IMG/VR virus record: IMGVR_UViG_3300016472_001092
Location: 1 to 58,360 of that record
DNA from: a virus
Lineage: Duplodnaviria > Caudoviricetes
DNA: 58,360 nucleotides
Reading direction: 5' to 3' (one strand)
The notes below the pieces were generated by a model. That model searched no databases, was not told the DNA's origin, and saw nothing but the letters and a program-made list of their open reading frames with translations. Below, piece after piece: positions 1-58,360 of the stretch (positions are counted from its first letter, which is position 1; each line of letters begins with the position of its first letter). A program made the translations under genes and the position numbers.

Positions 1-158
1 TGGTTCTCGAGGAGTTGTGCCATCATTTCACGGCGTTGTCCATCGAGGCCACGGAGGAGGCCTGTGCGGCTCCACTTCTCTGTGAGACGGGCACGCTCGG
101 CGCCGACGTGGCGATCCTTGATGCCTTGTGATAATTGTTCAATTGTAAAAGTCTTCAT
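1..158 (-). CDS. gp23: Major capsid protein, T4 gp23-like (N-terminal part; runs off the window start)
   Basis: Not in the ORF track. Manual translation from ATG at 158 gives MKTFTIEQLSQGIKDRHVGAERARLTEKWSRTGLLRGLDGQRREMMAQLLEN, matching the gp23-family KW...LL.GL...MA.LLENQ pattern. AGGAG RBS at 166-170; lies directly downstream of the scaffold gene. Confidence 0.88.
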   Translation of the reverse strand, partial: MKTFTIEQLSQGIKDRHVGAERARLTEKWSRTGLLRGLDGQRREMMAQLLEN

Positions 159-205
159 TTTTTATCTCCTGTATGCGTATCAAAAAGTTATTAGAAAGTT
201 GTGAC

Positions 206-2164
206 TCACTTGACGATTCCAGCGAGCCTTGCCCAACGCTCTGCCTCAACACCTTCTGAGAGTGTTTGGGTTGATGCAGGACGTGTTGCTCGTGAAGAAG
301 AGCCGAGAACGCGGCCTTCAGTCACGGTCTTACGAGGCTTCACCAATGCCTTGGCGAGTGACTCGTAAACAAGCTTTGCCTCACGAATTGTCTCAGCTGC
401 ATCGAGTTGCTCAATTACCTGTGCCTTTTGGCGAGCAGTGAGTGACTCGGTCTGAAGAAGCTTGTTCGTGAAGAGAAGCTTTGCGTTGAACAGATTCGTT
501 TCTGCCAACTTCTTGCTAAGCATGTTGACCTGATCCGTGCCAGCGGCGGATTTAGCAACGTTATTTGAACGTGTGCTGTTCTTCGCAGCACCCTCAGTGA
601 GGGACTGTGAAAGCTTATTGAAGAGCCTGACTGAAGCATTGTAACGCTCCGCAGTTCTCTCATATGCTGCCTTGATCTCTCCACCACGTGATGTGGCTTC
701 CTTCCTCTCGAGGAGGGTACGAGCACCAACTGCAGACTTCTTGTAGGACTCATAGAGCTTCCTCAATTGGGAAGCACGTCCACGAAGAGACTCTTGAAGC
801 TTGAGCTCTTGAGCCATCTTGGAACGAACTGATTCTTGATATGTTCGATTAGGAGCAGCCTTTGGAGGAGAACGGCGGCGCTTGTTACCACCCGTTGCAT
901 TAGACATTGCACCACGTCCCATAGCGTCTTCTGAATCGACTCCTTGGCCTAAGTCATCCATTTCGTCAAGTTCTGCCTCGTCAAGGTCCATCTCATCAAG
1001 ATCGTACTCGTTAAGATTATCAGCTGCACCACCGCCGGTAGCAAGTGGTCCTTCTGCGTCTGCGACAGCAGGATGATCAACCTCGTCAAGATCACCTTCA
1101 TCATCAACGATCTCAAGGACAGCATCATCCTCGTCGAGGTAGCTCTCAGAGAGCTTCACGTCAAGTGCATCGCTGAGTTCCTCTGCATCACCGAAGTCAT
1201 CAAATTCATCAGCAGAAGGTGCCTCACCGTCGGTTGAAGGAACTGACTCTTCTTCGCGGAGTAGTCTCATTGTGGCGATTTCACGACGAAGCATGTTTTC
1301 GTCGATCTCAACGACGGCGTCGTCGTCAAGGCCAATGACCTCAAGAAGACCTTCGTCTTCGTCTCCGCCCTCTTCACCTTCACCACCCTCTTCTTCAGAG
1401 GGTTCCTCAAGATCAAGACCGAGGTCTTCGTCTCCACCTTCTTCGCCTTCAGAACCTTCTTCTTCCTCTTCTCCCATGACGAGTGTGGCTTGGCCGTCCT
1501 CGAGGTCGAGTTCTTCTTCGTTAGGAAGGTCCAGTTCGATGGTCACCTTTGCTTCATCTAAAAGATTTCTTTTCATTTTTGTCTCCTGAAACATTTCTAA
1601 TTTTTCTAAGCACCTTTTCAATCTCAAACCGTAACCCAACCTAACGTTGGGATCAACTACGCGCTTTTGCACTTGTTCGTAGATGGCACCAATTGCCTCA
1701 TTTAGAATCGTGATCTTTTCACCAACAACAGACTCCGTGAGTCGATTCTTTGACTTCATTAGATCATCAAGTGCTTCTTCAACGTAGAGCAACTTTTGTT
1801 TGACGCCTGTCGCAGACTTCAAGGCCTCGGCAAGGTCTAACTCTTGAACGTGTTCATCGCCTTCTTCGGAAACGACCTCAGAAAAAGGATGTGATTCCTG
1901 CTGATCATCTTCTGAATCAACAGGTTCTGAGTCAACGGGTTTTTCTTCACTTCCTTTGACAACATCCTTAGGATCTATTTCAACACCTGAGGGTGTTGGT
2001 CCTGTTTCGTCAAGTTCCGAAGCCTCGCCGAGCAACTCTTTTTCAATCAGTTCCCTTATGCGAGGGGCGACGGCTTCAACGATCGCCCTCTTCGCATTGT
2101 CTTCGGCGATTTCTTTGACTTTCTTTAGATCTGCAATTGCTTCTTCGTAGAGTTGCTTTGACAT
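206..2164 (-). CDS. Prohead core/scaffold protein (gp22-like role), highly acidic, 652 aa
   Basis: Sits immediately upstream of the capsid gene. E/D-rich low-complexity centre, coiled-coil C-terminus (NLFNAKLLFTNKLL...AKLVYESL) ending RWARLAGIVK, and many L-x-E motifs. Confidence 0.75.
   Translation of the reverse strand: MSKQLYEEAIADLKKVKEIAEDNAKRAIVEAVAPRIRELIEKELLGEASELDETGPTPSGVEIDPKDVVKGSEEKPVDSEPVDSEDDQQESHPFSEVVSEEGDEHVQELDLAEALKSATGVKQKLLYVEEALDDLMKSKNRLTESVVGEKITILNEAIGAIYEQVQKRVVDPNVRLGYGLRLKRCLEKLEMFQETKMKRNLLDEAKVTIELDLPNEEELDLEDGQATLVMGEEEEEGSEGEEGGDEDLGLDLEEPSEEEGGEGEEGGDEDEGLLEVIGLDDDAVVEIDENMLRREIATMRLLREEESVPSTDGEAPSADEFDDFGDAEELSDALDVKLSESYLDEDDAVLEIVDDEGDLDEVDHPAVADAEGPLATGGGAADNLNEYDLDEMDLDEAELDEMDDLGQGVDSEDAMGRGAMSNATGGNKRRRSPPKAAPNRTYQESVRSKMAQELKLQESLRGRASQLRKLYESYKKSAVGARTLLERKEATSRGGEIKAAYERTAERYNASVRLFNKLSQSLTEGAAKNSTRSNNVAKSAAGTDQVNMLSKKLAETNLFNAKLLFTNKLLQTESLTARQKAQVIEQLDAAETIREAKLVYESLAKALVKPRKTVTEGRVLGSSSRATRPASTQTLSEGVEAERWARLAGIVK
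1574..1587 (-). promoter_or_regulatory. Internal in-frame RBS + ATG within the scaffold gene
   Basis: AGGAGACAAAAATG precedes codon 197 (MKRNLLDEAK) and is nearly identical to the capsid gene's AGGAGATAAAAAATG. Confidence 0.55.
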
Positions 2165-2188
2165 TTTTGTTCTATCTCCGTTGCGATG

Positions 2189-2674
2189 TCACGTAGACGA
2201 TCCCATCTTTTCAGAAACGCCGAGCTTCTGTGCCGCAATTTTCTTTGCGTACTCTGCTGGGTTCTTTGTTCCTGTGTTTGGACCGCCGGGGACGTAGTTT
2301 GGTTTGATGTCGCTTGACTTGATTTCAGGATCAACATTCTTGTCGACGCCATCTGTCTTACCAGGACCTGGTGATGATAGGTCTGGAAAGAATGAATTGG
2401 CAGGATCACCAGGTGCTGACCACATGCCGTCTGCTTTTGCATTGATGTCTGGTGAATTAGAATAATCCATGTCGACGCCGGGACCAAAGTATGAATCGCC
2501 AGGTTGAACGCCGTTCTTTAAGGAAGAGTTTCCTTGACCGACGACTACCTGACGATATTCTACTTCTTTACCGACATAAGCGCTGGTCGGTGAGCTTGGA
2601 AACAGCTTCGCCAATAGGTTGTTTTTAGCGTTGCTTTCCGGTGCATATACTGTGTATTTTCCTTGACCAGGCAT
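2189..2674 (-). CDS. Hypothetical Gly/Pro/Asp-rich head-module protein
   Basis: 161-aa ORF with GGAG RBS; GC-richer composition like the neighbouring head genes. Confidence 0.7.
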   Translation of the reverse strand: MPGQGKYTVYAPESNAKNNLLAKLFPSSPTSAYVGKEVEYRQVVVGQGNSSLKNGVQPGDSYFGPGVDMDYSNSPDINAKADGMWSAPGDPANSFFPDLSSPGPGKTDGVDKNVDPEIKSSDIKPNYVPGGPNTGTKNPAEYAKKIAAQKLGVSEKMGSST

Positions 2675-2710
2675 AGTTTTCTCCGCTCAAATAAAAAGTG
2701 TGATCAAAGA

Positions 2711-3046
2711 TCACTTCTTAGGGGCCTTCTTTGGCGCCGGCTTCTCGGGCTTCTTCTTTGGATCTTTCGCAGCTTTATCAGCTAATTTTGCCGCTGCTTT
2801 CTTCTTGGCTTCATGAATTTGTGCAAGACGGCGAGTCAAGCGAGCCTCTTCAAGACCAAGTGCCTTGTAATGATCAACATGGTGCTCAAGGGAATCTGCG
2901 TACTCGTCTGCATCAACTTCTTCTGCATCCTTTGCTGCGTCCTCTGTGGACTCCATGTCGCCGAAGCCCTTCATGGCCTTGGCTTCACGCAACTTTGTAA
3001 CTTCTTCAGCAATGATCTTCTTTAAAATGGTCGTTGTAAGCTTCAT
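2711..3046 (-). CDS. Small head-module protein with Lys/Ala/Pro-rich tail
   Basis: Start re-called to ATG at 3046 (MKLTTTILKKIIAEEV) based on GAGG RBS at 3055-3058; basic histone-like C-terminal tail. Confidence 0.7.
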   Translation of the reverse strand: MKLTTTILKKIIAEEVTKLREAKAMKGFGDMESTEDAAKDAEEVDADEYADSLEHHVDHYKALGLEEARLTRRLAQIHEAKKKAAAKLADKAAKDPKKKPEKPAPKKAPKK

Positions 3047-3100
3047 ATGACAAACCTCGTGCAAATATATATTGTTTAATTATCTTACCTTAAGAAAAAA

Positions 3101-3508
3101 TTAAAATTTCTTAGGCGTTTCTGAAAATGCCAGCTCTGCCCACTTGGAAGCAACCTCATCTCCAAACAATTCTTCAGGTGTGCTTTGTGACACAGCACGT
3201 TCATAAGAACCAACTGGTTGTGGTTGCTGAGTGGTTTTTTCATTGAGCATGGTTGGCAATGTAGTTGCTGCTGTATCAGCAAGAATTGATGCCATTATTG
3301 AATTTCCGTTTGATTCTCTTTTGATTGCCTCGGCAATTGTCTGTCCATACTTAACGTTCTGTCCACGTCTATGAACCTGTTGTTGTACCTTTTTTATAGG
3401 TGACTCATTAACGCTAGTAGGTTGCCTCGTTGTGTTAATTCCTTCAGACAGGATTTCAACAAGACACTCTTTTACGATTGATTTTAGTTGTTGCCTTGAA
3501 ATAGCCAT
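3101..3508 (-). CDS. Hypothetical head-module protein
   Basis: 135 aa; N-terminus MAISRQQLKSIVKECL resembles that of the neighbouring gene; tightly packed in the operon. Confidence 0.7.
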   Translation of the reverse strand: MAISRQQLKSIVKECLVEILSEGINTTRQPTSVNESPIKKVQQQVHRRGQNVKYGQTIAEAIKRESNGNSIMASILADTAATTLPTMLNEKTTQQPQPVGSYERAVSQSTPEELFGDEVASKWAELAFSETPKKF

Positions 3509-3509
3509 A

Positions 3510-3926
3510 TCAACCGATTCCTTCCCACATTGTCGTTCCTCCGATGGACCCAGTTAAGATCGGCATCATTGTGGAATCTATCATTGTAAGGGAACAGTAA
3601 AGGCTATAATTCAAAGTATCAGTAAAAGTGTCTCCTCTTACATGGACCTCTTTGACCCTTGCATCTAGTGTAACAGTCTCACCAGAGTTAACAGAAAAAT
3701 AATAATTTCCACCAACACCATTGACACCGTTTAAGGTAAATCCAACTCTTATGAATTTGTTTGAAGTAGTTGAAAGATTATGAAAAGTTATGTTTTTTGT
3801 GACCTTTGGAAGTTGATACGATGTCACAGTGTTTGAAACCGTGGTTCCTGAAACTACCCACGGTAGTCCAGACATTGTGAACTCAGCAGGCACGTTTGTA
3901 CCAGATCTTGGATTACTTAAGCCCAT
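3510..3926 (-). CDS. Hypothetical beta-rich virion protein (possible capsid decoration)
   Basis: 138 aa, Thr/Ser/Gly/Val-rich, located between the protease and scaffold genes. Function is inference only. Confidence 0.55.
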   Translation of the reverse strand: MGLSNPRSGTNVPAEFTMSGLPWVVSGTTVSNTVTSYQLPKVTKNITFHNLSTTSNKFIRVGFTLNGVNGVGGNYYFSVNSGETVTLDARVKEVHVRGDTFTDTLNYSLYCSLTMIDSTMMPILTGSIGGTTMWEGIG

Positions 3927-3927
3927 C

Positions 3928-4539
3928 TCACTTGCTCCTTGTTGACAAGATATCGTTTAGTATCCTATCGATTCTATCTGACCTTGTGAATACTTTTTGA
4001 AGTTCTTCAGGGTTTATTTGTCTACCTTCTGCCATCATGAAGGCACCTGGTGTTGATGGTTCAGAAACGAAATCCCAACAAATCAATTGGAAATCATCTT
4101 GAACTATCTGATAATCACCTTGCTTCTTTGTTGTGCCAACTCCGCGAGAAGATATTCCTAGTTTAACGCCTGATTCTACTAACGATTGTAGGATCTTTCC
4201 AGAAGGTGTGTCAAGGATTTCTACCACCCCATAAACAACATCTCCATCAACGTAGGCTTCACGAACTATGTGTGAAACATTCTTTAAATTAACAACAGAT
4301 GAATCTGGGTGATCTAGTTCTCCAAGAGCCCGATTTTCAATGATGAATTTTTGGTAATTACGAACCTCTCGCTCAAGAACATTCTTAGGATAGATCCTAC
4401 CGTTTTGATTCAAGGTATCAGACTTCTGTAGGATTCCTTTCATCACCACCTTACCCTCGTTGGCCTCTCTTGCCTCCTTGATCATGTCAGGGGTGTAATC
4501 AAAAATTTGATAAGAGTTTAATAACCTTAAATTAGACAT
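3928..4539 (-). CDS. gp21: Prohead maturation protease (T4 gp21-like)
   Basis: Motifs NQNGRIYP, ALGELDHP, NVSH, TPSGKIL, GISSRGVG and DFVSEPSTPGA. Start re-called to ATG at 4539 with GGAGGAG RBS at 4543-4549. Confidence 0.93.
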   Translation of the reverse strand: MSNLRLLNSYQIFDYTPDMIKEAREANEGKVVMKGILQKSDTLNQNGRIYPKNVLEREVRNYQKFIIENRALGELDHPDSSVVNLKNVSHIVREAYVDGDVVYGVVEILDTPSGKILQSLVESGVKLGISSRGVGTTKKQGDYQIVQDDFQLICWDFVSEPSTPGAFMMAEGRQINPEELQKVFTRSDRIDRILNDILSTRSK

Positions 4540-5389
4540 TTTCTCCTCCTGACAATTCATCAATTAGTTTGATGTACAACATGTATTCTGCCACTGTTCC
4601 ATCATCAACGCTAGAAATCTCGTTGATCAATTGATTCTTTACCTCTACTAACTTTCCAGTTAGGTAACCTTCACTTGAATTATTTACGTATTGTTCTATT
4701 GATCCAAGAAGCTTTTCTCTTATTTCTTTTAGCTTCATGATGATTGTTTTATTTTCATCACCATTTGCGGCTGAAAATGCATATGCCTTGATTAGAGATT
4801 TTTGCTCCGTTGTTAGGGTGTTATCGTATTTTTCACCCAATTTCTTCATCATGATTTTCATCAATAATCTATTTGAACCTGTTGCTTCCTCATTAACAAT
4901 CTGTTCATTATTCTCTTGGCTCTTTGGCGTGACCAACCATCTTACGATCTGGTCTTCATACCCTGCCATTCTTGACAAGTCGGGCGTTTTTAAACGCCAA
5001 TCGTTTAAGAGACTTTGTAATGTTGCAAAAGTTCGATATTCTGATATGTGTTGATCATAAAAATTTTCATCATTTAACTGGTGATTTATAGATCTTATCA
5101 GTAAAGACTTCTCTCTATCAAGTTCTGTTGAATTATGTGATCTTGCAGCAGATTTTGCCTCGTTTAAGATAGAAGCAGCGACGGCTTCTGAACTAACCGT
5201 GGTTTTCATTATTGAGTGAATCAACCTAAATTCCTTGTAAAGTTCAGTCCCTGGCTTAAAATGAGATTTGATTATCTTCAACGCCTTTGAAGATTTTTTC
5301 TTATCATTTTCTACCAATGCTTGAGATATTGTTTTTACAAGAAATTCGTATAATAATCCAGTGTTTCTTTTTTTATTGTGAATCGACAT
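4532..5389 (-). CDS. Hypothetical helical head-module protein
   Basis: 285 aa beginning HNKKRNTGLLYEFL; lies between portal and protease and overlaps the protease start. Confidence 0.75.
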   Translation of the reverse strand: MSIHNKKRNTGLLYEFLVKTISQALVENDKKKSSKALKIIKSHFKPGTELYKEFRLIHSIMKTTVSSEAVAASILNEAKSAARSHNSTELDREKSLLIRSINHQLNDENFYDQHISEYRTFATLQSLLNDWRLKTPDLSRMAGYEDQIVRWLVTPKSQENNEQIVNEEATGSNRLLMKIMMKKLGEKYDNTLTTEQKSLIKAYAFSAANGDENKTIIMKLKEIREKLLGSIEQYVNNSSEGYLTGKLVEVKNQLINEISSVDDGTVAEYMLYIKLIDELSGGENV

Positions 5390-5455
5390 TAAGGTCGGAT
5401 CCTTTCATGTGAATTTTTCCAAAAACAGTGAAATTAAATATTGATCAAATCAAAG

Positions 5456-8400
5456 TTATTCTTCTACGTTAAGATCTATTTCTTCTTGTGACTCCAAAAG
5501 CAAAGAATCGTTTTGTCTTGTCATTCCAAGTGATGTTGACATTTTTCTTAATGATGACATCATGTCGGGTGATAAAGATGTTTTAATTTGTTCTTTTTGA
5601 TTTGAACCACCAAACGATTCATTAAACGGATCGCTTAAATCTCCAAAAGGTTTGCTAAATGAATCGTTTTTATGTGACAATGATCTACCAAAGTCTGGCA
5701 TCCCGTGTCTCTTTTTTCTACTAGGGTGCTTTTTTACACGATTTTTTGGCTTTACAGGCCAATCCTTTTCGTCCAAAGGAGGAAGTTCATCTTCATCTAT
5801 GTCACCGGACATTAGTAACTTTGCCTTACCATCTGCATCATCAGCAGGATCATCTGAGGCTGTTAAATCTTCTCCGGCGGCGGCTTCAGGTTCCTCTGGT
5901 TTTTCTTCGCCACCTCCTCCTGTTTCCCCACCACCGAAAAGATCTTCCTCGCCTCCTGCTTCGCCACCGCCACCAGCTTCTCCCTCTTCACCTTCTGGCT
6001 TGGCATTTTCAATTCCAAGATCGGTAACCTTTTCCTTTAATCTTTGTTGGTTGATCTCATCAATTTGTTCATCATTCAAGCCCCAAATCTCACGTTGGAC
6101 AAATCGACGACTACCCATTCCTTCAGGAAGCGCTCCACCAATTTCAAATTTTGATTTCCATAGTTCAAGTTTCTGCTGTTGTGCCATCGTAGATGGATTT
6201 GATAATCGTAATACAAAGTTCTGAAGATCATCACCATCATAACCATTTGCATAAAGATGAATGATAGCAAGCTTGTTTAACTCTGAAATGATCGTTTTCT
6301 GAATAACGCTGATCGTTCTTGAAAAGCGTATATCCTCTTGGGCTAACGTTGCCTTTGATGAAAGCATCTCATCATAACCAAGGTATGCCCTTGGGACCTT
6401 CAACGCAGCAAAGAGTTTCTTTTGCATGTATTGAACGTCTTCGACAGTCGCAGCATTCTGACCACCGGATAAAGTATCAATCTTTGTGCCTGATTCACCA
6501 CCACGAACAGCAATGAAATAATCATCTTCAACGCTAAGTGGAGAGTAACGAAGATCAACTCTTCCAGTATTTCTATCAACTACCTGGTTTGTTCTCAGAT
6601 TTTTTCTTTGTTCTTCAACGTACATAGGTACATTTTCTGGGGGGATATTAGCTACGTCGATGTAAAAGACACGACGCTCCGGAGCACGAACTATGCGGTA
6701 AACCAACATAGCGTCCTCAAGGAGTATCAACTGTCTCCAAATTCTGCGCGCAGGTTCAATCAATGATGAACCGTAAGGAAGAAACATGTCATTTCCAAGC
6801 AGACGAAAATGTGTTACTTCCCAATTTTCTAACGTTCTATTTCCTAACGTTGACCAACGATATCTCACCGCAAATGGATCTTCACGATCGTAGTTTTCTT
6901 CTCTTTCTATCTCGTTAACTGGTATAGGAAATGCGTGAAGAACTCCTTGTGTTGGAGAAACATCGTTATATAAGAAAAAATCTCCATACTTGACTAGATT
7001 TCGAGCCCAAGAACGTAGGTTAAACTCAACGTTCAGGATATTATAAAAAAGATCTTCAAGGATGTCTTTTACTTTTTCATCATCAGAATAAACGTGAAGT
7101 ACCCTTCCTTTATCATCCTGCGCAACAGTTTCATCTGCATAAATGTCCATTGCAGCTGCAATTTCTGCAGTGTTGTGTGATATCACAGAATCAGTTGCAA
7201 AGTTTTTATAACCGTCAACAGTTAAATCATACAAAGGAATTGTTTCACCTAGTTCTATTGAAACAACTTTCATGTTTTCATAAGAACTTGAAAAATCTGT
7301 GAAATTTTTATATCCAGCGTTCTTTATTCTTTTGTCTAAAATAGTGGTTGTAGTAGAAGCTTCTTGAGCAAGCTTCACCTTAGACATACCTTTGGAAAAT
7401 TTTGAGCATATCAAATCAAAAGTTACACGATGCTCATAACGAGGATTTTTTTCTCCCTTGTTGTCCCAAGAATGATTTCTCCAATCTGGATTATACGCTT
7501 TTGAAAAAACTTCAAAGTTTTGATAACCGTGTTTTCGGAGTCTTCTTTTGATTACGTTTGGATCTGTTCCAAACACTTCACAAACCCTATAAAGATTAAA
7601 ATCTACCTTTTCGCTTATTTCAAGAATCCTACCAAAAGTTATGTCTTTTCTTTCTGCAGGATTGTTTTCAATCATAAACTTTGAGTGATTAACCTTAAAT
7701 TGTTCAATCCACTCAGCATTTTGTTCTGACCATTTTGCACCATTGATAATCTTAGCATGAAGGTTGCGATGATCAAGTTCTGTCATCACCCTAAGGTTTT
7801 CTAATCGATTATCATTCTTTTTGAAATTAATATGATGCACAACTTCGTTTTCTTCAAGCTGAGATCCTTTTATCATTTCTCCGAGGATACGATGTTCTGC
7901 TACCCACCCATTCATCTTTGATCTACGATCCATTGAGTAGATCCAACGATATCCGTCTCCATCTTCTTTACACCCGTTAAATAAATCCCTTCTATAGAAA
8001 GGCATCATTGCATCGCCGGGTTTCAAGTTTTCAATCATACAATACGTACCATCTCGTTTCATGAGACGATGGTTTGAAGATCCAATAATCTTTTGACCAT
8101 TGTCAAAAGTAACAACATATGATTGATCAATTGTCGTTTGCCTCGCCTGCTTTGCTACAGCGGGAACGATTCTTCCTAAATTATGATCATAAGAATAAAC
8201 AATAAATCTGTGATCAGGATTCTTCGAACAATCTTCAGAAAGTTCTTTTATGGTACGATACCCTCCAGGAACAGCTATCAGCGTATCTCCATGCAAACAG
8301 TATTCCATTTCTTGAAAATCTTGATACCTCATCAGACGTTCTGAGAGGTTGTAAGAATTCGCTGTAATTACAGAGTACGTTGGTGATGTTGAGCGTTGAA

Positions 8401-8545
8401 ACAACAAAGCTCCAGAAGACTTGACTTTGTCTGCAACTGCGATCGTTGTGTCAAACCCTTTTACCTTACGTTTAACAACAGGACCGCTTTTAAATAGACG
8501 AGTAAGCCTCTGAAACAGGTTTTTGTTTCTATCTTCTTTGGACAC
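5456..8545 (-). CDS. gp20: Portal protein (T4 gp20-like) containing an intein
   Basis: Motifs EDAMLVYRIVRAPERRVFYIDV, EDDYFI, GTKIDTLSGG, KLFAALKVP and QEDIRF. GTG start, acidic C-terminal extension; 653 aa after removing the intein. Confidence 0.93.
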   Translation of the reverse strand: MSKEDRNKNLFQRLTRLFKSGPVVKRKVKGFDTTIAVADKVKSSGALLFQRSTSPTYSVITANSYNLSERLMRYQDFQEMEYCLHGDTLIAVPGGYRTIKELSEDCSKNPDHRFIVYSYDHNLGRIVPAVAKQARQTTIDQSYVVTFDNGQKIIGSSNHRLMKRDGTYCMIENLKPGDAMMPFYRRDLFNGCKEDGDGYRWIYSMDRRSKMNGWVAEHRILGEMIKGSQLEENEVVHHINFKKNDNRLENLRVMTELDHRNLHAKIINGAKWSEQNAEWIEQFKVNHSKFMIENNPAERKDITFGRILEISEKVDFNLYRVCEVFGTDPNVIKRRLRKHGYQNFEVFSKAYNPDWRNHSWDNKGEKNPRYEHRVTFDLICSKFSKGMSKVKLAQEASTTTTILDKRIKNAGYKNFTDFSSSYENMKVVSIELGETIPLYDLTVDGYKNFATDSVISHNTAEIAAAMDIYADETVAQDDKGRVLHVYSDDEKVKDILEDLFYNILNVEFNLRSWARNLVKYGDFFLYNDVSPTQGVLHAFPIPVNEIEREENYDREDPFAVRYRWSTLGNRTLENWEVTHFRLLGNDMFLPYGSSLIEPARRIWRQLILLEDAMLVYRIVRAPERRVFYIDVANIPPENVPMYVEEQRKNLRTNQVVDRNTGRVDLRYSPLSVEDDYFIAVRGGESGTKIDTLSGGQNAATVEDVQYMQKKLFAALKVPRAYLGYDEMLSSKATLAQEDIRFSRTISVIQKTIISELNKLAIIHLYANGYDGDDLQNFVLRLSNPSTMAQQQKLELWKSKFEIGGALPEGMGSRRFVQREIWGLNDEQIDEINQQRLKEKVTDLGIENAKPEGEEGEAGGGGEAGGEEDLFGGGETGGGGEEKPEEPEAAAGEDLTASDDPADDADGKAKLLMSGDIDEDELPPLDEKDWPVKPKNRVKKHPSRKKRHGMPDFGRSLSHKNDSFSKPFGDLSDPFNESFGGSNQKEQIKTSLSPDMMSSLRKMSTSLGMTRQNDSLLLESQEEIDLNVEE
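7172..8299 (-). mobile_element. Intein (376 aa) with an HNH homing endonuclease domain, inside the portal gene
   Basis: N-junction EY|CLHGDTLI, block-B-like SSNHRLM, block F YDLTVDGYKNF, C-junction ISHN|T. Internal HNH motif EHR...VVHHINFKKNDNRLENL. Confidence 0.92.
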
Positions 8546-8568
8546 TTTTTGCCTTCTTTAATGGTTTA

Positions 8569-8589
8569 TAACCTTAGATTATAAGGTTA
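8569..8589. repeat. 8-bp inverted repeat upstream of the portal gene
   Basis: TAACCTTA-GATTA-TAAGGTTA in the intergenic gap. Confidence 0.5.
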
Positions 8590-8609
8590 AAACAATCATT
8601 TGATTAATT

Positions 8610-9014
8610 TCAATCGTCTTTTAATGAAGGTTCATCCTCAAGGTCTTCTTCCTCTTCCTCTTCACCCTCATCTTCATCTTCAATTTCAATTCCTAAACCT
8701 TCAAGATCTTCATCCTCTTCGCCTTCAAGGTCTTCAATCTCTTCTGGTTCTTCAGACTCCTCACCGCTTACTGCGGAAACATAGTTCATTGGTTCTTTCA
8801 ACATGTTTTCAAGGCTATCACGCACTTGATTCAAGTGAGGAGACAATGCGTTGATTGCAGCATGAGGAGCCTCACTTTCAAAAGAACTGATTTCTTCGTA
8901 TAGATCAACGATTAAACTATAAAGTTTTTTTGCCTCACCTGTGTTCAGGCTTTCATAAACGAGCGTTAAATCTTTATTGATGGACTCATTAAGTTTGTTT
9001 AGGTTGATTTTCAT
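8610..9014 (-). CDS. Hypothetical protein with a very acidic C-terminus
   Basis: 134 aa with GAGG RBS, between terminase and portal. Confidence 0.72.
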   Translation of the reverse strand: MKINLNKLNESINKDLTLVYESLNTGEAKKLYSLIVDLYEEISSFESEAPHAAINALSPHLNQVRDSLENMLKEPMNYVSAVSGEESEEPEEIEDLEGEEDEDLEGLGIEIEDEDEGEEEEEEDLEDEPSLKDD

Positions 9015-9044
9015 TTGCTACCTCACGTTGTTATATCTATACTC

Positions 9045-10679
9045 TCACTTATACAACCAAGATAAATCATCCATTCCATGATCAACTTTAGGATCTAGAT
9101 GTTTAACCTGTGAAGGTTCTCTAAGCTTATAAACATTTGCTTGATTGATCTGATTTTGAGCTCTTGCGTTGTTACCCAAAACATAGGTAGGATTATTTGG
9201 AATGGATCTAGCATCTATGCTTGCAACACCTGTCGCTTTCAACATCGCCATTGCCATTGCATAACCTGCATCATTGATTCCGGGTCCACCTTCAGTCAAC
9301 CACGTTCCTATAGCAAGGCTCATGATCAAGTCATCATGGCTATCCTTTGATGCCATTGGTTTGTTACCATTCCAAATAAAGGCCTGTAGTTGATCATAAA
9401 GCCTTTGAGAATAACTTTTTAAAGTCTTATTACGGATTAATTCTTCTAATTTTGTAAGAATTTGTACCCTTGTTTTTTGATGGGTAGGGAATCCAGGCAA
9501 TTCATCTTGTGTTAATGGTGTGTAATTTAGAGGATCACCACGGTGGTTGTGGTAATATAACCTTTGATAACCCGTATCTCGAAGTTTAACGTTAACGAAA
9601 TAACCAAACGTATTGTTTTCTGGACAGATCAAGGCATTGTTATACTTTTTGCCCCATTCAGACAAAAGATCGGCAAACTTTTCAGGTGGTATCTTTCCCA
9701 TGTATTCCGCAACAACTTCACATGTTTTTTGATTAACAACATGAAATGCTGAATAATCAGCAGCATCTCCTCGTGCAACGTCAGCAGAAATGACATAACT
9801 CTTTTCAGGCTCTGGTTGTTCCCATACCCATATATTCCTATCAAATCCAGACTTTTCAATCGGTTGCCTTATCATAGACCTCATGTCCTCTAGGTCTTCT
9901 GACTGTAAGAACGTATCACCTGATGAAATAAAGTCGCAAAGATACTCTTGGCTAACCTTTCTTTTAGGAAGGTTTCTAGTTTCTTTTATGAACCACGCTT
10001 CATCGTGTTCTGGGTGTACCGTCCACGGCAAACGTATTGGATTGAACTCGTTTGTTCCGGCCTCTGCTTCTACCCAAAGACGATAGTAAAGACCGCCGAC
10101 ACCATTGGGAGATGAAATAAGAATTGCATTACCACCCGTGGTCAGTGTAGGATATAAACCTGTCCAAATTGTGTCAAAATCTCTAATGAATGCACACTCG
10201 TCAACGATCAAAAGAGAAAGAGATTCAGAACGACCAGCATCCTCTGACGTTGGAACCGCCTTGATCTGAGAACCATTGCTAAAAGATATTTGTTGTTTTG
10301 ATGGTTCAAACTTTGGCATCAACAACCACTTTGGCAGTGATTGTAACATGACGTGAACCTTGCGAATGAAGTTCTGCGCAGTCGCAAGCTTCGTTGCAAT
10401 TACAAGTACGTTTTTATCCTTATAAAAGATCGCCAACCACGTAGCGTAGGCCGCAGACACAGTTGACAGGCCTAATTGTCTTGACTTTAAAACAATATTG
10501 AAACGATTGTTTTGAAAGTTTTCAAGACATTCCTCTTGAAATTGGTATAGATCAAAAGGAATCGTTCCTTTTAACGGATGTTGAATCTTGCAATACTTTT
10601 TTATGAAGTATGCAGGATCTTTTCCGCATCGTACTATCTCATTGACCTGTTGTTGCTTCGTCAGCAGTTTTTCTTGCAT
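9045..10679 (-). CDS. terL: Terminase large subunit (T4 gp17-like)
   Basis: Adenine-binding YQFQ, Walker A KSRQLGLST, Walker B LLIVDECAF, motif III SSPNG, nuclease motifs ADVARG..DYS, ENN and HDDLIMSLAI. Confidence 0.95.
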   Translation of the reverse strand: MQEKLLTKQQQVNEIVRCGKDPAYFIKKYCKIQHPLKGTIPFDLYQFQEECLENFQNNRFNIVLKSRQLGLSTVSAAYATWLAIFYKDKNVLVIATKLATAQNFIRKVHVMLQSLPKWLLMPKFEPSKQQISFSNGSQIKAVPTSEDAGRSESLSLLIVDECAFIRDFDTIWTGLYPTLTTGGNAILISSPNGVGGLYYRLWVEAEAGTNEFNPIRLPWTVHPEHDEAWFIKETRNLPKRKVSQEYLCDFISSGDTFLQSEDLEDMRSMIRQPIEKSGFDRNIWVWEQPEPEKSYVISADVARGDAADYSAFHVVNQKTCEVVAEYMGKIPPEKFADLLSEWGKKYNNALICPENNTFGYFVNVKLRDTGYQRLYYHNHRGDPLNYTPLTQDELPGFPTHQKTRVQILTKLEELIRNKTLKSYSQRLYDQLQAFIWNGNKPMASKDSHDDLIMSLAIGTWLTEGGPGINDAGYAMAMAMLKATGVASIDARSIPNNPTYVLGNNARAQNQINQANVYKLREPSQVKHLDPKVDHGMDDLSWLYK

Positions 10680-10686
10680 TAACGAT

Positions 10687-11106
10687 TCAACCTATGTGAA
10701 AGTACACGAACTTTCGATACAATGCAGTCTTTTTAGGGGTGTGAACTGCCATACCAATAATTTCAAGAGAATCATCAGACTTATCTTCCTTGAGAGTCAA
10801 TGTTCCCTTGACGTTTTCTGAGGTTATTCCAGTTTTCTTTCTCTCATCAACAATGTTCTTGTAGTTTTCCTTTACCGCGTCAACGACTGCCTTGATGTTT
10901 TCAGATGAAAGATTTTTTTCTCGTAGCTTGACCTGAAGCATTTGCTTTTCTGATGGAAAGTTTATCGTTGTCTGGTAGGTTAGAGCCAACACATCTGTAC
11001 CGATAAGTTTCATCTTTACAGAAAAAGAATTAACGAGTGGAGATGATGATCTTCCCCAGGTTGTGTCAATCGCTTGACCTAAAGCTCCGTAATCTATGTC
11101 TGACAT
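10687..11106 (-). CDS. Hypothetical protein
   Basis: 139-aa ORF with AAGGA RBS, directly upstream of terL. Confidence 0.7.
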   Translation of the reverse strand: MSDIDYGALGQAIDTTWGRSSSPLVNSFSVKMKLIGTDVLALTYQTTINFPSEKQMLQVKLREKNLSSENIKAVVDAVKENYKNIVDERKKTGITSENVKGTLTLKEDKSDDSLEIIGMAVHTPKKTALYRKFVYFHIG

Positions 11107-11140
11107 AAAATTCCTTTAACCTTTAAATATTGAGAAGTTT

Positions 11141-11440
11141 TTAAAACCGTATGTGTGCAGTAATCTTTTTTCTTCCTTGAAACTTGTCGTCAACCATTTT
11201 TCTATCAGGTCTCCATCCACTTTTCCATTTTTGAATGTTTGGTCTTGCCCAAAACGTTTCACAAGACTCACAACAACCAAAGTTTCTATACGATTTTTCA
11301 TCATCGTACGTTCTCATCATATAATCACACACAGGACATGAAATTGGTACATTTTCTCTTTCATCTACGGGTTTTATGATAAAAAAATCTCCACAATCTT
11401 TTATCAACCTGTCGTTCAGGTAAGGTTTCCATTCGCTCAT
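11141..11440 (-). CDS. Hypothetical Zn-finger protein
   Basis: CPVC...CESC and WRP motifs; ATGA overlap with the upstream gene's stop. Confidence 0.72.
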   Translation of the reverse strand: MSEWKPYLNDRLIKDCGDFFIIKPVDERENVPISCPVCDYMMRTYDDEKSYRNFGCCESCETFWARPNIQKWKSGWRPDRKMVDDKFQGRKKITAHIRF

Positions 11441-14019
11441 ACGTAAACAATCCTCGAATCTTTTTCATTCTTGGTTATTTCTAGAATGTGATCTGCAACA
11501 TCTTTAATTCCGTCAACATGTGTGATCACAAGAACCAATCTAAAATACTTTTTCAAACTAGTTAATAAACGATTACATGCCTCAACACCGGCATCATCAA
11601 GCGTGCCAAATCCTTCGTCAATGATGAACATGTCAGACTTTGACATGGAAGAAACATTGACTAACGCAACTCTTAATGCAATCGATGCTATTGTTTTTTC
11701 CATTCCAGAACACAACTCAATGATTCTTCTGGAATCTCCGTAGTTGATGTATATCTCTGATGCATCTGATTCATCATCGTTTTCAAGTTCAACAGAAAAA
11801 TCGACTATTCCATGAAGAATTTTTAAAATTTCCGCATTGATGACCGGGAGCTGTGACCTGGTGATGATCAACGGAATTCCTTTCTTTGAAAAAGCCCCAG
11901 AGATGATTTCATACGTCTTCATTGTTTGAAGAAGAGAATTACGTGATTCTTTTTCGGATGTTAACTTTTCAATCTCAGACATGAGCTTACCTCTTTGGGT
12001 AGCCAGTGACATCCGTGTCTCATCCCACTCTCTAATTGACTTAGATAAAATTTCAATTTTTGATCTAAGAGAAACAACCTCTGAATTTTCATCATTTTTT
12101 AATGCCTCTTGTAATTCAAGGAGCTTTATCTCTGCTTCTTTCAGGGTTACGGTAAGTGATTCACAATTTGAACGAATTTTTTCAATTTCAGTTTCTTTTC
12201 TCGATATTTCAAGATGAAGCTTCGTAGACAACGCTGATGCTTTTTCTAGCTTTGAAATCCTTGACAACAACGATTCTTTTTCAAGTTTGCTCAATGCATC
12301 TTTTAAATCATTTAATTTTCTTAAAGAAGAATTTACCCTTTCAGTTTGAGTTATCATCTTTTCTTTGTTTTGATGTGCATCTTTGATAAACTTACATGTA
12401 GGATAATCATCGCCACAAGGAACTTCATCTAAAATTTTTAACGATTTTTGTTGTGACTTTAAAAGTGTAGATTCTCTGTCATGTATGTGTTGTAACTCTA
12501 GAACTGATTTCTCAAGCTCGTCTATGTTTGAAAGTCTTTTCTTTAAAGTCGATAGATCATCGGAAGACTCAACCTCTTCAACTATCAAAAGCTTTTCTCT
12601 TAAAGAACCTATCTCTTCGTTCAAAACATCAATTTTTGAGCAAGATTCACTGCATGTGATTTTAATATTTTTTACCTTTTGTTCTTGAAGTTGAACGTCT
12701 AATATGGTTACTGGTTTGTGACCTTTATGGGACAAAAGTTCCGTTTTTAGATTTGATATTTCATTTTGTGAAGATTGAGAGTCTAAAACAAGCTGATCAA
12801 TCTTACGTGAAACATCGGTGATTGTTGAATCGTGAATCTTTTTTAATTCATCCCAGTTCTTGTCAGGAAAGTTTTTTAACTGCGCCTTAAATACGTTTAA
12901 ATCCTTTGACGACATGTCATACATCTTGTCAAAGATATCTAAGCCAAGAAATCTAGAAAGAGTTGCTCTTCTTCTTGTTGAACCTTGATGTATGAATGCA
13001 TTGATGTCTCCCTGCGCAGACAACGCCGTCAAAGAAAAATCTTCGCTAGTTCCTATTAGGTTCCTTATTAACTTTTCGGTACCCGTTCTAATATCATCAC
13101 ACAAATCATCAACGTCCCCATCTTCACGCATTCTATAGAAGTTTAAAGATGTAGATGCATTTGTAATTCCTTTTTTGTTGATTGATTTTGTTGTCTGCCT
13201 CTCTGTGATGTAAATCTTTCCATTATGATCAAAAACAGCGCGGGCATAACAATGAGGCTTTCTAATGTTACAAACATGAAGATTTTTTAAAGATCCTCTG
13301 TCTGTGGTGTTAAACAACGAATACATCATTGTTCCAACGATTGATGATTTTCCTATTCTATTTGAACCAAAGATTCCAACAATTCCATTGAGCTTTGAAA
13401 AATCTATTTCGTTTTCTTCACCATAAGCAAACGTATTATCCCACTTTAAATGCCTCAATGACCATTTTGAACCTTTAACGTAATCATCAGTTGATGCAAC
13501 CACAGACATGTATTTTTTGATTTGATTGGACATAGAATCCCAATCAACTTCGTTGTTTCCATTCTCTTTACAGTACGTTTGAATCAACCCAAGTATGACA
13601 TCCGGAGATGTAAGATCCGATTTTGCGATTGTAGTTGATCCGGTTTTAATAGTTTCACTTTCTGCACGATATTCAGCCTTAAACGTTACTTCAGTTGCTG
13701 CAAAAGAGTTTTTTAATGTATCATTTAAAAAAGTAACATCATCCTGACTTAATTCTAACTGAGACTTAATTCTAAACCTTGATTTTTGAGGATAATTTTT
13801 AACCTCTTTTAGAAAATCATCCTGTGAACCATTCCATTGAATTGTCACATATGGTTTGGGATTTGGAAGTTTTTTAAACTTAACCTCCCAATCATTTTCA
13901 TCATTAATGTCCCAAAGAAGATAACCATGATCTAACTCTTCTGCATAATTCTGCTGCACGGGACAACCACTGTAAGCTATCCAAGGTTTTTTTACCTTTA
14001 TTTTTATCTTTTTTCCCAT
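11437..14019 (-). CDS. Rad50/SbcC (gp46-like) ATPase fused to the C-terminal part of an Mre11/SbcD (gp47-like) nuclease
   Basis: N-terminal WIAYSGCPVQQNYAEE..HGYLLWD matches the last phosphoesterase motif and cap. Walker A GSNRIGKSS, coiled coil with a PCGDDYPTC hook, signature CSGMEK, Walker B FIIDEGFGTLD and ITH. Confidence 0.9.
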   Translation of the reverse strand: MGKKIKIKVKKPWIAYSGCPVQQNYAEELDHGYLLWDINDENDWEVKFKKLPNPKPYVTIQWNGSQDDFLKEVKNYPQKSRFRIKSQLELSQDDVTFLNDTLKNSFAATEVTFKAEYRAESETIKTGSTTIAKSDLTSPDVILGLIQTYCKENGNNEVDWDSMSNQIKKYMSVVASTDDYVKGSKWSLRHLKWDNTFAYGEENEIDFSKLNGIVGIFGSNRIGKSSIVGTMMYSLFNTTDRGSLKNLHVCNIRKPHCYARAVFDHNGKIYITERQTTKSINKKGITNASTSLNFYRMREDGDVDDLCDDIRTGTEKLIRNLIGTSEDFSLTALSAQGDINAFIHQGSTRRRATLSRFLGLDIFDKMYDMSSKDLNVFKAQLKNFPDKNWDELKKIHDSTITDVSRKIDQLVLDSQSSQNEISNLKTELLSHKGHKPVTILDVQLQEQKVKNIKITCSESCSKIDVLNEEIGSLREKLLIVEEVESSDDLSTLKKRLSNIDELEKSVLELQHIHDRESTLLKSQQKSLKILDEVPCGDDYPTCKFIKDAHQNKEKMITQTERVNSSLRKLNDLKDALSKLEKESLLSRISKLEKASALSTKLHLEISRKETEIEKIRSNCESLTVTLKEAEIKLLELQEALKNDENSEVVSLRSKIEILSKSIREWDETRMSLATQRGKLMSEIEKLTSEKESRNSLLQTMKTYEIISGAFSKKGIPLIITRSQLPVINAEILKILHGIVDFSVELENDDESDASEIYINYGDSRRIIELCSGMEKTIASIALRVALVNVSSMSKSDMFIIDEGFGTLDDAGVEACNRLLTSLKKYFRLVLVITHVDGIKDVADHILEITKNEKDSRIVYV

Positions 14020-14906
14020 AACTTATTAGTCAAAATCTCTGAAAAATTTTCATTTATTATTTCTGATTCCCAGAATCTTAATAGATGCAGCCCTGCGTCA
14101 TTTGCAAGTTGATTTTTTATGTTATCATTAACAGAATTGTACTGTTGGATGTGATCTTTTTCTTTGTATATAGATGGATTTGCGTGCCAATAATCACCAT
14201 CACATTCAATCAATATTTTCATTTCAGGAACATAAAAATCAAATTCTCTCTTTATTAAATCTAATTCAAGAGTATAAGGATGAACAAACTGTATTTGTAA
14301 AGAAGTCAATAACTCATACACTATTTTTTCTATTCTTGTGTCTCTTTTAGGAATAGCTTCTTTTGCAATCTGCTGACTTGTTTTTCCGTATAACTCAATA
14401 TTTGTTTTTTCACATTTTTGACGAATATCTCTGTTTGACCATGGATGTTTAAATCCATATTTGCCTTCGCAAGTTTTTCTACGCTTTTCTTTACTAAACT
14501 CAAGCTGACCGAGAGAATAACCAGTTTCTTCTTTTCTTTTATCAGAAACTTGTTTCATTAACTCTGAATGATTAATGACGTTTTCTTCTTTGCTCCAGTA
14601 TATTTTTTGAGATTCTCTTACAAGATTTCTTGTTTCTTCTGACGGAGAAACTCCATGTCTTGGATTGTTTTCACCAAGGTATGTCACTCTTTGATGATCA
14701 TCTTTACATGTTCTTGAACAATATCTTTTATTTTTATTGGATTTCCAATCTTTGCAAAAGATAAATTCTTCTTGGCAATTTTCACATTTCCTTTTTTCTC
14801 TAGCTGCTTTAGTGTTCTGCTTTGCTACACCTGCAGCTTGACATTTTCTACTACAATAACTCTTTTGTTTTTCAAGTTGTCCACCACAGTTATTACATTT
14901 TCTCAT
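14004..14906 (-). CDS. Free-standing putative homing endonuclease (Zn-finger repeats + NUMOD-like segment + Vsr/DUF559-like PD-(D/E)xK domain)
   Basis: Two CxxC...YCSxxC repeats, GENNPRHG...SEETR, and C-terminal FDFYVP...LIECDGDYWH...LLRFWESEI. Inserted between the two halves of the nuclease gene. Confidence 0.82.
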   Translation of the reverse strand: MRKCNNCGGQLEKQKSYCSRKCQAAGVAKQNTKAAREKRKCENCQEEFIFCKDWKSNKNKRYCSRTCKDDHQRVTYLGENNPRHGVSPSEETRNLVRESQKIYWSKEENVINHSELMKQVSDKRKEETGYSLGQLEFSKEKRRKTCEGKYGFKHPWSNRDIRQKCEKTNIELYGKTSQQIAKEAIPKRDTRIEKIVYELLTSLQIQFVHPYTLELDLIKREFDFYVPEMKILIECDGDYWHANPSIYKEKDHIQQYNSVNDNIKNQLANDAGLHLLRFWESEIINENFSEILTNKLWEKR

Positions 14907-14923
14907 TGTAATAACTATACCAG

Positions 14924-14943
14924 TTCAACAAAATCTTGTTGAA
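14924..14943. repeat. 8-bp hairpin between the nuclease N-fragment stop and the endonuclease start
   Basis: TTCAACAA-AATC-TTGTTGAA. Confidence 0.55.
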
Positions 14944-15594
14944 TTATTCAACGATAGTACATCCAGGATACTTGCATAAATCATCTTCATCTATCTCTAT
15001 TTCTACTTCTCTAAAATCAAGATACTGGGTCTTGTGAATATCACCAAGCAAAGCAAAATCATAATCCTTAAAAAATTCTACCTTCAGTTGAGCCTCATCT
15101 ATTTCCCAACCTGATTCAGTAACGCAGCCATAAACCGGTCCATGGTAACAAGCTATGTTAATCTTCCCAGGTTCTGGGTGAACATCCTTCCAACCTTCCT
15201 CATCAAACAGTGAATAAACACACCAATTATAACCAGGGTGGAATTCATAAATTCCGCTTTTCTTATAAAGATGAACCCGTGGATTATTTAACGCTGAAAC
15301 TATCGGTGTTACAGCGTCCTGCCTAGAAAGGTTTACAAGGTTTCCGTCATGGTTTCCCAAGGTAAGATGAACTACAGCGACCTCAGACATCGCACCCAAC
15401 CACCACGTCAAAAAATCAATGTATTCAGGAGAAATACCGGTTGTCTTGGTATGAAAGATATCACCACCAACAAAAATGTGATCTACCTTGTTTTTTTTAC
15501 AATCTTTTATAAACGCATTAAACACTTCACGGTATTCATCGTGTCGTGAAAGAGAGCGAATGTGAACGTCGGCAATATGTGCAATGCGTACCAT
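14944..15594 (-). CDS. Mre11/SbcD (gp47-like) metallophosphoesterase, N-terminal fragment
   Basis: Motifs DVH, GGDIFH, GNHD, YHG and LGDIHK. Ends just after GDIHKTQYL with a non-canonical acidic tail. Confidence 0.9.
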   Translation of the reverse strand: MVRIAHIADVHIRSLSRHDEYREVFNAFIKDCKKNKVDHIFVGGDIFHTKTTGISPEYIDFLTWWLGAMSEVAVVHLTLGNHDGNLVNLSRQDAVTPIVSALNNPRVHLYKKSGIYEFHPGYNWCVYSLFDEEGWKDVHPEPGKINIACYHGPVYGCVTESGWEIDEAQLKVEFFKDYDFALLGDIHKTQYLDFREVEIEIDEDDLCKYPGCTIVE

Positions 15595-15639
15595 TATTGC
15601 GTAAAATAATTACATAACAAGTAGTTGTTCACTAAGTTG

Positions 15640-16617
15640 TTAAAATCTAAAACTAGAAGAAACAAATTTATCAAGCTTTGTTAAAAACCTATCTTCCCAA
15701 AACAATGGTTTTGCCTCTGACAACGCTACATTAAATTCTTCTTTAGACATATTCCCAGGATCTCCCCATGGTCTAACGTCAACAACAACAACATCAACAT
15801 CATACTCTTGAAGCTTTTTTGCTATTTTTGGCGTTTTTTTGTTCCACATATCACCATCTAAAGCCAACGCAACAGGTGTGTTGTGAAGAAGAATTTTATT
15901 GAGCACTTCGTGACGTTCATCTAGGTCTGAGCCCAAAAGAGCGGTTGAATTTTCAGGACATTTGACAAGATCGAATGGTCCTTCTACAAGAATAAGTCTC
16001 TTACCCCAATCTATGTTAATTTCATTAAAGACGATAGGGTTTTTGTCGATATCTGGATTATCGTACTTGGGTTTCTTATCTTTGTCTATCGCTCGAGCAA
16101 CAAAGTAATTCAACTCACCATTACAATCAAAGGACGGCATGATAACCCTCCTCTTCCACCGAGGTTCATCAGAGACTCCAAACTTGAAGTACCAAGCATC
16201 CCTATCAGACAACCCACGAGAATAGATGTACCTCCAGGCGGCCTTGACATCAGGATCCATATCATTTGCCAATGTCAACAACCGAAAATCCTTTGGAAGC
16301 TCTATCTTTTGTGCCTTCTCAACCTCTGCGGTTATCAGGTCCGACTTGCTACCTTGCCCAGTTAATTCCCGATATGCACTGAGGTGTTCCTGGGTCCCAT
16401 ATTTCCGTAATAAAGGAGCCAGGCTTCTGGCCTTCCATCCACATGTCCAACAATGATTCGCATCGTCTGTTGTACGGATAGCTAACTTCTTCTTTGTCGG
16501 ATCAGTTGGGGCACAGATCGGACATCTAACATCGAAGTTAAGACCGTTTCCAGAGATTCGACCTCGACCAAAGATCGACTCATAAAACTTTAACTTATCC
16601 GTGAGAGAATGCACCAC
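15640..16617 (-). CDS. DNA primase (Zn finger + Toprim)
   Basis: CPIC...HCWTC, YIYSRG, RVIMPS..YFVAR, KYDNP, VEGPFD and LDGD. Confidence 0.88.
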   Translation of the reverse strand: MVHSLTDKLKFYESIFGRGRISGNGLNFDVRCPICAPTDPTKKKLAIRTTDDANHCWTCGWKARSLAPLLRKYGTQEHLSAYRELTGQGSKSDLITAEVEKAQKIELPKDFRLLTLANDMDPDVKAAWRYIYSRGLSDRDAWYFKFGVSDEPRWKRRVIMPSFDCNGELNYFVARAIDKDKKPKYDNPDIDKNPIVFNEINIDWGKRLILVEGPFDLVKCPENSTALLGSDLDERHEVLNKILLHNTPVALALDGDMWNKKTPKIAKKLQEYDVDVVVVDVRPWGDPGNMSKEEFNVALSEAKPLFWEDRFLTKLDKFVSSSFRF

Positions 16618-16638
16618 GGTATAACCGTAACTTATAAG

Positions 16639-17208
16639 TCAGTCATTTTTCAAGGGTGCGGAAATCATTGCGGCACGAGCTATCACATAAGAATCCGTCG
16701 AATCTCGGCTCCAGTCGACAGGAGCACCATTCTTTTTGAGGGGCCACTGAATATGTTTAAGGTCATGTTCAGACATATACTTGAAGACCTGTTCTTTTCC
16801 GTTCATACCGGCTATTGATGTCCGCTGCATCTTAATTCCACAAAGTTTTCTTGCGTGAGATGATGAGATGTACTCAGGATCAACCTTGAATATTTCCCTA
16901 GAGATGTAGGACACTATTCCGTTGAACCGCATCAAGGTTGTAATGGTTGCCGCAGATGACATTCCTGTTCTGAATCCCATGAGGGGTTCTTCCAGCACAA
17001 CTCGATATTCACCAGGAAACTTATGTAAAAGTGTTGCTAGCTCCACAGCAGTGAGGTCAGCTTTTTCCCAAAGAGTCTTACACTTCTTAAATTCAATTCT
17101 ATCAAGATGAAGGATATGTGAACCTTTTTCATCAATTTTAACATTAGAATTTATGACACATACACCAGTGACAGACGTAGAAACATCAAGACCGATGATA
17201 AGGCTCAT
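16639..17208 (-). CDS. RuvC-like Holliday junction resolvase
   Basis: IIGLDVSTSVTG, VVLEEP, TLMRFNG, ARK and DSTDSYVIA, fitting the RNase H-fold acidic residues. Confidence 0.8.
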   Translation of the reverse strand: MSLIIGLDVSTSVTGVCVINSNVKIDEKGSHILHLDRIEFKKCKTLWEKADLTAVELATLLHKFPGEYRVVLEEPLMGFRTGMSSAATITTLMRFNGIVSYISREIFKVDPEYISSSHARKLCGIKMQRTSIAGMNGKEQVFKYMSEHDLKHIQWPLKKNGAPVDWSRDSTDSYVIARAAMISAPLKND

Positions 17209-17819
17209 GTCGTTGTTGGTACTTCGGTTGTTTTACGACGTAAAACAATTGGTTCGCCTTTAATCGGCACAAATGATTCCCAACATGGATTTGCCGACAA
17301 AAATTCATCAACAGCCGGTTTAACCCCACACTTTTCAGTTTCAATTTTTTGAGTTACCTGAGGAACGTCTTTATAATCTTCACGATCTGCATACCATAGG
17401 TCTTTATTTGACCAACGACCATGATAATCATCAATGATTACTATACTATTGTCTTTTGTTAGGTTGTCAAGATAAGACAATTCTTTTGAAACGGTATAGT
17501 AGTTGTGATCGCCATCCAACAAAATTAAATCAAACTTGAGTGAAGATTGAATTAACTTTGGAATAACGTTTAAACTATTATCTTGATTTAAAGATATTTT
17601 TTGATCATTTTTAAAATCAATGTTATCAACTATGATTGATAAAGAATCTTGGAGTAAGACGTCAACACCAACAAAAGAAAAATTCTCATGATTCCTTGCC
17701 AAAAAAGCAAGCATTGGAATTGTGGTCATTCCTTTATCAAGACCGATCTCTAAAACAAATGGATTTTGTATTTGTGACAAATACCCTTTTATTGCAGGTA
17801 TGTAACCATGATATGCCAT
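17205..17819 (-). CDS. Class I SAM-dependent methyltransferase (Methyltransf_24-like)
   Basis: VLEIG...G, FDLILLDGDHNY, IIDDY and GVKPAVDEF. Confidence 0.78.
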   Translation of the reverse strand: MAYHGYIPAIKGYLSQIQNPFVLEIGLDKGMTTIPMLAFLARNHENFSFVGVDVLLQDSLSIIVDNIDFKNDQKISLNQDNSLNVIPKLIQSSLKFDLILLDGDHNYYTVSKELSYLDNLTKDNSIVIIDDYHGRWSNKDLWYADREDYKDVPQVTQKIETEKCGVKPAVDEFLSANPCWESFVPIKGEPIVLRRKTTEVPTTT

Positions 17820-17863
17820 ATTTCCACCATTCTTAATTTCAGGATGTCACGAGTAAAACTTGA

Positions 17864-18271
17864 TTAAAGCAAACCCATATCTTTTAATTCTATTTCCGTA
17901 AGCACTTTATAGGTCACTCCGTGGGTCGTGCACCATTCTTTGGCGGCTCTAATCTTCTTCACCACTGTGGCTTGTCCTAACTTACGAGACGGCTTGATTT
18001 CTATTATCACTTTTTTGCCATCCTTGTATTCTACTTGAAAATCTGGGTAATACTTGCGTACCTTCTTCGTCTTTTTATTAGAAACATACTCTATCACAAG
18101 TTTTTCATATGACCAAGAAACTACATTTGGATCAGCATCGAGATAATCCATGTATTTTTTTTCCCAACCTGATCTGTACTTACACTCACCCGCAATAGGT
18201 GAAACGTGCGTCCCCCTGTGATAGCGACTCTTACGTTTTCTTTTTCTTTTGGTTTTAGGAGGCATGATCAA
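17864..18271 (-). CDS. Head-completion nuclease (T4 gp4 / TnsA N-terminal-like)
   Basis: YRSGWE...LD..PNVVSWSYE, YYPDF, IEIKP and K..AAKEWC. The true start may be the ATG at 18265. Confidence 0.82.
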   Translation of the reverse strand: MIMPPKTKRKRKRKSRYHRGTHVSPIAGECKYRSGWEKKYMDYLDADPNVVSWSYEKLVIEYVSNKKTKKVRKYYPDFQVEYKDGKKVIIEIKPSRKLGQATVVKKIRAAKEWCTTHGVTYKVLTEIELKDMGLL

Positions 18272-20859
18272 AAATCATACTTTACCTTGAACATGATCTT
18301 ATCTGAATACTTTTTCATGATTGGTTGTGCAAGCTGAGTTTTCATGATGACATTAAGGTTATCGTCATGAAAATTGATTCCCGTGATGTAAACGTAATTG
18401 GGATCAGGTTCATTTGCACTTAAGGATGAAGGCAATTGTTGATATGTCGGATTTGATGATGAATTCAAATGATTCATTGGTGCGAGGGCCTCTATCCTTA
18501 AAACGTGTATGTTTTGTTCACCTTTAAAAGACATCTCAAATTGATCCTTACCAAAGAAGTACAGGTGAGGACTCTTTATCGCGATTATTCCTTCGTTATA
18601 GAATATCGTTCCAACAGAATTCCATTTACAATGTGGTGTTAGCGAATCTGCCCTATACAATGTTCCTTGACCATCGTCCTTAATTGTAATGCTTACTGCA
18701 CCGCCAGATCCAGTCATTGCAGAATCAGTTAAAGTAAAACTTCCGGGTAAAATTCTTGTTCCATAGAACAAGTTGCTAATATCAAAAAAGGTAACTTGAT
18801 TTGATGATGTATCTTGCGTTTTCCATGAAACAGAATATGGAACTTGACTTTGAGTAACAAAAAGTCTTTCCGGCGCATTATAACGTTGTAAATTTGAAGC
18901 CGCAAGTGGAAGGTAAGTTGTTAATAAGAAGTTTAAGTTAGCAACTGGATTCTTGGTTGGATTTAGCGGAGAAAAACCAATATTATCATTTACGTAAGTA
19001 TTTTCTTTATTTTCAGTTTCAGCAGGGTTATTTGTAACAAAATATTGATCATTTTTTCTTGAACCACTAAAGACAACATCACTAAAATTTAAGTTTATAA
19101 ATCCATCTGATTTATTTCCTAAATCATCTACATAGGCAGTTTTATAAGGATCAATATTCCAATCTACAAATTCATTAAGAGCGTCTCCGATTGCAACTTT
19201 AATTGATTTTGAAGATAAAACATCATAATTTGGATAAAAATTTCCATCATCACAAGGCAAAATTGAAAGATTTCGTCTTCTTACTGAAGGTTGATCATAC
19301 AAAATTTGGTTTGCTGTTTTACCTACGTTTGAACCAGCGGGAACTAAAGAAGCAGATAAAAACAATTGTCTTGGGTGTCTATTTGAGGAAAAATCTTTTA
19401 AAAAATTCTCAGTATTTATGTAATGACCATCAACCCCAAATGCCATGGAAACGTTAAAAGGAGTTGTTGTCATTCCTGTAGTCGCTATAGATGGAGTGTA
19501 TGGAACTCCAGCAATAGGCACGTTATCACCATTAATAGTAGCAATTTTTCTAATCGGTGAATCAATACAGAAAAATGGTGGAAGATAAAAACAAACATCT
19601 TTTAAATTTGAAATTCCTGTTGAACTTGACAGTTGGATATCGGTGTCAGTTACATAAAATCTTTTTATTGAAAGATCATGAATTTCAGATTGCAACGGAT
19701 GGTTAAAAGAAAAAGTATTAGGTTGTTGTTGACTACCAATTCCAGTAATTAAAGTATACAATCCTTCATATGATGAAGGATATACGTTAAAAAATATTTT
19801 TAATCTATCGTTACCAGTATTTCTACCTTCATAATAATTTCCAACACATAAAACGTCTGGATTTGTTGGAACCATTGTGTTATTTAAATAAGCTTTCGGT
19901 AGAATGGTTCCTGAAGGAATTACAAACATCCCTTTATCTACACCATCAACATTGAAAGAGCCGGTTCCTTGATTAATCAAGTTGGTTCCCCAGCGCACCA
20001 CAACATGGTGCCAATTGTTCCACTTTAACGCATTATCTTCTGATAAAAAGACTAAATCACGAGGATATGGACCAGAGGTAGCTAATGATGGTGAAATATC
20101 TGCGCTGTGACTTAACTGAAGTTGTAATCTAAAAGCAGAAGGAAGACCATTTACATCTTTTGCAGACCCAGTTACTAGCGACAATGCGTAGCTAGAAGAT
20201 AAATGGAATATCGTTCCTGCCTTAAAATGACCTTGTGAATCTAACGTTCTATACCTGGGATTGATGTAAAAATCAAAACTAAAAGCGCCGCTCAGAGAAT
20301 ATCTTCCAGTTGCATACCCGGAAGGCGTTGAACCATCATTGACATTCGGGTATAGTAAAACAGAAGATGTCGGTACAGTCGGTGATGAAAAAAAGTTAAG
20401 ACTGTGGTAATTTGAATAACCCCAGTGCGCAGAGGGATACTGGGTTCGATAATAGTGTGAAAGATTATCTTTTATCGCAAGCTTTTTTAATGATGCACTT
20501 GTAAAAGTGTTTGATGGAGTGAATCGAATGACATCTAAAAGCTTTTTATTTTTTAACGATGTTTTTTCTACGTTAACACCATTTAAATAACCTTCCATTG
20601 AATCAGCAATGTTGAGTTTAGACCCAGGAAAAGCTTTTACAAAGGAATTTAATCCAGACCAAAAAGTGTAAAGCTGTGATTCATCAACAGGAGTTGTGGG
20701 ATCATTAACAGGTGAAATGTCTTTTTCTATTGATGAACGCCTTGGGAAAACATAAATCGAACCCGTAACCCCATTAGAACTAGATGAATAGTATCTTGAC
20801 GGATTTGTTGATACGGTTATGCTTTGATAATCCGTTGGGTTTATCTTGAAAATAGACAT
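18268..20859 (-). CDS. Virion structural protein with a LamG/ConA-like region (tail/baseplate)
   Basis: FSFDFYINP and WHHVVVRW (LamG-like); C-terminal YITGINFHDDNLNVIMKTQLAQP..K...KYDF is paralogous to the end of the upstream gene. Confidence 0.65.
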   Translation of the reverse strand: MSIFKINPTDYQSITVSTNPSRYYSSSSNGVTGSIYVFPRRSSIEKDISPVNDPTTPVDESQLYTFWSGLNSFVKAFPGSKLNIADSMEGYLNGVNVEKTSLKNKKLLDVIRFTPSNTFTSASLKKLAIKDNLSHYYRTQYPSAHWGYSNYHSLNFFSSPTVPTSSVLLYPNVNDGSTPSGYATGRYSLSGAFSFDFYINPRYRTLDSQGHFKAGTIFHLSSSYALSLVTGSAKDVNGLPSAFRLQLQLSHSADISPSLATSGPYPRDLVFLSEDNALKWNNWHHVVVRWGTNLINQGTGSFNVDGVDKGMFVIPSGTILPKAYLNNTMVPTNPDVLCVGNYYEGRNTGNDRLKIFFNVYPSSYEGLYTLITGIGSQQQPNTFSFNHPLQSEIHDLSIKRFYVTDTDIQLSSSTGISNLKDVCFYLPPFFCIDSPIRKIATINGDNVPIAGVPYTPSIATTGMTTTPFNVSMAFGVDGHYINTENFLKDFSSNRHPRQLFLSASLVPAGSNVGKTANQILYDQPSVRRRNLSILPCDDGNFYPNYDVLSSKSIKVAIGDALNEFVDWNIDPYKTAYVDDLGNKSDGFINLNFSDVVFSGSRKNDQYFVTNNPAETENKENTYVNDNIGFSPLNPTKNPVANLNFLLTTYLPLAASNLQRYNAPERLFVTQSQVPYSVSWKTQDTSSNQVTFFDISNLFYGTRILPGSFTLTDSAMTGSGGAVSITIKDDGQGTLYRADSLTPHCKWNSVGTIFYNEGIIAIKSPHLYFFGKDQFEMSFKGEQNIHVLRIEALAPMNHLNSSSNPTYQQLPSSLSANEPDPNYVYITGINFHDDNLNVIMKTQLAQPIMKKYSDKIMFKVKYDF

Positions 20860-20868
20860 TTATTTCTA

Positions 20869-22077
20869 TCAAAAATCAAGGCGAACTCTAAACGTAAGAT
20901 CCCTCTCTGCGCTCTTTTCAACCGGTCTACTTAGTTTAGCAACAGCTAGAAGATTATCATTTGCGTCATAAAGACCGACAGAGGTGACAAACGTAAATGA
21001 TTGTTGGGTATCTTCACTTCCGGGATCAATGACAACGATCTTATTGTTACTGTCAGTAAATGTTGGATTTGATGAATAATTGAATTCATCAGCAGCGGCT
21101 CTACAGAATATCAAAGTGCTATTGATGTTCGTTGTATTTTGAAATGTTATTGCAGTTTGAGATCCTGAACTAAACCTCGTAGCACAAATATGATCAACTA
21201 TGTTATCTATTGATGCAGAAACTATAAAATCAGGAATAAACTTTGAGATGCCTGAAGTTTCAGTTCCAGTACCTCCCAATATTGTAAAGCCAGTCGGTGT
21301 CATGGCGTCTATTGTTCCTGAAACGAATTGGCTTCCAGAAGTAATTTTCTCTAAATCAAGGACAGCTATCCCTCTATCATAAAACAATAATCCTACCGTC
21401 CTCGTGGTGTCAGCGGCGTCGACTATATTTCCTAGTTGTCCACCGAATTCAGTGTATTTCTGATTAGATGATCCTATATCGGTATAAATTGACACTCCTG
21501 ATTCTGATGTCTTATACAAATTTTGTATGTCTGCACCACCATCATATCTTGCTAGTGATGCAGATTGGTAGAACCTCATAGCAAAAGATTCACGTTTAAT
21601 TTGATCTCTTGCAAACAATCTCTTAAATGCCAAGAAAAATGCTGCATCAATTTTATCATTTGCAGCGACTGAACCGTAAGGCGCAACGAATTGATAATCA
21701 GCATCTCCAAGTAATAACTGTGAGAATTGTCGATAATTGTCCATCTTTTCTCTCATCATCAATGATGATGAAGGAAACAGTTCCTTACCGACAGAATCAA
21801 CTCCCGCCAAAGAAGATGACACAATGTCAGAATTTTGAAATAAACCTATCGTACAATCAAAAACCTGGTTTGATGTTTGAAGTGTAAAATCCTGATCATA
21901 TACCGTCTGAAATAATGATGACGTAATTCCGGGACCTATACCTCCAGTAACAAAGACTTGGTACTTTCTTCTAGAGGTAGATCCGCTGATGTCTTCTTGA
22001 ATTATATCAATTAACTGACTCAAAAAAGATTTAGCAGTTTTTACGTCTGATGGTTCTAAATTTTTATAAGTTGCCAT
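20869..22077 (-). CDS. Virion structural protein (tail/baseplate)
   Basis: C-terminal EFNYSSNPTF...FVTSVGLYDANDNLLAVAKLSRPVEK...RLDF. Confidence 0.68.
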   Translation of the reverse strand: MATYKNLEPSDVKTAKSFLSQLIDIIQEDISGSTSRRKYQVFVTGGIGPGITSSLFQTVYDQDFTLQTSNQVFDCTIGLFQNSDIVSSSLAGVDSVGKELFPSSSLMMREKMDNYRQFSQLLLGDADYQFVAPYGSVAANDKIDAAFFLAFKRLFARDQIKRESFAMRFYQSASLARYDGGADIQNLYKTSESGVSIYTDIGSSNQKYTEFGGQLGNIVDAADTTRTVGLLFYDRGIAVLDLEKITSGSQFVSGTIDAMTPTGFTILGGTGTETSGISKFIPDFIVSASIDNIVDHICATRFSSGSQTAITFQNTTNINSTLIFCRAAADEFNYSSNPTFTDSNNKIVVIDPGSEDTQQSFTFVTSVGLYDANDNLLAVAKLSRPVEKSAERDLTFRVRLDF

Positions 22078-22081
22078 TTTT

Positions 22082-22813
22082 TCACGTTGTTTGTAGTATG
22101 TTAACCGCGATATCCTTAACGGTACCTGACTGCATTCCAGTAACCCTTACATATGATTTTATGGTGTTCTTTGTTACACCGGTTCCATAAACATCAAACA
22201 TTGTTTGAGTTAAAGATTTAACGCCAACAGAAAAATTCAAAATTGAACCACCCGACGTTGCAGACGTAGAAGACTTCGTCAAAACATAATATGCTCTTTG
22301 CATATTATCAACGTTATTTGGGCTCACTAAACCATCATTAACCCTTAAGAAAAGATTTGGAACGTCAACAGAAAAAATCTGATCCCTTAACTCAACGTCT
22401 ATTGTTGTCTGGTTTAATAATGTTTGCTCTATTGTAATGCTAGCTGACGTTTTTAATCCCTTAGAACCACCGGTCGTATAAACAGTGACTACTTCACCTG
22501 ATACTGAAGAATCACCGGTAAGTGTAAAACTTGGAAGGCTTATTAGGTTAGGGTTTGAAACACTTACAAGCTTATATTTTTGTGCCTGTGATTGATTGGT
22601 TAATGCTTCAAATATGGGAGTATTTTTTTCTATCTTCTCTCGACCAACGCTTCTTCCGTATTTGGTCACTATTCCATAATTGACTTCATCGTCACCTAAT
22701 GCAAATTTAAAAAGGCTAAATGAACCATCGTTTCTTGACAAGAATTGTCTACCGGTGTCGGTTAATACCGCGTCTAAAATGATGTTATTTGTACTATGAT
22801 CAAGAAACCCCAT
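22082..22813 (-). CDS. Virion structural protein (baseplate/tail-collar-like N-terminus)
   Basis: MGFLD...ILDAVLTDTGRQFLS...FKFALGDDEVNY; GAGG RBS. Confidence 0.65.
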   Translation of the reverse strand: MGFLDHSTNNIILDAVLTDTGRQFLSRNDGSFSLFKFALGDDEVNYGIVTKYGRSVGREKIEKNTPIFEALTNQSQAQKYKLVSVSNPNLISLPSFTLTGDSSVSGEVVTVYTTGGSKGLKTSASITIEQTLLNQTTIDVELRDQIFSVDVPNLFLRVNDGLVSPNNVDNMQRAYYVLTKSSTSATSGGSILNFSVGVKSLTQTMFDVYGTGVTKNTIKSYVRVTGMQSGTVKDIAVNILQTT

Positions 22814-22881
22814 AAGTCCTCACAAAATCTTACTTGTAACTATCACTAAAGTAAAACTTTTATACTACGTGTAATCATAAA

Positions 22882-22899
22882 AAGATTTTTAAAAATCTT
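22882..22899. repeat. Perfect 18-bp palindrome
   Basis: AAGATTTTTAAAAATCTT immediately after the stop of the 621-aa gene. Confidence 0.4.
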
Positions 22900-24763
22900 A
22901 AGCCAGTTTACCACTTGTTAAATCTGCAAGTTTGATTTCAACGTTTCTACTTTTTTGATTATCTATGTTAATAAAATTTAACACATACTTTGAAACCGAA
23001 GATTGATTTGACGGAGAAGTATTTGAAATTATTTTTGTTTTTGAATTATCATCGTTTTTTATAAAATAGCATAAAGGCGTAAAATAAACGTTAACAACGT
23101 TCTTTGATGAAGTTTTGATTGTGTCAACAAAAAGATCTTTTTCAAGATACATGTTTGGATATTGTTTAGGAGCACCCGCAATTGAAACTAACTCTTTAGT
23201 AAGTTTGTTATTAAAAGAATCAAACCTAACCCTAAATTGTTCTGAGTAGTTTGAAGTTAATCCATGCGCATCTATCGATGCAAGTGAATATATGTACTCA
23301 GATGATTTCATGAAATCATCATCATAAAAACTTAACACTGGGTTTGGTAAAGTGTTTTCTATTGCTGTGGGATTTATCATGTCATCAAGGTCTTGAAACT
23401 TAACGATTGAATCGTTAAAATCGAACATTTTTATTAGTTCAAATGGTTCATTAATACTTTTTCTTCTAAAAAGTTGAAATTTCTTAATATCCATTTGAGA
23501 ATTTATGGGATATGACCAACAGATTAATAAAGATCCCCTAATTCCGGTGTTAGGAAGAATCTTGTTACTTGAATGATCAAACGTTGCTGTCACTGGATTA
23601 AAACGATCATAATCCCAAACATACTTTACTTCTACCGGTGGAGGAGGGGCAATTGCTTCAGACGTCTCTGCATATGCTATTACTGATTTTGAGCTCACTA
23701 GTGATTTAACTTTAAAAAAGTTAAGGTTTTCTTTGCCGACTGAGTTATACGTTACACTTGCTATCGTTTTTATCTTATAGACATAAATGGCTCCATACCT
23801 TACGTTAAGATCTATGTAACCATTAACAGATCCACCTTCTATGATGATTGGATCGTGATTTTTTATAGTTTTATCAGAAAATAGCTCTACTTTTTCGATC
23901 AAGTATCCAACAATTTCAACAGTTGGATCACCTTCTGATGACTCCTTTTGATACCATGGTATTGATGGTTTGAATTCATCATCACTTAAATCAAAATTGC
24001 TGTTGATCGTTTTTACTTTTTTTGCAAATTCTAACTGAGCTTCACTTGCAAATGATTCATTATTTAAGTGATAAGAACCTGATGCTTGCAAAAACAATTC
24101 ATACAAAAAATTATTATTAATTTGCGAATTAAACTTTACCGTCTTCAATCTTTTAAAATATGGATTTATGACATTACTTTTAAAAAATGTTCCGCCTTTT
24201 TGTAATTGTAGTGATGTCACTTGACCTATAACTTCACTGTTTGATTCACCATAAAGTGATTGTGAGTTTACTATAAAATTTGGTAATTTGTTCTGATAAT
24301 CAACTTGGCCGTTTTGTTTTACTTCTTTTGACAATCCGTTAAACAAAGAAGAAACCTGCTCATCTAATGATCCTCCACTGACGTTAACTGACGTATAGTA
24401 CCCAGAAGCAAACTTATCCTCTGCAACTATTTTTGAAAAGTTATCTTTCAAAAATTTTCTTAAATCGCTAGTGAAGTTTGATTGTTTTAAAAAATTCACA
24501 CCTGATGGAGGTGAATAACTTAACTTAATATAACGAGGAGCTTTTTTTAAATCATTTTCAGAACCAAAACTTTCACTTGTTTGTTTCGATAGAATGTTTT
24601 GAGAACTATTCATTTTTTCCAGTACGTAGTCAGTAAAAATGTTTGTATCATTTGTGACTTCATCCGGAGTGTAAAAGTTATAAACAAACTTTGATTCGAA
24701 GTTTGAAACTTCAGGTATGTCAATTGAATAAATTAATTTTGAAGGTACCGTTTTTATTCCCAT
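22898..24763 (-). CDS. Hypothetical virion protein with probable FN3/Ig-like domains
   Basis: GYLIEK...YIDLNV.YG..YVYKI and PPPP...W...FQLFRR...YIYSLASIDAHGLTSNYS patterns. Confidence 0.6.
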   Translation of the reverse strand: MGIKTVPSKLIYSIDIPEVSNFESKFVYNFYTPDEVTNDTNIFTDYVLEKMNSSQNILSKQTSESFGSENDLKKAPRYIKLSYSPPSGVNFLKQSNFTSDLRKFLKDNFSKIVAEDKFASGYYTSVNVSGGSLDEQVSSLFNGLSKEVKQNGQVDYQNKLPNFIVNSQSLYGESNSEVIGQVTSLQLQKGGTFFKSNVINPYFKRLKTVKFNSQINNNFLYELFLQASGSYHLNNESFASEAQLEFAKKVKTINSNFDLSDDEFKPSIPWYQKESSEGDPTVEIVGYLIEKVELFSDKTIKNHDPIIIEGGSVNGYIDLNVRYGAIYVYKIKTIASVTYNSVGKENLNFFKVKSLVSSKSVIAYAETSEAIAPPPPVEVKYVWDYDRFNPVTATFDHSSNKILPNTGIRGSLLICWSYPINSQMDIKKFQLFRRKSINEPFELIKMFDFNDSIVKFQDLDDMINPTAIENTLPNPVLSFYDDDFMKSSEYIYSLASIDAHGLTSNYSEQFRVRFDSFNNKLTKELVSIAGAPKQYPNMYLEKDLFVDTIKTSSKNVVNVYFTPLCYFIKNDDNSKTKIISNTSPSNQSSVSKYVLNFINIDNQKSRNVEIKLADLTSGKLA

Positions 24764-24823
24764 ATGACTATATCACTTTATTAAATTGACGATTTTTCCT
24801 TATTGCCATCAAACATATGATTT

Positions 24824-24934
24824 GAAGTTGTTGCTAGAAGATTTGCCTAATCTTGAGGCACCGCGAGCGCGGCGGCGAGCCAACCCGGCGAGGGCGAGAA
24901 ATTGTTGCTAGAAGATTTGCCTAAGCTTGAGGCA
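24824..24934. repeat. 37-bp direct repeat (2 mismatches) flanking a 37-bp GC-rich insert
   Basis: GAARTTGTTGCTAGAAGATTTGCCTAAKCTTGAGGCA at 24824-24860 and 24898-24934; spacer CCGCGAGCGCGGCGGCGAGCCAACCCGGCGAGGGCGA. Confidence 0.85.
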
Positions 24935-27900
24935 ATATTTGCTTTTTGTAATTCTAACTTTTCAGTATAAGATTCAATAACAACAAAGTAGGAGTTCAAA
25001 GAAGCATCTTGAAAAGATTTATCTGCATCAATAAACAAATTTTCATTAGGATTCGGTTTAACTAACTTTCCTTCACGAACATAGCCGTCTAATAATTGAC
25101 TAAGGCTTCTGCCTTTTAATAGTTCTTTATTCAATGAATTGGTTGACTCATAATCAACTATAAACTCTGGATCAAAAATGATATTGTAAACTCTGTCAAA
25201 CTTTTTTGGTTGTAAAAGTCTTGAAATATATGGGTCGGGGTCTGGTAGTGATAAAACTGCACTATTGTTTGTTGCCTTACGAGGAGAAGTTTTGTCTGAT
25301 AAAAGGTTTAACTCAATTGATACTTGAGAATTAATCAAAGATTTATTTAATTCCTCAAGCTCCGTAGCGCTTGAAACAACAAATGATGAATCATTTACTT
25401 TTAATCCTGAGATTAGTTGAATGTAATTTTCAAGTAAAAAGCTTTTTATATGATTTGATAAAACTTCTTGCTTTTCATCTTGTGATAAAAATGAGTATTC
25501 ATCACCAAAAGAGTTTGATTCATCACCCCAGTATTCCTGTTGACCATCCTTAATCATATTTTTATCAGCAAACAAGGAATAATTTCTTGTAGGGAATGAC
25601 TTATAATAAGTGTCAGACTTACCTGAATCAATATTTTTTATTAGTGAGTTTACTCTTACAGGAAACCTAGACGCTTCAAACAAAAATGATTGTGGTAGAT
25701 AAACAATATTATCGTTTAAAAGATCCATCTTATAGATCAAGATCTTAAAAATATCGTTATGTTTATTTGCATAAGAATTTTTTGTAGTTGTTTTATAAAA
25801 TAAACTTTTTAGTAAACCTGGTGGGATTCCAATAGAAATAACTTGTTTGTTATATCCTTTGCCTTTCCTATACTCAGGAAGTTTAAAAAATCCATTTAAA
25901 GCATTTACTATTTTTACCGAGTGTGGTAAACCTTCATGGCTTTTTAAAAATAATTCATTAGATGTTTGATTTTCAGTAGCAATACTTTGAAAAGATTTAT
26001 ACAAATCTTCAAAGTACGAGATAACAATCAAAAGTTGTGGTTCTCTTAACAATAAACTAAGTTTTTTAGTATCATTATTCAAGTAAGTTGAAATACGATC
26101 TATTATTGATGTATCAAATTGTTTTATTTGATTAATAGAAGATTGAAAATTTGAACGTAATACGTTCATTGAATTAATAACAGAAAAAGACAAAGACAAA
26201 TAACGATTTATTTCTTGCTCTATTAATGAAATAATGTTATTTTTTCTTCCTAAATTAATTTTTTTCTTTGCATCTATTAAGTTGTCTTGTGTAAACTCTG
26301 TTAAAATAGTCAGTCTTTCAGGTATAAAAACAGAAGTTGCTCCGCTAACGGCATTTATTGCGGCAGCCTCTGCGGCAAAAGCGGCCGCTTCAAGTTGAGC
26401 GTTTCCACCACTGGCATTAGCTGCTGCTCTCGCTGTTTCCGCAATTTCAATAAGTTTTTTTTCAGCATCTGAATACGTCGGAATAAGTTTATTTTTTTCA
26501 AGAAATAATCCCACTAACCTAACGTTAGTAAACATTGCAACTATTTTACATATTCCATTAAAAACTAGCGGACATAAAAAATTTAAATTAGTAAAGTTAA
26601 GTGTTTTAAGTATATTTGCAACAGTTTTTATTAATCCTATTTTTCCGCTTTTTTCTAAAACATCTTTTAATTCAGTCGAACTATTATTGCTTACAGAATG
26701 ATATGAAGATCTTACAACCCTATCACCAAATTCATCTAAAGATGGAGGTGATTTTTTTTCTCCAACAACATTATAAATAATATCAAAAAGTTTATTTGAA
26801 ACCGTAACCGATGAAGTTGTAGAGTTGGTTAAAGAAATTTCATATGCATAACTGTATAAAACATTTCTTATTTTTCTACCAACTTCATCATTTTTTGAAG
26901 CTCTTTCAAAAAGAGCCACAATATCATTGTCATCTGGAATTGTAGATTCAGTTAATTTAGTTTTAGTACCTCCAATAAAATTTCCATCTTTATCAAGAAA
27001 CTTATTTAATACACTTTTGAAAAACGTTGATGGATTAAAAGATAATGTTGAAACATCCAATGAAGCTAAATTTGGTAAAATGCCAGCTTCTAATAATAGT
27101 GATCCAATATCTTTATCTTCAACCGTAGGAATAAGTGCAACATTTGACATAAAGTCAAAAAAAGTTTTATCTAAATTTTCTAAAACAACTTTAAAATCAT
27201 TAAGTTTATTAACGTTCAAAAAATTGATTAATAAATTTTCAGTGTCATCATTACCAAAAAAATAATTTTCACCTATCATAGAGTTAGTTGGAACACTAAC
27301 TTTTTCAAAAGTTAGAACTGTTTTTGAAGCATCATTAATATCCCTAAAATAAGAGATGTCAGATAGCTTTGTTCCACTATATGTTTGATTTTTTTCAAAA
27401 ACAATTTTTGATGTTGTGTAAGTTCCAAAAAGTGAATCCAACAATTGGTCTCTTACGGTAAAATCAGTGGTAGTTTTTCTTAAAGTTAGTAATGTACGAT
27501 GAGATAATTCCTTTATTGTAAGATAAAACGTTAGTGCTATTATTGAATCATTATCTTTAATTTTTGAAAAGACATCATCAATAGTTTTAAATCTTGTGTG
27601 ATTTTCTAGATCAAAATCAAAAGGAATGTCTACAAATTTTTTTACCGACACCCTAATATCACTTTTCAAATTAGGAAAAAAAGATTCATTACTAAAAAAT
27701 TGATTTTTTTGTTCCAACTGTGTCTTCGGAACTATAAAAGATAAAGAATGTGAGCGAATCAATTCTTTTAACTCATTTATTGCAACCATCCACAATTTTG
27801 TTCCTGAAAAATTTTTAGCAACATTTGCCTCATCAAATGCAATTTCAAGAGATTTTTGTAAGTTTAACTTAGATTCCATTTTTTTTGCAAATGGAATTAA

Positions 27901-28698
27901 CAAATCTTTTGTTGCTTTTGTTCCTGATGAAAAATTTTTATTCACAAACAACGTTGGAGAGTACTCATAAATGTTGTTTGTAAGGTCAAAGTGAGATGTT
28001 TTTGCAACGTTAATAAATTTAATGATGTTTACTATCTGGTTGAGTTGATTTCTTATTGTTGAAATGTCTTTTTTCAAACTTTCATTTTGACTTTTTATGA
28101 ATTTTTGATCAATTCCAGATAGTAGTGAACTACTGGTTGAGTCAACTTGTCTCAAAGATTCAACAAAAACGTCAAATAATTCACCATCATCTGTTTTTGT
28201 GCTTTCGTTTACATACAAAGGATTGAACTTCGACAACATTATGATTTCTGGTCTGATTTCAGATATGTTAGTTAACTCTTCACTTGACTTTTTATCAATG
28301 TTGTTAGAATCCTTATTATGCTGATTTTTAAAATCATTATCTTTACCCAAGTTACCTAGAAATATGTTTGAGCCACTTTTTGTTTCTGATGCAAAAGACC
28401 CATTTAATGGAACCATTGATGGAATTTTTACTTGAGAATTTATAGAATTTTTTGTAGACTCCGAGACAGTTAGGGTGTTTGAAACCTGTTGATTGGTGTT
28501 AGAGACCTGCTGTATGGTTGTTTGTTGAGATGCAGTTTGTGCCTGATTAGGGTTTAATGTTTGCTTTGCAGGTAAGATTTGACCAAGTAATGATGTCTCA
28601 GTTTTTCTAGGAACTGGTTGTGTTTGAACATTACCTGTTTTTATAAACGATTTATTGTTAGATCTAGGTGCTTTAAATGGCATAATTACAAACCTCAA
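24847..28698 (-). CDS. Large hypothetical protein (1283 aa), probably virion-associated
   Basis: Long ORF in the structural cluster with a Q/S/T-rich N-terminus and no recognised motif. The true start may be the ATG at 28683. Confidence 0.65.
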   Translation of the reverse strand: MRFVIMPFKAPRSNNKSFIKTGNVQTQPVPRKTETSLLGQILPAKQTLNPNQAQTASQQTTIQQVSNTNQQVSNTLTVSESTKNSINSQVKIPSMVPLNGSFASETKSGSNIFLGNLGKDNDFKNQHNKDSNNIDKKSSEELTNISEIRPEIIMLSKFNPLYVNESTKTDDGELFDVFVESLRQVDSTSSSLLSGIDQKFIKSQNESLKKDISTIRNQLNQIVNIIKFINVAKTSHFDLTNNIYEYSPTLFVNKNFSSGTKATKDLLIPFAKKMESKLNLQKSLEIAFDEANVAKNFSGTKLWMVAINELKELIRSHSLSFIVPKTQLEQKNQFFSNESFFPNLKSDIRVSVKKFVDIPFDFDLENHTRFKTIDDVFSKIKDNDSIIALTFYLTIKELSHRTLLTLRKTTTDFTVRDQLLDSLFGTYTTSKIVFEKNQTYSGTKLSDISYFRDINDASKTVLTFEKVSVPTNSMIGENYFFGNDDTENLLINFLNVNKLNDFKVVLENLDKTFFDFMSNVALIPTVEDKDIGSLLLEAGILPNLASLDVSTLSFNPSTFFKSVLNKFLDKDGNFIGGTKTKLTESTIPDDNDIVALFERASKNDEVGRKIRNVLYSYAYEISLTNSTTSSVTVSNKLFDIIYNVVGEKKSPPSLDEFGDRVVRSSYHSVSNNSSTELKDVLEKSGKIGLIKTVANILKTLNFTNLNFLCPLVFNGICKIVAMFTNVRLVGLFLEKNKLIPTYSDAEKKLIEIAETARAAANASGGNAQLEAAAFAAEAAAINAVSGATSVFIPERLTILTEFTQDNLIDAKKKINLGRKNNIISLIEQEINRYLSLSFSVINSMNVLRSNFQSSINQIKQFDTSIIDRISTYLNNDTKKLSLLLREPQLLIVISYFEDLYKSFQSIATENQTSNELFLKSHEGLPHSVKIVNALNGFFKLPEYRKGKGYNKQVISIGIPPGLLKSLFYKTTTKNSYANKHNDIFKILIYKMDLLNDNIVYLPQSFLFEASRFPVRVNSLIKNIDSGKSDTYYKSFPTRNYSLFADKNMIKDGQQEYWGDESNSFGDEYSFLSQDEKQEVLSNHIKSFLLENYIQLISGLKVNDSSFVVSSATELEELNKSLINSQVSIELNLLSDKTSPRKATNNSAVLSLPDPDPYISRLLQPKKFDRVYNIIFDPEFIVDYESTNSLNKELLKGRSLSQLLDGYVREGKLVKPNPNENLFIDADKSFQDASLNSYFVVIESYTEKLELQKANIASSLGKSSSNNFSPSPGWLAAALAVPQD

Positions 28699-31139
28699 AT
28701 CACGTTATCAATTAAAATATAGTTTGAAAAAATTGCATCACCAGACAAGTAATCTCGGTAAACTGGCATTAATAGAAATCTTATGTTTCCAATATCGTTT
28801 TTTGTTAACTCATAAAAAAACTTTAAGTTATCCTCTAAACAATGTGATTTTCCTATGATTGTTCTATTTCCATTCATTTCTTTCATGATAATAAAATGAT
28901 CAATTATATTGATGTCGCCACCAACATTCCAATTTAATAACACCTTTTTTCTGTCATAATAACCAACAACAAAATCTGAAACTGTTGGTGTTATACTATG
29001 TGTGGTCACATCTACTTCAAAAGAAGTGCCAACCATGCCATACAACATATCTTCTTTTGAATCATTTTCAATAAATTTGTTAGATACAACACTTCCATGA
29101 ATCAGATTTAAAGGATGTCTTGACTTTACAAAATTTGTTTTATATTCCTTTTTTGTTACTTCATCCCTTAATGTCAAGTTATTTTCTGTGATGGTTTTAG
29201 GATCTCTTACCAAAGGATAAACAACGTATTTGTACGCTTCTCCGGGAGAAACTTTTTCAGATGATGTTGCCAAAGATCTTTCTGAATCTGTAAACGTACT
29301 TTGATTGGGTAAAACTCCAAGATTTGAAACATCACCTGTTGTTAAATTATACCTTAAAATCTTAAAGGCTAAAAATTTATCTAGTGGAGCATTTCTTGAA
29401 TTTAAAAATTCTTCGCTATATTCAGAACTTACCTGTGATAACAAGGTTTTTAAATAACTTACCTGATCTTTCAACAAAGTTGTGCTTAAATTAAAAGTAA
29501 CATCACCAACAACACTTAAACCATTAATTGGATTTTCAATTATATTCCCTTGGTAAGGAACATACTGTATAAAACTAGAGTATGAAGATTTTAACTCAGT
29601 TCCATTTTCAAAAATTAAGTTAGAAGATATTTCATATGTGTGATAGGGTATTAAATTATTTTTTATTAAAACAGTATTTACTGACAAATTTGAATCCAGT
29701 GTTAATAACGTCACTGTACTATAACTTTTTTGTTTTATTGTGATATTTTTTATCAACAATCTAACAGAAACAACATCAAGCATGTGATGATTATAAACAT
29801 TTATCTTAATTCCGTCTGAGGTTAGGCTTGGAATTAAAACAAGCTTATTCGTTTTTTTAGCTCGAGGATTCTTTGTGACTATATCAGAAAAATCACAATT
29901 CATCATATTAGTAACTTCGTCAAAATTCACAAATCTATAAATTGAATTTTGCCCTAATAAATTTTTTACTTTTTTTACCTGTAAATCAAAACCTGAAGTT
30001 AATGATACTGAATCTATTTGCTCATACTTTTTAGAAAAATCATCATCTAAAACTTTTCTAAAAATTTTTATTCCTCTATTTTGATTGAAAACTTTTCCTT
30101 TTGATTTTATTTGAAAAGTAATTTCTTGATCGTTATATGAACTTTCAACGATTGGAAATGAATTTGAAAAATAAAAGTTTTTTACATGTTCTTGAACGTT
30201 AACTTTTTTGTCAACTTTTTCTAGTATGTTAACCTGTTTTGTACCATCTCTATTAATGATTGTTTGTTGTAATTCAAAAGTAACAATTAGTGTTGGAACT
30301 TCAGCAACTTGAGATGATGTTATATCAATAAGAGTTTTTACGTTAACAATATCATTAAATGACTGATTAACATATGTTTCAAATGTAGAATCGATATTAG
30401 CATCAACATTTGACTTTGAAAACAAGTATGAATTTGTTAGTTTAGAAACATTAGAATAATCATATTCTTCATACCTAGATTTTCTTAATATTCCTGTAAG
30501 GTTTTCTTGTGGACTTATTGTTCTATCATTCAACATCGTGACAGAGGCTGGTGATAGAAAATTGTTTTTTAAAAGCTTCAAACTCAACTTTTTATTTTCA
30601 AAACCTGAATTTATCTGGTCAGTTGTGTCAACTGATTTATAGCCCACGATTGTTTCTTGCTTTTGATTTTGAGTTTTAGTAACAAAACCTTGTTCTTGCT
30701 TTCTTTCTACAACTATAGACGTTGTTGTTAGTCCTGAAGATTCAATTAATTGACTATTGTTTACGTAACCTAAAACCTGATTATTGATCCTAGCTGTTAT
30801 GTCTGCAAATTTTTTTACTAACACAAGATCTTCATTGTCTTTTGAAAGATTTTTTAATTTTGCTTTATGAGTCAAGATGTTATTGATTAACTGATTAGTA
30901 TCCATGCTTCCAACTTTCATTGAAGGCACTATTGAAGGAACTATTTGGTTTTCTTTTTTTACTGTTATTAAAACTGAAAGTGCATTTTGTTGTAAAGCTT
31001 TTAATTGTGATATACTAAAATAAAATTCAAAGTGCAGTTGATCGTTATTGTCGCTGCTAGTTGTTATACTTGATAAGGTTGCAAAATGATCATCAATCTG
31101 CAATAAATCAGTTTTTAAATTTGGTTCACTAATATACAC
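28695..31139 (-). CDS. Large hypothetical beta-rich protein, probably virion-associated
   Basis: 814 aa, GTG start with GAGGTG RBS; FN3-like patterns (FTD...GEAYKYVVYP, LLNW). Confidence 0.62.
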   Translation of the reverse strand: MYISEPNLKTDLLQIDDHFATLSSITTSSDNNDQLHFEFYFSISQLKALQQNALSVLITVKKENQIVPSIVPSMKVGSMDTNQLINNILTHKAKLKNLSKDNEDLVLVKKFADITARINNQVLGYVNNSQLIESSGLTTTSIVVERKQEQGFVTKTQNQKQETIVGYKSVDTTDQINSGFENKKLSLKLLKNNFLSPASVTMLNDRTISPQENLTGILRKSRYEEYDYSNVSKLTNSYLFSKSNVDANIDSTFETYVNQSFNDIVNVKTLIDITSSQVAEVPTLIVTFELQQTIINRDGTKQVNILEKVDKKVNVQEHVKNFYFSNSFPIVESSYNDQEITFQIKSKGKVFNQNRGIKIFRKVLDDDFSKKYEQIDSVSLTSGFDLQVKKVKNLLGQNSIYRFVNFDEVTNMMNCDFSDIVTKNPRAKKTNKLVLIPSLTSDGIKINVYNHHMLDVVSVRLLIKNITIKQKSYSTVTLLTLDSNLSVNTVLIKNNLIPYHTYEISSNLIFENGTELKSSYSSFIQYVPYQGNIIENPINGLSVVGDVTFNLSTTLLKDQVSYLKTLLSQVSSEYSEEFLNSRNAPLDKFLAFKILRYNLTTGDVSNLGVLPNQSTFTDSERSLATSSEKVSPGEAYKYVVYPLVRDPKTITENNLTLRDEVTKKEYKTNFVKSRHPLNLIHGSVVSNKFIENDSKEDMLYGMVGTSFEVDVTTHSITPTVSDFVVGYYDRKKVLLNWNVGGDINIIDHFIIMKEMNGNRTIIGKSHCLEDNLKFFYELTKNDIGNIRFLLMPVYRDYLSGDAIFSNYILIDNVI

Positions 31140-31150
31140 TTTTCACCACC

Positions 31151-32119
31151 TCATTCAAAAACCAAAGTAAATAATCTAACAAATGTTTGAGAACCATTTG
31201 AATCTAAGAAAACTTTCCCAACAAAAAATGCTTGCTTTTGTACACCATTATATTGATATGTGCCGTAATCAATAACGTCAAGCTTTTTCATCTCAGTGTT
31301 GTCTATTTCAAAGAACTGAGAAACAAGACGATTTTTCATTGATGTTGGATCAAACTTTACAAGTTTTTTATAACCACTTTTTTCGTACGTTGAAAGCTCG
31401 GTTTCAAGTTGTTGTGGTGTAAACGGATCAGTCCCTAGTTTTTCATAGTTACCAATCTTGTTAGCTTCAATTACCGCTAGATCAGTTTTATCAATTAGGG
31501 TGTTTTCTATTTTATTTACAGGTGGTAAATACTTGAAATTGAGTACATTGCTTAACAACTTATCGTTGAACAAACTTGGTAACTCATTTAAAAAACGATT
31601 TGTTAGGTCGGGATTTTGTACAGATACTGGTTTTTCATTAGTGATTTCAAATGTTACTGAATTTGGACCGATGTCAAATCCATCATTTTCAAACACATAA
31701 TCCTTAGTTCCTATGACCTGTAGGTTATTAAAGTTATTTACTGATGATGCAATTAAAGTTTCTGCTGCAGACGCAAATGCAGAATCTGTTAAAAATTCAA
31801 AGTTTGCAGATGATGAATAATTTTCATACAATTTTCCAGCTATCGTCGTGTTAATTCCCTTACTGTTTTTAAAGGGTTTAAGACGACCAGAATCATCAGC
31901 TTCAAAAGTTATTTGATCCTGTGGTAAATGACACTGTTCAAAATATATTCTTTTTGTTGCGTCTGCAGAACCACTGATAACGTCTGGGTCATAGAAGGTC
32001 CCACCGTCGGTAAAACTTACATACTCTACACGAAGCTTTCCATCGGCCATCTGTCGTCTACCCTCAAGGGTGACGATCGTGTCCATTATTCTGGTTCTAT
32101 TGTCTAAAATGCCACTCAT
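31151..32119 (-). CDS. Virion structural protein, N-terminus paralogous to 22082..22813
   Basis: MSGILD...IMDTIVTLEGRRQMADG...YVSFTDGGTFY. Confidence 0.62.
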   Translation of the reverse strand: MSGILDNRTRIMDTIVTLEGRRQMADGKLRVEYVSFTDGGTFYDPDVISGSADATKRIYFEQCHLPQDQITFEADDSGRLKPFKNSKGINTTIAGKLYENYSSSANFEFLTDSAFASAAETLIASSVNNFNNLQVIGTKDYVFENDGFDIGPNSVTFEITNEKPVSVQNPDLTNRFLNELPSLFNDKLLSNVLNFKYLPPVNKIENTLIDKTDLAVIEANKIGNYEKLGTDPFTPQQLETELSTYEKSGYKKLVKFDPTSMKNRLVSQFFEIDNTEMKKLDVIDYGTYQYNGVQKQAFFVGKVFLDSNGSQTFVRLFTLVFE

Positions 32120-32163
32120 GGCAATATCAAATATACAATTTTAAAACAAAACATCCCATATTC

Positions 32164-33528
32164 TTATAAGATTTTAGATGCAAGGGTTGCCAATGGGCTT
32201 CTTTCACCTTTTAATAGTGTAACGTGAGCAGCTATCGAATGCTCTTTAAATTTTTCAATTGCATATGTTAATCCATTGGTATATGCATCAACATCCACGT
32301 TGTCGATCTGTTCAATATCACCTGTTAAAACTATTTTGGTTCCCTCGCCAACTCGAGTGACTATGGTTTTTAATTCATGCATTGAAAGATTTTGTGCTTC
32401 ATCAATGATAATGAAAGCATTTGGAATAGATCTTCCTCTAATGAAAGATATTGCCTCAATTTCTATTAATCCCCTTTGTTGCATCAATTCTAGATAGGGA
32501 TCAGATGACATTAAATTATCTTTTGATTTTCTTCCTAATTTCTTACCATTGATTCCTAAAAGAAAATCCAGATTGTCTTTGATGGGCGCGATCCATGGTT
32601 CCATCTTTTCTTCAAGGGTACCAGGTAAATAACCTATATCTTTACCCACTGGTTGAACTGGTCTAGACACTATCAACTTTTGATATTTTTGTTGTGAACC
32701 TATTGAAGTAAGTTGTTCTAAACCTGCAGCTATTGCAAGTAAAGTTTTTCCACAACCTGCTTTCCCAACCATTGAAAGTAATTTGATGTTTTCATCTAAC
32801 AACAAATCAAGAGAAAAGTGTTGTTCTTTATTTCTTGGTCTTAATCCAAAAACATTGTCAATTTTTGCTAATGATCTAAGAGAACCATCATCATATGCTC
32901 TTGACATTCCTGATTTGACAGTGTTTCCTTGATCATCAACTGTCTTTAATATGACAACTTGATTTGGAAATATTTTTTCACTCGTAACTTCTGAAGATTC
33001 AACTTTACCATTTTTATAAAAATCATCAACAACTTTTTCATTAGTGTGTATTACAACAACACCTCGGTATAGTTCGTCTATATCAGACGAAATTCTCATG
33101 TTTAAGTAATCTTGGCACTTAAGACCTAAAGCATCGCACTTCACCCTTATGTTGATATCTTTTGAAACTAAAACAAGGTTTTCATCCTTATGAGAAAGCA
33201 TGAATCCTATGATCATGTTGTCAACACTTGAACTGACAGACATTTCTTTAGGCAACATAGTCGCTGGATCTTGTGGTGAAGCAACTATTCGAATAATTCC
33301 TCCGCCCTTAGTTCTTACTCCATCATGAAAGCTTCCATGATTACGCATAGAATCAAGAGCACGACTAACCTGACGTGCATTTCTTCCTACGTCATCATTT
33401 CTTGTTTTATGCTTATCTAATTCCTCTAAAACAAGAATTGGAATCAACAGGTTGTTGTCTTCAAAACTGTTGATAGAGTCAGGATCACTGAGTAAAACGT
33501 TTGTATCTAGGACATAAGTCTTGGTCAT
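32164..33528 (-). CDS. phoH: PhoH-family ATPase with N-terminal PIN domain
   Basis: YVLDTNVLL and VLEELD (PIN); PRNKEQ, GKAGCGKT, IGYLPG, RGRS, IIDEAQN and GDIEQID. Confidence 0.93.
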   Translation of the reverse strand: MTKTYVLDTNVLLSDPDSINSFEDNNLLIPILVLEELDKHKTRNDDVGRNARQVSRALDSMRNHGSFHDGVRTKGGGIIRIVASPQDPATMLPKEMSVSSSVDNMIIGFMLSHKDENLVLVSKDINIRVKCDALGLKCQDYLNMRISSDIDELYRGVVVIHTNEKVVDDFYKNGKVESSEVTSEKIFPNQVVILKTVDDQGNTVKSGMSRAYDDGSLRSLAKIDNVFGLRPRNKEQHFSLDLLLDENIKLLSMVGKAGCGKTLLAIAAGLEQLTSIGSQQKYQKLIVSRPVQPVGKDIGYLPGTLEEKMEPWIAPIKDNLDFLLGINGKKLGRKSKDNLMSSDPYLELMQQRGLIEIEAISFIRGRSIPNAFIIIDEAQNLSMHELKTIVTRVGEGTKIVLTGDIEQIDNVDVDAYTNGLTYAIEKFKEHSIAAHVTLLKGERSPLATLASKIL

Positions 33529-33602
33529 GTTGTTTTTCTATATGAACAATGGTAATTTCATTGCATAAATTATAAACTATCCTTATCAAGCTAAAAGACA
33601 AA

Positions 33603-33851
33603 ATGAAATTACCGGTAATCAATAATATCAAGTGTTTTGATGCGCATCAAATGCATAAAGTTAACTGTCAAAAGAAAAGCTGTCAACACTATATCAATAA
33701 CGATGACAGCTTTAATTGTGTTATTGTGGCATCACAAAATGGACCTTATACACTTCAAAAAATAGGAAAAATATACGGTTTAACAAGAATGAGAATTTGT
33801 CAAATTGAAAAAAGCATCATACAAAAAATTAAAAATAATATCTTAATTTAA
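33603..33851 (+). CDS. Small Cys-rich protein with a sigma70 region-4-like HTH
   Basis: YTLQKIGKIYGLTRMRICQIEKSIIQK matches TLEEIG...GVTRERVRQIE; fills the gap between phoH and the next gene. Confidence 0.75.
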   Translation: MKLPVINNIKCFDAHQMHKVNCQKKSCQHYINNDDSFNCVIVASQNGPYTLQKIGKIYGLTRMRICQIEKSIIQKIKNNILI

Positions 33852-34267
33852 TTTTTCTTTTTTGCTTTCTTCTTATTTGAAGTAGGTTCAATGATGTTTG
33901 TTTCTACTTTTAAAATCTGTAATTCACTTTCTTCTTGAATAAGAGGGTTTGAATCTTGATCTTCAACAACAGATTCAACTGTTTGTTGCTCGGCTTCAAC
34001 TACCTCTTTAACCATGAATAAATCTTGTGGTTGTTCGATCTTTTCAACAGGTGTTTCTATCTTTTCTTCTTTTTCTACACCTACAACAACTTCGCTTTTT
34101 GCAACACTGGTCTTTGCAAAAATAACTTTTAATTCTTTAGAATCATTTTTTTTATCAACGTTAGCAGATACAAGTTTTCCTGACTTGTCTACTTGCGTAT
34201 GCGCAAGTTTTGGATCTAAATTTGATTCATGAATGTCTCTTAAGATTGCTCTACGTGTTCCTCGCAT
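33848..34267 (-). CDS. Hypothetical protein (Glu-rich, Lys-rich C-terminus)
   Basis: 139 aa with GAGGTGA RBS. Confidence 0.65.
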   Translation of the reverse strand: MRGTRRAILRDIHESNLDPKLAHTQVDKSGKLVSANVDKKNDSKELKVIFAKTSVAKSEVVVGVEKEEKIETPVEKIEQPQDLFMVKEVVEAEQQTVESVVEDQDSNPLIQEESELQILKVETNIIEPTSNKKKAKKKN

Positions 34268-34286
34268 TAAATCACCTCATATAGAA

Positions 34287-34312
34287 ATGGGATACACTTA
34301 TATGTATCCCAT
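34287..34312. repeat. 10-bp perfect inverted repeat (hairpin/operator)
   Basis: ATGGGATACA-CTTATA-TGTATCCCAT upstream of the RBS of 33848..34267. Confidence 0.6.
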
Positions 34313-34336
34313 CATAAAAAAACCGGCTTTAAGAGC

Positions 34337-34537
34337 TCAATCCTTCTTCTTAGATTTGTCAAGTTCAATTGTTAACTTAACAAGTTCACCTGCACGGGCC
34401 TTTAAATCTCTAAGACCTTTTCGAACCCTAACACCTGCCGCTGCTGTACCTTTTGCGTTTTTTGCAACGTCATGCTCTAGAGACTCAACCAGTGCCTTAA
34501 GATCGGCCCATTTTGCTAAAACTTCGTTATCTGACAT
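34337..34537 (-). CDS. Small basic Hc1/histone-H1-like nucleoid protein
   Basis: K...G..AAGVRVRKGLRDLK motif. Start re-called to ATG at 34537 with GGAGGA RBS. Confidence 0.72.
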   Translation of the reverse strand: MSDNEVLAKWADLKALVESLEHDVAKNAKGTAAAGVRVRKGLRDLKARAGELVKLTIELDKSKKKD

Positions 34538-34583
34538 TTTTATCCTCCTCGTAAAATATAGGTGTAATGATTCATGAGTAAAA

Positions 34584-36230
34584 TCATGACACCAAAAAAT
34601 CATTTGGAAACATAGTTCTATTCATTTTATAAAATCGATCCCAATCTGAGTCAAGTATATATGAGGTTGCAAAATCTTTTTCATTTCTAATTGATCTTCC
34701 AAGTGATTGAATCACTGATTTTGCTGTCATGTATGGATACCAAAACTTGTTTTTTTCCATTCTTTTTTGAATGACCATATCACCTAAATATGGAAATGGT
34801 ACCTTACAAATAATTTGAAATCTACTACTGTCATCTTTAAGATCAACACCTTCCATCATTGATGGACTCAATAAGACAGTTGGATCACTTGTTTCTAGGT
34901 GAAATTTTAATATTTGATCCCTGTTTGTTGAATCATGAATTAGCAAACGTGGATCTTCAATGTTTTCACTAATAAATTTTGCAATTTTAAAAGATGTGCA
35001 ATGAATTATCCCTTTTTCGTTTGAATGCTTCTGTAACAACATTTTTATTGTTTCTGTCAGCGTCGGCAACGTTTTATCAATGTTATTTTTTGACATTGAA
35101 CCAACCGGTATGTAATGAATAGGTCTATTTTCAATAGGAAATGGTGATGGTATATGAAGAAAAGCTATTTCTTTTGAATCGATACCCAATGACTCACAAA
35201 ATATTTCCTTATTGACAATTGTTGCGGACATCATTAGCATCCTTCCGCCGTGTTTAAAAAGCACATCATTACTATAAGGGGAAACATCAATTGGTTTAAA
35301 TTCAAATTTTTTACCGGCCTTTTTGTTATCTAGAGATGGATACGAGACGTTCATAATCCAGTTGTTGGGTTTATAGACTTCTAAGAATCGATTAACCTTA
35401 CAGATGTGCTTGTCAAGCATTTCGTATTGTTTTGATAACGTTCCATATCCATCGATGTCTCCACTAAGTTTTGCTAAATTTTTTTCAAGTTCCTTTGTGT
35501 ACTTAGCCAATGATCGTCTATAGACCTTTGCGATCCAGTCATAAACAGATGCCTGTTCAATATTTTTAGGTTGCTTACACTTAAGAACTTCTTTTGAAAA
35601 CTTTTCTGAAAAAGTTACTTCAATAAACTTTCCAAGTTCAGTTTCTGTGTTATGTGCCTCATCAACTATTAACATTGATCTTGGTTCAAGTTTTCCAGCA
35701 TACATTGTTTCTGCAAGAAAATAAGAAAAATTTGTGACTGATAATGGAGAGTCAATGAATTCTTGTTTTTCAAGCGCATACTGACATTGATTTTTACATT
35801 GCTTTTGAAACTCAGTACCAGACAGTTGCTTTGAAAGACTACTTAACAATCTACGTGATTCTGCACATGATTGATCTGGATAAAATGAACACTGGTAATT
35901 TGAACTTGACTTTATCGATCTAACAAGACAAGTTTTGTTTTGATTGCCTCCAAAATCTCGAAGGTATTGTTCTTGAAGAATTTTTTGTGTTGTAATGATG
36001 TATGCACCAGTTAGCATATCACCTTTTTCATCCCTAAGGGTGGAGCCATGTGATTCCATATACCTCGCTATTGTGACACCAATAGCAGATTTTCCAACCC
36101 CGGTACCCAATTCAAGGACAACGAATCTTTTTCCAGATTCATAAGCATCTATTGCAAATTCAATTGCTAGCGCTTGTTCCTTTCTGATATTTTCAAAAGG
36201 AAAGTATTTTACGTAATCGTGGAAAGGCAT
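34584..36230 (-). CDS. DinG/XPD-like SF2 helicase
   Basis: Q motif RKEQ, GTGVGKS, LQEQY, Cys cluster, VDEAH, MSAT, EGVDL, KVPFP, QSLGRSIR and ILD. Confidence 0.88.
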   Translation of the reverse strand: MPFHDYVKYFPFENIRKEQALAIEFAIDAYESGKRFVVLELGTGVGKSAIGVTIARYMESHGSTLRDEKGDMLTGAYIITTQKILQEQYLRDFGGNQNKTCLVRSIKSSSNYQCSFYPDQSCAESRRLLSSLSKQLSGTEFQKQCKNQCQYALEKQEFIDSPLSVTNFSYFLAETMYAGKLEPRSMLIVDEAHNTETELGKFIEVTFSEKFSKEVLKCKQPKNIEQASVYDWIAKVYRRSLAKYTKELEKNLAKLSGDIDGYGTLSKQYEMLDKHICKVNRFLEVYKPNNWIMNVSYPSLDNKKAGKKFEFKPIDVSPYSNDVLFKHGGRMLMMSATIVNKEIFCESLGIDSKEIAFLHIPSPFPIENRPIHYIPVGSMSKNNIDKTLPTLTETIKMLLQKHSNEKGIIHCTSFKIAKFISENIEDPRLLIHDSTNRDQILKFHLETSDPTVLLSPSMMEGVDLKDDSSRFQIICKVPFPYLGDMVIQKRMEKNKFWYPYMTAKSVIQSLGRSIRNEKDFATSYILDSDWDRFYKMNRTMFPNDFLVS

Positions 36231-36234
36231 GCTA

Positions 36235-36255
36235 CAAAACTACATCGTAGTTTTG
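36235..36255. repeat. 9-bp inverted repeat just upstream of the helicase ATG
   Basis: CAAAACTAC-ATC-GTAGTTTTG. Confidence 0.55.
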
Positions 36256-36266
36256 AAATATTACAC

Positions 36267-36869
36267 TCACTGACCAATGATTTTATCAACAATGCCCAAC
36301 TTAATTGCGTCAGCCGGTGTGAGATAATAATCATGACCAGATTTCATAATTGATTCTATTTGCTCTTTTGACATATGTGTCTCTCTTTCAAGAGCACCGG
36401 TCATTAGATCGTGTAATCTTTTGTGTTCATTTGTTTCGCTCATTGATTCAAACACATTTCCATAAAACCCACCTGAAATTGGATGCATCATAAGCCTAGC
36501 TGATGATCCTATTAATCTTTTACCTTTCACACCTGATGCAAGCAATAAAACGCCTGCAGACATCACTTTTCCTAATGCAATTGTGTGTACTGGACATGGT
36601 AAAAATTTAATGGTATCATACAAAGAAAACATTTCATCAACTGATCCACCATAAGTTGAAACTACAAGGTGAATTGGTTTATGATTTTGATTTGCAAGAT
36701 AAAGTAATTGCACAATTGAAGCAGCAATAGATTGCTCGCTTACCCCACCATAAAGAACAACGATTCTGGAATCTTCGTTGGGGTGCATTAAAATGCTAGA
36801 ATCTAGATCATCCGAATTGATCTTCTTAACTAGACTTAACTCTTTGTTTGATTCAACTAATCTTCCCAT
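36267..36869 (-). CDS. clpP: ClpP-like protease
   Basis: STYGGSV, TIALGKVMSAGVLLLASG (catalytic Ser), MMHP (His) and DYYLTPADAIKLGIVD. Start re-called to 36869 based on the AAGGA RBS. Confidence 0.88.
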   Translation of the reverse strand: MGRLVESNKELSLVKKINSDDLDSSILMHPNEDSRIVVLYGGVSEQSIAASIVQLLYLANQNHKPIHLVVSTYGGSVDEMFSLYDTIKFLPCPVHTIALGKVMSAGVLLLASGVKGKRLIGSSARLMMHPISGGFYGNVFESMSETNEHKRLHDLMTGALERETHMSKEQIESIMKSGHDYYLTPADAIKLGIVDKIIGQ

Positions 36870-37095
36870 CGTCATTCCTTTGTGAAATAAAAATCTGATC
36901 ACCAGCAATTTCCTTGATCATGCTGGTGAGTGTTTGAACAAACTCAATGTTTTCAAGTTCCATTGATAGCAAATAAATTAAAAACACCTGTTGTCTTTGT
37001 GTCAATCCTATGTTAATGATTTCCTTAACAATTTTACGACACTCTTCGTTTTCTTTTGCAATTTTTTCTGAATTTAATTGTCCATAGTGGTGCAT
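36853..37095 (-). CDS. Hypothetical protein
   Basis: 80-aa ORF overlapping the clpP start. Confidence 0.65.
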   Translation of the reverse strand: MHHYGQLNSEKIAKENEECRKIVKEIINIGLTQRQQVFLIYLLSMELENIEFVQTLTSMIKEIAGDQIFISQRNDDGKIS

Positions 37096-37098
37096 ATG

Positions 37099-37572
37099 TT
37101 AACCTATGGTTTCATTTCTTGTATGTGAATCTACCTTAAACAAGGTTTCACCTAAAACTCTAACGTATTTAATAATCTTATTTTCATTTTCAACATCATT
37201 GGTAAGAATGATTATATCACCCCATTTTTTATTTTCAATAACGTATTGTGCCTGTTCCCATGTTGGAAGATCACATTGATGTCTTTCTAAGATTGATATT
37301 AGCGATTGATGTAAACCAGGTTTAATATCATCAATAGTGATAATAGAACCCATTTCTTCTTTTCCTGACATTATTTCCGATGTACAGATATCGATAACTT
37401 TATGTACTAAACCACAATTGTTACATTGAGCGTACTTTTGCTTTACAATATCATCGTGTATTTCAGAAAAGACAACAAACTTATGTTGCCTTTTTTCTGG
37501 ATCTTTAGAGTTTTTTAGTTGTGGTAATACACATCTACACTTGATCAAGTGTTTTTGACCAAAGCTAGCCAT
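37099..37572 (-). CDS. Hypothetical Zn-binding protein
   Basis: H...CRC and CNNCG..H...C. Confidence 0.68.
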   Translation of the reverse strand: MASFGQKHLIKCRCVLPQLKNSKDPEKRQHKFVVFSEIHDDIVKQKYAQCNNCGLVHKVIDICTSEIMSGKEEMGSIITIDDIKPGLHQSLISILERHQCDLPTWEQAQYVIENKKWGDIIILTNDVENENKIIKYVRVLGETLFKVDSHTRNETIG

Positions 37573-37588
37573 ATCTTTTTAAATAAAC

Positions 37589-37843
37589 TTACTTTCTTTT
37601 TTTTACTGGGGATTCAGTTTGAATGTTTTGACTTATTTTTTCAAACTTACTTGAAAAGTTTTTATAGCTTTTGTTATATGCCTCTGATGTTGATGCATCA
37701 ATGAGCTTTAGCAAAAGAGGTAATACCTCTCTGTCTAACTTTAATTGATCATTAACGACTGCATTTGTTACGTTTTTTTTAGTCGTTTCTCTGATGATGT
37801 CTACCAACTCCCACGATGTCTTATCTAAGTTAATGTTTGGCAT
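37589..37843 (-). CDS. Hypothetical protein
   Basis: 84-aa ORF filling the operon. Confidence 0.6.
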   Translation of the reverse strand: MPNINLDKTSWELVDIIRETTKKNVTNAVVNDQLKLDREVLPLLLKLIDASTSEAYNKSYKNFSSKFEKISQNIQTESPVKKRK

Positions 37844-37886
37844 GTTTATATGTTAGTCACTTTTTATGAAAAGTAAACACAGAAAA

Positions 37887-39083
37887 TCAACAAATGGCCG
37901 CTTTAACGTTTTTAATTTGGTTAAGAAATTTTTTTGATAGCTCTTGAGATGAGCTAATAGTTGCATTCAAATTTAATTCATCATCAACAATAACTAAACC
38001 ATAGTCCAGCATCGATTTTATTGATCTTAAAACATAATCTATCGTTTGAGATTTTTTTATAAAATTATGATCATCAGGCAATCTGATAATAACGTTATTG
38101 TTGCTTAAAGATTTGATTCTAGAAGTTAAAAGACTCTCTATTTCTTGATTTGAAGAAGATCTTTTTTCAATAAGATTTTTTATGTGAATGTTGACACTGT
38201 TTTTAGAATTTTTATTCTTTATTGTAAGTGAATCATTTATTATTGAAATTTCATCAACACAACCAGAAGATTTAAGAGACGTAGTGCTAATTAAATCTCC
38301 AGAATTTTCTGATATTGGTAAAACTCCACTAACTACACATATATCGACTATCGTATTAATTCCATTTAAATCAAAGTTAATAACAACAGGATAAACAAAC
38401 ATAGTTTTTCTATCCTTGTTAACTTTGATTGTATGCAAAACATCTTCGTGCATACCTCTAGTGATTAGAACAAGAGGATGTTTTGTTTCAACCACTTCTT
38501 CAAATAGTCGATTGATCTCTGATACTGATTCTATGTAACCATCAATACATAGAACACTTGGTTTTAAAAGTTTAATAGGTTGCAAACCTATGCTTTTATG
38601 CTTAAAACAATATCCGTCTATGATTTCTATTGACGTGGTTTTATTTGAACTTTTTTCTATTGTAATTTTCCCGCCAAATCCCGCTGCTTTAATTGCTTCA
38701 ATGCAAAGGTTTTGTAGGTTGTTGTCATTAACAAACTTTGAAACAATAAACCTTAAATCATCAAATCTAGGGTGGATTGTGTTATTGTTTTGTGAATGAT
38801 GTTTATTTTCAATAGTTGAAATAATTTTCCTTAAGGTTTCTTGAAAACCTCCTGGAGATATTTTTTCTGCAATGATACAATGATCTATTAAAACCTTATG
38901 GATCATTTCTTTTAATGAATCATTAAATGAATGATTTAAACAAACTTGTATGTGCGTTTGTAATACGCTTTTTTGTTTATTTTCTTTTAAAAAAAGATCA
39001 CTTGATGATGTGATAATTTTATCCATTTTAGATAAAACATCATTCAAGGCATCTTCAATCTCATCTCCTAAAAACACAGACAT
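37887..39083 (-). CDS. Divergent, shortened GroEL/Cpn60-like protein
   Basis: EAIKAAGFGGKITIEK...IEIIDGY.F...VLCIDGYIESVSEI..LFEEV....PLVLITRG...VLHTIKVN aligns by eye with the GroEL intermediate and apical domains; no GDGTTT motif. Confidence 0.72.
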   Translation of the reverse strand: MSVFLGDEIEDALNDVLSKMDKIITSSSDLFLKENKQKSVLQTHIQVCLNHSFNDSLKEMIHKVLIDHCIIAEKISPGGFQETLRKIISTIENKHHSQNNNTIHPRFDDLRFIVSKFVNDNNLQNLCIEAIKAAGFGGKITIEKSSNKTTSIEIIDGYCFKHKSIGLQPIKLLKPSVLCIDGYIESVSEINRLFEEVVETKHPLVLITRGMHEDVLHTIKVNKDRKTMFVYPVVINFDLNGINTIVDICVVSGVLPISENSGDLISTTSLKSSGCVDEISIINDSLTIKNKNSKNSVNIHIKNLIEKRSSSNQEIESLLTSRIKSLSNNNVIIRLPDDHNFIKKSQTIDYVLRSIKSMLDYGLVIVDDELNLNATISSSQELSKKFLNQIKNVKAAIC

Positions 39084-39116
39084 ACGAATTATCGTATATC
39101 ATAACTTGTACATAGT

Positions 39117-39752
39117 TCAAACTATTTTGACATGTCCAGAAAGATAATCATAAACAAGTTTGATTATCATACTGACAATCCCACCACCCATTGATACAAC
39201 AATCCATTTAATTGCTGCATTGTACTTTTTTATTGAATCATTTAAGTCGTTTAGTAGCTCATCATGTTGTTGAATTAATTTTGTTTGCTGGATCTCGTGA
39301 ACATCATCTTTTTCTGACATTTTTTCTTTTGATGTCTTCCAAATTTTAATTTCTTGTACGTCTTTTTCGATATGATTTAAAGTCTCTGGTGAAATAGAGG
39401 CGTTTTCGACGTTCTTTATCCTAGCATATAAACCCGTATCTGGTTCATAAAGAACATCGTGTATTTGATCAACTTTTTCTACTAGTTGGCCTTGAGAGTG
39501 TTCAATATTTTCAACTTTATAAAGTAAAGTTGTAAAACCACCATTCATTGCCGGCGCAGATAAAATTCGATCTTGCATTTCAAGTATTTGCTTATAATTG
39601 CTTTCTATGGCGCTTAGCGCTTGTCTAGAAATCATATCAATATCTTTTGCAGAAACGTTAGGTTCAACGTTTTCCGACGATTCTTGTGAGGTTATACGAC
39701 TTAACGATTTCTTATGAGAACTTTTTTTATTCGTTAAAGTTTTTTTAGACAT
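39117..39752 (-). CDS. Hypothetical coiled-coil protein with a C-terminal transmembrane helix
   Basis: WIVVSMGGGIVSMIIKLVY hydrophobic tail. Start re-called to ATG at 39752, with GAGG upstream. Confidence 0.65.
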   Translation of the reverse strand: MSKKTLTNKKSSHKKSLSRITSQESSENVEPNVSAKDIDMISRQALSAIESNYKQILEMQDRILSAPAMNGGFTTLLYKVENIEHSQGQLVEKVDQIHDVLYEPDTGLYARIKNVENASISPETLNHIEKDVQEIKIWKTSKEKMSEKDDVHEIQQTKLIQQHDELLNDLNDSIKKYNAAIKWIVVSMGGGIVSMIIKLVYDYLSGHVKIV

Positions 39753-39880
39753 ATACAACCTCAATAACAGTTACTATTATTAAAACAATCTAGAACTAAA
39801 TCTACTAGATCTAATAATAGTAAAGATCTTATTTAACTAATTCTAATTATTCTTTAATCTTAAAATTTAAGGGAACTAAA

Positions 39881-41821
39881 TTGACAAACTTCAATCAAAG
39901 CATGTTTGATTTTTACCAACCTCAAATATCACTACCAGAAGATGCACAAATAGTTTTTGTTGCTGACATATTTGCTGATTCATACACTGGTGGTGCTGAA
40001 TTAACAACTCAAGCGTTGATAGATGAGTGTCCATTACCATATGCAAAAATACATTCAAGAGATCTAACCCTAGAGTTGCTTAAACAGGGTGTTAATAAGT
40101 TTTGGATATTTGGTAACTTTGTACAACTAAATCCAGAACTTATACCAACGATAATTGGTAATTTGAAGTATTCAATACTAGAATATGATTACAAATATTG
40201 TAAGTTTAGATCCCCAGAAAAACATCAATCTATTGAAGGTATTGAGTGTAACTGTGAGGAACAGATCAATGGAAAAGTAATTTCAGCTTTTTATTATGGT
40301 TCTCGTGGAATATGGTGGATGTCAGAGGCCCAAAGGAACAGATATCATAAATTATTCCCGTTTTTATCTGAAAAAGATAATGTAGTTTTATCCAGCGTTT
40401 TTTCAAAAAATACTTTAGGTACAATCAAGCACCTTAGACAGCAGATAAAAAACAACTCAATTGAAAGAAAAGGATGGATCGTTTTAGGTTCAGATTCATG
40501 GATCAAGGGAGCTGAAGCTGCAGTTGATTGGTGCAAAAGCCAAGGAAAAGATTATGAAGTTGTTTGGAACATTTCTTACGATGAAATGTTAGCAAAACTA
40601 TCTGTGTCTGAAGGATTTGTGTATCTTCCTCTTGGCGCTGACACATGTCCAAGAATGGTAATTGAAGCTAAGCTTCTTGGTTGCAAATTGCACATTAATG
40701 ATAACGTACAACATTCAAATGAAGAGTGGTTTAACACCGATGATATATCTTCTATTGAAGAGTACTTGTTTTCAACTCCAGCACTATTCTGGAGTGGTAC
40801 TAAGTCTATGATGGAGTATAAACCAACGATAAGTGGTTATACTACAGTGCTCAATTGCATTAAACAGGATTATCCATTTGTGCAATCACTAGAATCAATG
40901 TTACAGTTTTGTGATGAGGTTTGTGTTGTTGACGGTGGATCAACTGATGGTACTTGGGAAAAATTGCTTGAACTTTCAAGCAAGGAATCAAAAATAAAAA
41001 TCAAACAGATACCAAGAGACTTTAATCATCCAAGATTTGCTGTTTTTGATGGAATGCAAAAAGCTGCAGCACGTGAAATGTGTACTTCAACGTTCTGTTG
41101 GCAAATGGATTCAGATGAAATCGTACATGAAGATGATGCAATTAAGATCATTGAAATATGTTCAAACTTTCCAGCAGGAATTGATTTAATATCTTTACCA
41201 GTTATCGAATACTGGGGTGGCCCAGAAAAAGTTAGATTGGATATCATGCCATGGAAATGGAGGTTGAGCAGAAATAAACCTAACATTACTCATGGAATTC
41301 CAGTCGAATTAAGAAAGTATGATGATCAAGGAAATTTATATGCTGATGAAGGTACTGATGGATGTGACGTTATTGACATAAACACCGGAGAAAGAATAAA
41401 TCATATAAGTTTTTATACGCCAGAAGCAGACTCAGCAAGAAGGTCAGCGTTGTTAGGAAATACAACTGCATTGTATTTTTATGGCGATTGGTTTAACAAT
41501 GTTGTTGAAAACATTCCATGTGTTTTTCATTATAGCTGGTACGATATTGAAAGAAAAATGAAACTTTATAAAGATTATTGGACAAAGCACTGGGAGTCTT
41601 TGACAGGAAAAGAATACAAAGATACCGCAGAATCAAATATGATGTTTGATGTTCCTTGGTCAAGCGTAACTGATCAAATGATAAAAGAAAAAGCAAAAGA
41701 ATTAAAATCAAAACTTGGAGGTTGGATATGGCACCAAAAATGGAATGGTTCAACTTTGACACCTCATTTAACAATCAATCGATCTCAACCAAAGCTAATG
41801 TTAGATAGGAAAGAAAAATGA
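39881..41821 (+). CDS. Two-domain glycosyltransferase (GT-B-like N-terminus + GT2 C-terminus)
   Basis: GGAELT, DTCPRMVIEAKLLG; DEVCVVDGGSTDGT and QMDSDE (DxD). Confidence 0.8.
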   Translation: MTNFNQSMFDFYQPQISLPEDAQIVFVADIFADSYTGGAELTTQALIDECPLPYAKIHSRDLTLELLKQGVNKFWIFGNFVQLNPELIPTIIGNLKYSILEYDYKYCKFRSPEKHQSIEGIECNCEEQINGKVISAFYYGSRGIWWMSEAQRNRYHKLFPFLSEKDNVVLSSVFSKNTLGTIKHLRQQIKNNSIERKGWIVLGSDSWIKGAEAAVDWCKSQGKDYEVVWNISYDEMLAKLSVSEGFVYLPLGADTCPRMVIEAKLLGCKLHINDNVQHSNEEWFNTDDISSIEEYLFSTPALFWSGTKSMMEYKPTISGYTTVLNCIKQDYPFVQSLESMLQFCDEVCVVDGGSTDGTWEKLLELSSKESKIKIKQIPRDFNHPRFAVFDGMQKAAAREMCTSTFCWQMDSDEIVHEDDAIKIIEICSNFPAGIDLISLPVIEYWGGPEKVRLDIMPWKWRLSRNKPNITHGIPVELRKYDDQGNLYADEGTDGCDVIDINTGERINHISFYTPEADSARRSALLGNTTALYFYGDWFNNVVENIPCVFHYSWYDIERKMKLYKDYWTKHWESLTGKEYKDTAESNMMFDVPWSSVTDQMIKEKAKELKSKLGGWIWHQKWNGSTLTPHLTINRSQPKLMLDRKEK

Positions 41822-42537
41822 AAGGAATCATACTTTCAGGAGGTGTTGGAAGTCGTTTATACCCACTAACTAAAGCGACTAATAAATCATTATTACCAAT
41901 TGCAGGCGTACCAATGATTTATAGAATGATAGATCTATTAACGTCATCTAACATAAAAGAAATTATGTTAATAACTGGAACTGAACACATGGGACAAACA
42001 GTCTCGCTTGTCGGTTCTGGTGTAGTAAAAAATTGTGAAATGACTTATAGGGTCCAGGATAAAGCAGACGGAATTGCCTCTGCTTTAAAACTATGTAAAA
42101 ACTTTTGTGAAAATGAAAAATTTGTTGTTTTACTTGGAGACAATATCTTTAGTGATCATCACTTTATTTCTGAAAAAGTAAAAGAATTTGAAAATTCATC
42201 AGATGATTATAGACTTTTTTCAAAATCAGTATCAGATCCTGAAAGATTTGGAGTACCTGTTTATGAAAATGGCAAAGTTATCGACATAGTAGAAAAACCT
42301 AAAACTCCTCCAAGCGATGAGGCAGTTGTTGGTTTATACTGTTATACCCCCGAGGCTTTCAACGTTATTGAGACATTAAAACCATCTCCAAGAGGTGAAT
42401 ATGAAATTAGTGATGTCAACTCTTGGTTTGTAAAAAACAGGCAAGGACAAGTTGTAAAGATAAATTGCGGTTGGGTAGATGCTGGGACACATGATTCATA
42501 TAGAAAAGCTAATGAAATGATCTGGAGTACTACATGA
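41818..42537 (+). CDS. rmlA: Glucose-1-phosphate thymidylyltransferase
   Basis: GIILSGGVGSRLYPLT...KSLLP, LGDNIF, RFGV, EKP, SPRGEYEISD and WVDAGT. Confidence 0.9.
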   Translation: MKGIILSGGVGSRLYPLTKATNKSLLPIAGVPMIYRMIDLLTSSNIKEIMLITGTEHMGQTVSLVGSGVVKNCEMTYRVQDKADGIASALKLCKNFCENEKFVVLLGDNIFSDHHFISEKVKEFENSSDDYRLFSKSVSDPERFGVPVYENGKVIDIVEKPKTPPSDEAVVGLYCYTPEAFNVIETLKPSPRGEYEISDVNSWFVKNRQGQVVKINCGWVDAGTHDSYRKANEMIWSTT

Positions 42538-43361
42538 AAGTTATCATAGGTTCAGGAAAAGTTTCAAACATTATAAAAAATACTGATGATATAGTCTTAT
42601 CACACTCTCAAATTGAAATAACTGATCAATCATCAGTTGACAATCAACTTTCAAAGTTGCCTGAAAATTCAATCGTTATTAACACTGCAGCAAAAATTAA
42701 TCTTGAATGGTGTCAAGAAAATAAAGAAGAAGCAAGATGGGTTAATGTTTTTGGAGCAGTTAACGTTGCAAAATCTTGTAAAAAATTTAATCATCACTTA
42801 GTTCACGTTAGTAGCGGTTGCATATTTGATGGAATGGAAACAGAAAAAATTTATGATGAAGAAGATAATCCAACTCCAGCTTCTTGGTATGCAGAAACAA
42901 AGGCTGAAGCGGATTTAAAAATACAATCATTAGGTTATGAAAAAGTTACTATTGTTAGACCAAGACAATTAATATCTGCAGTTCCAAATCCAACAAACAT
43001 GTTAACTAAGTTTATCTCATTAAAAAGAGGTAAATTTATTGATAGCAAAAATTCAATAACTTGTATTGAAGACATGAAAGAAATGATTGATCATCTAATC
43101 AACAATCATCATTATGGAATTTATAATCTTGCAAACATAGGATGGTCAAGTCCATATCAAGTTGCTTTAAAAATTAAAGAAAAAGTTTTCCAAGATTTTC
43201 TTGTAGAAAAGATTTCTTATGATGAATACCTTAAAAACTTAAACGTAAAAAGGGTCAACACTCTTCTTGACGTTTCAAAGCTGGTTTCTACAGGATATGT
43301 TCCAAAAACTGCAGATTCTGTAATTGAGTGGTGTTTAGAAAATTATGGAAAAGTGTCATGA
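42534..43361 (+). CDS. NDP-4-keto-6-deoxyglucose reductase; RmlD-like, resembling the bifunctional 3,5-epimerase/4-reductase (NRS/ER) type
   Basis: INTAA, HVSSGCIF, YAETK (YxxxK), NMLTKF, NSIT and GIYNLAN.G. Confidence 0.72.
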   Translation: MKVIIGSGKVSNIIKNTDDIVLSHSQIEITDQSSVDNQLSKLPENSIVINTAAKINLEWCQENKEEARWVNVFGAVNVAKSCKKFNHHLVHVSSGCIFDGMETEKIYDEEDNPTPASWYAETKAEADLKIQSLGYEKVTIVRPRQLISAVPNPTNMLTKFISLKRGKFIDSKNSITCIEDMKEMIDHLINNHHYGIYNLANIGWSSPYQVALKIKEKVFQDFLVEKISYDEYLKNLNVKRVNTLLDVSKLVSTGYVPKTADSVIEWCLENYGKVS

Positions 43362-44287
43362 AGATTTTAATGACAGGTGCAGCTGGATTTATTGGTGGTC
43401 ATGCTTATGATCATTTTGTTTCTAGCGGAGATGAAGTCTTAGTTGTTGATAAGTTAACATATGCTGCAAATGAATCAACAAAGAAAAAGATAAAAAACTT
43501 GGTAGAGATTGACATATCAGATGATAAACTGATACAAATAACTGAAAAATATCAACCAGATGTTATAGTAAATTTTGCAGCCGAAACTCACGTTGATAAT
43601 TCAATAAAAAATAGTCGTGATTTTGTTTTATCAAATGTTCTTGGTACAACAAACATTTTGGACATATGCAAAAAGTTATCTATAAAATTGTGTCATATTT
43701 CAACTGATGAAGTTTATGGGCCTGCAAATGATAAACCGTTTAGTGAAACAGATCAATTAAATCCCATGAACCCTTACTCTGCGACAAAAGCCTCAGCAGA
43801 TATGATGATCAAAGCTTATCATAACACACACAAAATTAATTATGTAATTGTTAGACCTTCAAACAATTATGGGCCCGAACAAAACAAAGAAAAGTTTATT
43901 CCTAAATTAATTGATTGCATTCAAAATGGAACAAAATTTCCTTTATATGGGAATGGAAATCAACAACGTGAATGGACTTACGCTGTTGATACAGCTACAA
44001 TGGTTCGTAACATAATTTTGTTAGAAAAGAAATGGGATTCAACCTATAACATTAGCTCAAATTTCATGTGTACCAACCTTGAGGTAATAGACAAGGTTTG
44101 TTCTATTCATGGAAAATTAAAAGGAACTAGCTTTAAATCTAAAGATATCATCAAAAACGTAGAAGATCGACCAGGACATGATAAAAAATACTGGATTTCT
44201 ACAAAAAAGATTGAATCTATTGTAAAGTTTAATTACACTGATTTTGAATCGGGACTAGAAAAAACAATAAAATCATATGTTAAATAA
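43358..44287 (+). CDS. rmlB: dTDP-glucose 4,6-dehydratase
   Basis: TGAAGFIG, DKLTYA, NFAAETHVDNSI, HISTDEVYG, PYSATKA, NNYGP.Q..EKFIP and DRPGHD. Start re-called to ATG at 43358. Confidence 0.92.
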   Translation: MKILMTGAAGFIGGHAYDHFVSSGDEVLVVDKLTYAANESTKKKIKNLVEIDISDDKLIQITEKYQPDVIVNFAAETHVDNSIKNSRDFVLSNVLGTTNILDICKKLSIKLCHISTDEVYGPANDKPFSETDQLNPMNPYSATKASADMMIKAYHNTHKINYVIVRPSNNYGPEQNKEKFIPKLIDCIQNGTKFPLYGNGNQQREWTYAVDTATMVRNIILLEKKWDSTYNISSNFMCTNLEVIDKVCSIHGKLKGTSFKSKDIIKNVEDRPGHDKKYWISTKKIESIVKFNYTDFESGLEKTIKSYVK

Positions 44288-45014
44288 CAAATTTGTTTTT
44301 GTAGCACCGATGTTTAATGCATCTGATACGTTACCAAGAATGTTACACTCAATCTGTGGTCAATCATATGAAAACTGGAAAATCATATTGATAGATGACG
44401 TTTCAAATGAACATCATAAAAATGAATCGATAAAAATATGTGATCAATTTAAAAAACTTCTAAACGGTAGATATGATGATAAAATCATCACTATTTGGAA
44501 TTCTGAAAAGAAATGGGAAGTTTCAAACGTACTTACTGGAATTTCAAAGTGTGAAGATGAAGATGTAATTTGTAGAATTGACGCTGATGATTGGCTAATT
44601 GATCTAGACGCATTAACAATAATCAACTCAGCATACCAACAAACTGGATGTGATATTTTATGGTCAGCTCATAGATGGGGATTTAGCGACAAAAATATCA
44701 GCGGACCAATGAATCAAAGTGTAGATCCCTATAAACATCCTTGGGTTTCAAGCCATTTAAAAACATTTAGAAAAAAGTTATTAAATGGTGTAAAAGACGA
44801 AAATTATCGAGGAGAAGATGGAAACTACATCCGCCGCGCCGGAGACCAAGCAATCTTTCTACCGGCTTTATACAATTCAAATAAAAGATTTTTCTTACCA
44901 AGAGTAATGTATCATTATACAATTGATGATATTCCAGAAACATATCAAACTAATGATGCTATATTTCAAAGAGATGAAGCTTTGTTTTTACGTGAAAGAG
45001 GATACGTCAAATGA
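44277..45014 (+). CDS. GT2 glycosyltransferase
   Basis: PMFNA, QSYENW..ILIDDVS and IDADDWL. Confidence 0.85.
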   Translation: MLNNKFVFVAPMFNASDTLPRMLHSICGQSYENWKIILIDDVSNEHHKNESIKICDQFKKLLNGRYDDKIITIWNSEKKWEVSNVLTGISKCEDEDVICRIDADDWLIDLDALTIINSAYQQTGCDILWSAHRWGFSDKNISGPMNQSVDPYKHPWVSSHLKTFRKKLLNGVKDENYRGEDGNYIRRAGDQAIFLPALYNSNKRFFLPRVMYHYTIDDIPETYQTNDAIFQRDEALFLRERGYVK

Positions 45015-45376
45015 TGCAAGGTGAAGCGCTACACGAATCAATTTCAAAGTTATTGACAGATAGATTGACAAGAAGGAAGGGAGAAAAACTTACTTCTTCT
45101 GTGTGCTCAGAGATCTATCAAGACATCTTCTTTTCTTTGTCTGAAGTAATGAAAGAATCTTCTGTTCCTCTTACAAATGAGTCTGTAAATTTTATCGCTC
45201 AGATGTACTATGATGCTGTAACAATCAACGGCGGTCAAGAACTAGACCCAAACATCTTTACTCAAAGAGCGAGTCTTTCAAACATTGAAACAAAAGAAGT
45301 CGCCCTCATGGCAATGATGTTTAATAAGACTCCATTTGCTGTTCCATTCATTTCTGAAGTCAAACGAAGATCATGA
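45011..45376 (+). CDS. Hypothetical protein
   Basis: 121-aa ORF with overlaps at both ends. Confidence 0.68.
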   Translation: MMQGEALHESISKLLTDRLTRRKGEKLTSSVCSEIYQDIFFSLSEVMKESSVPLTNESVNFIAQMYYDAVTINGGQELDPNIFTQRASLSNIETKEVALMAMMFNKTPFAVPFISEVKRRS

Positions 45377-46299
45377 AGATACACCTTGACAATGTCAACA
45401 TGGGTTCAACATCAGGACCCAATTCTTTTGCAAAGCGTTTAGCAATGGGATTGATAGAATCAGGACATGATGTCGAGTTATATGATGGAAGAAACGCAGA
45501 TGTTTCAATCGTCTTTATAGAACCATCTGGTCGACCGCTTGCAAATAAGGTGATTCAAAGGTTAGATGGAATTTGGTTTTCACCTTCAGAATTTGAGACT
45601 AAAAATTCAGCAATCAAAAAGTTGTATCACTTTGCAGATGGTGTGATATGGCAATCAGATTTTGATAGAGGAATGACTACAAAATGGTGGGGACAACCTA
45701 AATCAGGCGTTGTAATCAGAAATGGTATAAATGCACCCGAAATTAAAAAGTTCCAGATACCAGTATTAGAGCAACTAAGACAACAGTATGAAATGTTGTT
45801 TGTTTGTTCTGCAAACTGGCATCCACAAAAGAGATTGATGACTAACATCGAACTCTATAAACATTTAAGAACATTTTATTCTTCTGCAGCTTTGATTGTT
45901 TTAGGCTCAAATCCAACCAAGATCGCCGATCCTCATATCTTCTATGCTGGTTCTCAACCTCACGAGGTTTGTCTAGAAATATTCTCTGCATCTAACTGGA
46001 TGTTACATACAGCTTGGTTAGACCATTGTCCCAACACTGTTGTTGAAGCGTTGTCACAAGGAACGCCGGTAATTTGTTCTGAGCATGGTGGAACAAAAGA
46101 GTTGGTTCAAGAATATGGAATCATACTAAATGAAAAAAATGATTATAATTTTGAATTAACAGAATATGAAAACCCTCCTGATATTGATATAACTCAAATA
46201 ACAAATAAATTACCATTAAAAGAAACTTTAGACAAAACATTTGATGTTTCAATGAATAGAACATTGAAAGAATATTTGTCATTCTTAGAAAGAATTTAA
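45373..46299 (+). CDS. GT4-like glycosyltransferase
   Basis: GPNSF, IRNG and DHCPNTVVEALSQGTPVI..GGTKELV. Confidence 0.85.
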   Translation: MKIHLDNVNMGSTSGPNSFAKRLAMGLIESGHDVELYDGRNADVSIVFIEPSGRPLANKVIQRLDGIWFSPSEFETKNSAIKKLYHFADGVIWQSDFDRGMTTKWWGQPKSGVVIRNGINAPEIKKFQIPVLEQLRQQYEMLFVCSANWHPQKRLMTNIELYKHLRTFYSSAALIVLGSNPTKIADPHIFYAGSQPHEVCLEIFSASNWMLHTAWLDHCPNTVVEALSQGTPVICSEHGGTKELVQEYGIILNEKNDYNFELTEYENPPDIDITQITNKLPLKETLDKTFDVSMNRTLKEYLSFLERI

Positions 46300-47204
46300 T
46301 GATGAAAAAGGTCTATGTTTTCCCACCAGGCGAAGATTGGATTATAGACAGATTTGCACAAGAGTGGTACGAAGACAATCTTGATATAAGCACAAAAAAT
46401 CCAAACGAAGCTAGTGTCATTTGGTTATTTTCTGATTGGTGCTGGAAAAATATTTCAATAAACTTTTTAAAGACAAAAAAAGTTATAACGACTATTCATC
46501 ACATAGTTCCTGAAAAATTTACACAAAAAGAAATATTCGAATTTGAGCAAAGAGATTCAATAACTGCCTTATATCATGTACCCAATTACCATACAAAAGA
46601 TTTCATTAGCAAGTATACTGATAAAGAAATAGTCGTTATTCCTTATTGGGCTAACCAAAACATATGGAAAAAAACGGGAACAAAAAACTTTTTTAAAGAA
46701 AAGTACGATATACCAAAAGATCATTATATCATAGGATCTTTTCAAAGAGACACAGAGGGTCATGATTTAAAAAGTCCTAAATTAGAAAAAGGACCAGATC
46801 TATTGGCAGACTACTTAAAAGAACTAAAAAAAATTAAAAGTAATTTACACGTAGTTTTAGCTGGGTGGCGTAGGCAATATATCATAAGTAAATTAAATGA
46901 AATTGGCGTTTCTTTCACTTATTTAGAAAGACCGCCACAAAGTGTTGTTAATGAGCTTTATCAAACACTAGACATTTATCCGGTAACTTCAAGATACGAA
47001 GGTGGTCCTCAATCATTAATTGAGTGCGGATTATTAGAAGTACCAGTAATATCAAGAAAAATGGGAATGGCAGAGTATGTCTTGCCAGAAATTGCTATAA
47101 ACGATAACGTGCTAAATTGTGTACCAACAATACCAAAAGTTGAACACTTAGTATTACCTTATGGATACCATAAATACAGAGAGTTATTTAAAAGATTTTT
47201 ATGA
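46299..47204 (+). CDS. GT4-like glycosyltransferase
   Basis: KGPD and SRYEGGPQSLIEC...PVIS (ExxxxxxxE). Confidence 0.83.
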   Translation: MMKKVYVFPPGEDWIIDRFAQEWYEDNLDISTKNPNEASVIWLFSDWCWKNISINFLKTKKVITTIHHIVPEKFTQKEIFEFEQRDSITALYHVPNYHTKDFISKYTDKEIVVIPYWANQNIWKKTGTKNFFKEKYDIPKDHYIIGSFQRDTEGHDLKSPKLEKGPDLLADYLKELKKIKSNLHVVLAGWRRQYIISKLNEIGVSFTYLERPPQSVVNELYQTLDIYPVTSRYEGGPQSLIECGLLEVPVISRKMGMAEYVLPEIAINDNVLNCVPTIPKVEHLVLPYGYHKYRELFKRFL

Positions 47205-48058
47205 ACATAGTTTTAACTGGTCATAAAGGATTCATTGGTAGTCACTACTATAATCTGATAAAAAAAGATAATCAAGTATCTGCTTATGATTTGTTAGATG
47301 GTCAAGATTTATGTAATGAAAATCTAGTAAAGACTCTACCCGATTGTGATGTATTGGTGCATATGGCAGCAACTAATGGAACAAAACTTTTTTATGAAAA
47401 GCCAACTGAGGTTTCATTCAACAACACAATTCCAACTTTCAATCTTGTAAAAAGATACATTAACACAAAAACTAAATTTGTTTTTATTTCTACTTGTGAA
47501 ATCTTTAATGGAACAATAGATTCAAAAATCTATAATGTACCAACTGATGAACGAGTCCCAATTATGTTTGAAGACATCCTAAACCCAAGATGGAGTTATA
47601 GCATACCAAAAGCTTTAGGAGAAAACTTAATTGCTAATTGTGGATTAGATTGGCTAATCATTAGATATTTTAACATTTATGGACCGGGACAAAAGGATCA
47701 CTTTATTCCTGAGTTTGTTCATAGGATTTTAAATGGTGAGTATTATATTGTTGGAGATGACACTAGATCTTTTTGTTACATAGATGATGCAGTAAAAATG
47801 ACTCATGATTTGATTACTAGCTGTAAAGGTGAAATTGTTAATGTTGGAAACCAAGAAGAAGTAAAAGTTAGTGATGTTGCTAAAATTATAATGAAAATAA
47901 TGAAAGTAGACCCCAATAAGTTAAAAATTCTACCTAGTCCTACTGGTAGTGCAAAACGAAGGTGTCCTGACGTAAAAAAAATGTCAAACATCGTAGATAC
48001 AAAAAGTATTATTAATTTAGAGGAAGGATTAAGGCGTACAGTGGAGTCTTTAATATGA
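47201..48058 (+). CDS. NAD-dependent epimerase/dehydratase (extended SDR)
   Basis: TGHKGFIG, HMAA, YSIPK, RYFNIYGP, TRSFCYIDD and RRCPD. Confidence 0.87.
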   Translation: MNIVLTGHKGFIGSHYYNLIKKDNQVSAYDLLDGQDLCNENLVKTLPDCDVLVHMAATNGTKLFYEKPTEVSFNNTIPTFNLVKRYINTKTKFVFISTCEIFNGTIDSKIYNVPTDERVPIMFEDILNPRWSYSIPKALGENLIANCGLDWLIIRYFNIYGPGQKDHFIPEFVHRILNGEYYIVGDDTRSFCYIDDAVKMTHDLITSCKGEIVNVGNQEEVKVSDVAKIIMKIMKVDPNKLKILPSPTGSAKRRCPDVKKMSNIVDTKSIINLEEGLRRTVESLI

Positions 48059-48849
48059 AAATAGGAATCGTGGGGCTTGGTATCGTTGGATCTGCAAATA
48101 AATTTGGATTTGAAAAAAATGGACATCAAGTTTTATGTCATGACTTAAGATTACAAACCCAAATTGAAGATGTCTTAGATACTTCAATTATTTTTTTGTG
48201 TGTACCAACACCCAGTAAAGAAGATGGTAGATGTGATACGTCAATCATAGAGTCAGTAATTGCTTCATTACATGAAAAAAAGTATTCAGGAATTATAGCA
48301 ATAAGATCAACAACAACTCCTGGATTTACACAAAAAATGATTGAGCTTTATGATAACAATAACATTTGTTTTGTACCTGAGTTCTTAAGAGAAAGATATG
48401 CAGTAGAAGATTTTATTAACAATCATAATCTTTTGGCAATAGGAACTGAAAACAAAAAATGTTATGATTTATTATTACAAGTACATGGAAATTTACCTAA
48501 AAATATAGTACAATTATCTCCTACTGAAGCTGAGTTTTTAAAATATTTCAATAATGTTTATGCAGCGCTTAGAATCACATTTGCAAATGTGTTTTTTGAA
48601 GCGTGTGATAAAATGAATTGTGATTATTCAAAAATAAAAAATGCTTATATAAAAACAGGAAAGGCTTTAGATTTGTACTTAAACGTTTCTGATGATTTGC
48701 GGGGTTATGCAGGAATGTGTTTACCTAAAGATACCAAATCTTTTATTAATCTTTTGAAAGATTTAGATTTAAGTTTTGATTTAATAGAATCAATTGATGC
48801 TGATAATTCAAAACTAAAAAAGACTGTGTACAAAGGTATGAGAAGCTAA
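48055..48849 (+). CDS. UDP-glucose/GDP-mannose dehydrogenase family (short form)
   Basis: GLGIVG, CVPTP, RSTT.PG, PEFLRE, AEFLKY..N and GYAGMCLPKD. Confidence 0.85.
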   Translation: MKIGIVGLGIVGSANKFGFEKNGHQVLCHDLRLQTQIEDVLDTSIIFLCVPTPSKEDGRCDTSIIESVIASLHEKKYSGIIAIRSTTTPGFTQKMIELYDNNNICFVPEFLRERYAVEDFINNHNLLAIGTENKKCYDLLLQVHGNLPKNIVQLSPTEAEFLKYFNNVYAALRITFANVFFEACDKMNCDYSKIKNAYIKTGKALDLYLNVSDDLRGYAGMCLPKDTKSFINLLKDLDLSFDLIESIDADNSKLKKTVYKGMRS

Positions 48850-48870
48850 TACAAATTAGTGAGGAATTAT

Positions 48871-50502
48871 ATGAAAATAGCTGGTGTGTGGTCTGGTCAC
48901 GATTGTTCTTTTTGTGTTTTAGAAAACGGTGAACCAATAATTCATGCCGAGTATGAAAGATACAATCGAGAAAAATCACCACCCGGAGATTCAATAAATT
49001 TCTTATTTGAAAGATCTCAGGAAATAGCAAAGGATGTAACGCATTTTGCCTCAGTGCATCCAAACAAAAAAATAAAACAATATTCTGAGTCTTATGAATT
49101 GGCACAGAATGTTGCAACAAAAAATGGTGGAAAGTTTCACTTTTTTTCTCATCATAAGGCTCATGCAGCTAATGCTTTTTATTCAAGCAATTTAGATGAA
49201 GCAATTGTGTTAACCTTAGATGGTGGTGGTATAGAAGATGAGCATGGCGCTGAAACAGCATGTACGATTTGGTATGGAAAAGATTGTTCATTAAAACAGT
49301 TAAAATCTTTTAAACCGTATGAAGTAAACATAGGAGGAGTTTGGACAAGAATTACTCGATATGTTTTTAAACTTCAAAATGGCTGGCCATTAGGAGGAGA
49401 AGAAGGTACCGTCATGGCAATGGCGGCATTTGGTGATGCACAGAAGTACTATAAAGATTTTTTCAAAATGTTGACGGCTGATATTATATCGTCAAGTGCA
49501 AAGCCTCATAATCAACCTCCTGGTGCAACCAGTGATGCAGACCCAACACATCCTTACCTAGAACATTGGGCAGCAATAGCCAGAAGATCTGAACAAGATA
49601 GGTTCGATCTTGCAGCTGGACTCCAATTGGCAACTGAAGATTTACTAAAACAAATCATCAATTTTGCACTTAACATAAGTCAAATAAAATCAAAAAATCT
49701 TTGCATTTCCGGAGGAGTTGCTCTTAATTCTGTTGCGATGGGAAAGATTAAATCATGGTTCCCAGGATTAATAGAAAATGTTTATATTCCTCCTGTTCCT
49801 TATGATGGAGGCTTAGCGATTGGTGCCGCACAAATTGTATGGCATGAAGTTTTGAATAATCCTCGAATTGAATGGAATCAAAATTTTACCCCGTATCTAG
49901 GAGAGACCTGGAACAAAGATCATTTCGATAAGGTAGTAAAAAACTATCCAGTTGAAATAAATGATTGCACTGTTGACAAGTTAGTCGATTATCTAAATGA
50001 TGGAAACATTGTTGCTGTGTTTAATGGAAAGAGCGAATCAGGCCGCCGAGCGTTAGGAAATAGAAGTATTCTTGCTGATCCTCGCAGGGCTGATATGAAA
50101 GATGTAATCAATGAAAAAGTTAAACACAGAAAATGGTTTCGACCGTTTGCTCCTTCTATTTTAGAAGCAGATGCCCATGAATGGTTCAACGACTATCAGG
50201 AAAGTCCATACATGCAATTTGTTCTAAAATTTAAAGAAGAAAAGAAACAATTAGTTCCTGCAGTTGTCCATCAAGATGGAACTGCTAGATTACAAACGGT
50301 TAGAAAAGAAGATAACGAATGGTACTATAACTTTTTATTAAAATGGAAAGAAAAATCTGGAGTTCCAATTATTTTAAACACTAGCTTTAATGACAGAGAA
50401 CCAATCTGTGAAGATGCGTCCCATTCTATCAAATGTTTCTTAGGAACTAGAATTGATTATCTTTATTTTCCAGAATACTCAATCGTTCTTACAAGAAAAT
50501 GA
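48871..50502 (+). CDS. Carbamoyltransferase (NodU/CmcH/TobZ family)
   Basis: GHD, ERYNREK, HHKAHAA, LDGGG, GGVALN, DGGLAIG, RALGNRSILADP, FRPFAPS, HQDGTARLQTV and LNTSFN. Start re-called to ATG at 48871 (GAGGA RBS). Confidence 0.92.
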   Translation: MKIAGVWSGHDCSFCVLENGEPIIHAEYERYNREKSPPGDSINFLFERSQEIAKDVTHFASVHPNKKIKQYSESYELAQNVATKNGGKFHFFSHHKAHAANAFYSSNLDEAIVLTLDGGGIEDEHGAETACTIWYGKDCSLKQLKSFKPYEVNIGGVWTRITRYVFKLQNGWPLGGEEGTVMAMAAFGDAQKYYKDFFKMLTADIISSSAKPHNQPPGATSDADPTHPYLEHWAAIARRSEQDRFDLAAGLQLATEDLLKQIINFALNISQIKSKNLCISGGVALNSVAMGKIKSWFPGLIENVYIPPVPYDGGLAIGAAQIVWHEVLNNPRIEWNQNFTPYLGETWNKDHFDKVVKNYPVEINDCTVDKLVDYLNDGNIVAVFNGKSESGRRALGNRSILADPRRADMKDVINEKVKHRKWFRPFAPSILEADAHEWFNDYQESPYMQFVLKFKEEKKQLVPAVVHQDGTARLQTVRKEDNEWYYNFLLKWKEKSGVPIILNTSFNDREPICEDASHSIKCFLGTRIDYLYFPEYSIVLTRK

Positions 50503-51437
50503 AAGTTTTTATAAATAGAAAATTAAGAAGAAACCCTTGGGGAGGCGGAATACATTTTGCTACGGGATTTGCTGACTATTTGTCTTCGTTGGGTCATAAA
50601 GTAACAACGCAATATGAAGATGATGTTGATATTATTTTAATGATCGATCCACGAGATGATGAAGGATTTGGAGACATTAATCAACTAATACAATATAAAA
50701 ATTTTTTAATAACAAAAAATAGAATAGTAAAAGTTGTTCATAGAATCAATGATTCTGACGTTCCAAGAGGTACAAATTTTCTTGTTGATCTTAACATAAA
50801 AGCAAATAAAGCTATTGCTGCAGATCAAACAATTTTTATTAGTGACTGGTTAAAATCTCATTATGTTGAAAGAGGATTTTCTAAAGATAGCCAAGTTATC
50901 AGAAATGGATGTAATCCTCATTGGTTTTATCCGCAACCAAAAGAAAAAAATGAAAAAATTAGTGTAGTAACTCATCATTGGTCAGACAATTTCAATAAGG
51001 GGTTTGATGCTTATATTGAAATTGATAAAAAGTTATCTCTTTATAGCGATATTGAATTTACATATATCGGAAGATATTACAAAGAGTATCAACCTAAAAA
51101 TACAAAAATAGTTTCTCCATTGTACGGAAAAGAGCTCGGGGACGAATTAAGAAAACACGATGTTTACATAACTGCCGCTAGATGGGAAGCCTGTGGAATG
51201 CATCACATTGAAGCTTCTGCGTGCGGACTTCCAGTTGTTTATCATAAAGATGGTGGTGGAATTAATGAGATGTGCTTGAATCATGGAATCATGATCAATG
51301 ATTGTAAAGAAGCAATTGATGCAATACGTTATGCATACAAAAATAAAAATGAATTAATTTCAAGAATCAATTATGCTTTATTAAACAGTGATCATGTAAA
51401 TGAGTCTTATCTAAAAGTAATTTTATCTTTAATATGA
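50499..51437 (+). CDS. GT4-like glycosyltransferase
   Basis: PWGGG, IRNG, NKG and EACGMHHIEASACGLPV. Confidence 0.83.
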   Translation: MKVFINRKLRRNPWGGGIHFATGFADYLSSLGHKVTTQYEDDVDIILMIDPRDDEGFGDINQLIQYKNFLITKNRIVKVVHRINDSDVPRGTNFLVDLNIKANKAIAADQTIFISDWLKSHYVERGFSKDSQVIRNGCNPHWFYPQPKEKNEKISVVTHHWSDNFNKGFDAYIEIDKKLSLYSDIEFTYIGRYYKEYQPKNTKIVSPLYGKELGDELRKHDVYITAARWEACGMHHIEASACGLPVVYHKDGGGINEMCLNHGIMINDCKEAIDAIRYAYKNKNELISRINYALLNSDHVNESYLKVILSLI

Positions 51438-52369
51438 AAATAGTTGCAATCACTCCTGATAAAAAAAGAGATTATACTACCGAACTAGTAATCGAAGGAT
51501 TTAATAAACTAGGAGTTGAAGTTATTGCGACCGATTCTGGAAACGGAATAACAAAATCTTTTACCGATGAAGAAATTTTATCAATAAAAGATGCAAGTTT
51601 TGCTATCGCTTTTTTTGGTAAAGTTAGAGACAATAAACCACCTCGTCACTATCTAATTGATCAATTAAAAAATAAGTTAAAAATAGCTTACGTAGATGGA
51701 AGCGAGTGGACTTGTACAGGTTATCAAAACAAAAATCAAATGGAGGATTCTATTAAAGATCCCACTTTTAGGCGTGGAGAACCCTGGATTCATGAAAAAA
51801 TGTTATCAACTTGTGATTTTTATTTTAAAAGAGAGTGCTATGAGCAAGATATAAAAAACGGGATAATTCCCTTACCTTTTGGGTTGATGAATCGTCACTT
51901 ATTAAGCGAAGATAATAAAGATATTGATGTTATGTGTGTTTTTGGGCAACACAAAACAGGATTGAGAAAAGAAGTTACAGAATATTGCTTAAATTTAAAC
52001 TCAAAGTATAAGGTTGTTGTTGCTAATAATTTAAATTCAAACGATTATAAAAGCGTTTTGTCAAGGTCTAGAATAGTGGTTGATGCATGGGGTGGTGGTG
52101 ATAACTGTGATAGATTTTGGGAAGCAATCGGTGCAGGAGCTTGTTGTTTATATCAGCAATATAATGTTATTATTGAAAATAAATTTAATGATTTTCAACA
52201 CGCAGTTTCATATAATACAATTGATTCTTTTGCCAAAAAAATAAACATTTTACTGAATTCTAATGAAATGACATCATCAATTGGAAAATCAGGAAAAAAT
52301 CACGCACTAGTTTACCATACCTCAAAAGCAAGAGCAAAAAAAATTATAGATAAAATGGTGATAAAATGA
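51434..52369 (+). CDS. Glycosyltransferase-like protein (GT-B, CgeB-like C-terminus)
   Basis: YFKRE, DIDV, SRIVV...G..CDRFWEAIGAG and HT...RA. Confidence 0.7.
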   Translation: MKIVAITPDKKRDYTTELVIEGFNKLGVEVIATDSGNGITKSFTDEEILSIKDASFAIAFFGKVRDNKPPRHYLIDQLKNKLKIAYVDGSEWTCTGYQNKNQMEDSIKDPTFRRGEPWIHEKMLSTCDFYFKRECYEQDIKNGIIPLPFGLMNRHLLSEDNKDIDVMCVFGQHKTGLRKEVTEYCLNLNSKYKVVVANNLNSNDYKSVLSRSRIVVDAWGGGDNCDRFWEAIGAGACCLYQQYNVIIENKFNDFQHAVSYNTIDSFAKKINILLNSNEMTSSIGKSGKNHALVYHTSKARAKKIIDKMVIK

Positions 52370-53247
52370 TAACTTTTGTTGGGTTCTCAAAAAGAAGTTC
52401 AGGAATAATTCGTGGGAAACAAATTTCAAATGTTATAAAAGGTTCTGACTTTGTTGACGTAGATTTCCCTACGATTCCAAAAAATCCAATAACAATTCAT
52501 GTAAGAAAGTTTAACGAACAATACGCAAAATATTGCAAATCAAAAAACATCAAAGTAGGATTTGATGTTGCAGATAATCCTGTTACTGATTATCTTTACG
52601 GAAGAATAGATCGTGATGATTTATCGACATACGTTAATCCGCTTTGCGATTTTTACATTGTTAACAATGATGTTGTTAAACAACAATTATCGCTACACAC
52701 AGATAAAAATATCTACGTGATTCCTCATCACAATTGTAATTTTTTAAAAAAAACAAAAAGGAAAAATAAACTCACTAAAGTAGGATACGTTGGAGTACCA
52801 GAATACTCAATAAAAGAAGATTACATTTCAGATTTTTGTAGAAAACAAGGAATAGAGTTCATAAATAAAAATCCTCAAACTCACGAAGAACTACAACCAG
52901 TTTTTGAAGAAATAGACATTGGAATTGTTTTTTTTGAAAAAACTTCAATAAAAGAAGGAATTTACGAAAGAGTTATAAAGTATAAACCAAATGTTAAATT
53001 AACTAATTTTCAAAGTTTTGGTATTCCGACGATATGTTTACCATACGAAAGTTATAAACAATTTGGCGAAAATCAATGCATCTTTATAGAAAGTTTTGAA
53101 GAATTAAAGCACAGCATTATCAATTTAGTAAAAGATGATTCATTGTATGATCTTTTATCAAATCAATCAATTGCAGTCGGCGAAAAATATCACATATCCA
53201 AAATTGCAAAATACTATGAAAAAATAGTTGACACGTTGACACTCTAA
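52366..53247 (+). CDS. Putative GT-B glycosyltransferase
   Basis: SGIIRG.Q, VGYVG, DIGI and KPNVKLTNFQSFGIP. Confidence 0.6.
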   Translation: MITFVGFSKRSSGIIRGKQISNVIKGSDFVDVDFPTIPKNPITIHVRKFNEQYAKYCKSKNIKVGFDVADNPVTDYLYGRIDRDDLSTYVNPLCDFYIVNNDVVKQQLSLHTDKNIYVIPHHNCNFLKKTKRKNKLTKVGYVGVPEYSIKEDYISDFCRKQGIEFINKNPQTHEELQPVFEEIDIGIVFFEKTSIKEGIYERVIKYKPNVKLTNFQSFGIPTICLPYESYKQFGENQCIFIESFEELKHSIINLVKDDSLYDLLSNQSIAVGEKYHISKIAKYYEKIVDTLTL

Positions 53248-53263
53248 AATAGATTAGTACAAC

Positions 53264-53938
53264 ATGTTATGTTATTTTCACTATTTAATTTCAAAAGATA
53301 ATGGTAAAAAATCATCAATAATATTTGATGAAATTTATCAAAGGATAGTAAGTTCAAGATTAATTGATAAACTTAAAGAAATTAGAATTGTTACAGTTGG
53401 GGATTATAAAAAGTTATCATTTAATGAATTAAAATATCCTAAATGTAGGATCATACATCACGTTGAAGATGTATATCAATACGAATTTCCAACTTTAATA
53501 AAAATTAAAGAACATGGTCACCAATTAGATGATGATTGCAAAATTCTTTACCTACACTTAAAGGGGGTTGTAAGCAATCAAACTCAATGGAGAAATGACA
53601 TGCTTCATGTCGTTATAGATAAACATCAAAAGTGTATAAGCTCATTAAATGAATATGATTCTTGTGGAGCAAGAATTTGTGAACCTTATGTGATAAATGA
53701 AAAAATACCAAGACACTTTTCTGGAAATTTTTGGTGGACAACCGCAAAACACATAAAAAATTTACCAAACCCAGGTTGTGAATCTTTTTTTAAAGATTTT
53801 GATTTTTTAATTTCAGGTAAAAAAGATAAAAAAAATAATGGTTATATTCTAAAACCGCGTAGATACCTTGCAGAATTTTGGATCGGTTTGTTGGATATTG
53901 ATTTAGAAAAAAAACATAAACTAAAAGAAATCATATGA
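53264..53938 (+). CDS. Hypothetical glycan-cluster protein (putative glycosyltransferase)
   Basis: YEFPTL, YLHLKG, HFSGNFWW and AEFWIG. Confidence 0.6.
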   Translation: MLCYFHYLISKDNGKKSSIIFDEIYQRIVSSRLIDKLKEIRIVTVGDYKKLSFNELKYPKCRIIHHVEDVYQYEFPTLIKIKEHGHQLDDDCKILYLHLKGVVSNQTQWRNDMLHVVIDKHQKCISSLNEYDSCGARICEPYVINEKIPRHFSGNFWWTTAKHIKNLPNPGCESFFKDFDFLISGKKDKKNNGYILKPRRYLAEFWIGLLDIDLEKKHKLKEII

Positions 53939-54912
53939 TAACCTATTTTGGATTAAACACTAGAGAACAAATACAAAATTTTCAAGAAATGTTATTGAAA
54001 AGTAACATTACACAAAAATCAGTTCTTGATAAAAAAATGTCAAATGATTTTTTAGGAAGAAATTTCTCTTGTTTTTTATATGAAAAAAATGACAAAAAAC
54101 TATTAGTTCTTATTGACACCGATGATGGAAGCGGAGGAACTCCTTCAGATTGCAAAATAGTATGGCCAACATTTAATGAAATACTAACGACTTATAAACC
54201 TCATGACTATTTAATTTTAAAACAGCAAGTAAATAGAGACCCCGATTGCAATCAGTTTTACCCATTTAAAACCGATGTTCATTCAATAGGAATGTTTGCT
54301 ACAAATCCAGCAAAAATTTTTAATATTTCGACTCATTTAAAAAACAAAAATCTTGAAAAAGATATTGATGTTTTTTTTGCTGGTGGATTGTCTTTGCAAC
54401 ATTGTAGACCATATGCATGGCCAAAAAATAGAGATATAAAAACCTGGTGGGTTGGTGCTGGAATTAGAGGATACTCAAAAATAAAAGAGATTAAAGAAAA
54501 AAGAAAAGATTTAAATATACAAATTTTTGATGGGGATCTTCCACAAGATAAATTTTTTGAAATGATTCATAGGAGTAAAATTTGTTTAGATTTCCCATGT
54601 GTTGGAAAATCTTCTATGAAATTTTATGAATACATGGTTTTTGAATCTTGTGTTTTGTCATTAAAACAACAAGAAACTCCGTGGTCTTGCGTGGAAGACG
54701 TACATTATTCTTCAATGGGCGATGATTATGATTTTTCTTGTATGGAAAACAAGATAGATTTTTTACTTAACAATCCTAATGTACGAAAAAATATTGAAAA
54801 CAACGTAGCATCAATAAAAAATGAATTAACTCTAGAATTTATTGTGAAAAAAGCACAATCAATCATTGATGCAAAAATAGAAAACATACAAACATTTTCT
54901 ATAGAATATTAA
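53935..54912 (+). CDS. Putative GT-B glycosyltransferase
   Basis: KDIDVFFAG and SKICLDFP.VG....KFYE. Confidence 0.6.
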   Translation: MITYFGLNTREQIQNFQEMLLKSNITQKSVLDKKMSNDFLGRNFSCFLYEKNDKKLLVLIDTDDGSGGTPSDCKIVWPTFNEILTTYKPHDYLILKQQVNRDPDCNQFYPFKTDVHSIGMFATNPAKIFNISTHLKNKNLEKDIDVFFAGGLSLQHCRPYAWPKNRDIKTWWVGAGIRGYSKIKEIKEKRKDLNIQIFDGDLPQDKFFEMIHRSKICLDFPCVGKSSMKFYEYMVFESCVLSLKQQETPWSCVEDVHYSSMGDDYDFSCMENKIDFLLNNPNVRKNIENNVASIKNELTLEFIVKKAQSIIDAKIENIQTFSIEY

Positions 54913-54917
54913 AAATA

Positions 54918-55952
54918 ATGAAAAAGATATTAGTCACAGGATCATCAGGATTAATAGGTTCTGAAGTTTCAAAATTTTTTCTTAACTTAGGATACGTTGT
55001 CGTTGGGATAGACAACAATATGAGAAAAACATTTTTTGGTCCAAATGGTGACACTTCAAATGTGACAAATTTATTGTTGAAAGTTAAAAACTATTCACAC
55101 GAAAGCTGCGACATTAGAGATAAAGAAAAAATTAATGAAATTTTTAAAACTCAAAAACCAGATTTGATAGTTCATGCAGCAGCTCAACCGTCGCACGATT
55201 TGGCTGCAAAAATTCCTTATGATGATTTTCACACGAATGCAACAGGAACTCTAAATATTTTAGAAGCAATACGAGTAAACTGCCCTGAATCCCCAATGAT
55301 TCATGTAAGTACAAATAAGGTTTACGGAGATACACCAAATAAACTTGATCTTATAGAAAAAGAATTTAGATACGATTATTCTTCTTCTAAATATGAAAAT
55401 GGAATTGATGAATCAATGTCAATTGATCAAACGACACATTCATTATTCGGTGTCTCAAAAACAGCAGGTGATCTTTTAGCACAAGAATATGCAAAATACT
55501 TTAACATGCCTATTGGAATTTTTAGAGGAGGATGTTTGACGGGACCTCAACATGCAGGTGTTGAATTACACGGTTTTCTAAATTACATCGTCAAATGTGC
55601 AGTACAAGGAAAACATTATACAATCTACGGATATAAAGGAAAACAAGTTAGAGACCAAATTCATTCTTATGATGTTTGTACAGCATTTCATGAATTCTTA
55701 AAAAATCCTCGACCTGGAGAGGTTTATAACATAGGTGGTTGTAGACAAAATAGTGCATCTATCCTAGAAATAATAAGAGAACTGGGCGAGATGGGTCATA
55801 CTTTAAACTACTCTCTTTCTGATACAGCTAGAATTGGAGATCACATTTGCTATATTTCTAACATGAATAAATTTAAGTCTCACTATCCGGCGTGGAGAAT
55901 GACAAAAGACTTAAAAACAATTCTAAAAGAAATTGTAGAATCATCAAAATGA
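54918..55952 (+). CDS. NAD-dependent epimerase, CDP-paratose 2-epimerase (RfbE)-like
   Basis: TGSSGLIGS, HAAAQPSHD, STNKVYGD, FRGGCLTGP, HGFL, GKQVRD and RIGDH. Confidence 0.82.
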   Translation: MKKILVTGSSGLIGSEVSKFFLNLGYVVVGIDNNMRKTFFGPNGDTSNVTNLLLKVKNYSHESCDIRDKEKINEIFKTQKPDLIVHAAAQPSHDLAAKIPYDDFHTNATGTLNILEAIRVNCPESPMIHVSTNKVYGDTPNKLDLIEKEFRYDYSSSKYENGIDESMSIDQTTHSLFGVSKTAGDLLAQEYAKYFNMPIGIFRGGCLTGPQHAGVELHGFLNYIVKCAVQGKHYTIYGYKGKQVRDQIHSYDVCTAFHEFLKNPRPGEVYNIGGCRQNSASILEIIRELGEMGHTLNYSLSDTARIGDHICYISNMNKFKSHYPAWRMTKDLKTILKEIVESSK

Positions 55953-56887
55953 AAAAAGTAACTTTTGGTATTGTAAGTTGTAATAGATTGTTCTACCTCA
56001 AGAGCTGTGTAGAATCTTTGATTGACACAACACGTGATTACAGCAATAAAGAGTTAATTGTTGTTGACAATGCATCAATAGAACCCGGCATTTCTGAATA
56101 CCTTGATGATTTGGAATCTCGAGGTATAACTGTCATAAAGAAATTAGAAAGAAATCCGGCCAATGAATTTGCAATTGGTTTAAACACGATTATTTCTAAA
56201 GCAACAGGAGACTACATATGCATGTTACAAGGTGACATGCAATTTGTTTTAGATGATTGGTTAAATGATGTCATATCATTTTATGATAAGAATCTTGACG
56301 TTGTTGGTAGCTTCATGCTGGATGCACAACGTAACATCACACACAAATCTCATAAGATTTATAGATTCCCAGATGATAGATGTCCAACGTTTTCAAGAAA
56401 CACTTTCTTTGCAGATATTTCAAGAGATCCAATATCTCCAGCTGCAGACACATTATACAGTAGACAAGTCATAGAACAAATCGCGCCGTGGCACGAAAAA
56501 AACTTGAATCATGAAGGTGGAATGGACTCTGAAAATGAAATGAGAGCAAAGGTTAATAAGTTGATCTCTTCTGGTAAGATACCAAGGTATGTAACAGCGT
56601 TGAGTGCTGTTCCTCAATCAGTTGCAATTTACACTGATCCTCGTGGTACACAAGGTAGAGTTAGGGGAAATAAACGATACGGTTCATACTGGCAAGCGAA
56701 AGATTCTACGGGATGGAAATATTACGATTATATTGACATTCTTGATTATGATCAATCACGCCCTAATTCTATAGAAATTGTAGCTAAACCCATTGGGTTT
56801 AACAAAATGTTGGATGCTAACGGTAATTGGTTAAAAAATCCAATAAGACCTGAAACATCAATAGCAGAAGATTGGGTTGAATTATGA
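55949..56887 (+). CDS. GT2 glycosyltransferase
   Basis: SCNR..YLK.C..SL, ELIVVDNAS and GDYICMLQGD. Start re-called to ATG at 55949. Confidence 0.8.
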   Translation: MKKVTFGIVSCNRLFYLKSCVESLIDTTRDYSNKELIVVDNASIEPGISEYLDDLESRGITVIKKLERNPANEFAIGLNTIISKATGDYICMLQGDMQFVLDDWLNDVISFYDKNLDVVGSFMLDAQRNITHKSHKIYRFPDDRCPTFSRNTFFADISRDPISPAADTLYSRQVIEQIAPWHEKNLNHEGGMDSENEMRAKVNKLISSGKIPRYVTALSAVPQSVAIYTDPRGTQGRVRGNKRYGSYWQAKDSTGWKYYDYIDILDYDQSRPNSIEIVAKPIGFNKMLDANGNWLKNPIRPETSIAEDWVEL

Positions 56888-56925
56888 ACTGAACATATCA
56901 TCAGTCTCTATTAAATTTAAAAACT

Positions 56926-57882
56926 ATGAAAAAGAAATCAATCGCAGTAATTGGACAAGGATTCGTTGGCGGATCTCTTACAACGGTTTTTTCAGAACGT
57001 GGGTTTGATGTATACGCTTATGACAAAGCAGGTAAGTATGCCAAAGGCTCTTTACCCAGCCATGGCGATCCAGTTGCTGGTTATCCCGGATCTATTGCAG
57101 AATTAATTCATGATAATGAGGAAGGTGGTACACCGGGATTTTCTAACGTTTATTTCGTGTGCCTTCCTACACCAATGTATGATGATGGATCAGCAGATCT
57201 TAGTATTGTAGATGGTGCATTAACTGAACTTGCAGCAATATCGGGCGAAAGAATCGCAGTGGTTAAGTCAACGGTTCCCCCAGGTTCAGTAGAGATGTGG
57301 AATAAAAAGTTTGCAGAGACTGGATTGCGTGTGATTTTTAATCCCGAATTTTTGACAGAAGCTAATGCTGTTGATGACATGCGAAATCAAAATCACATCA
57401 TACTTGGCGGACCTCGCCCGTGGATCAATAAGGTTAAACAAATTTTTGAAGCAGCATTTCCAAATGTTCCAATTATTAAAACGTCATCAACAACTGCTGA
57501 GATGGTGAAATACGTTACCAACATTCATCTTGCAGTGAAAGTTGCTCTTGCAAATGAATTTTATCAAATCTGTCAAGCATTAGATAACGCTGGTGCCAAC
57601 ATTGATTATGATAAGGTAATTGAGTATGCAACTCTTGATAAGCGTTTAGGTAATTCTCACTGGAAGGTCCCAGGTCCGATGCCTGCTGATGACACTGGAG
57701 AACCTGCATTTGGATTCGGCGGGAGTTGTTTTGTTAAGGACATCAATGCTCTCATCTCAATTGCAAAAACTTTGGGTGTTGATCCAAAGGTAATGAACGG
57801 TGCATGGCACAAAAACATGGAAGTTCGTCCTCAAAGAGATTGGGAAAAGCTGGTCGGCAGGGCAATCACAAAAAAGAGATAA
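56926..57882 (+). CDS. UDP-glucose/GDP-mannose dehydrogenase family (second, short form)
   Basis: GQGFVG, CLPTP, KSTVPPG, NPEFLTE, AEMVKY..N and GFGGSCFVKD. Confidence 0.87.
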   Translation: MKKKSIAVIGQGFVGGSLTTVFSERGFDVYAYDKAGKYAKGSLPSHGDPVAGYPGSIAELIHDNEEGGTPGFSNVYFVCLPTPMYDDGSADLSIVDGALTELAAISGERIAVVKSTVPPGSVEMWNKKFAETGLRVIFNPEFLTEANAVDDMRNQNHIILGGPRPWINKVKQIFEAAFPNVPIIKTSSTTAEMVKYVTNIHLAVKVALANEFYQICQALDNAGANIDYDKVIEYATLDKRLGNSHWKVPGPMPADDTGEPAFGFGGSCFVKDINALISIAKTLGVDPKVMNGAWHKNMEVRPQRDWEKLVGRAITKKR

Positions 57883-57888
57883 TCATTT

Positions 57889-58360
57889 ATGTATGATTAC
57901 ACAATCGTCGGATCTGGTTTAACGGGTTCGACGTTTGCTCATTTAGCAAACGCATCAGGAAAAAAGTGTCTTGTAATTGACAAACGAGATCACATCGGAG
58001 GAAATTGTTACACAAAAAAAATTGAAGACATAAACGTTCATGTTTATGGACCTCACATTTTTCACACGTCAAATAAAGACATTTGGAGTTTTATAAACAG
58101 GTTCTCTGAGTTCAATCATTATGTTAATAGGACAAAAGTAATTTCAAAAGGAAACATTTACTCTTTTCCAATAAACATGATGACTCTTTACCAGATGTGG
58201 GGAGTAAAAACCCCAGAAGAAGCAAAAAGAAAATTAAAAGAAGAATCAGAAAAATACGCAAAAATATATCCTTATCCAAAAAACATGGAAGAGTGGGCTC
58301 TTAGTCAAATTGGTAAGGAACTGTATGAAACGTTTGTCTATGGATACACAACAAAACAAT
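57889..58360 (+). CDS. glf: UDP-galactopyranose mutase (partial; runs off the window end)
   Basis: Not in the ORF track. Manual translation gives MYDYTIVGSGLTGSTFA...KKCLVIDKRDHIGGNCYT...VHVYGPHIFHT...YSFPIN...GYTTKQ. Confidence 0.92.
   Translation, partial: MYDYTIVGSGLTGSTFAHLANASGKKCLVIDKRDHIGGNCYTKKIEDINVHVYGPHIFHTSNKDIWSFINRFSEFNHYVNRTKVISKGNIYSFPINMMTLYQMWGVKTPEEAKRKLKEESEKYAKIYPYPKNMEEWALSQIGKELYETFVYGYTTKQ

Follow-up and report, generated by a model that had tools for sequence, protein, structure and literature searches.

How can a phage enzyme whose gene is broken inside its catalytic domain be put together, and what are the charged residues that flank the break? The window, the whole 58,360-nucleotide stretch of viral DNA analyzed here, raises this question because its fused Mre11-Rad50 (SbcD-SbcC) gene, on the minus strand, is split into open reading frames (ORFs) of 216 and 860 aa (Table 1). 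In our view it is likely that a freshwater phage carries this gene in fractured form, with its single-chain Mre11-Rad50 made as two polypeptides that reassemble without covalent joining. The oppositely charged ends probably zip the halves together.

Table 1. Features of the split gene and its junction (positions in the window)
Feature	Position	Strand	Basis
Fragment 1, 216 aa: N-terminal part of Mre11/SbcD nuclease domain, with phosphoesterase motifs I-V	14944-15594	-	ORF listing, Pfam Metallophos, SbcD/Mre11 structure profile matches
Acidic tail, 21 aa, net charge -7; predicted to form strand 1, a short helix, and strand 2 of the insert	14947-15009	-	sequence, conservation, models
8-bp hairpin directly 3' of the fragment 1 stop, upstream of the HEG start	14924-14943	-	sequence reading; folding z -1.57, weak
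Free-standing Vsr-like homing endonuclease gene (HEG), 300 aa; N-terminal CxxC...YCSxxC repeats, C-terminal Vsr-like nuclease domain	14004-14906	-	PHROG, fold match, conservation
16-nt overlap between HEG 3' end and fragment 2 start codon plus first head codons	14004-14019	-	ORF coordinates
Fragment 2, whole, 860 aa	11437-14019	-	ORF listing
Basic head, 11 aa, net charge +6; predicted third strand of the insert, running into native strand PWIAY	13987-14019	-	sequence, charge survey, models
Fragment 2 residues 1 to ~185, last nuclease core strands (motif VI, YSGCPVQQNY) and subsequent Mre11 C-terminal region	13465-14019 (lower boundary approximate)	-	alignment
Fragment 2 residues ~186 to 860, Rad50/SbcC ATPase with coiled coil and Cys hook	11437-13464 (upper boundary approximate)	-	PHROG match, invariant residues

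The split gene and its two halves

As the original prediction held, the gene is truly split: both fragments lie in the same reading frame, the HEG stands between them as an ORF in a different frame, and the motifs on either side of the break are 2 to 7 residues apart in uninterrupted relatives (R to KPW, e.g., RDDKPW and RETSDGEKKPW). Fragment 1 passes through its GDIH motif and 8 more residues to R195, then into the tail (EVEIEIDEDDLCKYPGCTIVE) and a TAA stop (14944-14946, minus strand). It matches Pfam Metallophos with 55.9 bits (cut-off 21.5; 1e-14), and a profile built from its alignment matches solved SbcD/Mre11 structures at E ~1e-8. Fragment 2 starts with MGKKIKIKVKK, continues with PWIAYSGCPVQQNY, and aligns in its N-terminal part with the residues that follow motif V in uninterrupted homologues of 1046 to 1052 aa. 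It matches a PHROG SbcC-like family at 1.6e-48, its Pfam SMC_N and SbcC_Walker_B matches both being under the cut-off. The catalytic motifs are intact in both halves, also as predicted, the invariant residues including D9, H11, G44, D45, G80, H82, D83, H151, and G184-H187 in 125 aligned fragment 1 sequences, and G223, K224, S225, C535, C542, S771-K775, D801, E802, and H834 in 26 fragment 2 sequences. Both HEG junctions are bridged at ~93-97% identity by contigs of three other studies, so the split arrangement is not an assembly artefact.

Oppositely charged termini at the break

Tail and head together make up a beta insert of about 32-33 aa that lengthens a native beta-hairpin. The prediction had taken them for novel, unnamed termini; they are instead the halves of this insert, which is found uninterrupted in six unsplit homologues (three clusters at 50% identity). 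Such a tail is present in 119 of the 120 fragment-1-sized homologues listed (402 were found), and the 12 split genes among the 120 fragment 2 homologues listed all have a basic head of this kind. Judged from these sequences, chance does not account for the acidic tail and the basic head. Conservation reaches at least 92% at tail residues I201, D202, L206, Y209, and P210 (118 rows), the commonest residue has a mean frequency of 0.69 across the tail versus 0.80 across the core, and 124 of 125 tails are net negative.

At the 25 split junctions examined, tail charge ranges from -3 to -8 and head charge from +2 to +6, and an acidic tail is paired with a basic head at every one, which bears out the proposed charge complementarity. 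The six unbroken inserts are nearly uncharged (-3 to +1 in the tail-equivalent part, -2 to +2 in the head-equivalent part); with kinship between the sequences ignored, the Mann-Whitney p for split versus unbroken is 2e-4 for the tail and for the head. Occurrence of the tags in split alleles only had been put forward as a check, and uninterrupted homologues with the same residues had been named as evidence against them: the insert does occur unbroken in six homologues, whereas strong opposite charge is confined to split alleles (25/25 versus 0/6). The share of R among basic head residues climbs with GC content (rho 0.63, p 0.001), with no significant change in the total basic count, and the magnitudes of tail and head charge show no correlation across junctions (rho 0.01).

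Since the insert is present in unbroken genes, its role may be independent of the split. It could be a lineage-specific element with a job of its own (DNA contact, Rad50 contact, or nuclease dimerization), the split having fallen in an exposed turn and the charges serving that job or higher-order assembly rather than binding of half to half. In addition to the unbroken forms, this would accommodate the mid-part I-D-E-x-D-L-x-K-Y-P-G, which is conserved to core level, and the one experimentally tested precedent, the split NrdA of Aeh1, whose charged tails are dispensable for fragment-fragment binding and required for dimerization of heterodimers, a higher-order step (Crona 2011, PMC3045599). 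By analogy, such a role in higher-order assembly could hold for the tags of the window. Nevertheless, we regard an insert charged for its own job as unlikely, given that the strong opposite charges belong to split alleles only and that the insert is absent from 129 of the 132 uninterrupted database homologues that could be classified, and is thus not needed for enzyme function.

Structure models of the two halves

The AF2 model of P0005, a homologue with an unbroken insert, has a strand at 191-203, a helix at 204-209, and strands at 214-219 and 223-235, with pLDDT of 91-97 (91-95 in the tail-homologous segment 191-219, 94-97 in the head-equivalent strand). Co-folding of fragment 1 with residues 1-185 of fragment 2, a check put forward with the original prediction, gave ipSAE values of 0.90, 0.92, and 0.92 against 0.00 for the best of 3 controls; the mark applied is reached by 116 of 157 solved complexes versus 2 of 215 mismatched pairs. 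The runs share at least 83% of contacts, with partner pLDDT of at least 74, and the predicted interface includes both tags (tail residues 196-204, 206, 209, and 211-216; head residues 2-12). Together with the strands of P0005, this agrees with the idea that the tags are beta strands at the interface. The lowest-error contacts are those of native core strands, not of tail with head (chain 1/chain 2: 192-193/13-14, 180-183/13-16, and 3-6/33-36), and the halves also have in common a large native interface that includes phosphoesterase core strands. Because the chains are two halves of one known domain, the co-fold cannot separate out what the tags contribute, and its pass may mirror resemblance to solved Mre11/SbcD folds.

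We propose a model of noncovalent reassembly in which (i) the break lies at the tip of the insert, between motif V (GDIH) and motif VI (YSG), (ii) the acidic end of fragment 1 would form the first two strands of the insert, with a short helix between them, and the basic start of fragment 2 its last strand, continuing directly into core strand PWIAY, (iii) fragment 2 would supply, upon assembly, the two missing phosphoesterase core strands, and (iv) the acidic and basic strands would pair antiparallel as an electrostatic extension of the core interface. Tail and head would thereby be paired extensions of the native hairpin, with pairing and register read from secondary structure and the interface lists. 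We infer that the charges contribute to assembly and that the enzyme, once reassembled, is active.

The endonuclease gene and its decay

The HEG matches PHROG homing-endonuclease families (4e-17, 2e-16, and 2e-11), and its C-terminal domain, modeled by AF2 at pLDDT above 93, matches Vsr (1cw0, E 1.1e-4) and the I-Bth0305I catalytic domain (3r3p, E 8.4e-4) in Foldseek. Residues E193, D223, E234, D236, G237, D238, Y239, W240, and H241 are invariant in 54 relatives, the motif D...E-x-D-G-D-Y-W-H being kept as in Vsr and I-Bth0305I (Taylor 2011, PMC3239194). While I-Bth0305I lies in a group I intron of recA, the putative HEG of the window is free-standing at the Mre11 junction and has Cys-rich N-terminal repeats.

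The HEG is found at several stages of decay. In the allele L084, a HEG 39% identical to that of the window occupies the same junction; in L003 an internal deletion has left both HEG ends in place, and L005 retains HEG stubs only. The 16-nt overlap DNA is still present in both L003 and L005, and the hairpin is complete in L003 and partial in L005. Most split alleles have no HEG and have overlapping stop and start codons, the start overlapping the stop as NTGA (4 nt) in 12 of 23 distinct HEG-less junctions. Because most split alleles lack it, the HEG is dispensable for persistence of the split. In the window, the 3' end of the HEG provides the start codon and first head codons of fragment 2; among relatives the HEG decays through deletion and then vanishes, with the overlapping codons (translational coupling) left behind.

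That the first head codons are the same DNA as the last HEG codons also suits a reading of tail and head as scars or nucleotide-level signals with no role as protein. They might be endonuclease cassette flanks kept for stop, ribosome-binding, and start signals, A-rich post-start codons favoring initiation, or a disrupted HEG target conferring immunity to re-invasion; Glu, Asp, and Lys codons are rich in purine and A, and supply of stop and start by the invading element was proposed by Dassa (2009, PMC2677866). We find this reading improbable, as the amino acids are conserved (pooled pN/pS 0.36 for the tail, 0.30 for the head) despite saturated synonymous change (pS 0.84-0.94), the basic character is retained through K-to-R replacement from 33% to 64% GC, and acidic positions 12-19 codons before the stop are conserved.

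Splicing and inactivation

Removal of the intervening DNA as RNA (group I or II intron), or trans-splicing by a split intein, would give one continuous, tag-free enzyme. Phage HEGs commonly reside in introns or inteins, Vsr-like HEGs lie between split-intein halves in Dassa (2009), and the portal gene of the window itself holds a true intein. The junction makes either form of splicing highly improbable. None of the 8 weak Rfam matches (E up to 10) is to an intron family (group I or II), only ~117 nt of inserted DNA lie outside the HEG ORF, and the NTGA overlaps of HEG-less junctions leave no room for an intron. The original statement that the tags carry no intein motifs was upheld: neither fragment has a Pfam intein match in a search that detects the portal intein, the head is followed by P-W, tail and head amount to ~32 aa, and the first insert residue is D/E in 97 of 118 rows, Q ranks next, and neither C nor S is among the three commonest. 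As for decaying pseudogene pieces of an inactivated gene, nothing specific favors them beyond the harm expected from splitting a catalytic domain, and hundreds of split alleles with both halves intact, catalytic, Walker, hook, and signature residues invariant, and stop and start still tightly coupled across 33-64% GC make them a most implausible account.

Relation to known fractured genes

The arrangement was first described in 2009, and both it and the idea of tags are in print (Dassa 2009, PMC2677866; Crona 2011, PMC3045599); the tag pair, first presented as an unrecognized module, has precedents both in the extra residues at a fractured SbcD-like gene and in charged tails. Dassa (2009) described one metagenomic locus at which an SbcD-like gene is fractured by a Vsr-like HEG, intein-less and with 25 + 9 extra terminal residues, to which that study gave no role. 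By description, the locus shares with the window the enzyme type, the break between consecutive conserved motifs, the Vsr-like HEG between the halves, the lack of a split intein, the overlap of the HEG 3' end with the downstream start, and a freshwater origin. The extra termini (21 + 11 residues in the window) are absent from ordinary SbcD-like proteins in both cases. Hairpins upstream of such HEGs, and overlaps of 6-69 bp between HEG and downstream gene, the sbcD locus included, were also reported there. Our study extends these data to hundreds of alleles, to forms without a HEG that are translationally coupled, and to forms whose insert is unbroken, and it adds structure models and the difference in charge between split and unbroken inserts.

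Crona (2011) established by experiment that split NrdA cannot do without the oppositely charged tails that arose from HEG insertion, and predicted such tails at other fractured genes. Like the gene of the window, that of Aeh1 NrdA-a/NrdA-b encodes an essential phage enzyme that a free-standing HEG (mobE) has split between adjacent beta strands, with short, oppositely charged C- and N-terminal tails absent in unsplit homologues and assembly proposed to need neither RNA nor protein splicing. The two cases differ in enzyme and in HEG family (mobE is of the HNH type), and the polarity is opposite, the C-terminal tail of Aeh1 being the basic one (pI 10.4) and its N-terminal tail the acidic one (pI 3.8).

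The split-intein fractured genes of Dassa (2009) have the same order as the window (N-half, hairpin, free-standing HEG, overlapping start, C-half). In contrast to those split inteins, the window's tags have no HINT domain, catalytic Cys/Ser, or His-Asn, amount to ~32 residues in total, and leave a product of two chains. Association of the split-intein halves was likewise proposed to be electrostatic, between the two longest beta strands.

A fused Mre11-Rad50 gene in two ORFs

The window, an IMG/VR record of 34% GC and ~17% completeness (CheckV estimate), carries its Mre11-Rad50 (SbcD-SbcC) gene as two ORFs, fragment 1 and fragment 2, with a free-standing homing endonuclease gene (HEG) between them. 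The coordinates and sequences of the original prediction proved correct when the ORFs and their termini were rechecked. At its C-terminal end, fragment 1 runs through a GDIH motif and 8 further residues to R195, followed by an acidic tail of 21 residues, and fragment 2 opens with a basic head of 11 residues followed by PWIAYSG. The spacing between the corresponding Arg and KPW is only 2 to 7 residues in uninterrupted relatives. As the uninterrupted homologues are single chains of about 1045 to 1052 aa (1066 aa in Microcystis phage Mel-JY01), the ancestral gene was a fused Mre11-Rad50. In the alignment, residues 1 to ~185 of fragment 2 match the part of these homologues that follows motif V.

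Features of the split locus, of related loci, and of other genes in the window
Feature	Record	Position	Strand	Product	Remarks
Fragment 1	window	14944-15594	minus	216 aa	ORF
Hairpin	window	14924-14943	minus		8-bp stem between fragment-1 stop and HEG start
HEG (middle ORF)	window	14004-14906	minus	300 aa	frame differs from the fragments
Fragment 2	window	11437-14019	minus	860 aa	ORF, same frame as fragment 1
Portal gene	window	5456-8545	minus	1029 aa	in-frame intein with HNH endonuclease
TnsA-like endonuclease ORF	window	17864-18271	minus	135 aa	free-standing; Pfam 2.8e-18
Very large ORFs	window	22898-31139	minus	621, 1283, and 814 aa	no PHROG match at 1e-5
L002 endonuclease	LR756508.1 (484-kb huge phage)	5665-6582		305 aa	same Mre11 junction
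Remnant of the window HEG	L003 and L004	about 4640-4810		50-aa ORF	internal deletion
GIY-YIG superfamily gene (annotated)	L001 (Microcystis phage Mel-JY01)	2226-2738			beside primase, two genes upstream of uninterrupted Mre11-Rad50

Fragment 1 is a calcineurin-like phosphoesterase (Pfam Metallophos PF00149, 55.9 bits against a cut-off of 21.5, residues 3 to 188), in which D9, H11, G44, D45, G80, H82, D83, H151, and G184-D185-I186-H187 are invariant across 125 sequences and N81 is conserved at 90% or more. Its alignment profile, over positions 1 to 93 only, matches 15 solved structures, every one of them SbcD/Mre11 or an exonuclease related to these (best E 8.6e-9). The metal-binding motifs D-x-H, G-D, G-N-H-D, H, and G-x-x-H and the following Y-x-G are present across the two fragments, with G18, Q22, Q23, and N24 in the Y-x-G motif region of fragment 2 invariant in 26 sequences. 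Motif V reads GDIH in fragment 1; its usual consensus carries a first His. Fragment 2 is SbcC/Rad50-like (phrog_77, SbcC-like, 1.6e-48) and holds G223, K224, S225, C535, C542, S771-G772-M773-E774-K775, D801, E802, and H834 invariant in 26 sequences, which we take to be the Walker A, signature, Walker B, H-loop, and Cys hook residues. Its Pfam scores lie under the cut-offs (SMC_N, 29.1 bits for a cut-off of 40; SbcC_Walker_B, 19.7 bits for a cut-off of 27), and the model of the uninterrupted database homologue P0005 has the long helices of a coiled coil on either side of the Cys hook.

The endonuclease at the junction

The HEG matches PHROG homing-endonuclease families (4e-17, 2e-16, and 2e-11), and its residues E193, D223, E234, D236, G237, D238, Y239, W240, and H241 are invariant among 54 viral-contig relatives. 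The C-terminal domain, modeled by AF2 with pLDDT >93, finds its best fold matches (Foldseek) in Vsr (1cw0_A, E 1.1e-4) and in the catalytic domain of I-Bth0305I (3r3p, E 8.4e-4, target TM 0.73). A sequence search against the PDB reached no better than E 0.41, to Vsr, and the HMMER alignment places ECDGDYWH of the window opposite FTHGCFWH of Vsr. The portions of Dassa 2009 (PMC2677866) used here give as hallmarks of the Vsr-like HEG family Asp51 and Phe67-Trp68-His69 of Vsr and an invariant Glu at the position of Vsr Phe62; the conserved residues of the family are found in the HEG as D223, E234, Y239, W240, and H241. By predicted fold and conserved residues, the HEG is a putative homing endonuclease of the Vsr-like/I-Bth0305I family. 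Among the loci of its relatives, a Mre11 gene adjoins just 1 of 79.

No sign of splicing at the break

Inteins begin with Cys, Ser, or Ala, end with His-Asn followed by Cys, Ser, or Thr, and have a HINT fold of ~130 aa or more. At the Mre11 junction, the three commonest first residues of the tail in 118 rows are D (54), E (43), and Q (5), the head is followed by Pro-Trp, tail and head together come to ~32 residues, and no intein was found by Pfam on fragment 1 or fragment 2, the same library having found the portal-gene intein of the window (2.3e-12). An intein or split intein is thus ruled out. A group I or group II intron is ruled out by a permissive Rfam scan of positions 13500 to 15500, in which none of the 8 weak matches (E up to 10) was to an intron family, and by the 4-nt overlaps between the two ORFs in HEG-less alleles. 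Outside the middle ORF the insertion amounts to only ~117 nt, and the contigs of four DNA runs contain no joint that skips the HEG, an absence that proves nothing in a search of contigs only. Among the 20 sequencing runs listed, none is of RNA. Stop-codon read-through into one chain is ruled out in the window by the different frame of the HEG; split relatives include both in-frame and out-of-frame pairs of ORFs.

Tail and head as two halves of one hairpin insert

Of the 150 best database representatives at 50% identity, 138 were classified, together with the homologue of Mel-JY01; among these 139, 129 are uninterrupted without insert, 7 are split, and 3 (P0005, P0008, and P0048) are uninterrupted with a continuous insert of 33 to 34 residues that aligns with the tail plus the head. 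The relatives of P0048 provide three further distinct continuous forms (the L165, L166, and L168 types), and no close relative of P0005 was found in IMG/VR. In the AF2 model of P0005 (132-row alignment, mean pLDDT 90.4, and 91 to 97 throughout the insert region), a native strand continues into the first strand of the tail (191-203), followed by a helix (204-209), a strand (214-219), and a strand in which the equivalent of the head runs into PWIGY (223-235). The turn at 220-222 corresponds to the break of the split alleles. On the basis of this model, the insert extends the native hairpin that links motif V to motif VI, and the split alleles are cut at the tip of it.

The 140-row tree (FastTree, 140 N-terminal regions, 196 columns) requires 7 changes of the split state for 8 rows, at least 4 of them forced by starred branches, and the split state clusters no better than in shuffles (60 of 500 as low). 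With 62 of its 137 branches unresolved, this tree cannot separate repeated origin from lateral transfer or loss; its resolution is likewise too low to tell an insert older than the split from one that is the healed scar of it.

The original prediction, in which the paired termini hold the two halves together, proposed a co-fold of the two fragments. Fragment 1 (125-row alignment) and residues 1 to 185 of fragment 2 (26-row alignment) reached ipSAE values of 0.90, 0.92, and 0.92, the best of 3 controls reaching 0.00, at a mark attained by 116 of 157 solved complexes and by 2 of 215 mismatched pairs. The runs share at least 83% of their contacts with a partner pLDDT of at least 74, and the interface includes tail residues 196 to 204, 206, 209, and 211 to 216 and head residues 2 to 12. 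Since the lowest-error contacts (fragment 1/fragment 2: 192-193/13-14, 180-183/13-16, and 3-6/33-36) are native, two core strands in the predicted phosphoesterase fold come from fragment 2. Solved structures exist for relatives of the domain that the two chains make up, and the result may come from that likeness; the co-fold supports reassembly of the halves without showing what the tags add. The proposal of a charge-matched, intein-free, and non-covalent reassembly was right in kind for the predicted nuclease, where charge-matched strands would aid the joining of the halves, but the tags are the halves of an insert that also exists unbroken.

Split alleles with and without the endonuclease

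A viral-contig scan with fragment 1 gave 183 relatives, of which 80 were kept; these fall into three groups, namely, uninterrupted genes whose loop is short, uninterrupted genes whose loop has five more residues, and split genes. In every split gene of the scan, the tail follows the consensus R-x-V-E-L-x-I-D-E-x-D-L-x-K-Y-P-G-A-E-V-x-E, while the head is of the M-[GS]-K-K-I-K-I-K-V-K-K-P-W type. In the uninterrupted alleles (L008 to L065), the two loop lengths are represented by R-D-D-K-P-W and R-E-T-S-D-G-E-K-K-P-W; the longer-loop alleles nearly always have GDIHQ at the place where split alleles have GDIHK or GDIHR. A collection of 5.8 billion proteins yielded 402 clusters of fragment-1 size; among the 120 listed, the tail ends 119 and the remaining one is a truncated uninterrupted protein. 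Split genes make up 12 of the 120 listed fragment-2 homologues, and the basic head opens all 12.

None of the split loci L003 to L082 has an intact endonuclease. In 12 of 23 distinct HEG-less junctions, start and stop codons overlap as NTGA, and further junctions have them side by side or with overlaps of 1, 8, or 14 nt, an arrangement that, at the level of sequence, is a signature of putative translational coupling. The spacer is 6 to 137 nt in the window's own AT-rich clade. There, DNA alignment reveals that L003 retains the hairpin and, on the two sides of an internal deletion, ~15 codons of the HEG 5' end and ~85 nt of the 3' end and that L005 retains HEG stubs only; the endonuclease-free alleles of this clade thus derive from HEG-bearing ones by deletion. 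In L003 and L004, the fragment-1 stop is gone, and the tail therefore extends 7 residues into the hairpin.

HEG-bearing alleles are rare yet recurring. Both HEG junctions of the window are bridged at about 93 to 97% identity by contigs from three further studies. L084, a locus with a distant Mre11-Rad50, encodes a 324-aa endonuclease with 39% identity to the window HEG and an 8-nt overlap. The huge phage locus L002 has a longer tail, of 29 aa, and a head of lower positive charge (+2), and the Cys-rich N-terminal repeats of its endonuclease resemble those of the window HEG (E 0.001) beside a TnsA-like nuclease domain, a combination that points to domain swapping on a shared module for DNA binding. 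The endonuclease is a recurrent yet dispensable tenant of the Mre11 junction.

Conservation and charge of the termini

In 118 close split homologues, I201, D202, L206, Y209, and P210 of the tail are conserved at 92% or more, and the frequency of the commonest residue averages 0.69 over the tail and 0.80 over the core. Synonymous change is saturated over the 23 distinct junctions (pS 0.84 to 0.94), with pN/pS values of 0.36 (tail) and 0.30 (head); the core value of 0.46, taken from unaligned fixed-length windows, is unreliable and allows no comparison of tail with core.

Tails are net negative in 124 of 125 sequences (mean -6.1), and tail and head have opposite net charges in all 25 split junctions, where the tail (first 21 aa) carries -3 to -8 (mean -5.8) and the head (last 10 aa) +2 to +6 (mean +4.9). 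In the six continuous inserts, which stem from three deep clusters, the same segments carry -3 to +1 (mean -1.5) and -2 to +2 (mean 0.0), a difference significant for the tail (Mann-Whitney p = 2e-4) and likewise for the head, uncorrected for relatedness. Strong opposite charge accompanies the split state only. The continuous forms answer in part to the uninterrupted homologues that the original prediction had set against itself, although they lack the charges. As GC content rises from 33% to 64%, Arg takes the place of Lys (rho 0.63, p 0.001) and the number of basic residues shows no significant change (rho -0.24, p 0.28), a pattern that speaks for selection acting on the charge of the protein and not on A-rich codons. 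The magnitudes of tail and head charge are not correlated across junctions (rho 0.01).

Relation to known systems and a possible life cycle

The tag pair had been put forward as an unrecognized module, but both the arrangement and the mechanism were already published, and the locus reveals no new kind of system. As described in the portions of Dassa 2009 (PMC2677866) used here, an SbcD-like gene from the Lake Gatun metagenome is broken by a Vsr-like free-standing endonuclease without split intein, (i) 25 C-terminal and 9 N-terminal residues at the break are missing in other SbcD-like proteins, (ii) the 3' end of the endonuclease gene overlaps the downstream start, and (iii) stop and start are proposed to come with the invading element. 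Like the fractured genes in those portions, the enzyme gene of the window is broken into two collinear ORFs that flank a free-standing HEG, and the last 16 nt of the HEG overlap the fragment-2 start (8 nt in L084), compared with 6 to 69 bp there. For the hairpin described there upstream of the HEG start, the 8-bp stem of the window is a candidate of weak folding (z -1.57; 14 of 200 shuffled sequences equal or exceed it). Unlike in the split-intein fractured genes of that source, no intein halves were found beside the break, which places the window locus with the intein-less, SbcD-like variant. Our full-text literature search found no paper on fractured SbcD/Mre11 besides Dassa 2009.

For the mechanism, the portions of Crona 2011 (PMC3045599) used here describe phage Aeh1 NrdA, split by mobE, whose short insertion-derived tails are essential for activity, are oppositely charged (pI 10.4 and 3.8), and are needed for dimerization and not for fragment-fragment binding. 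The Mre11 tails share the opposite charges with reversed polarity; as to absence from unsplit homologues, which is part of that account, 129 of 132 classifiable database cases lack them and six continuous forms carry them as an unbroken insert. Such tails were suggested to be general; in the same portions, the one gene fractured by a HEG for which assembly tails were tested is nrdA of phage Aeh1. The Mre11-Rad50 family offers hundreds of natural alleles that are unsplit, unsplit with insert, or split with or without endonuclease, and these three states therefore make the prediction of general tails testable. What appears new is the family scale, the endonuclease-free alleles with their putative translational coupling, the stages of endonuclease decay that the relatives display, and the restriction of strong opposite charge to the split state. 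High charge in the split state only amounts to a natural experiment on the evolving stickiness of split proteins, and the termini are a short pair of candidate tags that protein engineering could use.

A rather doubtful hypothesis would be that tail and head form a portable beta-ribbon "clasp" traveling with the endonuclease as one mobile cassette. Wherever it landed in a hairpin tip, the cassette would supply the stop, the start, and the strand pair, and the strands would later gain strong opposite charge, thus holding the halves together. The life cycle would then pass from (i) an intact HEG (window, L084, and L002) to (ii) a HEG with internal deletion (L003), (iii) stubs only (L005 and L034), (iv) overlapping stop and start codons (most alleles), and (v) re-fusion into an unbroken charge-neutral insert (P0005 and the P0048 clade). 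If such a cassette exists, these 30-odd residues could represent a natural, minimal, and transplantable intein-free tag for split proteins.

Gene neighborhood and other genes of the window

Elsewhere in the window, several very large ORFs are present (see table). The primase-then-nuclease gene order is common to the window and to loci L001, L002, and L084. The TnsA-like ORF of the window, called "head closure" by PHROGs, shares its domain type with the nuclease end of the junction endonuclease of LR756508.1. The portal gene has Pfam matches to Intein_splicing (2.3e-12, residues 95 to 458), HNH_3 (218 to 259), and Portal_T4 (458 to 838), and its PHROG matches are to portal plus HNH.
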